A DNA stretch of 37,168 bases from a virus (lineage: Duplodnaviria; Caudoviricetes), in the IMG/VR virus record IMGVR_UViG_3300017988_000012, positions 1-37,168 of that record; one strand, given 5' to 3'. The notes under the pieces are model-generated. The model was not told the DNA's origin. It saw nothing but the letters and a program-made list of their open reading frames with translations, and made no database searches. Position 1 is the stretch's first letter; the number at the start of each line of letters is the position of its first letter. Of the stretch, positions 1 through 37,168 are shown piece by piece. Both the position numbers and the translations under genes were made by a program.

Positions 1-70
1 ACTTTATGTTCCAAGCCATAAATTTTTGACTTAATTCAACTGGAGGATTTGGTCTGTTGTCTGATGACAT
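1..70 (-). CDS. 5' part of a 56-aa protein spanning the window junction (joins 37068..37168)
   Basis: ATG at 70; MSSDNRPNPPVELSQKFMAWNIK continues in frame into the window end (CLKAIAETF...DQIPF*). Confidence 0.6.
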   Translation of the reverse strand, partial: MSSDNRPNPPVELSQKFMAWNIK

Positions 71-77
71 AAACTCT

Positions 78-317
78 CTACTTTTTGTTCTTTGTTTTTT
101 TGATCTTCTTCTCTTCTAATGAGGCGATCTTCTTCCTCTTCTTAGCGAACGAGAAAGATATTTTTGCCTCTCTAGCACTATCCTCGGCCATTTCTGGCTT
201 ATGTTCTTTCTGTTCTTCCTTCTCTTTTTTCAACGCGTACTTGCCTTCTTTTCGAGCAAGGGTTGAGTACATCTTTTGGCGCTTTATGACTCCCCGAATG
301 TCCGATGCTTTTCTCAT
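78..317 (-). CDS. small Lys/Glu-rich basic protein
   Basis: 79-aa ORF in a tightly packed minus-strand operon. Confidence 0.65.
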   Translation of the reverse strand: MRKASDIRGVIKRQKMYSTLARKEGKYALKKEKEEQKEHKPEMAEDSAREAKISFSFAKKRKKIASLEEKKIKKTKNKK

Positions 318-450
318 TTTTCTCTAAATCTTCTCCTAGTCTAATTTTCAAATCTATGATTGATGCAAATAAGGAGATCAATGCAGTGTTTATAAAACTA
401 AGCATGTCTAAAACAATATTTACATCAATTTTTTCTTCCTTTTTTTTCAT
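199..450 (-). CDS. hypothetical protein with one hydrophobic segment
   Basis: ATGA overlap with the upstream ORF, RBS GAGGA; 3' end overlaps the next ORF. Confidence 0.55.
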
Positions 451-605
451 CGTCCTCGCCCTTTAGGTTTTGCGATTTTTGCTCCAGATTTACGTGCTGT
501 AGAAAGTGCGGCAGCGACAGCTTGACGTCTCGGATGGCCACTCTCCACCATTTCTGAAATATTCTCTGATATGATCTTCTTGCTCTTACCTTTGTGTAGA
601 GGCAT
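447..605 (-). CDS. small basic phage protein (52 aa)
   Basis: Not in ORF track; [52 protein letters not shown]; RBS AGGAG; resembles a small basic protein type common near phage head genes. Confidence 0.75.
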
Positions 606-780
606 TTTCTTCACTCCTTATTGCTAGGCGTACGCCTATGTTAAAAATCTCATCATTCATCTCGAAAAGGGACGACACAATTCGATTGTTTTGAATCAGT
701 GCCATTTCCTTTTTGCTCAGGACTATCTCTATGAACGTCTCCCCATCCACGATCTCGTGAATAATATTCATCTTCTTCAA
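586..780 (-). CDS. hypothetical protein
   Basis: 64-aa ORF overlapping the RusA tail; real start may be internal. Confidence 0.45.
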
Positions 781-1237
781 GCTCTTTTATTTCATCTAAT
801 TCATCTTTTTTAATATTTAACTCAAAAGGTTTAATACGAATCATTGTTGAAGGAGATAAACAATATACCTTTCTCAGGTATAGGGTTGAAATTTGTGCAT
901 CATCTTCAAATATTAAATTGTTCATACAATCTAAGATAAATTTGGCTAGGTTATCTACGTCAGGCCGTTTGAAATGATGAATCATGTCATTCAGCATTTG
1001 CGTTCTGATTGGCGAAGATACTGACTTAGGCACAGGCATTCTGAATGTGATATCAACCAGCAATGGGACAGTGTAGATCTCGTTCTTGAATTGGCTTCTC
1101 AGTTGCCATCGGACCATTTCTTTTTCTTTTTTCTGCCTGTCATAAACTACAGTTATTTTTTTTCCTTCAACTGTCATCATTTTATGACCAGGCCTTTTCC
1201 ATGGTATTGGAGGGCCATCTACTTCAAGGAAGATCAT
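653..1237 (-). CDS. rusA: RusA-family Holliday junction resolvase
   Basis: Motifs RPDVDNLAKFILDCMN, IFEDDAQI; ATG 1237 preceded by GAGGAG. Confidence 0.9.
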   Translation of the reverse strand: MIFLEVDGPPIPWKRPGHKMMTVEGKKITVVYDRQKKEKEMVRWQLRSQFKNEIYTVPLLVDITFRMPVPKSVSSPIRTQMLNDMIHHFKRPDVDNLAKFILDCMNNLIFEDDAQISTLYLRKVYCLSPSTMIRIKPFELNIKKDELDEIKELEEDEYYSRDRGWGDVHRDSPEQKGNGTDSKQSNCVVPFRDE

Positions 1238-1308
1238 ATGTCTCCTCAACATTAGTTTTGCCAACACATATGTGATGCAGATATTTTACACAACATTTTT
1301 TTCCCAGA

Positions 1309-1343
1309 AGATGTTGCATATAAATCCATTCATCGCATATGAT
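1309..1343 (+). promoter_or_regulatory. sigma70-type promoter of the exonuclease/bet operon
   Basis: TTGCAT(1314)-18-TATGAT(1338); 18 bp identical to the inverted copy at 5563-5580. Confidence 0.6.
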
Positions 1344-1376
1344 TTCATCGCGACACATAAAACAAGTGAGGAAAAA

Positions 1377-1964
1377 ATGGAAGAAGTAATACGACCGGGC
1401 TATACGAGAGTGACAGACATTCTCAGGCCGTGGAATAATCTAGAAGGCATTCCAAAAGATATCCTAGAAAGGAAAAGGATCATAGGAGTGAAGGTTCATG
1501 ATGCCATCAGGACATACTATGATGGGTTTCCAGTAGATGCTCTACAAAGTGATGTAGGGACATATTTTGATAGCTTCCTGGAATGGCAAAACGATGTCAA
1601 AGCCATCGCTGTCAAGACTGAAGAACGATACTATGATGACGTCCTGAAAATCACAGGGTGTGTTGATGCTCTACTTCGATTCCCTGAAGAAGATCAACTC
1701 GTGATGTTGGATTGGAAAACTTCTGCCTCATATACTAAAAAAATGGGCGTAACATGGGCTTTACAAGGCTGTTTCTACCATTATCTGATGATGCAAAATG
1801 ACATCCCCAATGTCAGCACTAAGTTCATTTTCTTGCAGCTCTCTCCTGAAGGAAAATATCCAAAGGTCAGAGAATTTGAGTACACAAGTGAAATGATGGC
1901 TGCATGTTGCTCCGCTGTCCAAATGCACAATCTTTACAATCCTTCGAAGGAGGAAAAATGTTGA
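1377..1964 (+). CDS. PD-(D/E)XK exonuclease
   Basis: YTRVTDIL...GVKVHDAI...ITGCVDAL...LDWKTS...WALQGCFY; ATG 1377 with GAGGA; upstream of annealing protein. Confidence 0.85.
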   Translation: MEEVIRPGYTRVTDILRPWNNLEGIPKDILERKRIIGVKVHDAIRTYYDGFPVDALQSDVGTYFDSFLEWQNDVKAIAVKTEERYYDDVLKITGCVDALLRFPEEDQLVMLDWKTSASYTKKMGVTWALQGCFYHYLMMQNDIPNVSTKFIFLQLSPEGKYPKVREFEYTSEMMAACCSAVQMHNLYNPSKEEKC

Positions 1965-2155
1965 TCAAAGTGAGACCAGACGAATATCAAGGACATAAGA
2001 TCTACAAATCTGATAGCCCATTCACTGACATGATCTGTGAGTTGACATTCAAGAAAAACAAGAATGTCACTCTTCGGATGCTCAGGTGTCTGCAGAAATA
2101 TGGATTCGAGATAGAAGGATGCTATGAAGGAGATTTAGTCAAACCTCAGAAATAA
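1958..2155 (+). CDS. hypothetical protein (65 aa)
   Basis: ATG 1958 with strong AAGGAGG, overlapping the exonuclease stop. Confidence 0.7.
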   Translation: MLIKVRPDEYQGHKIYKSDSPFTDMICELTFKKNKNVTLRMLRCLQKYGFEIEGCYEGDLVKPQK

Positions 2156-2191
2156 AAAACCCCATAGAAACTGTTGTGAGAATCTATGGGG
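2154..2191 (-). terminator. intrinsic terminator, antisense to the exo-bet operon
   Basis: CCCCATAGA(2160-68)/TCTATGGGG(2183-91) stem with a U6 tail on the minus strand. Confidence 0.55.
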
Positions 2192-2385
2192 AACTTCTAG
2201 GCCCTGGATGCGATCAAGGAGCCCGCGCAGATAGTATTCGATGCCATTATTTTCTGGCATCCATTTTTTCTGTCAGAGCTTCCTTTCTAATCGTATCTCC
2301 TAGGTCAAAAGATTTTGCTAGCGGTGTAAAAAAGAATGCACCATAAGAAAAACTAAACAAAAAATTTAGCTCAAGGAGAGCAAAA

Positions 2386-3222
2386 ATGACTTCAACTGCA
2401 ATAGCAATTATTGAAAAACAAGGATGGGACACGAAGCTCATCGATTACATCAGGGAAAATGTTTTGCCAAATGTGACTGATGAAGAGCTCCTGTTCTACT
2501 TCACCATGCACAAAAAGCTTGGTCTCGATCCTTTTATGAAAAATATCTGGGTCATCAGATATGGAGGAAAAAACCAATATGTCACATCGATCAAAGCCTT
2601 GCGAACCTTAGCAGATAGGAGTGGAAGATTCTTCCCATCTTCGAAGAAGACAGAGTTTGTATACGATGACAAAGGAAATCTCATCAGCGCGACCAAATAC
2701 ATCTGTAAACTTACGCCAAATGGAATCTTGGCTGAAGGATGTTCTACAGCAATGTGGGATAGCTTCGCTAAAGATGCTAGTGGGAAGCTCAAAGGAAGCT
2801 GCTGGAAAACTCATCCTGAGCTGATGCTTGAGAAATGTGCAGAGGCAAGATGCTTGCGAGAAAACTTTCCAGGAGAATGTGGCGATCTCTATATCGCTGA
2901 AGAGTTTGGAGGAACGCAGCCTGCCGCAGCCGAGACTGTTGAAGCTACTGTTCTCTCTCAGCAAGAAATCAATGAGTTGCGAGCTCCCGAAGTTAGGAAG
3001 TTAGGAAGTGAAGAACTTCAGAAGTTAGGAAGTGAAGTAGCCAAGAAAATGATGGATGACAGAGAAGTGAAGTGCGTGATCATGAAAAATGAGATGACAG
3101 AATTTTTGTCAGAGTGGCAAGATAGGAAGCCGCTCTTCCCTACGTTGGATAAATATCTGACGAGTGACAAGAAGAGTTTGCTCGATGCTTACATACGGTG
3201 GCAGGGAAAACGCGCCGCATAG
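2386..3222 (+). CDS. bet: Bet/RecT-family single-strand annealing protein
   Basis: LGLDPFMKNIWVI...SIKALRTLADRSG...WKTHPELMLEKCAEARCLRENFP...LYIAEE; RBS AAGGAG. Confidence 0.85.
   Translation: MTSTAIAIIEKQGWDTKLIDYIRENVLPNVTDEELLFYFTMHKKLGLDPFMKNIWVIRYGGKNQYVTSIKALRTLADRSGRFFPSSKKTEFVYDDKGNLISATKYICKLTPNGILAEGCSTAMWDSFAKDASGKLKGSCWKTHPELMLEKCAEARCLRENFPGECGDLYIAEEFGGTQPAAAETVEATVLSQQEINELRAPEVRKLGSEELQKLGSEVAKKMMDDREVKCVIMKNEMTEFLSEWQDRKPLFPTLDKYLTSDKKSLLDAYIRWQGKRAA
2989..3036. repeat. 8-bp-period array 1 (6 units)
   Basis: gaagttag gaagttag gaagtgaa gaacttca gaagttag gaagtgaa. Confidence 0.75.
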
Positions 3223-3242
3223 TTTATTAACCGTGATCTGCA

Positions 3243-3301
3243 GGTCCTTCTTTCTTTTTCTTTACCCCGAATACAAGGTTTAAGAGAGAAGGGCCTTTTT
3301 T
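3243..3301 (+). terminator. intrinsic terminator after bet
   Basis: 14-bp stem 3243-3256/3282-3295 (with GU pairs) followed by T6. Confidence 0.6.
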
Positions 3302-3418
3302 GGCCCATTATCCTGTCTCAGTTCAATTTTCTTTTTCAGTCGACCACTTACCCACTTACATCATAGATCGTTCAACTCAGCTCGATTCTGTGCGTCTAAT
3401 CGATATTTGGGAGGTAAT

Positions 3419-3555
3419 AAAAAAGGGCGGGGATTTCCGTGGAGGACGCCCCGCCCAAAATCCCCCTTGACTTTCAACTGGAGTTGAAATACAAATGGGG
3501 AAACATCTAAAAAATTGAGATAGAAGATCATGCTGGTCAGCTCTTCTTCTACCTC
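3419..3555. promoter_or_regulatory. structured leader of the replication gene
   Basis: Stems 3425-32/3449-56, alternative 3429-36/3458-65, 3472-78/3483-89, 3517-27/3545-55. Confidence 0.5.
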
Positions 3556-3572
3556 ACACAAGGAGACCGTCC

Positions 3573-4388
3573 ATGCCAAACTACTCAGACAGGAGATTGT
3601 CCATGCCAGGCTATTATAGAATCCTTCCCGAATATATTGCAACTCATACTTCACTCACCGCTGAAGAAAAACTTTTCTACAGTCTTCTTCACTCTCTCAT
3701 TTCCAAGTTTGGTTTCTGTTGGGCGTCGAACCAATATCTCGCAGAACTCACGCACACATGTGTAAGAACAGTGCAGCGATATATCAAAAAACTTGCCAAG
3801 CACAATCTCATCATCATCGAGCTAGAATGCTACAACGAGCGGAAAATTTGGACTCCGGAAACATGGGGCAATAGGGCCAATCTTCTGAAGGCATATGGAG
3901 AAGAAATCATAAATTCCTCAGAGAAATTCAATCAAAGATTTTATACCCATGACAACCGTGACATGGGGGGGATGACAGCCGTGTCACCATATAAGAAAGA
4001 GACTACTAAAAAAGAAAAACACAGAGAGGCTTGGCCCAAGCCACAGAAGCCCAAGTCATCGTTGGCAGCCAAGCCATCAGAGCATTCTTCGAATGGTCAG
4101 GATAAGCGACAGCTTCCACCTTCGATGCATGGTTCTCCGCCTACGCCTGGTCCCAAGAAAATGGTCGAGGACACAACAGAGATCTTGAAACAAGCCATGA
4201 AGATTGGATCGAAACATTTTCTCATCCACCCTCATGATTTTGCTTTCTTTTTTGGATTTTCTCCCTCTGTTCTCTCTGAGGCAATCTACCGAACCAATAT
4301 GGCATCACTCAATGGCAAAAGAATAGCGAACATTGTTGCATACATTTTCGAGAGATGTTGCGATGTCAGAAGAGAACAGAACGAATGA
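3573..4388 (+). CDS. HTH-domain phage replication initiator
   Basis: YYRILP...LTAEEKLFYSLLHSL...GFCWASNQYLAEL...VRTVQRYIKKL (HTH_36-like), low-complexity middle; second start at 3603. Confidence 0.8.
   Translation: MPNYSDRRLSMPGYYRILPEYIATHTSLTAEEKLFYSLLHSLISKFGFCWASNQYLAELTHTCVRTVQRYIKKLAKHNLIIIELECYNERKIWTPETWGNRANLLKAYGEEIINSSEKFNQRFYTHDNRDMGGMTAVSPYKKETTKKEKHREAWPKPQKPKSSLAAKPSEHSSNGQDKRQLPPSMHGSPPTPGPKKMVEDTTEILKQAMKIGSKHFLIHPHDFAFFFGFSPSVLSEAIYRTNMASLNGKRIANIVAYIFERCCDVRREQNE
3949..4076. repeat. iteron-like repeats inside the initiator gene (candidate origin)
   Basis: ATGACAACCGTGACAT (3949) / ATGACAGCCGTGTCAC (3972); three CCAAG(C/T)CA copies within 4034-4076. Confidence 0.45.
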
Positions 4389-4531
4389 AAAAATCTAAAA
4401 ATCCTCTCTGGCTTGAGAAAGCTATCATGAGTTTGGTGGTAGAGAGATTAAATAAAATAATTGACAATTGGAGAAATGATTTCGAAAAAATATTGCCTAA
4501 AAATGATAGAGGTAATATAATCTCGAGCTGA
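4385..4531 (+). CDS. hypothetical protein (48 aa)
   Basis: ATGA overlap with the initiator stop; MKKSKNPLWLEKAIMSLVVERLN... Confidence 0.5.
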   Translation: MKKSKNPLWLEKAIMSLVVERLNKIIDNWRNDFEKILPKNDRGNIISS

Positions 4532-4581
4532 TATAATGTTTTGTCAAAATAAAATTGATACAATTTTTGCCAGGAGCTCAG

Positions 4582-4764
4582 ATGCTCAGAAGTCTTCTGT
4601 TCCTATTTCTTTTCCTGGTCTCATTTTCCTTGGTTGCTGATGATGACCCTATTCCTGTCCTAGATTCAGGAGAGGTTTATGGGCATGTCTTGTATGATCC
4701 GGTCAAGGATTTGTATTACATTTATACAAAAGAGGGGTGGATAATTATGGAGGATAACACTTAA
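4582..4764 (+). CDS. small secreted protein, paralog A
   Basis: RBS AGGAG, signal peptide ending SLVA, motif YDPVKDLYYIYTKEGW. Confidence 0.7.
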   Translation: MLRSLLFLFLFLVSFSLVADDDPIPVLDSGEVYGHVLYDPVKDLYYIYTKEGWIIMEDNT

Positions 4765-5054
4765 TGATGAATTCACATAAGATTTTTCTTTTGTTTTCTA
4801 TTCTTCTTTTTCCAATATTTTTGATTGCAAGTAATCAAAAAGCAATTATAGACTTAGAAAGCAATCCAAATCCCATAGTTTATGATCCAGATAGAAATGT
4901 GTATTATATCTGGACTCCAGATGGGTGGGTTGAAGATGCTCTCGATTCAGAGATAGACGCACCTTTTCATGATCATTCTCAATGTCTCGAACCACTCGGA
5001 AATGGGCCTGGTGAACCAGATCCTAAGAACCAAGTGATCGAGATGACGAAATGA
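4764..5054 (+). CDS. small secreted protein, paralog B
   Basis: TAATG coupling, signal peptide, motif YDPDRNVYYIWTPDGW. Confidence 0.7.
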   Translation: MMNSHKIFLLFSILLFPIFLIASNQKAIIDLESNPNPIVYDPDRNVYYIWTPDGWVEDALDSEIDAPFHDHSQCLEPLGNGPGEPDPKNQVIEMTK

Positions 5055-5233
5055 TTATCCTTTCTTTCCATCTAGGAAGGTATCGTCATCGGTGTGATCA
5101 TCTCTCTCCGGCTGATTTTCTGTGACTTCTCTACTCAACGTCCAGTTATCGTTGAAATCATTTGAATCGGCTAAAGGTGCCATTCCTTCAGGTTTCATGG
5201 GCCGAAAAAATCCACCTATCTGTCCTGCATTCA

Positions 5234-5482
5234 TTATCCTACTCCTTTTCTATGGTGTTCTCTTGATTCAAGAATGACGATCTCGTGGCCCATCTTCTCG
5301 AGCCAGTTGAAGATCCTTTCTGCTCTTGTCTCTGTCAGAAAGTATGTCGAATCGCATGAGATAAAGTCCATCACTTCGTGAGCCAAGTCGTTTGCTGCCT
5401 CGTAGTAGAGTGTGCCAAAATTGCTGTGCTCTTCTCGAAATTTGATTGGATTCATATTTGCTCCTGATTTTTCCTGTTTCAT
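5234..5482 (-). CDS. hypothetical protein
   Basis: Likely start at internal MNPIKF (5455) after AGGAG. Confidence 0.55.
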   Translation of the reverse strand: MKQEKSGANMNPIKFREEHSNFGTLYYEAANDLAHEVMDFISCDSTYFLTETRAERIFNWLEKMGHEIVILESREHHRKGVG

Positions 5483-5545
5483 ACGGTCTAGAAGTTTTTT
5501 TGTACAGCCTTATTGGATTCATCCAATCTGGCTGCTACGGGTTAG

Positions 5546-5580
5546 ATTATATAGGATGGATAGATTTATATGCAACATCT
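5546..5580 (-). promoter_or_regulatory. promoter, duplicate of 1309-1343
   Basis: TTGCAT-18-TATAAT on the minus strand. Confidence 0.65.
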
Positions 5581-5610
5581 CTCTCGTTTTTTCTAAATAA
5601 AAATAATCTC

Positions 5611-5638
5611 TTGACAAATGTTCCTGTTTGCTTACACT
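5611..5638 (+). promoter_or_regulatory. promoter for the TerS-like gene
   Basis: TTGACA-16-TACACT. Confidence 0.55.
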
Positions 5639-5670
5639 GAAGAAAAACCTCTTGGAGGCTGTGTAGATAG

Positions 5671-6057
5671 ATGGTAGCTGGAAGGCCAAAAAAAGAACTT
5701 GATGTCGATATCTTGAGAGAATTAGCGAATATTCAATGCACCGACACTGAAATCGCCGCTGTTATGCGATGCGATGTTGCCACTTTAAAAAATTTCTCAG
5801 AGATAATAAAAGAAGGCAGAGACGAGGGAAAAACATCGCTTCGCAGAGCCCAATTCAAGAAGGCTCTGGAGGGTAATCCTGCGATGCTCATTTGGCTCGG
5901 CAAATTCTACCTTGGGCAGAAAGAAGAGATCAATTTCACGAGCTCCGAGCCTGACGTGAGGGCATTGCTGGAAAAATGGGAAGTCACAGCGAAGAAGAAA
6001 TCTGATTTTTCGAAGTTTGGGAAGCCTGAAAAGCCTACTGATGCTGTAAATTCTTAG
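5671..6057 (+). CDS. terminase small subunit-like HTH protein
   Basis: GRPKKELD...CTDTEIAAVM...GKTSLRRAQFKKALEGNPAMLIWLGKFYLGQKE pattern; RBS GGAGG. Confidence 0.75.
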   Translation: MVAGRPKKELDVDILRELANIQCTDTEIAAVMRCDVATLKNFSEIIKEGRDEGKTSLRRAQFKKALEGNPAMLIWLGKFYLGQKEEINFTSSEPDVRALLEKWEVTAKKKSDFSKFGKPEKPTDAVNS

Positions 6058-6283
6058 TAGTTTCTTTAATGATTTCTTTAGTTAATACTGCTAATTCTTC
6101 CGCATATTTTTCATCTTTATTATAAAACATAAAAATAGTTGCTGCGGCTACTGTAGCAATTGAAGTCATAATAATACATCCAACATCTTCGGGCGTCATT
6201 GAAATAAACCTTGTTAAATCGACTGCCTCGCCCAGCTTTTTACTTAATTCTCTTGCTTCTTCAGCGATCTGTTTCTCGTCCAT
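6035..6283 (-). CDS. hypothetical protein
   Basis: 82 aa, RBS GAGG, abuts upstream gene. Confidence 0.65.
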   Translation of the reverse strand: MDEKQIAEEARELSKKLGEAVDLTRFISMTPEDVGCIIMTSIATVAAATIFMFYNKDEKYAEELAVLTKEIIKETTKNLQHQ

Positions 6284-6532
6284 CTATACCTCTTTTCCTA
6301 TTTCAATTCTTTTCCCACAGTCAGAACAGAAATAGCCTCCGATTCTGTCTGTATCCCAATCATACATCCCTACAATCCTAGAAAACTGGCAAGGCTTGTC
6401 TTTTTCCCATCCATATTCTGCCGCTTCTTCTAGAGCCTTTTCCGTGTCCCCATATTCCTTGAGGAAATACTCAAAAATGTCTCCATCATCCAAGAGGACA
6501 CCACAATGAGGGCAATGGCTTGGAAAATTCAT
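6284..6532 (-). CDS. Zn-ribbon protein
   Basis: CPHC...CSDC pairs. Confidence 0.7.
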   Translation of the reverse strand: MNFPSHCPHCGVLLDDGDIFEYFLKEYGDTEKALEEAAEYGWEKDKPCQFSRIVGMYDWDTDRIGGYFCSDCGKRIEIGKEV

Positions 6533-7038
6533 TTTTGTCCATTTGCTTTCTCTTTTCTAGCTATTTGCCGAATTTCTTCTTTCTTTTGTTTCAATAATCT
6601 TTTCATCCATCCATTAGATGGCTTTTTTGGGATTGCATCACCATTGACAACAAAGACCTTCCCAACGATCTTATTTCTGGCAGGCTTGTCAGTCCCTTCA
6701 ACATGTGCCCAATAAGCATATGGCTCAAGATCTTCTTTCACCTTGATTTTGAGATAGAAATATTTGCCTGAATGTATTGGTTCTGATTCTTCGTCTAGAT
6801 TTTCAGGCGTACCGGGAATGAAATATGGATCATTAGGAACTTTTTCTTCGACGATGATCTCTGTTCCAACTGGCATGTAAAAACTTTCTACTGATAAAGA
6901 CGGAAGGCCTTCAGTACACCAATAAGGAGTTTTATATTCAAACTCGTCATCTTTCATTTCAATCTTTCCTGCCTTTTTTTCAGCTTTCTGAGTTCGTTTA
7001 GCATTGCGATGCCCTTTCTTTTTCCTCTCCTGATGCAT
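6529..7038 (-). CDS. hypothetical protein
   Basis: ATGA overlap with next gene; start uncertain (possibly internal MKDDEF). Confidence 0.6.
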   Translation of the reverse strand: MHQERKKKGHRNAKRTQKAEKKAGKIEMKDDEFEYKTPYWCTEGLPSLSVESFYMPVGTEIIVEEKVPNDPYFIPGTPENLDEESEPIHSGKYFYLKIKVKEDLEPYAYWAHVEGTDKPARNKIVGKVFVVNGDAIPKKPSNGWMKRLLKQKKEEIRQIARKEKANGQK

Positions 7039-7108
7039 GACTCGAACATGCGACCGATTGATTAACAGTCAATTGCTCTCCCAGCTGAGCTAATCAGGAT
7101 TGTTTTTT

Positions 7109-7468
7109 CTATGCAATCTCAGACATATATATCGATAAATTATCTTGGACGTGCTTACTGAATAATTTCCATATTTGCTTCATGTCTTTTCCCTCACTCG
7201 CCAATTCTCCAAAGAACTGACTTGTGAGTAGCTCTATTGCATTAAGCTGTGCTATCTCCTCTATCTCCTCTAAACCATCTTCTTCAAGACATCCTGACCA
7301 TCTTGCAGTATTGAAGTGATGCAACAGCTCACAACATCGTCGCTCACCGAGCATTCTTATGTCTTTTTCCATTAGCAATGAAAACCTTATGCATACATAG
7401 GGATTAAACTGTGGGTTGGGGCTCACTCTCAATCTCCCTAACTTCGGAAGTTGGCAAGTCAGGAACAT
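7109..7468 (-). CDS. hypothetical protein
   Basis: Real start probably internal (MEKDIRML). Confidence 0.5.
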   Translation of the reverse strand: MFLTCQLPKLGRLRVSPNPQFNPYVCIRFSLLMEKDIRMLGERRCCELLHHFNTARWSGCLEEDGLEEIEEIAQLNAIELLTSQFFGELASEGKDMKQIWKLFSKHVQDNLSIYMSEIA

Positions 7469-7778
7469 CAGGAGATGCTAAGTAGCTAACTTCGTCAGTT
7501 CCATCAAGATCTACGAGGTATTGGTCCAGCATTTCAATGTGCTGAGAGAGGATAGAAAAAGTCTTCGCTTTTTCCCCTCCAAGTGACGAGACGATAGAGA
7601 TTGTTATATCGAAGAGAGCTTTCATTACAGCTGTGGCCTCTTTGGCAGCATTCTTCTCGTCTAGTTCTCGTTCTGCTAGCACCTTGTTGAAGGTCTCTAA
7701 GACTGCCGTGAGATACACTGAAGATCTCATGACAACTTTCTTTGTCTCTTCATCACTCAAAATCTGGGAGGACGTCAT
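7404..7778 (-). CDS. hypothetical helical protein
   Basis: 124-aa ORF in the minus-strand operon. Confidence 0.65.
   Translation of the reverse strand: MTSSQILSDEETKKVVMRSSVYLTAVLETFNKVLAERELDEKNAAKEATAVMKALFDITISIVSSLGGEKAKTFSILSQHIEMLDQYLVDLDGTDEVSYLASPDVPDLPTSEVREIESEPQPTV
7439..7502. repeat. 8-bp-period array 2 (8 units)
   Basis: taacttcg gaagttgg caagtcag gaacatca ggagatgc taagtagc taacttcg tcagttcc. Confidence 0.6.
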
Positions 7779-8001
7779 CTGCTTTCTCCATAAACGTTTT
7801 TTCGTCTATTTTACACCATCGCTTGATGTTCTTGATGTCTTCTTTATCACGGATTCTAAGATAGCAAAAAATTCCTGTGGTCTTTCCTTTCCATTCGACC
7901 AGAATTATCTCTCCCTCCACTGGTGGATACACCTCAGGACAGCGCCACAGCAATGATTCTAGCAGATTGTTAAAGGATGGATTTTCTGAATTTTCTTCCA
8001 T
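7753..8001 (-). CDS. hypothetical protein
   Basis: 82-aa ORF overlapping both neighbours. Confidence 0.6.
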   Translation of the reverse strand: MEENSENPSFNNLLESLLWRCPEVYPPVEGEIILVEWKGKTTGIFCYLRIRDKEDIKNIKRWCKIDEKTFMEKADDVLPDFE

Positions 8002-8198
8002 GTTATCAATCCTTTGATAGCTAACACCGTGTAGACCAAAAATAGCAGGCTGAGCGCATATTGCTCAATCTGAAAATTGATGACTGAGAAAGCAATATCG
8101 GTGATGATCCACCAGTAAAATCCTTGCCTCTGTCCTTTGGCATTAAGCCATGTGCCGTAGAGAGCGATTCCTGTAAAAATCCAGGTTAGAATAGACAT
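7959..8198 (-). CDS. PnuC-like 3-TM mini-transporter
   Basis: Three TM helices; GTWLNAK...GFYWWIITDI...AIKGLITW resembles one PnuC repeat; RBS AAGGAG. Confidence 0.65.
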   Translation of the reverse strand: MSILTWIFTGIALYGTWLNAKGQRQGFYWWIITDIAFSVINFQIEQYALSLLFLVYTVLAIKGLITWKKIQKIHPLTIC

Positions 8199-8785
8199 TC
8201 GAAGATCTCCTTGCTGATTGATTGAGCGTCGCTGAAGATTTGGTAAGCCTCGATGATTTTGCTGGCTGGACGAACGAATCCCAATCTGAATACTGGGCCA
8301 TCTCGTGAGCCAAAATCTCTCATAAAAAGCTTTTCTATCTTTCGTTGGAATTCCTGTCCTATGTCTCTGACACCATCACTTATGATCTTCTCGCCGCTGG
8401 ATTTTATAAGCACGATGGCATCATATGTTTGGCAATGGTATTTTAGATATGACTGAAGACCATAGAAAGTTCTCTCTTCACATACGGTGAGGTTATTTGG
8501 ATTGAGGGTCTCCTCGAAGTAGATACAAGGATCGTATGCTGATCTATCGCACACAGCAAGGTCTAGTTGTTCTCTCTCGGCTTTCCTCTCCCTCAAGATC
8601 TGTTCCAATCCGGTCCACTCACACGTTTTGTAGCACATCTCTTTGTTGATGGGATAGGGACATTCTCTCACTACTTCACCGATGCATGAAACTTTCTTTC
8701 CCTGAGCTTTCGCATAGTCTGCAAGAGCTTTGCACAGCGTTGTCTTCCCAATGCCGTGCGTCCCGACGATAGCAACCTTTTTCAT
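8186..8785 (-). CDS. AAA_28/NadR-like P-loop nucleotide kinase
   Basis: KKVAIVGTHGIGKTTL, VCDRSAYD, DGVRD; ATG 8785 after GGAG. Confidence 0.8.
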   Translation of the reverse strand: MKKVAIVGTHGIGKTTLCKALADYAKAQGKKVSCIGEVVRECPYPINKEMCYKTCEWTGLEQILRERKAEREQLDLAVCDRSAYDPCIYFEETLNPNNLTVCEERTFYGLQSYLKYHCQTYDAIVLIKSSGEKIISDGVRDIGQEFQRKIEKLFMRDFGSRDGPVFRLGFVRPASKIIEAYQIFSDAQSISKEIFECLF

Positions 8786-8911
8786 CCTACTTTCTCCACT
8801 TGTTGTGAACCATTCACAATGCTGTGAACAGCATGAATCAGTGAACATTTCCTGATTTACGAACATTTCCACAGTCTCTGAAGAAGAGGAGAATATATAT
8901 ACGTCTTCTTC

Positions 8912-9391
8912 TCAAGTCTCTGTGGAAGATGTCGACGCCTCAGAATTCTTGTCTTCGTCATCCTTTTCTTTTTGTTTAGGCGACGGAGAGTTTTTTGTCG
9001 ATTCTGTTTTTTCTAACATTTTAATTTTTTCTTCCAGCATATCTATCTTCTCCTGTTCCTCATCCATCTTCGATAAGATGTGCAGCCCAGCGAAAGGAAT
9101 GGTTCCAATGATAGCTTTGGCAAGTTTGTCCAGGAGTTTTATGGTGATGTATAAACTTTCTCGTCGTAGGAAGTTGATTTGATGCTGAATGCACAAAGGA
9201 ACAATAGCTGCAACACTCGAGAGAATCAAAATAGGGACAGTGACTGATAGGCCGAGGGTAATAAGAGCAACCTGGACGATTCTAGGAATAATTGAAGTGA
9301 TATGATGCTTGCAAAAAGGTTCGATAGCTCGTTCTACGCAATCGAATCCATGAAGAATTGTGTCGGTGCAAGCCGGTATATTAATAGACAT
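8912..9391 (-). CDS. membrane protein with long hydrophobic hairpin and coiled/charged tail (Inc-like architecture)
   Basis: ATG 9391 after GGAG; hydrophobic IIPRIVQVALITLGLSVTVPILILSSVAAIVPLCI. Confidence 0.65.
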   Translation of the reverse strand: MSINIPACTDTILHGFDCVERAIEPFCKHHITSIIPRIVQVALITLGLSVTVPILILSSVAAIVPLCIQHQINFLRRESLYITIKLLDKLAKAIIGTIPFAGLHILSKMDEEQEKIDMLEEKIKMLEKTESTKNSPSPKQKEKDDEDKNSEASTSSTET

Positions 9392-9533
9392 TTTTATCTC
9401 CAATATTTTATTTAAAGGACTTTACTCGCAAGTTCTCTCACTGAAGATTTATTTTCAACGAAAAATTCTCAGGCTTTGAAGAAAAATCCCCTATGATTGT
9501 ATTGTAAAGAAAATAATTAAAATAGAAGGGATT

Positions 9534-11633
9534 ATGACTCTATTTCCTCAACTCTCAGACACATATTACGTAGACAATGATCACAATATTTTGAAGATGA
9601 TGGACAACACGTATGCGAAATACATCACCATCAATCAATCTTTTTGGTCAGAAGCAGATATCGATCATCGTTTTGCTGCTGGCGATCAAACAATTTATAA
9701 CGATATCTATGGGAACCTTCCGGCGTTTCGTAAGAGACAATTCAGTTTCAACAGGATCAAGCGTGTTATCAACATGATATCAGGCTATCAGCGGCAGCAC
9801 AGGAAGTCGACGATGGTCATTCCTATTGAATCTGCTGCCCAAAAGACGAGCGATCAGTTCACCAAGCTACTCTATCACGTCAACAGCTATGGAAACGTAC
9901 TGGAGACGATTTCTGAGGCTTTTGAAGGTGCTCTGATAGGAGGGATGAACCTCTTGTCGACGTACATTGACTACACTCGCGATCCTGTCAATGGAGATCT
10001 GAAAGTAGACAACGTCGGATACAACGCCTATCTCATCGACCCATACTTCAAAAAGAAAGATTTGAGTGACTGCAACTCCCTGTGGACAAGAAAGTATCTT
10101 ACTCGCAATCAGATCATGTCACTGCTTCCAGGAAGAGAAGATGAGATTAAAGGACTTGCTGGGTGGGGAAATAGGGATGGAAAATTCCAGTTCATGCCAG
10201 AAAGCTATGCCTATGGCCAGCAAGATCTAATTTTATATGATGAGTTTTGGTACATGTCAACTCGATCACAGAAAATGATTTGTGATACAGAAACAGGCGA
10301 AACGATCGAATGGAAAGGTCAGGATGATGATCTGAAAGAATTCCTTAAGCAATATCCTCAGACGATTGTCATCAACAATGAAATCCCATCTGTAAAGCTT
10401 GCAATCGTGGTTCAAGGAAAGGTTATGTATCATGGACCAAATCCAATGGGAACCGATTGCTATCCTTTCGTTCCTGTCTGGGCCTACTACATGCCAGAAA
10501 TTCCTTACTTCCCATGGCGTGTGCAAGGAGTTGTGAGAAGCATTCGTGATGCTCAATATCTCTATAACCGTCGAGTTATCACCTCTTTGGATATATTAGA
10601 GAGCCAAATCAATTCAGGGTGGAAATATAAGGAAAACTCGCTTGTCAATCCAAAAGATGTATTCCTGCAGGGACAGGGTCGAGGATTAGCTCTCAAGGCA
10701 GAAGCGCAGATGACAGATGTGGAGCAAATTCTTCCTCCACAAGTACCTCCCAGCATGCTACAGCTTTCTGAGATGCTTGGCAATGAACTGAATCAAATCA
10801 GCGGGGTGAATGAAGAGCTTCTTGGATCAGCTGTCGATGAGAAAGCTGGCATCTTATCGGCATTACGACAGGGAGCGGGACTCGTCACGCTTCAAGGATT
10901 ATTCGATAATCTTGATCAGTCACAAAGATTACTTGGCAAACTCCATCTTCAGATGATGCAGGCGAATTGGACTCCAGGAAAGATCTCCAGGATCATTAAT
11001 GAAGAGCCGACAGAGGAATTTTATAACAGAGCATTCAGTAAGTATGACGCAATCGTCGAAGAAGCTCCTTTGACATCGACTCAAAAGCAATTGGCGCTGC
11101 AACAGGCTCTCTATCTCAAGGAAATGGGCCTCCCGATTCCCACCGAGTACATTCTCGATAATATGCAATTGCCTAAGAAAAATGAGCTCATGGAGCAAAT
11201 CAAGGCTGCAGAACAGCAACAGGCTGAACAAGAACAACAAATGGCACAGATGCAGATGCAGAATATGCAGGTCGACAATGCTACCAAGATGGGATTTGCT
11301 GATGCACAGCACGCCCAGGCTCAGGAAAGACTTAACAAGATCAGACTTGATCAGGCAGCGACCATTGAGAAACTCGACAATGCAGATATAGCTAAAATCG
11401 ATGGAGTTCTGAAGTTAATTCTTGCCGCTAAAGAAATTCAAGGCATAGACATAGATCAGATAGGAAAAGTTTTATCCATGGTCCAGATGGAAGATCAGAG
11501 GCAGGAAGCTAAGAACTTAGCAACTCAGCAAGTTCAGAACTTAGGGAGTCAGCAAGTTCCTAACTTAGGAAGTCAGGAAGTTGCTCAGCAACAGCAGCCA
11601 CCCCAGCCTCAACAGCAAGGATTGATGCAATGA
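9534..11633 (+). CDS. portal protein (P22-like)
   Basis: 699 aa; FNRIKRVINMISGYQRQHR, YPFVP, GVVRSIRDAQ, ISGVNEELLG, Q-rich tail. Confidence 0.9.
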   Translation: MTLFPQLSDTYYVDNDHNILKMMDNTYAKYITINQSFWSEADIDHRFAAGDQTIYNDIYGNLPAFRKRQFSFNRIKRVINMISGYQRQHRKSTMVIPIESAAQKTSDQFTKLLYHVNSYGNVLETISEAFEGALIGGMNLLSTYIDYTRDPVNGDLKVDNVGYNAYLIDPYFKKKDLSDCNSLWTRKYLTRNQIMSLLPGREDEIKGLAGWGNRDGKFQFMPESYAYGQQDLILYDEFWYMSTRSQKMICDTETGETIEWKGQDDDLKEFLKQYPQTIVINNEIPSVKLAIVVQGKVMYHGPNPMGTDCYPFVPVWAYYMPEIPYFPWRVQGVVRSIRDAQYLYNRRVITSLDILESQINSGWKYKENSLVNPKDVFLQGQGRGLALKAEAQMTDVEQILPPQVPPSMLQLSEMLGNELNQISGVNEELLGSAVDEKAGILSALRQGAGLVTLQGLFDNLDQSQRLLGKLHLQMMQANWTPGKISRIINEEPTEEFYNRAFSKYDAIVEEAPLTSTQKQLALQQALYLKEMGLPIPTEYILDNMQLPKKNELMEQIKAAEQQQAEQEQQMAQMQMQNMQVDNATKMGFADAQHAQAQERLNKIRLDQAATIEKLDNADIAKIDGVLKLILAAKEIQGIDIDQIGKVLSMVQMEDQRQEAKNLATQQVQNLGSQQVPNLGSQEVAQQQQPPQPQQQGLMQ
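11505..11584. repeat. 8-bp-period array 3 (10 units)
   Basis: gaagctaa gaacttag caactcag caagttca gaacttag ggagtcag caagttcc taacttag gaagtcag gaagttgc. Confidence 0.8.
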
Positions 11634-11845
11634 TATGTGATGTATGTGTGCAAATAGTCCTCAAGCAATTACAGGGCGATGCTGGCTGTCCAGTTGATGG
11701 TATGCTTCGCGTATGTTGCCATGATCGGCCGAAATGTGAGACAAAATTAATGCTTGATGCTATACATAAATTCACTATTCCAAATAGAAATGCAAAAAAT
11801 GATTATTCATGTCTCCAGGCGATACAGGATGTAGATGGAATATAA
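11630..11845 (+). CDS. small Cys-rich protein
   Basis: ATGA overlap with portal stop; 7 Cys including CxxC. Confidence 0.65.
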   Translation: MICDVCVQIVLKQLQGDAGCPVDGMLRVCCHDRPKCETKLMLDAIHKFTIPNRNAKNDYSCLQAIQDVDGI

Positions 11846-12002
11846 CACAATTCTAGTCTTGGATAGGAAGGGAAGGCAAATAATCCTCTATATCAAGGGA
11901 GATGAGCTGACGATTGAGAATATTGTCGATGTCGAAATCCTTGAATCTCCTGATATTCCTACATCTGAACAGCCTCTCAAAGTAATCTATAGCAACTTAT
12001 AG
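11835..12002 (+). CDS. hypothetical protein (55 aa)
   Basis: Not in track; MEYNTILVLDRKGRQIILYIKGDELTIENIVDVEILE... Confidence 0.55.
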   Translation: MEYNTILVLDRKGRQIILYIKGDELTIENIVDVEILESPDIPTSEQPLKVIYSNL

Positions 12003-12086
12003 CCATTTTGCCTTATAAGTAGCTATAACTTCAAAAAATTAAGTGTAAAAAGTGTATTTCTAAGCGTATTTAATTGTATCTAAGAG

Positions 12087-12178
12087 AAAAACCAGGGCTA
12101 GCGAAGGACAGCCCTGGCCAAGAGAAACCGAAAACCAACCAACGGATAGCCTAGAACCAGAGCCATCTGTCACTTGAT
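12087..12178 (-). ncRNA. candidate ~90-nt small RNA
   Basis: TTGACA(12212-07)-16-TATGAT(12190-85); ends in CCAGGGCT/AGCCCTGG stem plus U5. Confidence 0.55.
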
Positions 12179-12291
12179 ATCCTCATCATATCTGCCAGAA
12201 AATTTATGTCAATATTTTTTCTATTCAAAAAAAGATTTCTTTACTAGACTCCAGATTGTCAACTAAAAATATTCCTAAGGAGGAATAGACA

Positions 12292-12486
12292 ATGGCAAAG
12301 AAATCAATGGAAAATTTTGGACATGATAAAACCTCATTTGCAAATATGCCTCAAGACGTACATATGAGCGAATATCCAAAACAAGATCATTATAACTCTG
12401 AGCTTGATGATACGATGACTGGCATTGATGAAGTCGTAGAACATGGCAAAGGGAAAATTAAGAAACACATTTCAAACCAAAAGTAA
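12292..12486 (+). CDS. hypothetical head-region protein
   Basis: Strong RBS TAAGGAGG. Confidence 0.8.
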   Translation: MAKKSMENFGHDKTSFANMPQDVHMSEYPKQDHYNSELDDTMTGIDEVVEHGKGKIKKHISNQK

Positions 12487-12491
12487 AAAAG

Positions 12492-12623
12492 ATGGTCATG
12501 ATTCGGCCTGGGGGAAAGCCTCAGAAAATCGCTGAGAAAATCATGAAAGGTAAGGGTGTGAAGATTCCAAAGAAAAAGAAAATGGAAAAAACCACCCTTA
12601 CTGGTCCCTACCTACAACATTGA
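12492..12623 (+). CDS. small basic protein (43 aa)
   Basis: MVMIRPGGKPQKIAEKIMKGKGVKIPKKKK... Confidence 0.6.
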   Translation: MVMIRPGGKPQKIAEKIMKGKGVKIPKKKKMEKTTLTGPYLQH

Positions 12624-12630
12624 GGAAATC

Positions 12631-12810
12631 ATGCGAGGACATTCAGACGAAGCTGCAGACAAAAAGCTTTTCAGCAAGATGCTAAAGAAAGCTCTTCCTG
12701 AAAAAAAGGTTTCACATCATCTTGTCAGAGATATCAAAGAAGAAAAGAAAGCGATCAAAGAAGATAAAAACTTAATGAAATCACTTAAGAAAGGGAAGAG
12801 AGGCTATTAA
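12631..12810 (+). CDS. small basic protein (59 aa)
   Basis: RBS GAGGA; MRGHSDEAADKKLFSKMLKK... Confidence 0.7.
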   Translation: MRGHSDEAADKKLFSKMLKKALPEKKVSHHLVRDIKEEKKAIKEDKNLMKSLKKGKRGY

Positions 12811-12989
12811 TGGCTAAGAAATGGATCCAATCTGCAGTAAAACATCCCGGGGCACTCCATAAGGAACTTGGAGTGAAGATGGGAAAGAAAATTCCAGCCA
12901 AGAAACTTGCCACGGCAGCTAAGAAAGGTGGGACTTTGGGCAAAAGAGCCAGATTGGCTGAGACGTTGAAGAGTTTTCACCATAAATAA
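12810..12989 (+). CDS. small basic protein (59 aa)
   Basis: TAATG coupling; MAKKWIQSAVKHPGALHKELGV...KRARLAETLK. Confidence 0.75.
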   Translation: MAKKWIQSAVKHPGALHKELGVKMGKKIPAKKLATAAKKGGTLGKRARLAETLKSFHHK

Positions 12990-13003
12990 TCTACGCGAGA
13001 TTT

Positions 13004-13519
13004 ATGGAAAAACCTGATTCTGACAAATACTCGTATAATCGCTTTGGCTCAAAAGGGAAACGTGTAGGACAGGCGGTTGTTGACATTCTTTCTAAGCCAC
13101 AGCCAATCCAGACTGTTGGCGATACTCTAGACGCCTTCGGGCCTGATTTTGCAAAGCAGATAGAGCAATGCATCGAGGACAATAAGTCCAAGTATAAAAA
13201 TCCATTTTATATCTTTGTTCTCACGAAGAAAGAATTTTGGGCGAACAACGTCGTCAGGAATTGGTTTATCGCGCGACAGACAGCACCTCATGCATTTGAT
13301 ATGATGGAACAGTATTCGAATTATACAAAAACTTTATATATTGTCGACAGCGCAAAAGGAAATATTAAATGTCTCTGGTCACTCCCAGGTTGGGATGATT
13401 GCCTCACTATCGCCAAAGCTCCACAGAAATTTGATCCAGAATTAGTAAAATGGGTCGAGGGATGCTTCACGAGGCAGCTGGATCGAGATGAATATCCTTT
13501 TGATTGGCAAGTAGCTTAG
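13004..13519 (+). CDS. hypothetical head-region protein
   Basis: 171-aa ORF between portal and scaffold. Confidence 0.8.
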   Translation: MEKPDSDKYSYNRFGSKGKRVGQAVVDILSKPQPIQTVGDTLDAFGPDFAKQIEQCIEDNKSKYKNPFYIFVLTKKEFWANNVVRNWFIARQTAPHAFDMMEQYSNYTKTLYIVDSAKGNIKCLWSLPGWDDCLTIAKAPQKFDPELVKWVEGCFTRQLDRDEYPFDWQVA

Positions 13520-13617
13520 AGAGAGAAGCCAAAGATGGAGGCAGGCAAAAAACGCATCGTCTGAGGAATAGTATCAAGAATACTCAGCATTAGAAGGTGT
13601 AACTCCTTCCTCTCTCA
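13519..13617 (+). ncRNA. tRNA-like element lacking a canonical anticodon arm
   Basis: Acceptor GAGAGAG/CTCTCTC + A; D arm GCC-AAAGATGGA-GGC; T arm GAAGG-TGTAACT-CCTTC. Confidence 0.6.
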
Positions 13618-13825
13618 GTTTTATTCAACTCTTTCCATTCTTGAAACAGTTCATCCACACGAAATGCTCATTTCTTGTGCATATTCCAATAACATAAACA
13701 ATATTTGACAAAATCCTTTGCTTCGTCTATCAAGAAAATTGTTGAGTTAAAATATTCGTTGACACCGTAAGTGTCTAACTCAGCTTTTTCAAATAGGCGT
13801 AACGGGGCTATCGCAGGCCCAAGGA

Positions 13826-14551
13826 ATGTTGATGACTGATGAAGTAGAACAGAGCGTGAATCAAGAGGAAGTCGCTCCCCCCACGAATTCAGAAGAGCAG
13901 CAGGACTCCCCGCAGGAGACGGCTCAGGAAGTTCAAGATCCTCCGATCAAGGATCAAGAATATAACTGGCGTGAGGCCCGCAGGAAGATAGACGAGTTAG
14001 AATATCGAACGAGACAGCAGGATGATTTGATTTCAAAGCTCCAGAATCAAAAAACTGTCGCCCCTCAAGAGGACGATCTAGCAAAACTGGCAGAAGATGA
14101 CATTATCACTGTCAAACAGGCCAAGAATATTGGCCAGAAAATGGCCAGAGAAGTTGCAGAGCAAGTCATTCGAGAGCGGGAAGCAGCAACTGTTGATGAA
14201 CGAGTCAAGAATAGATTCCCTGATTTCTACGATATTGTAACCAAAGAAAATTTTGGTGTTTTACAACAACAAGATCCAGAACTTGCGCAATCGATCGTTG
14301 GCCTAGCTCACGATCCATATGCTCAAGCTGTTGCGGCCTATAAATTGCTTAAGAAACAAGGATTTGGAGAAATGGCAAAGAATCAGCCTCAGAAGAATAA
14401 GGCGCTAGAAAACTCTCGCAAGCCTGTTTCAGTCCAGTCGGTGACGAAAAGTTCAGCAATCGGCGAAGTGCACAGATTTGAGAATGGATTGACTCCAGAG
14501 CTCAAGAAAGAGCTGTGGAAGGAAATGCAGCAGGCGATGAAAGGAACGTAA
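13826..14551 (+). CDS. putative scaffolding protein
   Basis: Acidic N-terminus, coiled coil (NWREARRKIDELE), directly upstream of the capsid gene. Confidence 0.75.
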   Translation: MLMTDEVEQSVNQEEVAPPTNSEEQQDSPQETAQEVQDPPIKDQEYNWREARRKIDELEYRTRQQDDLISKLQNQKTVAPQEDDLAKLAEDDIITVKQAKNIGQKMAREVAEQVIREREAATVDERVKNRFPDFYDIVTKENFGVLQQQDPELAQSIVGLAHDPYAQAVAAYKLLKKQGFGEMAKNQPQKNKALENSRKPVSVQSVTKSSAIGEVHRFENGLTPELKKELWKEMQQAMKGT

Positions 14552-14582
14552 GCTGGATCTTTTTAATAGGTAAATTAAAAAG

Positions 14583-16745
14583 ATGAGTATAACAACTACG
14601 TCGACCCTGCCGGCCCCTGTGCAGCAGTCGTTTTCGTTTAAGTTGCTCTCGGTTCCTGTGCCATACATGATCCACAAGATACCTGCAGAGCTAAAAGCAA
14701 TGCCACGCAATGGTGGTACGACCCTTGACTAAACTAGGGGTCATTAAATCTTCTCTGATAGACTTGAAAACCTTACCACGTTATGGTGAAGGCAACAAGG
14801 GGCAAGATATGGAAACAAACTGGGATTTATTGGAAAAAGATACAGATCTCTTGAATTATGCAATAATAAAAATGAGATCTGAGGGAATAGAACCAGAAAA
14901 ACTCAAAGATATTGTTGAATGGGTAAATTCCAAACCATATCCATATCCATATCAGCCTGAACGTAGCAAGCGAGAAGACTCCAGAAATGGAGATGCGGTG
15001 CTCTGAACATTGCAGAAATGCAGTGAGGAAAGTGCAATAGGCTTTCCCGCCTAGAAATAGGTAGTAACAAAATTGTAGAATGCGACGATACAATCCGCTC
15101 GCAACTGCGCCAGTGCCTCTTGGCAATAGTGGAGTGACACCTGCACCACAAAATCTGACCGCACTTAACATCGATGCCCAGATGGACTTCTACGGCACCT
15201 ATGTACTCTTGAATGAGCAGGTCACTTTACAAAATCAAGATCCTAGCTATATTATGGAGGCAGCTTGATAGATTTTGCTTTTCACGAATGAGACATTTAT
15301 GCTATAATAACTGGAGCACTAAACCAAAAGAAAACGCACAAGTTCTTTTAAATTTTTGCCAAAACTTTTCTCCTGTTAAACATAGACAAGCATCAGTTCC
15401 TAAAGAAGAACTTGACATTCGTGAAAATTTTTATCAAGAATTGATTCATTTAAATAAATATGGGATCTATAAATCTTCTCTGATTGACTTGGAAGCCCCA
15501 CGGGGTGACAGGGCCGAAGACGAAAGTCACGGTGAACGACTAAGTGAGAAGACCTCGAAAGAGGATGCGATAGTCTGAACAGCAGACGAAAGCTGCTGAG
15601 AGCGATCCGAAGAGGTTGCTCCGCCAACTATCTGGAATTTCCGGATAGTTGGTCACAAAAGTAACAGAATGGTATTAAACGAAGCTGCACAACGCTTAGG
15701 CGTGTCACTTCGTCAAACAGAAGATCAGCTGATGCGAGATATGCTTGCGTCTACTGCAACTTTTGTGAATTGTATTGGTGGATCTGATGGTGATAACCCA
15801 ACAGAAATCACCCGCAGTGACGTCGACTTTGTAGTCAGAACGCTGAGAGGAAACAATGCCTACAGCTATCTGTCAGGAGTCGAAGGAGAAAATCGTTTTG
15901 GAACAGCTCCAGTACGTGATGCGTTGACAAAATATGCGCATCTAAAATCTTGGGTAATTGACTTGGAACTCCTCGCGGCATAGGCTAAGGACAACAAGGG
16001 GCAAGCTATGGAATGGATAAATGTTTTTGATGCATTGCCAAAAATACATGAGGTAGTTTGGATATACTGGCGTGATCGAGAAGTCTTACTTGGTTGTAGG
16101 ATAAATGACGATTCAGAGCCACACGAAAACTGGTACTCATTTGATGATGACAAATGCAGATGGACATACTGGTGGCAAAAGGTTTCATCAGAAAATTTAG
16201 ATAAACCTTTTCCTCCATTAGGCAATACTTCCTCGCAGCCTGAACGACTAAATCCTGAGACTCCGAAAGGAGATGCGATAGTCTGAACTCTATGGCGACA
16301 TAGAGAGGGAGATCCGAAGAGGTTTCCCCGCCATCAAAAAAATGGTCTAAAGTAACAGAATGATTTTGGGTTAGCGCATACTAACTTAATTGGGCAACTC
16401 GACAATGTTAATGGGTTCATCCAGAAATGGAATTATCCCAATCAACAGTCCACGCTTGATGCAGAATGGGGAACTGTTGCCAACGTTAGATTCTTACTAT
16501 CTAGCATTGGCTCTGTAACGCCAAACGCATCATTGCTTGGAAATGATGTCTATAATTGTTTTGTCTGCGGCCGCGAATCTTTTGCAGCCATCGAACAAGA
16601 CGGCTATAGCGCACAATTTATTTATCGACCACCGATCTATGATGGGCCTCTGGCTCTTAATGCATCTGTGGGCTGGAAAATGGCAGAGGTGCCGCGTCTC
16701 CTCAATGACACATGGCTTCTAAATCTTAGAATGACATTGGCATAA
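14583..16745 (+). CDS. major capsid protein (N4 gp56-like), spliced: join(14583..14725,15076..15244,15672..15924,16363..16745), 315 aa
   Basis: 143+169+253+383=948 nt open frame: MSITTTSTLPAPVQQSF...PRNGGTTL|RMRRYNPL...QNQDP|VLNEAAQRLG...APVRDAY|FGLAHT...EWGTVANVRF...ASVGWK...LRMTLA. Confidence 0.9.
14726..15075 (+). mobile_element. group I intron 1 (350 nt)
   Basis: P1 GACCCUU/AGGGGUC with U14725.G14737; P3 TCTTCTC/GAGAAGA; P8 CTCC/GGAG; P9 GAAA loop; terminal G15075. Confidence 0.88.
14809..15006 (+). CDS. intron-1-encoded small ORF (65 aa), unknown function
   Basis: ATG after AAGGGGCAAGAT; METNWDLLEKDTDLLNYAIIKMRSEG...GDAVL*. Confidence 0.5.
   Translation: METNWDLLEKDTDLLNYAIIKMRSEGIEPEKLKDIVEWVNSKPYPYPYQPERSKREDSRNGDAVL
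15245..15671 (+). mobile_element. group I intron 2 (427 nt)
   Basis: Exon ends in U15244 (P1 imperfect); P3 TCTTCTC/GAGAAGA; P7 GACTA/TAGTC; P8 CCTC-GAAA-GAGG; terminal G15671. Confidence 0.88.
15285..15578 (+). pseudogene. probable LAGLIDADG homing endonuclease remnant in intron 2
   Basis: KENAQVLLNFC...IRENFYQELIHLNKYG resembles the C-terminal helices of phage LAGLIDADG proteins; no catalytic motif left; 5' boundary approximate. Confidence 0.45.
15925..16362 (+). mobile_element. group I intron 3 (438 nt)
   Basis: P1 GAUGCGU/GCGCAUC with U15924.G15936; P10 CAAAAU/AUUUUG; P3 TCTTGGG/CCTGAGA; P7 GACTA/TAGTC; terminal G16362. Confidence 0.92.
16008..16286 (+). CDS. intron-3-encoded DUF551-like protein (92 aa)
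   Basis: MEWINVFDALP...VWIY...TYW...PFPP follows the DUF551-type pattern. Confidence 0.6.
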   Translation: MEWINVFDALPKIHEVVWIYWRDREVLLGCRINDDSEPHENWYSFDDDKCRWTYWWQKVSSENLDKPFPPLGNTSSQPERLNPETPKGDAIV

Positions 16746-16757
16746 GGAGAAAAAAAT

Positions 16758-17732
16758 ATGTCTACACCTATGCATGCGTTAGTAAATGGTACTTTTTCAA
16801 CAGGGTCTACTTTGACACCTGTTACTATCAACCTTCCTTCAGGGTATGATTACTTCCAGTTCTGGAATATCACAGACTGGGGTTCTACGGACGCTGACAC
16901 AAGGATTATGGGAGCAGAAGGCTGGTCGTATATGCCTGCTGGATACGCTCTCACACATCCTAAGACAAGTGGAGCAGCCACATTAGGTCCTGCAGGAATT
17001 ATCACCAGCGGAGGATTTACCTTCATCAGTGATAGTGGCGCTCAAACTCCTGGTCCAATCATCACGAACATCACAGCAATCACAAATGCTGCTGGTGCAG
17101 TAGCATCGACGATTACGCCAGCTGCTGTTGGGTCAGTTGTTCGAATCACCAACAGTGTTGGAATGTATCAAATTGGTGGCTGGGATTTCACGATCACGGC
17201 TGTCAATCCTGCTACAAGCATGACGCTTGGATACTTGGATGCCTCTGGCTTTTCAGCTCCAGGCACCACAGCATCATTCAGTGTCATTCCGTACAACCCA
17301 CGGTACTATCCTGTTCGTCGAAGAATTACGAGCATCACACAAGCTGCTTCAGCTGTGATCACGATGTCCGTAACTCATGGATACACTGTTGGTCAAACTG
17401 TTCGGATTAGCGTCCCTGCAGGATGGGGGATGACTCAGATGAATGGCCTTCTAGCCAGCATCACAGCCATCAACACATCGACAAACTCGATCACTGTCAA
17501 TATTAATTCGACAGGATTCACAGCATTTGCATTCCCGACGAGTGCATCTGCTGCTCTTGGGACAGGTGCTCCAGAAGTAACCCCAGTTGGGGAAACTGCT
17601 GCAGCTCCATATCAAAATCTTCTAGACGATGCGACATACAATACATCGTTCACTGGGATTTCGATAGATCCTTCGATGTTGATCGCGAACAAATCTTATG
17701 GTTGGATTGCCCGAAACGGCGTATTCATCTAA
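16758..17732 (+). CDS. virion structural protein, beta-rich (capsid decoration-like, FCCH-like repeats)
   Basis: RBS TAAGGAG; ITSITQAASAVIT...HGYTVGQTVRI...GMTQMNG. Confidence 0.75.
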   Translation: MSTPMHALVNGTFSTGSTLTPVTINLPSGYDYFQFWNITDWGSTDADTRIMGAEGWSYMPAGYALTHPKTSGAATLGPAGIITSGGFTFISDSGAQTPGPIITNITAITNAAGAVASTITPAAVGSVVRITNSVGMYQIGGWDFTITAVNPATSMTLGYLDASGFSAPGTTASFSVIPYNPRYYPVRRRITSITQAASAVITMSVTHGYTVGQTVRISVPAGWGMTQMNGLLASITAINTSTNSITVNINSTGFTAFAFPTSASAALGTGAPEVTPVGETAAAPYQNLLDDATYNTSFTGISIDPSMLIANKSYGWIARNGVFI

Positions 17733-17746
17733 GTTTTGTGATTCTT

Positions 17747-17776
17747 GGGCCTCTCGTTCTGGGAGGCCCTGCTTTT
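17747..17776 (+). terminator. intrinsic terminator after the head operon
   Basis: GGGCCTCTC/GGGAGGCCC stem then TGCTTTT. Confidence 0.6.
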
Positions 17777-17902
17777 CCAGAGACAAAACCCTAAACCGTT
17801 GCCCTAAGAGACGTTTGCAACTATCAGTGTCAAATAAAATTTTACTTTAACAAATAATAAATATTTGAAATATTGCGCATGAAACCTAACTTAGGAGGGT
17901 TC

Positions 17903-18412
17903 ATGTCGCGACCAAAGAAAGTAGAAGAAAATAAAGAAGAACAAAAAGTTGAGAGTCAATCAACAGAATCAAAAAAGGAAGAGTTGATAATTGTTGCTCC
18001 TCCTGACACGAAACAAGTAGCGAAGGCAAAACTAAATAAGTTCATCGAAGAAGAGACAAAACTTGTCAAGGGAAGATTCAGAAACTACGAGACACCTGGA
18101 GGAGTTGTAAAGATTATCGTTAGAAAATACCCAGGAATCCCACCATTTGATAAAATAATGATTGATAACGAAATTTACGAGATTCCTCTATATGTGGCGC
18201 GACATCTTAACGGCGTGGATATCACCGCTGGCAACGGCAACACAAAAATTAATACCTGTGCTTGGCCAACTCATGGATTCAAATACGATGGTAAGGGAGA
18301 TTTGCCTAAGAGTGCAACAGATGGTCAGGGAATTGCAGTTCCTATCATTGGCGTTGCTAAATGGAATCGAAGATATGGTTTTGAATCTTTGGAATTTGAT
18401 ACAGGAATGTAA
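17903..18412 (+). CDS. hypothetical virion-associated protein
   Basis: ATG 17903 after AGGAGG. Confidence 0.8.
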   Translation: MSRPKKVEENKEEQKVESQSTESKKEELIIVAPPDTKQVAKAKLNKFIEEETKLVKGRFRNYETPGGVVKIIVRKYPGIPPFDKIMIDNEIYEIPLYVARHLNGVDITAGNGNTKINTCAWPTHGFKYDGKGDLPKSATDGQGIAVPIIGVAKWNRRYGFESLEFDTGM

Positions 18413-18418
18413 TTCTCT

Positions 18419-18835
18419 ATGACAGCCCCTAATTATTATGTACCTAGCCAACAAGTCATTCTCGAAATAGTCAAAGGGCTGTCTACGACCATTGTTACAG
18501 AAAATCCTCATGGTTTTCTCACAGGACAAACCGTGAGGATTGAGATTCCTACGATAACCTACAACAACACAGTGCAGAAGATCGCTGAGAATGTAGGGAT
18601 GCAGCAATTAAATGGATTTTTAGGAGAAATTACAGTCATTGATGATTACACATTTTCAGTTGCTGTAGATTCACGCCAATATGACGATTACATAGGCTTT
18701 CTCTCGCCTGTCTCTGCCACATCCATCGGCCAAGCCATTCCTGTCAGTGAACCAGCCGATACTCTTGATGGTGCTACTAAAAATAATAATAATATTCTTC
18801 CCGAGACGATCGGGACAATCCCTATTAACTCTTAG
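18419..18835 (+). CDS. FCCH-like beta-domain structural protein
   Basis: HGFLTGQTVRIEIP...GMQQLNG, paralogous to a domain of 16758..17732. Confidence 0.75.
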   Translation: MTAPNYYVPSQQVILEIVKGLSTTIVTENPHGFLTGQTVRIEIPTITYNNTVQKIAENVGMQQLNGFLGEITVIDDYTFSVAVDSRQYDDYIGFLSPVSATSIGQAIPVSEPADTLDGATKNNNNILPETIGTIPINS

Positions 18836-18841
18836 GCATGT

Positions 18842-19921
18842 ATGACTATCCCCAGTACCTTAGCAGATATTAGAAATAAAGTGAGGAGGATCACAGGACG
18901 TCCCTCTACCACTCAAATCACTGATCAGCAAATCGATGATTACATCAATACTTTCTATCTGAATGACATGCCAGAGCATCTTCGACTCGAATCCCTTCGA
19001 TACAACTATCAGTTCGTGACAAATGCAAATCAACCAGTTTATGATTTTCCCAGAGATTACTATCTAGACAATATGCCACCAGTATTCATTGGTGGATATC
19101 AATCCTACATGACTCAAAGCAGAGAAAACTTCTTCAGGATCAATCCACAACTGAATTTACTGCAGCAAATGGCAACTGGAAATGGAACTGCTGGGCCTTA
19201 TGTATTTACTCTAACTAATACGCCCATTACCCCAGGATTCAAAACAAATCCTCCTGGCGCCTACTCTGTTTCTGTCATCAATACTCCCTCCGATATTCCT
19301 CCAGCCCAAATCAACTGGAATGTCCTGATTTCAGGGGTGAATGGATCAAATCAATCAATTTGTCTAGTCGATGATGGACAAGGAAACTTATTCGACGTCA
19401 ATGATTTCTCCTCTGACCCTAATCCTGATCCAAGCAATGTTCCTCCATGGCGAGGAGCACTTGGGACGATCAATTATCTGACTGGAGCTGTCACGGCCAC
19501 TTTCTCGCAGCCAATTGCTGTCGGTGCCAATATAAATGCACAATACATCCCATATGTTGCCAGTCGCCCTCAGAGCTGTGTTTTTTATCAGGACCAGTTC
19601 TACCTCTACCCTATTCCCGATCAGGCCTACACGGTCAGTTTTGAGGCCTTTAAATACCCAACAGCGTTAATTAACGATTCTAGTGTTCCACAATTAAGAG
19701 AATGGTGGCAAGTTTTAGCCTATGGAGCTGCAGATAAAATCTTTGCAGATAATGGGGATATGGAAAATTTACAAAAGTTTCGACCATTATTAGAAGAACA
19801 ACTTAAATTAATACAAAGAAGAACTATTGTTCAATATACTTCAGAAAGATCTTCAACAATTTATACTGAACAAACTAGTTTTCCTCAGTACCCATTTGGA
19901 AACCTTTTCTCAGGATTTTAA
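18842..19921 (+). CDS. putative head-tail adaptor / tail tubular protein A
   Basis: TLADIRNKVRRIT...IDDYIN...LYPIPDQAY...VLAYGAA; gene position. Confidence 0.7.
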   Translation: MTIPSTLADIRNKVRRITGRPSTTQITDQQIDDYINTFYLNDMPEHLRLESLRYNYQFVTNANQPVYDFPRDYYLDNMPPVFIGGYQSYMTQSRENFFRINPQLNLLQQMATGNGTAGPYVFTLTNTPITPGFKTNPPGAYSVSVINTPSDIPPAQINWNVLISGVNGSNQSICLVDDGQGNLFDVNDFSSDPNPDPSNVPPWRGALGTINYLTGAVTATFSQPIAVGANINAQYIPYVASRPQSCVFYQDQFYLYPIPDQAYTVSFEAFKYPTALINDSSVPQLREWWQVLAYGAADKIFADNGDMENLQKFRPLLEEQLKLIQRRTIVQYTSERSSTIYTEQTSFPQYPFGNLFSGF

Positions 19922-19933
19922 AATAGGAAAAAT

Positions 19934-20530
19934 ATGTCATATAATCCTTCGATTCCACAGCCAGGGGATATTCCCTCGCAGTCACAGTCTCAATTCCTCA
20001 CCAACTTCACTCAGCTGAATACGCAATTTGGCACTGAGCATTTTGCTTTTAATGCAGCGTCCTCAAATGGGAAACATAAATATGTCACGCTGATTCAGAA
20101 TCCTACGATTGCGGCTCCTCTAGGCACAGAACTCCTTCTACGGCAAGTATCGGCTGCTAGTACCAATGATGTTGAATTTGTCGATGTCTCTGGAAATAGC
20201 TGGTATATCCCTCTCCGGCGTCTCTTCACTCCCATTGCCATTCCTGCTGGAACAAACAATGTCAATCTTTTAGATTTCTCGACAGCAGCATTAGGCGCGC
20301 AAATTTCGGGGACAATTCAGACTTTTGATCTTTCTACTCCTACCAGGCAGAATTTCACTCCCTTCGCATATTTTGGTGGAGTGCTGTATATCCCAGTAGG
20401 ATCAGGACAGTTAGCATCAGGCAATACCTTTGCAAAGCTTCAGTCCTCTGGCTCTGTCTTGCAATTGGTCGTCAATGGCCTAGGCGCTCCTACTACCATA
20501 ACCTTAATTATCACTGAGTCACGAACATGA
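19934..20530 (+). CDS. putative tail structural protein
   Basis: 198 aa, coupled to the next gene. Confidence 0.7.
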   Translation: MSYNPSIPQPGDIPSQSQSQFLTNFTQLNTQFGTEHFAFNAASSNGKHKYVTLIQNPTIAAPLGTELLLRQVSAASTNDVEFVDVSGNSWYIPLRRLFTPIAIPAGTNNVNLLDFSTAALGAQISGTIQTFDLSTPTRQNFTPFAYFGGVLYIPVGSGQLASGNTFAKLQSSGSVLQLVVNGLGAPTTITLIITESRT

Positions 20531-22875
20531 GCTATCAACCTCACTATATCGCTTCCTTTGAAGATGATAGCGGTTTGTTCACATATATGGAGCCTTTTCT
20601 CATCCCAGAAAAAGCATTTCCAATATTGGAAGATGCATATTGCTGGAGAGGAAGAGTGTTGAAGAGACAAGGATTTGAGCTTCTAGGACGATTACGTAGG
20701 ATATTGACGACAGCATCGATAGGAAACATTTCAGCGGGTGGAGCTTCTCCCCCAAATGTTGTGGTAAATATTTTTACAGCTTTGGGAATCAATGTCGACG
20801 AACCCCTTGCTCAACTTCAGCCTGGATCCGCGACTAATCCTCTCGTCATCACAATTGGCGCTCCAATAAGCCAAGTGCTAACTGATACTACTGGTACTGG
20901 AACATTGTCGATTGCCCCAGCAGGCGTGATCACAGCAGCTACGATCAATTACAATACAGGAGCGTTAACACTCACATTTTCAGCAGCCTCCGCAGCTTCA
21001 GCAGCCACGATTTCTGGCGCTTATTATCCTGGACTGCCAGTTATGGGATTGAGGACGAGAGAGCGGCCAGCAGTAAATAATGAAACAATCGTGGCTTTTG
21101 ATACTATCTACGCATATCAATATAATTCTACAACCCTTCAATTCGAAGAATTACCTTCTACTGCTCCAACTACTTGGAATGGAACTGATTCTGAATTTTT
21201 TTGGTCTACGAACTATTATTATGACTCTTCAGGGAATGAAATTTTCTGGGCAACCAATGACAACATGACAGGCGCGCCGCAGGACCCAATTCGATACTAC
21301 AATGGAACGACCTGGACAACCTTTGCTCCTCTTGTCACTGCTGGCGCTCCTACTAGCACTTTGTATAACGCGCTGATCATTCTTTCCTATAAAGATCGAT
21401 TGATCATGTTGAATACCTGGGAAGGCACAACCGCTGGAACGATCACAGCAGCTTCAAACTTCCCTCAGCGAGTCAGATGGAGTCAGAATGGCAGCCCACT
21501 TGATCCTACAGCATTCGAGAGCGATGTGGTAGGCAAAGGCGGATATCTAGACGCTCCCACAAACGAAATAATCGTATCGGCAGAATTTGTGAAAGACGTC
21601 CTGCTGGTGAAGTTCGAACGATCCTCATGGAAGCTTGTCTATACTGGAAATGAGACGCTTCCATTTGTATTCCAGAAGATCAACACAGAACTTGGAGCAG
21701 AGAGTACTTTTTCGCTTGTCCCATTTGACAGAGGAGTATTTGCTGTCGGAAATTTTGGCATCACCACTGATGACAGTGTGAATGTGGAGAGGATCGATCT
21801 GCAAATCCCTAACACGATCTTCGGGTTCAACAATGACAAACAGGGCGTGGATCGAGTATATGGGATAAGAGACTATTATAATGAATTAGTTTATTGGACT
21901 TATCCTGATTCACATGATGATCCATTATATCCAAACACAACATTAGTATTTAATTACAGAAACAATACTTACGCAACTTACACTGATAGTTTCACTTGTT
22001 TTGGATATTTCCAGAGAGCGCAAGACTTGAGCTGGGCGCAACTTCCATACAACAGCTGGACAGATTGGAATACTCCATGGAATTCTGGGGTTGACCAAAG
22101 CCTTTTCCCGAATGTTATCGCTGGCAATCAGCAGGGATTCGTGGAAATTGTAGCACAGAAATCCTTAAATGACGCTTCTCTCTTCATTTCGTCGATCAAC
22201 TTTTCTCTAACTCCAGTTCAATTCACCGTGCCGAATCATAACTTAGAGAGCGGGGATATAGTAAAAGTAACGAACATTATTGGAGGAGGAGGATTAAATC
22301 CTTCTTCCTTAAACAATAACACTTATAAAGTAAATGTTGTTAATGAAAACACAATTCAATTGTTTTATTTTAATTCTGTAGATCAAACATTCGATGACTT
22401 ATTGGCTGCAGGCCTCGTGAATTCCACGAGTCTGTACTTCGGTGCTGGCCTCTTGGCTAAGTTCAATAATTTTAACATTGCTACAAAAATTTTCGCTCCT
22501 TTCTATGAAAATGGAACGCAATGCAGAGTGGGATATATAGATTATTTGATCGACAAAACGACAGCTGGACAATTAACAGGAGAGTTCTACATCAACGAAG
22601 ACAACTCAGATTCGATGAGCGATGAAAATGTGAATGTGTGCCTTCTTGGCAACAATACTATCCTCACCTATCCCGAATCCTTGACTCTCATTCCACAGCA
22701 GGCAAATCAGAAGAAGATTTGGCATAGGCAATTTATCCAAGCTATCGCCCAAAACTTTCAGGTCGTCCTAACGATGAACGATGTTCAAAATGCCACGCAG
22801 GCAATCGCTGATGAAGAGTTTGTCCTTCATGCTATGACTTTTTACCTTTCTCCGAATGCTAGGATGACGCAATGA
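20527..22875 (+). CDS. putative tail nozzle / stabilization protein (P22 gp10 / tubular B-like)
   Basis: 782 aa beta-rich; YKDRLIML, RVRWSQNGSP, ERID...I, ELVYWTYP. Confidence 0.7.
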   Translation: MSYQPHYIASFEDDSGLFTYMEPFLIPEKAFPILEDAYCWRGRVLKRQGFELLGRLRRILTTASIGNISAGGASPPNVVVNIFTALGINVDEPLAQLQPGSATNPLVITIGAPISQVLTDTTGTGTLSIAPAGVITAATINYNTGALTLTFSAASAASAATISGAYYPGLPVMGLRTRERPAVNNETIVAFDTIYAYQYNSTTLQFEELPSTAPTTWNGTDSEFFWSTNYYYDSSGNEIFWATNDNMTGAPQDPIRYYNGTTWTTFAPLVTAGAPTSTLYNALIILSYKDRLIMLNTWEGTTAGTITAASNFPQRVRWSQNGSPLDPTAFESDVVGKGGYLDAPTNEIIVSAEFVKDVLLVKFERSSWKLVYTGNETLPFVFQKINTELGAESTFSLVPFDRGVFAVGNFGITTDDSVNVERIDLQIPNTIFGFNNDKQGVDRVYGIRDYYNELVYWTYPDSHDDPLYPNTTLVFNYRNNTYATYTDSFTCFGYFQRAQDLSWAQLPYNSWTDWNTPWNSGVDQSLFPNVIAGNQQGFVEIVAQKSLNDASLFISSINFSLTPVQFTVPNHNLESGDIVKVTNIIGGGGLNPSSLNNNTYKVNVVNENTIQLFYFNSVDQTFDDLLAAGLVNSTSLYFGAGLLAKFNNFNIATKIFAPFYENGTQCRVGYIDYLIDKTTAGQLTGEFYINEDNSDSMSDENVNVCLLGNNTILTYPESLTLIPQQANQKKIWHRQFIQAIAQNFQVVLTMNDVQNATQAIADEEFVLHAMTFYLSPNARMTQ

Positions 22876-23354
22876 CCTTTAACCCTTCTAATACCAAAAC
22901 TTCTTATCTCTCTACTGCTGAAGTTTTCCCAGAAGATCCAAGCCAATTTCTCATCAAGCTCACAAATCTCTACATCGATATTGCCAACGCTGTCAATATT
23001 CGAGAAATAGCTCGATACGAGAACATAGAGATCTTAACCGGCCAGCAGTATTTCACGCAAGGGAACAATCAGACAAAGAGATATGTGTTCAGAACGGTAT
23101 TTAGCTTCGGCGCGATTGTGGCAGGGGCAACGTTGACGGTGGCGCATGGCATCACAGGCCTTGTTCTTCCTGTGCATATTTATGGCGTTGCTACAACTTC
23201 TGTTCCAGACTGGCGCCCGATTCCCAGCGCTCCTACCTCAGGAAATGACTACATCTTCGTCAGCGTTGATCCAACGAACTACAATATCAAGAATGGGGCT
23301 GGCTCACCGAATATCACTGGCGGAACGCTTGTCATAGAATATTTAAAAAATTAG
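22872..23354 (+). CDS. putative tail protein
   Basis: ATGA coupling; VAHGI...HIYG...VIEYLKN. Confidence 0.7.
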   Translation: MTFNPSNTKTSYLSTAEVFPEDPSQFLIKLTNLYIDIANAVNIREIARYENIEILTGQQYFTQGNNQTKRYVFRTVFSFGAIVAGATLTVAHGITGLVLPVHIYGVATTSVPDWRPIPSAPTSGNDYIFVSVDPTNYNIKNGAGSPNITGGTLVIEYLKN

Positions 23355-23398
23355 TTGTCTTCTGTTAAGATACAGAAAAGTAACAATAGGAAAATAAA

Positions 23399-24259
23399 AT
23401 GGCACAAGATACCTCCTCAAAAAAACTCAAAGCAGGACATAAATACGGCCGATTACAGAGGTATGAGACTCTGTCCAAAGAACAGAAAAAGGTCCTGAAG
23501 CAATTTGGCAAGCCTGTCAAAGCTGAAAAATTCAAAACGCCAGAAACCATGAAGCGAGGATTGGAATTCTTGCAACGTGGCATCACTCAAGGTCCTCCTA
23601 TTTCTCCTACAGAACAAGCAGGACAAGGATTTCTCCAGAATCTTCTCTCGCGCACTCCTGAGCAGCAATATCAGACATTCGCACAGCCTTTCATGAGACA
23701 ATTTCAAGAGCAGACAGTGCCACAGTTAGCTGAGAGATTTAGTGGATTAGGGGCGCAAAGATCATCAGCATTTGGGCAAGCTTTAGGTGGAGCAGGCGCT
23801 GGATTGCAAGAAAACCTTGCAGCTCTAAAAGGGAATTTGATCAATCAAATGCTCGGACAGCAACTCCAAGGGGCAAATGTTGGATTAGGATACTCACAGC
23901 TTCCGGGACAGAGATTTGGGCAACAATTGCAAGCTACGCAACTTGGCATTCCTTCAAGTCTCCTGCCTCAAGAGATGCAGCAGAGATTGAATCAGAACGC
24001 GCAGCAACAGCAATATCAACAGAGAATGGGAATCCTTGGCACGCAGCCATGGGGAACAGCAATGATCGCGCCTCAGGGAAGAGAAGGATTTTGGAGCCAA
24101 TTTGCCCCATCCTTAGCAGCAGCTGGAGGAAGTGCTCTTGGATCATCATTATTTTCTGGATTAGGTTCGATGGGCGGAAATTGGCTGAGTGGATTATTTG
24201 GAGGAGGATCTAAAGGTATGATTGAAGCTCCACAGGTTTCGCCAGGATTCTTTGGTTAA
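23399..24259 (+). CDS. putative DNA ejection / internal virion protein 1
   Basis: Gln/Gly-rich with Gly-zipper C-terminus; position. Confidence 0.6.
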   Translation: MAQDTSSKKLKAGHKYGRLQRYETLSKEQKKVLKQFGKPVKAEKFKTPETMKRGLEFLQRGITQGPPISPTEQAGQGFLQNLLSRTPEQQYQTFAQPFMRQFQEQTVPQLAERFSGLGAQRSSAFGQALGGAGAGLQENLAALKGNLINQMLGQQLQGANVGLGYSQLPGQRFGQQLQATQLGIPSSLLPQEMQQRLNQNAQQQQYQQRMGILGTQPWGTAMIAPQGREGFWSQFAPSLAAAGGSALGSSLFSGLGSMGGNWLSGLFGGGSKGMIEAPQVSPGFFG

Positions 24260-24275
24260 AAAATATAGGAATAAT

Positions 24276-25688
24276 ATGTCAATTCAATTCATACCTCCTG
24301 CATACACTCAGCGTCCGCAAGGCATGAGCAGCAAAGTGGGCCAGGCGCTAGGCCAAACTCTTCAAGGAGCGACAAATCTCTATCTTCAAAACAAGATTCA
24401 GGGATATTTTGATGAGCAGAAAACTGCTCAACAAATGGCATCACGATCCAAAGGAGCAAAAGCTTTAGCCGCCTTACCACAATTCAAAAATACTCCAGGC
24501 CTCGAAGAGTTGCTCACGTCAGTTCCTGAACAGCATTGGGCGCCTTTGTTGCAACAAGTTGAAGAATCAAATATTGGGTCCATGAATCTTGGCGGAGACA
24601 TTTCGTCGTTGCTACGAGGACAACCAGCTACTCAATTGCCATCGCAACCAGTACAAGGATCGCAGCAAATGGCTCAGCAGCCTCCATTGCAGCCACTACC
24701 TACTTCTGCCACTACTGCTGCCAATCTTTCGGCTGCCCAGAGAGCTTCTCCAGCAATGGCGCCATATTCCCCTGAATTTTTAGCGCAAATGACACAAGTG
24801 CCACCAGCAGTGGCACAAATGCCTGGCGCTACTTCTCCAGAACAAGAATTAACTCAAGGACAAAAACCTATTCTCCTCGGCGATCTCCCAGAAGAACACT
24901 ATCAGGCATTGAGGAACAGACTTGGATCAAATACAGCAAAGAAAGAAGCGGATAAAATTCGAAAAAGTCAAATAATGACGACTGCCGCTCAGACAAAGAC
25001 AGAAACAAATAGGAAAAGAGAAGAAAGAGAAAGTGAATCACATGCAGTTCTAATGGAAAAGGAGCCAAGAGAATATATTAAAAAACTAAATGACGAATAT
25101 AATTCTTCTTTGAAAAAACGACCTATCTATAAAACTCTAGAATCCAAAGCTCCTGAATTACAGAAAGGATCAGTATTACGAAAGTATTTGATGGATAAAT
25201 ACGATTTACCTGCTGGTTTTATGCTTGACAAGACTGGAGAAGTTTTAGAAAAGCTTTCTCAAAATCTTCTTAGAGGAATATCCGCAGATTATAAAGGAAG
25301 GATACTTCAATCAGAAGTTGAAAATTATTTAAAAGGCGTTCCTTCTTTAGCAAATACTCCTGAAGGTATTGTCCAATTATCTAAAATATCCTTAGAAATG
25401 GATAAACTGTCTGAAATGAAGTGGAAATTAGCGAATGAAATAAAAAAAGACTACAGGGCTAGAGGAGAACGATTACCTGAAGATCTTGAAACTCAGGTTC
25501 TCGAGAAAAGTGAAAAATTTGCTGATGATGTTTATAAAAACATTGAAAATATTATTGGTTCTAAACAACTTCAGGAAGTAGAAGATGAGCCTGTTATTGT
25601 GACAAATCTGAAGACAGGACGTACGGGTCCAATGCCAAGGAAATTTGCAGAAGAAGCAGCTAAGACTGGAGGATACCAAATCAAATGA
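24276..25688 (+). CDS. putative DNA ejection / internal virion protein 2
   Basis: ATG 24276 after AGGA; helical with Q/P-rich linker. Confidence 0.6.
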   Translation: MSIQFIPPAYTQRPQGMSSKVGQALGQTLQGATNLYLQNKIQGYFDEQKTAQQMASRSKGAKALAALPQFKNTPGLEELLTSVPEQHWAPLLQQVEESNIGSMNLGGDISSLLRGQPATQLPSQPVQGSQQMAQQPPLQPLPTSATTAANLSAAQRASPAMAPYSPEFLAQMTQVPPAVAQMPGATSPEQELTQGQKPILLGDLPEEHYQALRNRLGSNTAKKEADKIRKSQIMTTAAQTKTETNRKREERESESHAVLMEKEPREYIKKLNDEYNSSLKKRPIYKTLESKAPELQKGSVLRKYLMDKYDLPAGFMLDKTGEVLEKLSQNLLRGISADYKGRILQSEVENYLKGVPSLANTPEGIVQLSKISLEMDKLSEMKWKLANEIKKDYRARGERLPEDLETQVLEKSEKFADDVYKNIENIIGSKQLQEVEDEPVIVTNLKTGRTGPMPRKFAEEAAKTGGYQIK

Positions 25689-27124
25689 CGGTAGATTATG
25701 ACAAATACTTCTTACCAGAGAAACCAGTTTCCAGTGCTCCTCAACAACAAGATTTTGATAAATATTTCACTCCAGAACGAACTGTAAAAGAATCAGTGAG
25801 GCGCGATATTGGTAGAACTGCAAAATCTGTCGCCGCCCCAATTCTTGGAGGATATGGAGATATACAAGATCTACTTCTCTCTTTAACATCAAAAGTGTAT
25901 GGTGTAGATCCAGAAAAAGTCAAGGAACGCCTACAGAAAATGGCTGAAGAAGATCAAGAAATTCCTTCTTTGATGCCTTCTACGTCTGAAATCAAGAAAT
26001 CTGTCGAAGAAATTGCTCCATCTCTCAAACCAGAAACTGCAGGTGAGAAAACATATGAGGAAACATTAGAACTTGGATCGACATTGGCTAATCCTTTGAT
26101 GGGTGGTGCTAAAATTGGACGCGCTGCAGTTGGTGCGTTAACAGGAATGTTGGTAAAAAAAGGAGCTGAAAACATCGGCGTCGGTGAGACAGGGCAAGAA
26201 TTAGCCAAGAATATCGCTTCAATCATTCCGCTGGTCGTTTCAGGAAAGATAACACCTACAACAACTCAAGCGAAAGAGCTCTACGAAGCAGGAAAAAGAG
26301 CTGGCCTCACAGACAAACAACTTGCTCCTCTGATGACAGAGAACTGGAAGTTAGCTTCCCTTGGTAAATTCGCCAAGCAATCTCCTGAGATTACTAAAAG
26401 AATGTCGGAGGTCGAATCTACTCTGGGAGAATTTTATAAGACTATCAAGAAATCGGCTGCTCAAGAAGCACCATATTCTTCCACACAAATTGAAAATCTT
26501 GGGTCAAAGATGCAAGATATTTCAGATTCATGGAAACGAACCCTGAAAGCCGCTCCAGATAAGGAAGCTGCAATAAAATTCGTTGATGAAGCTATAGCAA
26601 ACTTAAAAACTAGAGGGGCGACTCCAGAATCACTAATTAATTTTTATCAAGACATAAATGCTGCTGTAAATTGGAGAGCTATTAAAGGAGGAAAGAAAGA
26701 ACTTTCTGAAATTAAAAATTTAATTTCTTCTACATTGAAAGAATCCTCTCCTAAATTAGCAAAAGATTTTGAATCCGCGAATAAGCTTTGGTCTAAGCTA
26801 GAAAAATTCAGGAAGGAAGTTGGATGGGGTGAAACGTTGGAAAAATATGCCAAATTTGGTGAGTTTGCTCCGTTACTTTTTAATCTAGCGACATTCAATA
26901 TTCCAGGTGCTGTGAAGGTAGGAGCAGGAATAGCAGGGGCAGAAGCAATCAGAAAAATAGCTACAGCGATGTTGACCAATCCATCATTTCAAAATATTTC
27001 CAGAAATACTCTTAGAGCTGCTAAAACAAATAGTCCAAAAATAGCTCAATTGGCATACAATCAATTAAAAGAAGTAACCAAGAAAGAGTTTCCAGAAGAA
27101 TATAAACAGATAAATTGGCCTTAG
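25685..27124 (+). CDS. putative DNA ejection / internal virion protein 3
   Basis: ATGA coupling; helical with Gly/Ala hydrophobic segments; duplicated D(Y/F)DKYF motif. Confidence 0.6.
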   Translation: MTVDYDKYFLPEKPVSSAPQQQDFDKYFTPERTVKESVRRDIGRTAKSVAAPILGGYGDIQDLLLSLTSKVYGVDPEKVKERLQKMAEEDQEIPSLMPSTSEIKKSVEEIAPSLKPETAGEKTYEETLELGSTLANPLMGGAKIGRAAVGALTGMLVKKGAENIGVGETGQELAKNIASIIPLVVSGKITPTTTQAKELYEAGKRAGLTDKQLAPLMTENWKLASLGKFAKQSPEITKRMSEVESTLGEFYKTIKKSAAQEAPYSSTQIENLGSKMQDISDSWKRTLKAAPDKEAAIKFVDEAIANLKTRGATPESLINFYQDINAAVNWRAIKGGKKELSEIKNLISSTLKESSPKLAKDFESANKLWSKLEKFRKEVGWGETLEKYAKFGEFAPLLFNLATFNIPGAVKVGAGIAGAEAIRKIATAMLTNPSFQNISRNTLRAAKTNSPKIAQLAYNQLKEVTKKEFPEEYKQINWP

Positions 27125-27130
27125 GAAGAA

Positions 27131-27265
27131 TTATTCTTCATCAGGAATCATGTCATTCCAAAACAGATAATGAAACACTGGTAGAACAATCATTCCAAGT
27201 AAAACAATTCCTATTACAGGAAAAACAAAGTTTGCTAAAACTACTTCCAGTAAAAAAGTAAACAT
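27131..27265 (-). CDS. tiny membrane protein (44 aa)
   Basis: TAATG coupling, RBS GGAAG; long hydrophobic run. Confidence 0.6.
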   Translation of the reverse strand: MFTFLLEVVLANFVFPVIGIVLLGMIVLPVFHYLFWNDMIPDEE

Positions 27266-27474
27266 TATTCTTCCTTCTTTAATTTAATTCTTTCTTCTAA
27301 AGCACAAAGCCTTCCGTGGAAATCCTTCATTTCATTGCTTGATAATTTCGTTTCGTCTCTCAAGTCTCTCAGATCATTTCTGATTTCTTGATGATTTGCC
27401 TTGGCTGAGTTTGAAATATTGATAATGAAAGAAATAATGCAGGTAAAAAAGATCGTAAACTGTAACCAATCCAT
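27265..27474 (-). CDS. TM + coiled-coil DFHGRLC paralog 3
   Basis: EMKDFHGRLCALEERIK. Confidence 0.8.
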   Translation of the reverse strand: MDWLQFTIFFTCIISFIINISNSAKANHQEIRNDLRDLRDETKLSSNEMKDFHGRLCALEERIKLKKEE

Positions 27475-27477
27475 TAA

Positions 27478-27621
27478 TTAATTCCTATGCATTGCCTTCT
27501 TAAATTCATCTCTATCTCGCTTCATTTCATGGCTCATTTTTTTATTGTACATGAATCCCTTCACAACAAAATATGAGCAAGCGATAACAACAAGAGCTAA
27601 TTGAATGTAATCTCTGTACAT
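27478..27621 (-). CDS. tiny membrane protein (47 aa)
   Basis: RBS AGGAGGAG; MYRDYIQLALVVIACSYFVVKG... Confidence 0.65.
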   Translation of the reverse strand: MYRDYIQLALVVIACSYFVVKGFMYNKKMSHEMKRDRDEFKKAMHRN

Positions 27622-27624
27622 GGG

Positions 27625-27867
27625 TTATTTCTCCTCCTTTAGCTTCTTTTTTTCTTCCAATGCACAAAGTCTGCCGTGGAAATCTTTGATCTCGTCCTTA
27701 ATAGCAATAATTATTGCTAACATTGAATTATGATCGTTCTGAATTTTCATATCTGCTGTCTGACGATCGCTTTGAATTTTTGCTTCAATAGCTTTCAGAT
27801 CACTTCTTCCTATTAAGAAAAAACCAGCCATTGCAAAAGTAAAGACGATAAGTTGTGTCCAGTCCAT
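27625..27867 (-). CDS. TM + coiled-coil DFHGRLC paralog 2
   Basis: EIKDFHGRLCALEEKKK. Confidence 0.8.
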   Translation of the reverse strand: MDWTQLIVFTFAMAGFFLIGRSDLKAIEAKIQSDRQTADMKIQNDHNSMLAIIIAIKDEIKDFHGRLCALEEKKKLKEEK

Positions 27868-27868
27868 G

Positions 27869-28087
27869 TTATTTCTCCTCCGCGAACTTTTTTCTTTCCT
27901 CTATGGCACATAACCTCCCGTGAAAATCTTTTATCTCAGCGTAAGTCTCTTGATGCATTGACGACAGTAGCTCTTCTACTCGTCTGTTGTCTGCTCGTCC
28001 TTCTGACCTAGACCAAAAGAACATGCCACATATAGTTACCATAATCACTACAAGCTCTAGAACTTGAACCTTGATTTCATCTTTCAT
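27869..28087 (-). CDS. TM + coiled-coil DFHGRLC paralog 1
   Basis: EIKDFHGRLCAIEERKK. Confidence 0.8.
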   Translation of the reverse strand: MKDEIKVQVLELVVIMVTICGMFFWSRSEGRADNRRVEELLSSMHQETYAEIKDFHGRLCAIEERKKFAEEK

Positions 28088-28090
28088 GTG

Positions 28091-28252
28091 TTATTTTAAC
28101 TCCATCTTTCTCACTCTTTCTTCAAGATCCTTGATTTTTCTTCCTCTATCAATATTTACGTCTATCCATTTAAGTATATGGTAAAACAAAAACGCAAAAA
28201 TTATCGGCCAGGTGATAGAAAAATATGTCATCAACAATGTAGATGTGTCCAT
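28091..28252 (-). CDS. tiny TM + coiled-coil protein (53 aa)
   Basis: MDTSTLLMTYFSITWPIIFAFLFYHILKW...IKDLEERVRKMELK. Confidence 0.65.
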   Translation of the reverse strand: MDTSTLLMTYFSITWPIIFAFLFYHILKWIDVNIDRGRKIKDLEERVRKMELK

Positions 28253-28259
28253 AATTAAC

Positions 28260-28343
28260 CTACTGCTTCATTCTGATGCTATACATTAGCAGGACGGTCC
28301 AAAAAAACACAAGCAAAATCTCAGACGCAATGATGAGCTCCAT
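28260..28343 (-). CDS. 27-aa hydrophobic peptide
   Basis: RBS GAGGT; MELIIASEILLVFFWTVLLMYSIRMKQ. Confidence 0.5.
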   Translation of the reverse strand: MELIIASEILLVFFWTVLLMYSIRMKQ

Positions 28344-28385
28344 GGACTTAACAACCTCTTTTCTCAAGATTTAACAAATGATGCT

Positions 28386-28571
28386 TCACACAATACTGTG
28401 AAAGGATTTTTCGATCTTCTGATTTAACATCCTGATCGACAGATCTGTCATCTTTCGGTATTCCTTCATTTCCCTTTCCTCTTCGTGACAAAATTCTCTG
28501 ATATAACAAAATCCTCCATAAATGCAGAAAATATTAGCAACGACCGTAATAAATGTTATCCATGAATCCAT
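28386..28571 (-). CDS. tiny TM + coiled-coil protein (61 aa)
   Basis: RBS AGGAG; N-terminal TM. Confidence 0.65.
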   Translation of the reverse strand: MDSWITFITVVANIFCIYGGFCYIREFCHEEEREMKEYRKMTDLSIRMLNQKIEKSFHSIV

Positions 28572-28622
28572 ACATTTTGTCTCCTATTTCTAGAGTCCTC
28601 AACATACATGAATAAAATATTT

Positions 28623-28651
28623 TTGACACATCTCCCGTTTAATGGTATTGT
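28623..28651 (+). promoter_or_regulatory. promoter of the tail-fibre operon
   Basis: TTGACA-17-TATTGT with extended -10 TG; TATTGTAAAGRAAAT also precedes the portal gene. Confidence 0.6.
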
Positions 28652-28703
28652 AAAGGAAATTTATCAATACCCCTCATGTGAGGCTCAAATAATAGGAGAA
28701 GGT

Positions 28704-29402
28704 ATGGCACGGTATCTCAATCCCCAAGGCGAATCGCTTTACGGGACACCACAACCAATAGTAAATCAATTTCCCACCCCCATTCCAGCTAGGAGAGATC
28801 CTACGACATCAGATACTGGATATATCATTGGGCAGGTATGGGTCAACAAAGTTGCTGGCACAGTTTGGGCGTTGGCATCAAATAGTGGTGGAGTGGCTTC
28901 CTGGCTAAGTCTTGGAGGTAGTTTAACTCCCACTGTTGCAACTATCACAGCCACCACCTTCATCACTGCGACAGCTGGAACGTCAACGTCTCTCAATGGC
29001 AATACTTGGGCAGGGATAGGGACGAACGCTAATATCAACCTCGTCATGACTCCCAAAGGGACAGGTAATATCGTGGTATCGTCTGGCAATGTTTCTCTGA
29101 CAAATGGGAACGTTGTTGTGAATACTGCAGGGACTGGAGTAGAGATCAAGGAAGGCGCGAATGGAAGGATGGGGACATCCACACTTGTCGCTGGAACTAA
29201 ATCTATTTCTATCGCCTCTGTAGATGCTTCTACACGAGTATTTCTTTCCCGCTCTGGCCTCAACGCATCCCCAGCTCTAGGATTCTTGATTGCTAATACC
29301 TCAGTTCCAGGAACGCTCACTGTTTCATCATATGATGCAACAGGAGTAGCGGTAGCAACTGATGTATCACAATTCAACTATCTCTGTGTCGAAGCTCTCT
29401 AA
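28704..29402 (+). CDS. tail fibre/appendage protein
   Basis: ATG 28704 after AGGAG; RDPTTSDTGYIIGQVWVN motif shared with 33111..34106. Confidence 0.75.
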   Translation: MARYLNPQGESLYGTPQPIVNQFPTPIPARRDPTTSDTGYIIGQVWVNKVAGTVWALASNSGGVASWLSLGGSLTPTVATITATTFITATAGTSTSLNGNTWAGIGTNANINLVMTPKGTGNIVVSSGNVSLTNGNVVVNTAGTGVEIKEGANGRMGTSTLVAGTKSISIASVDASTRVFLSRSGLNASPALGFLIANTSVPGTLTVSSYDATGVAVATDVSQFNYLCVEAL

Positions 29403-29417
29403 CTTTAAGGGGAAAAA

Positions 29418-29750
29418 ATGAGCTCTCTAAGTGTAAGAGTTTTTTACGAAGCTCTGAGATCGATTAATTCTGCAACCTTCACTGGATCATATCAGCCACT
29501 GGGATCTCCTCTGGCTCACAATCCTTTTCTGATAAAGCTTGTGAATACTTCCACGGTCCCTGTGACGATTTCGATCGACGGCGTGACAGATCATGACATT
29601 TGTCCCGCAGGATGTTTCTTTCTCTATGATGAAACTGCAAATGCCTCTAGAGAAGCAGGGTTGACGGTTGCCACAGGTACGCAGGTTTGGGTGAAAGGAT
29701 CAGCAGGCGCAGGATCTGTCTATCTCGTCGTCCAATACGCAGGAGGCTAA
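29418..29750 (+). CDS. small beta-sandwich virion protein
   Basis: 110 aa, RBS AAGGGG. Confidence 0.75.
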   Translation: MSSLSVRVFYEALRSINSATFTGSYQPLGSPLAHNPFLIKLVNTSTVPVTISIDGVTDHDICPAGCFFLYDETANASREAGLTVATGTQVWVKGSAGAGSVYLVVQYAGG

Positions 29751-29753
29751 GAC

Positions 29754-30281
29754 ATGTCACAAGCAGGAATTATAAACGTACAGAGTGTCCCAGCTGTCCC
29801 TACGACATTTGTGACAGATTCAGGAACGGCAATACCAGCGCTGAATATTCTCAATGTTGTTACTCCGGGATCAGGAACGCAAGGCATTTCCACAAGTGCC
29901 TCTGGCAACACTGTTACTATCACGCTCTCAGAGCCAAAGCTTTCTGGAACAGGGACTACGGCAGGGGCGGTGACGTCGAATATCATCATCCTCCCTCTTG
30001 GTGCGGTTCCTGGTGTCTACACATTTGATGCGCAGATATCAGGATTTGACCCAACCAATGACATAGGCGTGGGATATACGTTGGTGGGAGCTGTCAGGAC
30101 GAGTGGCGCTGCGGCAGTGTTGATTAGTGGACAAGATTTGGACCAATTCGAGGAAGCAGGAATGGAAGATGCTGATGCAGCCATTTCCGTATCTGGCAAC
30201 ACAGCAATCTTCTCAGTGACAGGAGTTGCTGGCCATAACATGGATTGGAAAGTTGTCTCTGAATATGTATTTGTAAGTTAA
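29754..30281 (+). CDS. tail appendage protein
   Basis: RBS AGGAGG; FVTDSGTAIPALNILNV motif. Confidence 0.75.
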   Translation: MSQAGIINVQSVPAVPTTFVTDSGTAIPALNILNVVTPGSGTQGISTSASGNTVTITLSEPKLSGTGTTAGAVTSNIIILPLGAVPGVYTFDAQISGFDPTNDIGVGYTLVGAVRTSGAAAVLISGQDLDQFEEAGMEDADAAISVSGNTAIFSVTGVAGHNMDWKVVSEYVFVS

Positions 30282-30289
30282 GAGGAAAT

Positions 30290-33100
30290 ATGTCGGCACA
30301 ATCTGGTTTCGCTAATAATGTAATGTACGCTCAAAACGTTAGATTTGACGGAGCTTCCCATCCAGGACAAATTACCAGCGACGGGCAACTTCTCATCGGT
30401 TCTAGTGTTTCTCCAAACATTCAAGTGGGCAATTTGACGTCTAGTGATGGAAGCATTGTTATCACGAATGGGCATGGAACGATTAATCTTTCTGCTTCTC
30501 CTGAAGCTGTTTCCCAGAAGCAGATCTTCTATGTTGCCAAGTCTGGAAACAATTCCAATACTGGAACGAGTATAAATCAGGCTGTCCTCACTTTTGGGCA
30601 AGCGATTACTCTTGCTACCGCCCAGACGCCTTCTGCCACCAATCAATACGTCGTTTATTGTTGTGATGACGGTGTCTACACTGAAAATATAACTGGACTT
30701 GAATACGTAGATATTTTTGCCCCCAATGCTTCTATAGTTGGAACTCTCACATTAACTGATTACGAATATGTAAAATTTAAGACATTAACATATAGTGGAA
30801 GCGGATATGCAATTACAAAGAGCTCAGGGACAACCTATCTTGATCTTGAGATTGACACTATCACTCTCGGGACATCCACCAACGGCCTCTCTTGCTCAAG
30901 TGGATTTACGAACTTCACCTGGAAACAGCTTTACGTAGTCAATGGCTATGGAATTGGAAATTACACGGGAGGAGAAACACATATCCACCTTAAGGGAGGA
31001 GATATTTATGTCTCCGGGACAGGATATGCTCTTACCTGCGTAGGAACCAACTCTATGGTGGGTCGGATTGACCACATCTTAGATAATGGAACTGGAGTTG
31101 GTCATGGGATTCTCTGTGTAGAGGGAGAAATTGATCTCAATGTTTCGAGAATCGAGAGCCTTGCAGTTGGGATATCTGTAGGAACTACCTCTCTCTACTC
31201 TCCTGTAGCTAACCTTGATGTCAACATCATCAGTTGTACTGAAGCATATGCCGTAGGATCTACTGGAACTCTAAATCTTTGCTGTGGGAACATTACTGGC
31301 ACTACTTCTGTTGCTGGTACTCTCGCTCTGGCTCAATTCTCTGCTCCTGGCACTACTGGAACTGTCTTAACTGGAAATACAGGCGCTAATCCTTCCTTTA
31401 GCTCAACCCCGACAGTTTCGAGCATCACTATCTCGAATGCTCCTGTTGCCACCACTGATGGCACGAATAAAGCTTATGTCGATGCCATAGCAGCTGGAAT
31501 TGAATTCAAAGATACGACTCAGGCGGCTAGTACTGGATCGTTAACTGTTACGTATTTTAATGGCGTCTCTGGAGTTGGCGCTACATTAACCAATGCTGGA
31601 GCACAGGCCGCATTCGCTATTGATGGATACACAGCTTCATTAAATGATAGAATTTTAATCAAAAATCAAAGTTCTACTTTTCAGAATGGTATATATTCAG
31701 TTACAGTATTGGGAACTTCTCTAACTAATTGGGTTCTTACTAGAACTACAGATTATGATACTCCTGCTCAAATGCCTGAAGGATCTGTCGTTCCAGTTCA
31801 ACAAGGAACTGTTAACGCCAATACTCTCTGGCTCCAAAATGTTTCTGTCTCTGCTATTGGAAGCGGCAATCCTATCACTTATCAGAAATTTCAAAGCGCT
31901 CCAATTTCTACAACACAAAATGCGTTGCTCGTAGGGACAGCAAATAATGGAGTAGGAAGTCTGGCAAATTTGACCAATGGCCAGATAGTCATAGGAAGCA
32001 CAGGCAATCCTCCTCAGGTCATAACGCCGACGGCAACTTCTGGAGGAAATCTTGCTGTTACGGCAAATGCCACTACGCTCAGCTATGGCATCTCAGCACC
32101 AGTTAGCATCGCAAATGGAGGGACCAATGCCACATCTATAACAAATACCGATGGAATTGTTTATTTCGATGGCACTCGTCTTGTAGATACTGCAGCTGGC
32201 ACATCTGGGCAAGTATTGCTAGGCAATACGTCTAATCCTGCTGGCTGGGTAACGCCTACCTCTGGGACGGGGACAAGCGTGACGGCAAATGCCACAACTC
32301 TTTCTTGGGGTCTCTCAACTCCTGTATCTGTAACAAATGGTGGAACGGGAGCAGGAACTTTTACTGCTGATGGTGTTCTGTATGGTAACACAACTTCGGC
32401 TATTGGCGTAACGGCAGCTGGGACAAATGGGCAAGTATTCTTGGGGAATACAAGTAATCCTCCAGGTTGGGTGACACCTACCGCAACGTCTGGTGGTGGA
32501 TTAGCGGTCACGACGAATGCAACGACATTGAGTTATGGTATCTCTGCTCCTGTCAGCATAGCTAACGGAGGGACCAACGCTACCTCAATGACTAACACTG
32601 ATGGCGTGTGCTATTTTGATGGAACGAGAATAAATACTACGGCAGTTGGAACGTCTGGGTATATATTAACTTCAAATGGCGCTGGAAATGCTCCGACTTT
32701 TCAATCATCTGCTCAGATTGCTACAATAACTCTTAATTCAAATGCAATAAAGACTTTGAACGCCAGTCCCACGGTGATCGTTGCTGCTCAAGGAACAAGT
32801 ACTGTCATTCCAATATCATTATCGGCAAAATATATATATGGGGGATCTAATGTATTCACGGGAGGAGCTAACATAACATGTAAATGGAGTTCTGCTGCTG
32901 GAACTTCGGCTTTTGGTAATATCTTTTTGACTTCAGCCATTACTGGAACTGCAAATGTATATTCAGCTGTTTTGACATTGGGTGGAGCAGTAAACAATCA
33001 ACCGCTAGTAATAACTTCAAATGGACCAGATTATGGAGGCAACGCTGCTGGAGATAATTCTATTGAGATGACTTTATTTTATTATGTATCTTCATTTTAA
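30290..33100 (+). CDS. long tail fibre with beta-helix-like region and internal repeats
   Basis: 936 aa G/T/S-rich; FYVAKSGNNSNTG, NKAYVD, DRILIKNQ...QNGIY, repeated VSIANGGT. Confidence 0.85.
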   Translation: MSAQSGFANNVMYAQNVRFDGASHPGQITSDGQLLIGSSVSPNIQVGNLTSSDGSIVITNGHGTINLSASPEAVSQKQIFYVAKSGNNSNTGTSINQAVLTFGQAITLATAQTPSATNQYVVYCCDDGVYTENITGLEYVDIFAPNASIVGTLTLTDYEYVKFKTLTYSGSGYAITKSSGTTYLDLEIDTITLGTSTNGLSCSSGFTNFTWKQLYVVNGYGIGNYTGGETHIHLKGGDIYVSGTGYALTCVGTNSMVGRIDHILDNGTGVGHGILCVEGEIDLNVSRIESLAVGISVGTTSLYSPVANLDVNIISCTEAYAVGSTGTLNLCCGNITGTTSVAGTLALAQFSAPGTTGTVLTGNTGANPSFSSTPTVSSITISNAPVATTDGTNKAYVDAIAAGIEFKDTTQAASTGSLTVTYFNGVSGVGATLTNAGAQAAFAIDGYTASLNDRILIKNQSSTFQNGIYSVTVLGTSLTNWVLTRTTDYDTPAQMPEGSVVPVQQGTVNANTLWLQNVSVSAIGSGNPITYQKFQSAPISTTQNALLVGTANNGVGSLANLTNGQIVIGSTGNPPQVITPTATSGGNLAVTANATTLSYGISAPVSIANGGTNATSITNTDGIVYFDGTRLVDTAAGTSGQVLLGNTSNPAGWVTPTSGTGTSVTANATTLSWGLSTPVSVTNGGTGAGTFTADGVLYGNTTSAIGVTAAGTNGQVFLGNTSNPPGWVTPTATSGGGLAVTTNATTLSYGISAPVSIANGGTNATSMTNTDGVCYFDGTRINTTAVGTSGYILTSNGAGNAPTFQSSAQIATITLNSNAIKTLNASPTVIVAAQGTSTVIPISLSAKYIYGGSNVFTGGANITCKWSSAAGTSAFGNIFLTSAITGTANVYSAVLTLGGAVNNQPLVITSNGPDYGGNAAGDNSIEMTLFYYVSSF

Positions 33101-33110
33101 ATAGGTAGTT

Positions 33111-34106
33111 ATGAGTAGTCAACTTCCTTCAAGAAATCCTACCGCCTACTTAGGCACAAGATCAACGAATCCTGGACAAGTTTATTTCAAGACTCATGAT
33201 CCTGTCAGCACTGTAGATTTTCGCCCTTATATTCCTGGAGATATTTGGATCAACACAGCAGGAAACACAGTGTGGACGCTGGTGAAGAAAACTACCACAT
33301 CCGGGACATGGGTAGGATATAGCGGAGCATCCAATGACATCGAGCAAATTACTCCATCTTCTGGCGCTCCTATCGTTCCAATAGCCAACAATGTGAATCT
33401 CCTTGGCGATTCGACGTCCGGCGTAGCCACGACTAACACGGCCTCTAATGCTATCACTATTTCAGTGGCCAATGCTTCCACAGCAAGCAAAGGTGTTGCA
33501 GAGTTTGATCCTACATATTTTTCTGTCACTTCTGGAACTGCAACTCTCAAGGTTCCCCTTACTATTTCTGCCGGAGGGACAAATGCCTCATCCTTCTCAA
33601 CCTCGACAGGAATCGTTAAATACAATGGAACTGCTCTAGTCTCCTCTGCCAATGCCACGCTAGACTCTTCGGACAGATACCAAAATCCTGCACAGCCTGT
33701 GTTCATTGCCTCAGCTGCACTCCAATCCAATGTAACTGGCGATGATACAGACTACGTGGTGCAATTCACGACAGTGACAGAGAATGTGGGGAGTAGCTTC
33801 GATGGAACCTCGACATTCACAGCGCCAGTCAATGGAAATTATTCTTTCAACTACGTCCTCACGACAAATGGAATAGTGGCCGCCAACACAGCTCTCAACG
33901 TAGCGTTCAATATAAATTCATCGCCCATCGACATGCAATTCTGCAATGCATTCAATTGCTCCACAGGAGGAACGCTAAGGGTTATAGGATCGCAGATATT
34001 CAAATTGACTGCTGGCAACACTGTGCAGGTCTTACTCACTGTCTCCAATGGATCAAAAGTTGTCAGTGTAATTGGAGGCTATTTCCAAGGCTATTTATTG
34101 TTTTAG
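33111..34106 (+). CDS. tail fibre/adhesin with C-terminal C1q-like domain
   Basis: PVFIA...NVGSSFDGTSTFTAPVNGNYSF...LTAGNTVQV...FQGYLL. Confidence 0.8.
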   Translation: MSSQLPSRNPTAYLGTRSTNPGQVYFKTHDPVSTVDFRPYIPGDIWINTAGNTVWTLVKKTTTSGTWVGYSGASNDIEQITPSSGAPIVPIANNVNLLGDSTSGVATTNTASNAITISVANASTASKGVAEFDPTYFSVTSGTATLKVPLTISAGGTNASSFSTSTGIVKYNGTALVSSANATLDSSDRYQNPAQPVFIASAALQSNVTGDDTDYVVQFTTVTENVGSSFDGTSTFTAPVNGNYSFNYVLTTNGIVAANTALNVAFNINSSPIDMQFCNAFNCSTGGTLRVIGSQIFKLTAGNTVQVLLTVSNGSKVVSVIGGYFQGYLLF

Positions 34107-34386
34107 GCATGGGCATGGAGATCGATTGCTGTGTTGCCTGTGGCGCAAACATTGTCGTGGGGAATAGAGCAGCCTCGTAATTCCTCATTGTCTCCTGCAT
34201 CAAGAAAATAGCATCCTTCAGCTTCTCTATCTCTTCTCTAGCTTCCTGATATTTCTTTTCCAATTCATCATGCCTGCTAAACATGCCCCTACGAATGTTT
34301 CCGAGGCTCTTTTCTACTTCTCTTATCTCGCCTTTTAATATTTCGGACTCTGATCTTTCGAAAAGCTCCAGCTGAAGACATGACAT
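34063..34386 (-). CDS. coiled-coil protein
   Basis: RBS GAGGAG; QLELF...IRRGMFSRHDEL. Confidence 0.7.
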   Translation of the reverse strand: MSCLQLELFERSESEILKGEIREVEKSLGNIRRGMFSRHDELEKKYQEAREEIEKLKDAIFLMQETMRNYEAALFPTTMFAPQATQQSISMPMPKTINSLGNSLQLH

Positions 34387-34525
34387 ATTTTCTCTCCTCT
34401 CTTTCTTCGTGAGAGAAAATATTAGGATTTTTGGTCAATACAAATCAAGGCAAAAATCTCTTGCCCATTCTTCCCATTGACATTTTTATTTTTTGAATAT
34501 ATGAGGAAGATCCAAAGGAGGATAT

Positions 34526-34693
34526 ATGAAAAAATTATTGTTCATTTTACCTTTGTTTTTTTCACTCATTGGCTGTACCATCTCTATCACCCAAACTGAT
34601 ACGCATGGTGTTTCTGATGATGTTGTAGATACGAATGCCTCAGCTGATGCAGATGTCCAAGCTGATGCCTCAATACCACTCATGAAAAAGTAG
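34526..34693 (+). CDS. small lipoprotein (55 aa)
   Basis: Not in track; RBS AAGGAGG; MKKLLFILPLFFSLIG-C lipobox. Confidence 0.75.
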   Translation: MKKLLFILPLFFSLIGCTISITQTDTHGVSDDVVDTNASADADVQADASIPLMKK

Positions 34694-34700
34694 GAGATTT

Positions 34701-34871
34701 ATGGAAATTCCAAAAATTAGTTACTTATTGACTTTTGTATTCTTGATGGTGTGTGTTTTATTGATTTGCTTTGTTTTTTATATTGGATTAATTGGAGAAA
34801 AAGAAGCAAAGAATGAGAGTAATTTAAAACACTTACAAGAACTTAGCGTTAGCATCCCAATGCATAGCTAG
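34701..34871 (+). CDS. small membrane protein (56 aa)
   Basis: Not in track; RBS AGGAG; one N-terminal TM. Confidence 0.65.
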   Translation: MEIPKISYLLTFVFLMVCVLLICFVFYIGLIGEKEAKNESNLKHLQELSVSIPMHS

Positions 34872-35170
34872 TATCCAAAACCTCCTGGCACATCTCTGAA
34901 TGGAGCTGGGAGGTTGTTTCCTCCCATTGCCTCTAGATATAATCTATCAAGGTCCTGGGCGGACATCCTGGACATTTCTTTTCCAAAAAAATGTGTATAG
35001 ATAGCGTAGCGAAGAGCATCGCAGTTCTTGACGATGACGCCATTCGCTATAAAATTTCCATTGACTTTTGTGGCTAAGCAATAAACATCTTCATTGCCTT
35101 TTTTTCTTATTCCTCGTATCCCAACGAGCTTTGGCTGCGCATGATTTGGAACAATTTGTTGTATGAGCAT
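34868..35170 (-). CDS. terL: intein C-half fused to the TerL C-terminal extein
   Basis: EDVYCLATKVNGNFIANGVIVKN|CDALRYAIYT; ATG 35170 preceded by AGGA. Confidence 0.85.
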   Translation of the reverse strand: MLIQQIVPNHAQPKLVGIRGIRKKGNEDVYCLATKVNGNFIANGVIVKNCDALRYAIYTHFFGKEMSRMSAQDLDRLYLEAMGGNNLPAPFRDVPGGFGY

Positions 35171-35507
35171 ATTTATTTTTCCTAAACTTTTTTCCACAAT
35201 TCATTGAAGTGTTGATTTTCCATGTTAACACCATATCTTTTAGCGTCAAGTCATGGAGCATTTTATATCCTCTTTCTGTATAAATCAAGTGGTCGCCTGT
35301 AGCACAAAGCAATGTTCCGTCATCTAATTCAAGCTCATATATTTCAGCGTTTTTTCTAGTCAATGAAGGATTACTAAAAAGATCCTCCACAATACATTGT
35401 GAAGCCATATCTAAATTATATATTCGTCCAGATTTCTTTTGCTTTGCAAGCTCTTCGATCGTGATATTTCCCTCTGGAGTAGATATAATTGTCGACGCAA
35501 CAACGCA
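35024..35507 (-). mobile_element. split/frame-disrupted intein in TerL
   Basis: Block A CVVASTIISTPEG (Cys1 codon 35507), block B ATGDHLIYT, blocks F/G in the +1 frame ending at Asn 35024. Confidence 0.85.
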
Positions 35508-36638
35508 AGCATGATCACGATCTTTCAAAGGCTTGTCTTCCCCTGTCTTTTGGCATTTCGGATCCCAAACATATCCCTGTACTTCTTTTATCAATGCCTC
35601 GCATTTCCTGCAGATCTTGAGAGTCCCATTAGACATAAATTTGGAGACCAATCGTATCCCGTCCACTACTTCATTCTCTGCTTCAAATAAATTATGTATC
35701 CCAGATCTTCCAAGCTCTAGCTTGAATGAAGCCGCTGAAGGATCAATGTAGATGGCTTTGATTGCCTTATTTTCTATAAATCTTTTGAGATCATCTGCAT
35801 ATTCTGAATCTGTTTTCTGTCTTTGTTTTATCTTACTGTCCCAGTAATAGACATCCTCCACCCACATATTTGGATATCTGGACCTGTTTATCCCTATTAA
35901 GACAAATGAGCATGGATTGGTCGTCCCATAATCTACTCCCACAATGTAGAACTCTGCTGTCCCCGGAGGAAAATCGATGACATGGATGGAAGTATCAAAG
36001 AAATCGTAGATAGCTCCCTCTGCCTGGACCCAGCGTCCTTCTATGAATCTTTGGAACCAGATCCCCTTGTATTGTCGCTTGAGATAATCAGCCTCATCTT
36101 TTGTGAGTTCAGGGTTATCATCGAGAGTGAATTTCCAGCTCTTCACATCAGGATTATCAGTGAGAAAATCCTTCTTGAGCCAATGGTAGGGACTGTCAGG
36201 ATTGGTAGTAGCGAAGATTCTCGCTCCTTTCATAGCGCATCTAGAAATGAGCATCCTGAAGACCGACTCTGGGATGATAGTAGCTTCGTCTACATATGCT
36301 CCAGAAAATGTAGGTCCTCGAATCTTTGCCTCAGCTCTCTCGTCATCTGCTCCAATGATATGAATGGTTTTCCTGAAAACCATCATTTCTCTCTTCCCAG
36401 AATAGTACTTGACATCACTGCCAATCATCTTGGTGAGCTGTGGAAGGAGATTTCGTTTGAAGGAATCATATGTCCTTGTGATGATGCAATATTCGCCCTC
36501 AGGACCATATGTGAGCTCTTTTAGCCATCGCCATAGACTTATGTATGTCTTTCCAGAACGGACAGCTCCTTCCCATATATTAATTCTCGCATCAGAATCA
36601 TGTAAGGAAAAGAGCTGTTTATCTGAAAGAGACGACAT
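35091..36638 (-). CDS. terL: terminase large subunit (PBSX-like), residues 1-377, fused to intein N-half
   Basis: Walker A GAVRSGKT, Walker B AYVDEA, TTNPDSPYHWLK, GVDYGTTNP, DPSAASF, DRDHA|C. Confidence 0.92.
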   Translation of the reverse strand: MSSLSDKQLFSLHDSDARINIWEGAVRSGKTYISLWRWLKELTYGPEGEYCIITRTYDSFKRNLLPQLTKMIGSDVKYYSGKREMMVFRKTIHIIGADDERAEAKIRGPTFSGAYVDEATIIPESVFRMLISRCAMKGARIFATTNPDSPYHWLKKDFLTDNPDVKSWKFTLDDNPELTKDEADYLKRQYKGIWFQRFIEGRWVQAEGAIYDFFDTSIHVIDFPPGTAEFYIVGVDYGTTNPCSFVLIGINRSRYPNMWVEDVYYWDSKIKQRQKTDSEYADDLKRFIENKAIKAIYIDPSAASFKLELGRSGIHNLFEAENEVVDGIRLVSKFMSNGTLKICRKCEALIKEVQGYVWDPKCQKTGEDKPLKDRDHACVVASTIISTPEGNITIEELAKQKKSGRIYNLDMASQCIVEDLFSNPSLTRKNAEIYELELDDGTLLCATGDHLIYTERGYKMLHDLTLKDMVLTWKINTSMNCGKKFRKNKYAHTTNCSKSCAAKARWDTRNKKKRQ

Positions 36639-37054
36639 CAGATCGTCTCTAGTCGATAGTTTTTAAGGCCTAGACCAGAATAGCAGTGTCTTCCATTTCT
36701 ATCTGTTGGCTTCACATTTTTGTTTCTAGTGACGTAAACAAATTCTCTGAAAAACGTATGCTTTTGCTTCAGAGGAATAGAATTGAGCCTGCACCATTCT
36801 ATGTACTCTTCATAGAGAAGATCAGATTCAGTCACCAAGCTTTCGTTGTACACTAATCGTGAATCGATAAATGTATCAACATGCCCCGTGAACTTCTTCT
36901 GATCCTTCGGTCTTGCTCTACGAAATTTCTTCTTTTTATCGCATCGACAAGCAAGATGAACATACGGCGATTTACAGAATCCAAACATATCACGCTGTTG
37001 AGAGTTTTGATCTGACGAAAAAAACCTGCTCTTCAGCCAATTGAATATGCCCAT
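36638..37054 (-). CDS. protein with primase-C-terminal-like winged-helix domain
   Basis: TFIDSRL...LLYEEYIEWCRLNS...TFFREF...YSGLGLK. Confidence 0.6.
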   Translation of the reverse strand: MGIFNWLKSRFFSSDQNSQQRDMFGFCKSPYVHLACRCDKKKKFRRARPKDQKKFTGHVDTFIDSRLVYNESLVTESDLLYEEYIEWCRLNSIPLKQKHTFFREFVYVTRNKNVKPTDRNGRHCYSGLGLKNYRLETI

Positions 37055-37067
37055 AATTTTCCTCTGA

Positions 37068-37168
37068 TTAGAAGGGTATTTGATCTTGATTTAGGGGAAC
37101 TTGAGGTTGCTGTGGAGTGGATGTGGGGCCTTTTCCAATCTTAAATGTCTCTGCAATAGCCTTGAGGC
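37068..37168 (-). CDS. 3' part of the junction-spanning protein, ends DQIPF
   Basis: Open to the window end, stop at 37068-70, in frame with 1..70. Confidence 0.6.
   Translation of the reverse strand, partial: LKAIAETFKIGKGPTSTPQQPQVPLNQDQIPF

Follow-up and report, generated by a model that had tools for sequence, protein, structure and literature searches.

Three group I introns, probably self-excising, divide the major capsid gene of an uncultured wetland phage

In this study, we analysed the entire 37,168-nt record of a virus (the window), which is complete and carries genes for a portal protein, the large and small terminase, an adaptor, RecT, RusA and a replication initiator. The sequencing runs that contain the window sequence are wetland metagenomes. 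The host look-up led to genome contigs placed in two bins of unrelated taxa, which are likely mis-binned, and a small-protein search returned no organism. The major capsid gene lies on the plus strand in four exons, exon 1 (14583–14725, 143 nt), exon 2 (15076–15244, 169 nt), exon 3 (15672–15924, 253 nt) and exon 4 (16363–16745, 383 nt including the stop codon), separated on the same strand by intron 1 (14726–15075, 350 nt), intron 2 (15245–15671, 427 nt) and intron 3 (15925–16362, 438 nt). Scans of positions 13500–17900 for promoters (11 found, 7.4 expected) and for terminators (5 found, 3.7 expected) remained at chance level.

The window's list of open reading frames holds no intact capsid ORF, as a preceding sequence-only reading of this DNA had remarked, and removal of the three inserts that it delimited gives one frame of 948 nt encoding 315 aa, with every coordinate correct. 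Each insert is preceded by T (U in RNA) and has G as its last letter, and the exon lengths confirm the proposed intron phases of 2, 0 and 1. Profile-based mapping that was blind to the earlier coordinates chose the same three junctions, after coding positions 143, 312 and 565 (hereafter sites c143, c312 and c565). Exon 3 matches the major head family phrog_1357, and a search with exon 4 found 943 homologues, 120 of which were listed. Among the matches listed, 64 of 120 were 313–317 aa in length; these intact homologues shared 70–89.5% identity with the joined protein, 50 of the 64 aligned to it without a gap, and none (0/64) had a gap within 8 residues of any junction, which bears out the collinearity that the sequence-only reading had put forward for checking. 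Two intact homologues, P0031 and P0008, scored 151 and 146 bits with TIGR04387 (cut-off 60), the scores being those of homologues 89.5% identical to the joined protein and not of the joined protein itself. Judged by this kinship, the 315-aa product is a major capsid protein of the N4-gp56 family (TIGR04387), the best annotated phage relatives of which are only 23–27% identical to the capsid protein described here.

RNA data bear directly on two of the junctions. In metatranscriptome X3, one contig runs from 14725 to 15076, skipping 350 nt, and another from 15924 to 16363, skipping 438 nt, both without a mismatch and at depths of 2.3 and 3.5, while a DNA contig from X1, possibly the source of the window, is unbroken over 14330–17400. 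The RNA check thus gave exact joints for junctions 1 and 3 and a weak hint only for junction 2, where an X3 contig begins at 15672, preceded by two unaligned letters. A second RNA run, X4, held no joint at any of the junctions; a small share of run X5 gave one exon contig, which was left out of the evidence, and missing RNA cover over the introns was not counted as evidence either. Across 17300–37168, where cover was sparse (5 and 3 of 30 bins), no RNA joint was found. The X3 joints might alternatively stem from DNA of an intron-less strain contained in that RNA library. Retention of any intron would cut the protein at 49, 111 or 207 aa, and this, together with the two junctions joined in RNA, supports the earlier claim that three excisions are necessary for the capsid protein. 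The missing intact ORF could also indicate a broken pseudogene or a misassembly, to which we give practically no credence, given that the gene is the single copy in a complete 37-kb record, its exons are 89% conserved and the same inserts occur at the same sites elsewhere; homologue collinearity, the independent mapping and the joined RNA refute it.

All three introns display the hallmarks of group I introns, namely a terminal omega-G (15075, 15671 and 16362), a P3–P7 pseudoknot with the G-binding G-C pair, P4–P6, P8 and P9, and in each of them P1 comprises a U.G wobble plus 5–6 further pairs. In intron 1, P1 is GACCCU/GGGGUC with the wobble at G14737, P3 is formed by 14749–14755 and 14972–14978, and P7 is a variant, G(U)AGCA/UGCUC, with the G-site at G14963. 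Intron 2 has a compact core, a long-range P1 (AGAUCCU/GGGAUCU) with the wobble at G15462, and P3 at 15474–15480/15546–15552. The corresponding elements of intron 3 are P1 GAUGCGU/GCGCAUC with the wobble at G15936, P3 at 15948–15954/16254–16260 and the G-site at G16246. The sequence-only reading had recognised the wobble in introns 1 and 3, where it is indeed present, but G15462 of intron 2 shows that it is not limited to those two. The P3 pairs that it wrote (TCTTCTC/GAGAAGA and TCTTGGG/CCTGAGA) are present. The perfect 6-bp P10 that it gave to intron 3 exists as a complement (CAAAAT 15928–15933/ATTTTG) but is 2 nt out of register; P10 pairing with the 3′ exon in register comprises 3, 5 and 2 bp in introns 1, 2 and 3, respectively.

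The suggested search with Rfam RF00028 failed to detect the introns, with no match at E≤1 on the window or at E≤10 on 14600–16500; introns of subgroups ID and IE, and many of those in phages, reportedly escape this model (PMC11878797). We built a family model from 37 of 43 compact introns from relatives (6 were excluded, and none came from the window). A hand-set structure was 95.0% paired in these 37 introns against 71.8% in shuffles, a margin that the shuffled and slid controls flatter because the aligned introns are related to one another and one of them served as the template for the structure. P3 was 98.8% and P7 100% paired, two-sided changes occurred in 34 of 42 pairs, and the covarying core helices in the relatives comprise P1, P3, P4, P6, P7, P8 and P9. 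In 113 of 122 parsed introns, the pair and the bulge next to the G-binding site change in concert, as is the rule for group I introns. The family model matches intron 2 in one piece at 201 bits and each of introns 1 and 3 as two halves (45 and 79 bits, and 37 and 108 bits, respectively), and it reveals no further intron in the window, the next best match having 15 bits. The covarying core, the model matches, the U.G pair in P1 and the omega-G together support the assignment of the three inserts to group I. The core is devoid of P2, P5abc and P7.1. Introns of subgroup IA2, such as those of T4 and Twort, have P7.1/P7.2 between P7 and P3′; with only 2–4 nt at this position, IA2 is ruled out. Similar cores also separate the halves of two other genes, one for the ribonucleotide reductase of a Roseobacter phage and one for a P22-type coat protein: an unannotated intron of the same family appears to split nrd of Roseobacter phage CRP-118 (L360:1486-1885) and another a P22-type coat gene in MW202674 (L361:1488-1704).

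Taking these results together, we favour, at a probability of roughly 0.88, the reading that the capsid gene carries three group I introns that likely excise themselves, that they homed there and subsequently lost their endonuclease, and that they are mainly tolerated passengers and not a gate. Introns 1 and 3 are removed at the exact junctions in community RNA, and all three would likely leave by the guanosine-started two-step reaction, giving an ordinary 315-aa capsid protein.

The introns contain ORFs that the sequence-only reading overlooked. A 65-aa ORF (14809–15006, plus strand) starts in the P6 loop of intron 1, enters the core and stops just after P7; homology searches returned no relatives or family for it. 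The P1 loop of intron 2 holds the C-terminal remnant of a LAGLIDADG homing endonuclease (15327–15479, plus strand), 49% identical over 51 aa to a 348-aa ORF of a same-site intron in L025, in a reading frame that closes at 15578. By this resemblance the P1-loop ORF is a decayed endonuclease, and apart from this 51-aa remnant no intact endonuclease gene is present in the three introns. The P6 loop of intron 3 carries a 92-aa ORF (16008–16286, plus strand) made up of an almost complete small phage gene, with weak resemblance to DUF551, joined in frame to core sequence. Of its 28 homologues (52–71% identity), a single one has the tail derived from the core, which is absent from the other 27, and a DNA-pattern search found the gene free-standing, outside intron and capsid gene, in three loci, whereas a peptide scan with the ORF found no other locus. 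Both P6-loop ORFs open with an ATG directly downstream of the P6 5′ strand and close shortly beyond P7. The P6-loop inserts of introns 1 and 3 measure 148 and 232 nt, and in all three window introns an ORF terminates at the same UGA after P7.

Each intron would have reached its conserved site by endonuclease-driven homing, which we infer because introns found at c312 in other loci contain complete LAGLIDADG genes. The endonuclease would afterwards have been lost, with a fragment kept in the P1 loop of intron 2, while the P6 loop, which is the endonuclease slot in relatives, would now carry a small ORF in introns 1 and 3, that of intron 3 probably being a captured phage accessory gene. Trans-homing of ORF-less introns has been noted (PMC3984707). 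For the P6-loop ORFs of introns 1 and 3, translation may begin from a purine-rich segment of the P4/P6 strand; as the folded ribozyme would hide this segment, translation and splicing would compete. The introns would persist mainly as passengers, tolerated because their splicing is adequate.

The P6 loop could be parsed in 113 of 146 introns of the family (33 were unparsed), with no insert in 48, a mid-size insert in 34 (33 distinct) and a long one in 31. An ATG lies within the first 12 nt in 28 of the 33 distinct mid-size inserts, and 25 of the 33 are open to within 3 codons of the core in one common frame (0.09–0.51 in shuffles); these 25 ORFs fall into 23 unrelated groups, with one clear DUF551 member. 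The long inserts all have an antisense ORF of 145–196 codons, 23 of them with a LAGLIDADG-like motif. On the sense strand, 16 of the 31 are open in the frame of the mid-size inserts, with 0–1 stop in 160–190 codons (e.g. L023, L034, L084 and L121), one is open in another frame and 14 are not open. The shared frame, the early ATG, the open sense strands of long inserts and the common UGA in the window introns are what would be seen if translation through the P6 insert into the core were selected, whichever protein results, with ribosomes protecting an unstructured insert against premature termination or decay, or holding back the folding of the core until synthesis of the 3′ end. We regard such selection as a tentative proposal at somewhat less than even odds, given that 14 long inserts have stops in every sense frame, that many of the 16 open ones are kin, that early translation into the T4 td core harms splicing (PMC3073962), and that in-frame capture by short homology could produce a frame bias without selection. 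The frame bias may reflect either short-homology capture or selection for translation.

The same inventory bears on whether the introns, although real, need a host or phage protein (a chaperone or maturase, possibly the loop ORF) to splice. The 48 parsed introns without any insert speak against such dependence, as does the distribution of 25 loop ORFs over 23 unrelated groups, which implies that there is no common maturase. A core lacking P2, P5abc and P7.1, the sizeable loop inserts of introns 1 and 3 and the published dependence of phage intron splicing on translation (PMC3073962) would fit a helper, which we nevertheless consider rather unlikely. Self-excision thus remains our preferred reading.

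In related capsid genes, intron sites are numerous. Over all loci, 36 sites were found in the 945-nt gene, 35 of them for full introns, and long inserts occupy 24 sites in 82 loci not chosen for introns; inserts are present at c143 in 6, at c312 in 21 and at c565 in 3 of 82 related loci, which include near-duplicates. One locus, L044, is a mis-mapped partial gene. Conservation is slightly higher in the stretches that hold the insertion sites (0.88 vs 0.86, p 0.035), and the scatter of the sites fits repeated invasion. Many introns at c290 (e.g. L085, L137 and L093) share a conserved 40–50-nt P1-loop element that is partly complementary to the downstream exon, and in L099 / L302 the contig stops exactly at the c314 splice site, like an assembly branch between intron alleles. 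The multi-intron arrangement is less rare than the sequence-only reading had implied. That reading had also proposed that the different phases make splicing a timing or dosage gate on capsid output, since any exon skip would cause a frameshift. The premise is true in the window gene, but three introns have a 2 in 9 chance of all-different phases. Among relatives, a same-phase pair, which allows an in-frame skip, is present in 20 of 33 distinct site combinations. Of 81 pairs, 31 share a phase; about 45% would be expected, so that same-phase pairs are not significantly avoided. In the 82 loci whose selection did not depend on introns, the same-phase counts are 10 of 14 combinations and 17 of 34 pairs. 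Furthermore, 37 of 77 related capsid genes have no insert at all. We accordingly reject the gate, the likelihood of which we consider very small.

The window has no core-less mini-introns; its relatives do. At c264, we found 67 distinct inserts of 28–57 nt, 51 in 60 viral loci and 16 in 33 metagenome loci (examples are L084, L097, L104 and L115, with about 90 other loci), and each of the 51 from the viral loci either disrupts the reading frame or contains a stop. The mini-introns retain P1, omega-G and P10, and the third P10 pair tracks the wobble base of the exon in 50 of 51, against 28.8 under permutation. The tail of the mini-intron pairs with the exon just 5′ of the full intron that comes next, where 7.6 of 8 pairs form against 3.7 at other sites (50 of 51 scored), in a stretch 9–10 nt before the splice site of that intron (c290, c312, c314 or c350). 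A full intron or core lies downstream of the mini-intron wherever the contig continues, one contig ending at the site, and only 27 of 72 genes without a mini-intron have an intron at a downstream site. The mini-introns thus likely borrow the core of a neighbouring full intron. Ribosomal bypassing was rejected for them, there being no matching landing codon and P10 being covariant. In L117 and L254, the tail type matches, by eye, the second downstream intron (c312, c314) across a c278 intron. Our literature search found no paper on core-less mini-introns that borrow a neighbour's core.

A wider and equally tentative proposal, again short of even odds, is that the P6 loop of this compact intron family, which Rfam does not detect, is a translated gene slot, in which whole small phage genes, from the start codon to the last codons, are captured behind a ribosome-binding site that forms part of the ribozyme and translation into the core in one fixed frame is selected, with mini-introns of relatives sharing the core. 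If this is true, the introns would deliver accessory genes to the most abundant of the late transcripts, translation would be coupled to splicing, and relatives would run two splices on one core by means of mini-introns.

Capsid-gene introns of group I type have been described in the phages LittleE and Tuc2009 (PMC3706429; PMC2504315). Like those of the window, they interrupt a major capsid gene and have U|..G| ends, and theirs are spliced in late RNA; LittleE also has an antisense LAGLIDADG-like gene, as do many relatives here. Unlike the window gene, each has a single intron and belongs to a different capsid family, and the accessible text of these reports mentions no captured non-endonuclease gene. 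Three group I introns occur in one gene, orf142, of the Staphylococcus phage Twort (PMC10136302; PMC3073962), where the introns are of subgroup IA2, one exon is only 23 nt and skipping has been observed, whereas the window has internal exons of 169 and 253 nt, no skipping seen and a core without P7.1. In Delta and Zeta crAss-like phages, the MCP gene is in up to five pieces with group I introns between them (PMC7886860). These are gut phages of 145–192 kb with introns recognised by endonuclease domains (PMC7886860), in contrast to a 37-kb phage with three introns that lack an intact endonuclease. The closest precedent for the loop ORFs is T4 td, in which the I-TevI ORF in the P6 loop reads into the core and its ribosome-binding site is hidden (PMC3073962). 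The cargo there is a homing endonuclease and here small unrelated phage genes, and the strand hiding the ribosome-binding site would here be P4/P6, unlike that described for T4 td. Our literature search found no paper on such non-endonuclease loop cargo or on translation of cargo; earlier reports of capsid introns in the same clade may exist in subscription papers or supplements outside the search. The multi-intron capsid gene is therefore of a known kind, set apart by its loop cargo and by its being an insertion hotspot.

The capsid gene of this uncultured phage is a well-supported case of a gene with several introns, backed by RNA evidence. The introns are missed by Rfam and by gene callers, so that capsid genes of a common clade are often mis-annotated as fragments. 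An essential gene of 945 nt with 36 sites, intact, decayed and replaced endonucleases and core-less mini-introns offers a test system for the intron life cycle of homing, decay and loss, and for whether introns benefit phages, and the 200-nt introns are small ribozymes that would be easy subjects in vitro.

Elsewhere in the window, a tRNA gene with a GUU anticodon lies at 7027–7099 on the minus strand, and 27265–28571 (minus strand) contains several short, similar membrane-type ORFs with a C-terminal motif in common, one of which has 52 unnamed homologues. The large terminase gene (34868–36638, minus strand) contains an intein split by a stop near 35091, with the intein C-half and the last 51 terminase residues in another frame, and DNA contigs show no difference at the stop. 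The intein is also interrupted in L367 and L376, and L382 has an unbroken short intein; the interrupted form is possibly a naturally split intein.

Follow-up and report, generated by a model that had tools for sequence, protein, structure and literature searches.

The capsid gene and its phage

The window analysed here is an entire virus record of 37,168 nucleotides (positions 1 to 37,168). It encodes a P22-like portal and, in pieces, a major head protein, and further genes recognized by Pfam are a terminase, RecT, a PD-(D/E)XK nuclease and RusA. The features of the capsid gene, together with the recombinase, are as follows.

2386-3222 (+): RecT-family recombinase (Pfam PF03837, E 5.5e-18)
14583-16745 (+): major capsid gene, whole, with three group I introns and four exons
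14583-14725 (+): capsid exon 1 (intron-less relatives; 3' junction in RNA contig)
14726-15075 (+): group I intron 1, 350 nt (spliced in vivo; ends set by intron-less relatives)
14797-14802 (+): AAGGGG, likely Shine–Dalgarno sequence of intron 1, in the P4 3' strand/P6 5' strand
14809-15006 (+): cargo ORF 1, 65 aa (P6a-loop insert 14806-14954 plus core-encoded tail)
15076-15244 (+): capsid exon 2 (comparison with intron-less relatives)
15245-15671 (+): group I intron 2, 427 nt (ends set by intron-less relatives)
15249-15473 (+): C-terminal LAGLIDADG homing endonuclease remnant in the P1 loop of intron 2 (homology to same-site ORFs; Pfam on the ORF of locus L025)
15672-15924 (+): capsid exon 3 (intron-less relatives; RNA contig)
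15925-16362 (+): group I intron 3, 438 nt (spliced in vivo; ends set by intron-less relatives)
15996-16001 (+): AAGGGG, likely Shine–Dalgarno sequence of intron 3 (core motif)
16008-16286 (+): cargo ORF 3, 92 aa (whole DUF551-like gene of about 70 aa, P6a insert 16005-16237, plus core-encoded tail)
16363-16745 (+): capsid exon 4 (capsid homology; RNA contig)

Capsid relatives were found in four genome bins, namely Simkaniaceae, Parachlamydia, Legionellales and Methanomicrobiales, from which we make the weak guess that the phage host is an environmental chlamydia. The capsids of annotated phages were just 23-26% identical (among 15 of the 25 records listed). Elsewhere in the window, the terminase large subunit (34868-36638, −) contains an intein with its N- and C-parts in two reading frames (Pfam Intein_splicing, a weak match), and a tRNA gene with anticodon GUU, read from the Rfam alignment, lies at 7027-7099 (−).

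Intron boundaries, splicing and structure

A set of 80 capsid loci includes intron-less relatives, and alignment with these set the intron ends; together, the loci and the window contain 66 insertions, of which 47 are distinct, and the 19 positions called for them include two that are poorly resolved. In the metatranscriptome run X3, contigs joined 14725 to 15076 and 15924 to 16363 with 0 other letters at the joins, each seen in one contig per intron at a depth of 2-3.5 in this single run, whose contigs cover exon parts and not intron interiors. The DNA runs X1 and X2, from which the window itself may derive, span the capsid stretch unspliced with 0 differences, and the splice joins were absent from X1, X2 and X5. 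Runs X4 and X5 contain small shares only and were set aside as evidence of habitat. Introns 1 and 3 are excised precisely from RNA in vivo, and splicing is, for us, the practically certain step of the explanation developed below. For intron 2, one RNA contig begins at 15672 and no contig bridges the exons across the intron.

At all three 5' splice sites P1 folds with the U.G pair (intron 2 was folded with its loop shortened), and all three introns end in a terminal G. Across 303 introns, 95% of the cells of the P3 pseudoknot were paired over 6 pairs, with several pair types, against a shuffled maximum of 73%. The guanosine site in P7 was G-C in 282/282 introns with covarying flanking pairs, a partly circular result in that the strands were located by pattern; similarly, P4 and P6, the latter in three variants, were paired in all introns, both strands having been part of the search patterns. 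Rfam gave no intron match in the window, neither at the gathering score nor at E up to 10, as might be expected of an assembly or annotation artefact with no introns at all; however, with two DNA runs across the stretch free of differences, exons joined exactly in RNA contigs and P3 pairing far above that of shuffled sequences, such an artefact is close to impossible. The elements are group I introns by structure and by splicing in vivo, and protein-free self-splicing is putative.

Intron 1 was 88% identical over 211 aligned nt to a cargo-less intron at the same site (locus L036). Its P7 (14963-14968/14999-15003) has an extra bulged base, GUAGCA/UGCUC, a type common to 59/129 cargo introns. 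Most introns close with a conserved AAGTAACAGAATG-like tail, and the terminal AUG of intron 2 (15669-15671) is in frame with exon 3.

Small genes in introns 1 and 3

The window has just two copies of the sequence CAAGGGGCAAG, at 14796 and 15995, each followed by a spacer (AT in intron 1, CT in intron 3) and then by ATGGAA, at 14809 and 16008, respectively. This shared start layout had been described in a first-pass annotation made from the sequence, and its coordinates were confirmed, as were those of the ORF ends GDAVL* (15006), EDAIV* (15578) and GDAIV* (16286) and of the GAC-GAAA-GTC hairpin of intron 2 (about 15519-15528).

The module of cargo 1 comprises about 48 aa, modelled as three helices. 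Five relatives with 42-60% identity were found, four of which end just past the shared part, while one (P0033) reads on through QPERSKRED into another module. These relatives lack DNA context, and no viral locus was found for them; a word search with cargo 1 recovered only itself, an atlas look-up was blank, and its fold had no match among viral folds at E 0.001.

Cargo 3 has 28 relatives with 52-71% identity over the first 70 or so residues, and matches complete free-standing DUF551-like genes from residue one. In 9/9 viral loci (8 contigs), the relatives are free-standing with no intron motifs nearby, and some adjoin other DUF551-like genes. The resemblance of the intron 3 product to DUF551 proteins, noticed in the first-pass annotation, was backed by both families and folds: 19/29 members of the cargo 3 family matched DUF551 (PF04448) in Pfam at E up to 0.1 (best 6.9e-05; the window protein itself had no match), and the top viral fold matches of the cargo 3 model (pLDDT 80.8) were DUF551 proteins (best E 2e-4). 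By these models, cargo 3 shares the DUF551 fold; against the PDB, only weak Tudor-like rows were obtained, none at E 0.001. One relative (P0027) runs on as QPERSKREDS into a further module, and is therefore likely to be a second intron-borne copy. Neither window cargo ORF had a significant match in Pfam or PHROGs, and PADLOC gave 0 matches for seven cargo ORFs. The earlier remark that neither cargo shows nuclease motifs agrees with Pfam, which gave 0 nuclease matches, and with the predicted folds of both ORFs, which had no nuclease match.

The ORF of intron 2 is of another kind. It begins out of frame in exon 2, and its frame runs through the core to 15578. Aligned with the full LAGLIDADG ORFs of introns at this site, it is about 42-55% identical over about 49 aa; the homology is to the LAGLIDADG C-terminus only, and the motifs are absent. 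The first-pass annotation had listed all three intron ORFs together by their passage through the core to one TGA; that of intron 2 is a different case, being what is left of a P1-loop endonuclease gene. Where such genes are complete at this site (L025, L046 and L048), they too pass through the core in the frame that reads QPER. A strong extended −10 promoter-like site lies within the remnant (15279-15308, +).

One start and one frame across the intron family

For the main set, loci were picked by capsid homology or core pattern with ATG disregarded. This set held 124 distinct introns with P6=GGGC, of which 47, including the two of the window, carried a P6a insert of 60-400 nt; all stretches with such cores are estimated at about 730 viral and 1300 metagenome ones. 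An ATG lay 1-5 nt into P6a, just past the core AAGGGG, in 43/47 inserts (shuffle expectation 5.1). The inserts were open in 43/47 cases, and 42/43 open frames entered the core as QPER (binomial against 1/3, P 3e-19), with a shuffle expectation of 0.4 of 47 for inserts open in this frame. A metagenome sample, some contigs of which repeat the viral set, gave 31/33 for the ATG rule and 30/31 for the QPER frame. Over all loci, 175 inserts comprised 164 in the QPER frame, 3 in other frames, 6 with their own stop and 2 without a start; this total adds ATG-selected searches and is unbiased for the frame only, and matches whose 3' core was missing from the fetched DNA (53/368) had been dropped. Over the first 28 nt of the core or more, frame 1 was open in 52/129 introns, and was used by 0/52.

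The stop is less regular. That all intron ORFs share the core TGA, as the first-pass annotation had it, fails as a family rule: the core stop after P7 ends 17/42 ORFs of the main set and 45/156 untruncated ORFs over all loci. The conserved feature, as read from these sequences, is the frame through the core and not the stop. An idea that the DAIV/DAVL ends are C-terminal degradation tags was dropped because the ORF ends vary. A requirement that the stop lie one ribosome footprint past P6 was likewise rejected as the sole cause, given the unused open frame 1 and large inserts that can stop at +3.

The 164 cargo ORFs in the QPER frame fell into 128 blastp families, and Pfam, applied to 127 of them, gave three DUF551 matches and 0 nuclease matches at E 0.001. 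Of 129 cargo introns, 120 are located in this phage group's capsid region. Among the findings that the first-pass annotation had named as speaking against it were random frames among homologs and cargo made of decayed endonuclease fragments; the frame counts of the three samples and the nuclease-free cargo show neither. On a tree of 142 cores (P6 and both loops excluded), the cargo state changed 35 times, with at least 20 changes forced by strong branches, although the tree is built on 175 columns with rough support and an unsettled bootstrap. A single origin of the cargo is not supported by this tree.

Several individual arrangements were also observed. A free-standing gene in the window (11835-12002, +) was 57% identical over 35 aa to the P6a cargo of two other phages (L545 and L577), which is a truncated copy of the free gene (35-37 of 55 aa). 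By eye, L001 (2709-3359) has two tandem ORFs in one P6a loop and L003 (3373-3693) a short ORF in a P9-region loop. L034 (3399-3865) has a P6a-loop ORF with its own stop, which two small membrane-type genes of the window (27625-28087, −) resemble, by eye only.

A second slot in the P8 loop

Inserts in the P8 loop were present in 46/119 cargo introns versus 3/153 cargo-less introns (P 4e-16). They were open in the read-through frame in 42/46 cases (5.5 expected), and in 65/71 of a larger set. The P8 modules of the cargo introns listed have no start codon at their beginning, while both cargo-less GGGC introns with a P8 insert have their own ATG. For one P8 module, a search limited to shorter proteins turned up no free-standing relative.

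Selection was estimated by dN/dS, which the first-pass annotation had proposed, and all values lay below 1, with the reservation that divergence within the pairs may partly predate capture: 0.17 for P8 modules (7 pairs), 0.42 for P6a cargo in 7 pairs chosen by DNA identity and 0.25 in 12 pairs chosen by protein identity, a choice that biases the value low. In one P8 example, 7 of 11.7 synonymous sites were changed versus 3 of 51.3 replacement sites. Since the P8 modules are startless, open and low in dN/dS, we predict that translation passes through P6, P7 and P3. In 6/7 of the P8 pairs, the modules stood beside unrelated P6a genes, which suggests that modules reassort across the conserved core. 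The P6a cargo of L497 resembles the P8-loop module of L201 (45% over 29 aa, E 4e-4), and modules may therefore also move between loops.

A likely ribosome-binding site in the core

The AAGGGG motif paired with the standard anti-Shine–Dalgarno motif at −6.6 kcal/mol, which is mid-range among this phage's own starts. Among capsid introns, inserts of 60-400 nt were present in 50/81 with P6=GGGC versus 1/46 with GCGC/GCGG (P 1e-12). However, GCGG cores pair with the anti-Shine–Dalgarno motif as well as GGGC cores do (−6.4/−6.7 versus −6.6 kcal/mol), so the Shine–Dalgarno contrast between the two is not clean; L592 is a GCGG intron with a 148-nt insert. In the fold models, the GGG of the site is largely free while the RNA is nascent (0.8-0.95 unpaired) and becomes largely paired once the intron is complete, with the hiding of the site clear for intron 1 and partial for intron 3. 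The AUG overlaps the P6a helix in 77/129 introns. In L407, where P6 is of a different type, the DUF551-like cargo comes with an AGGA site and a stop of its own.

The core AAGGGG is thus likely to act as the Shine–Dalgarno sequence, and a ribosome site supplied by the core appears probable. Translation of the cargo itself is strongly implied by the sequences, and we hold it to be very probable.

Why the cargo would be translated, and why in one frame

Large inserts shed further light on the frame. In antisense LAGLIDADG inserts, the mRNA strand was at least 92% open in 11/13 cases, compared with a null mean of 0.4-0.5 under synonymous redraws. The antisense P6a genes with a near stop-free mRNA strand are those of L023, L034, L063, L104, L107, L237, L257, L280, L605, L619 and L642. 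Large inserts leave in frame 0 in 4/13 open cases, and the QPER frame is therefore not needed for splicing. That antisense inserts keep the mRNA strand open indicates that ribosome coverage may be part of what is selected, and suggests that the capsid message in general has to be covered by ribosomes.

Our preferred reading, to which we give a probability of roughly 0.6, is that the introns splice from the capsid mRNA while the P6a loop holds small accessory genes, which likely start from a Shine–Dalgarno-like AAGGGG and an AUG within the core helices and are read in a fixed frame through the core, often into a P8 module. This extends the main proposal of the first-pass annotation, an exchange of accessory genes other than endonucleases that take their start from the core, which the frames, the nature of the cargo, the free-standing relatives and the dN/dS values all support. 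Mechanistically, ribosomes would bind the RNA while it is still being made, when P6a and P6 do not yet have their 3' strands, and later folding would hide the ribosome site, letting splicing follow. An insert in the capsid message may be tolerated only under ribosome cover, since naked RNA probably invites Rho termination or decay. Recombination in conserved core segments, probably by the phage RecT, which we infer as a candidate agent of module capture and shuffling, would swap P6a and P8 modules, and compatibility with startless P8 modules under such exchange would keep the frame fixed, the simplest reason that we can offer. The peptides would be useful late accessory proteins, and their selection while in the intron seems rather probable.

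A more far-reaching version, which we consider possible but tentative, is a ribozyme-based combinatorial gene assembly, in which the core would give the ribosome site, start codon, peptide linker and recombination homology for shuffled fusions of P6a and P8 modules. If true, new small fusion proteins would be made from the strongest late message of the phage, with splicing as the off switch.

Three other explanations of the cargo were weighed against this reading. The passengers may serve ribosome coverage only, their translation protecting the capsid message or aiding intron refolding with the peptides inert. The open antisense endonuclease inserts, whose peptide is probably meaningless, fit this idea, as do the extreme variety of the cargo (128 families of 164) and the existence of at least one cargo that is a shortened version of a free-standing gene; but coverage alone cannot account for the open alternative frame that is left unused (0/52), and startless P8 modules with shared junctions and a dN/dS of 0.17 are hard to see as inert, which makes this explanation unlikely. 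Expression of the cargo from its own internal promoter, with a −35 in the P4 5' strand and a −10 in the extended P5 loop, would yield a transcript without the masking strand, and is comparable to the late expression of T4 I-TevI. Both window introns indeed read TWGACT-17 nt-TAnnnT, the hexamer pair was found in 16/77 cargo versus 3/74 cargo-less capsid introns (P 0.003), and a long P5 in 61/77 versus 19/74. However, the pair is missing from 61/77 cargo introns, it matches the consensus at 8/12 positions only, below the scan threshold, and its TAA doubles as a hairpin loop common to cargo-less introns. With the pair confined to 16/77 cargo introns, an internal promoter was rejected as a general rule, and we regard this route, as proposed from sequence analysis, as distinctly improbable. 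That cargo accompanies a longer P5 is noted as an observation in its own right.

The third explanation is neutral creep of decayed homing-endonuclease fragments into the core. The ORF of intron 2 is such a remnant, and the full P1-loop LAGLIDADG genes there traverse the core in the QPER frame, which may be why that frame became open; an old P1-loop endonuclease read-through may have set it first. For the P6a cargo, by contrast, core creep is largely refuted by the 0 nuclease matches in 127 ORFs and by the match of cargo 3 to whole free-standing DUF551-like genes. Creep also predicts extensions that vary with each invasion (Edgell, Chalamcharla and Belfort 2011, PMC3073962, in the portion available), not one start and one frame, and as an explanation of the cargo it is very improbable.

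Significance and comparison with known systems

ORFs of phage group I introns are usually taken as homing nucleases, and translation within the core is taken as a hazard. In the family described here, which is large and escapes Rfam, more than 100 small genes with no relation to one another occupy a single loop, in one frame through the catalytic core, and the introns are nonetheless spliced. Should the cassette reading prove right, introns with ORFs would gain a means of persisting that needs no nuclease, phages would have a concealed reserve of small accessory proteins as well as a route to new fusions, and the introns would offer a compact natural test of the competition between ribosomes and ribozyme folding on one RNA. 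Integron gene cassettes and phage morons are likewise exchangeable small accessory genes on a fixed expression platform, but the platform here is a ribozyme and the modules fuse in frame, so that the likeness is an analogy only.

By title and the beginning of the abstract, the literature searched held no description of such small-gene cargo (supplementary intron catalogues, which could hold these introns, were outside this scope), and two-slot, fixed-frame small-gene cargo appears to be undescribed there. The group I intron database, as presented in the available part of its description, considers only ORFs of at least 120 aa (PMC11835236), and cargo this small would therefore mostly be missed. 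In a review (PMC3984707, in the part available), the ORFs found in bacterial introns are regarded as homing nucleases.

Phage introns similar to those studied here are known. In mycobacteriophage LittleE, too, the major capsid gene contains an intron spliced during infection, with a reverse-strand LAGLIDADG-like gene as in the relatives analysed here; the available text of that report (Pope et al. 2013, PMC3706429) describes no small sense-strand cargo. Bastillevirinae and Jug phages also have many introns, empty ones of about 200 nt in Jug, with splicing supported by RNA reads, but the intron-encoded proteins reported in the accessible portions of these studies are nucleases, unlike the cargo here (PMC11878797, PMC12880540).

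ORFs unrelated to homing or splicing, as found here, occur in organellar introns and IStrons. According to the accessible part of one review (PMC3073962), these include an ORF in the Neurospora rnl intron, 15 genes in P8 of the Discosoma ND5 intron, and the transposases of clostridial IStrons. These are fixed housekeeping genes or transposases, and repeated refilling, a common start or reassortment between two loops is not described for them in that part.

The closest parallel is the T4 td intron, in which the I-TevI ORF lies in the P6 loop and its 3' end forms P6a, P6 and P7 (Edgell, Chalamcharla and Belfort 2011, PMC3073962, from the portion available). Both systems have a P6-loop ORF that overlaps the core and a ribosome site hidden by RNA structure, here in the fold model. 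I-TevI, however, is a homing nuclease, and a hairpin within the loop contains its ribosome site (PMC3073962, same portion), whereas the cargo described here is non-nuclease and very diverse, starts from the core helices and links two loops in one frame.
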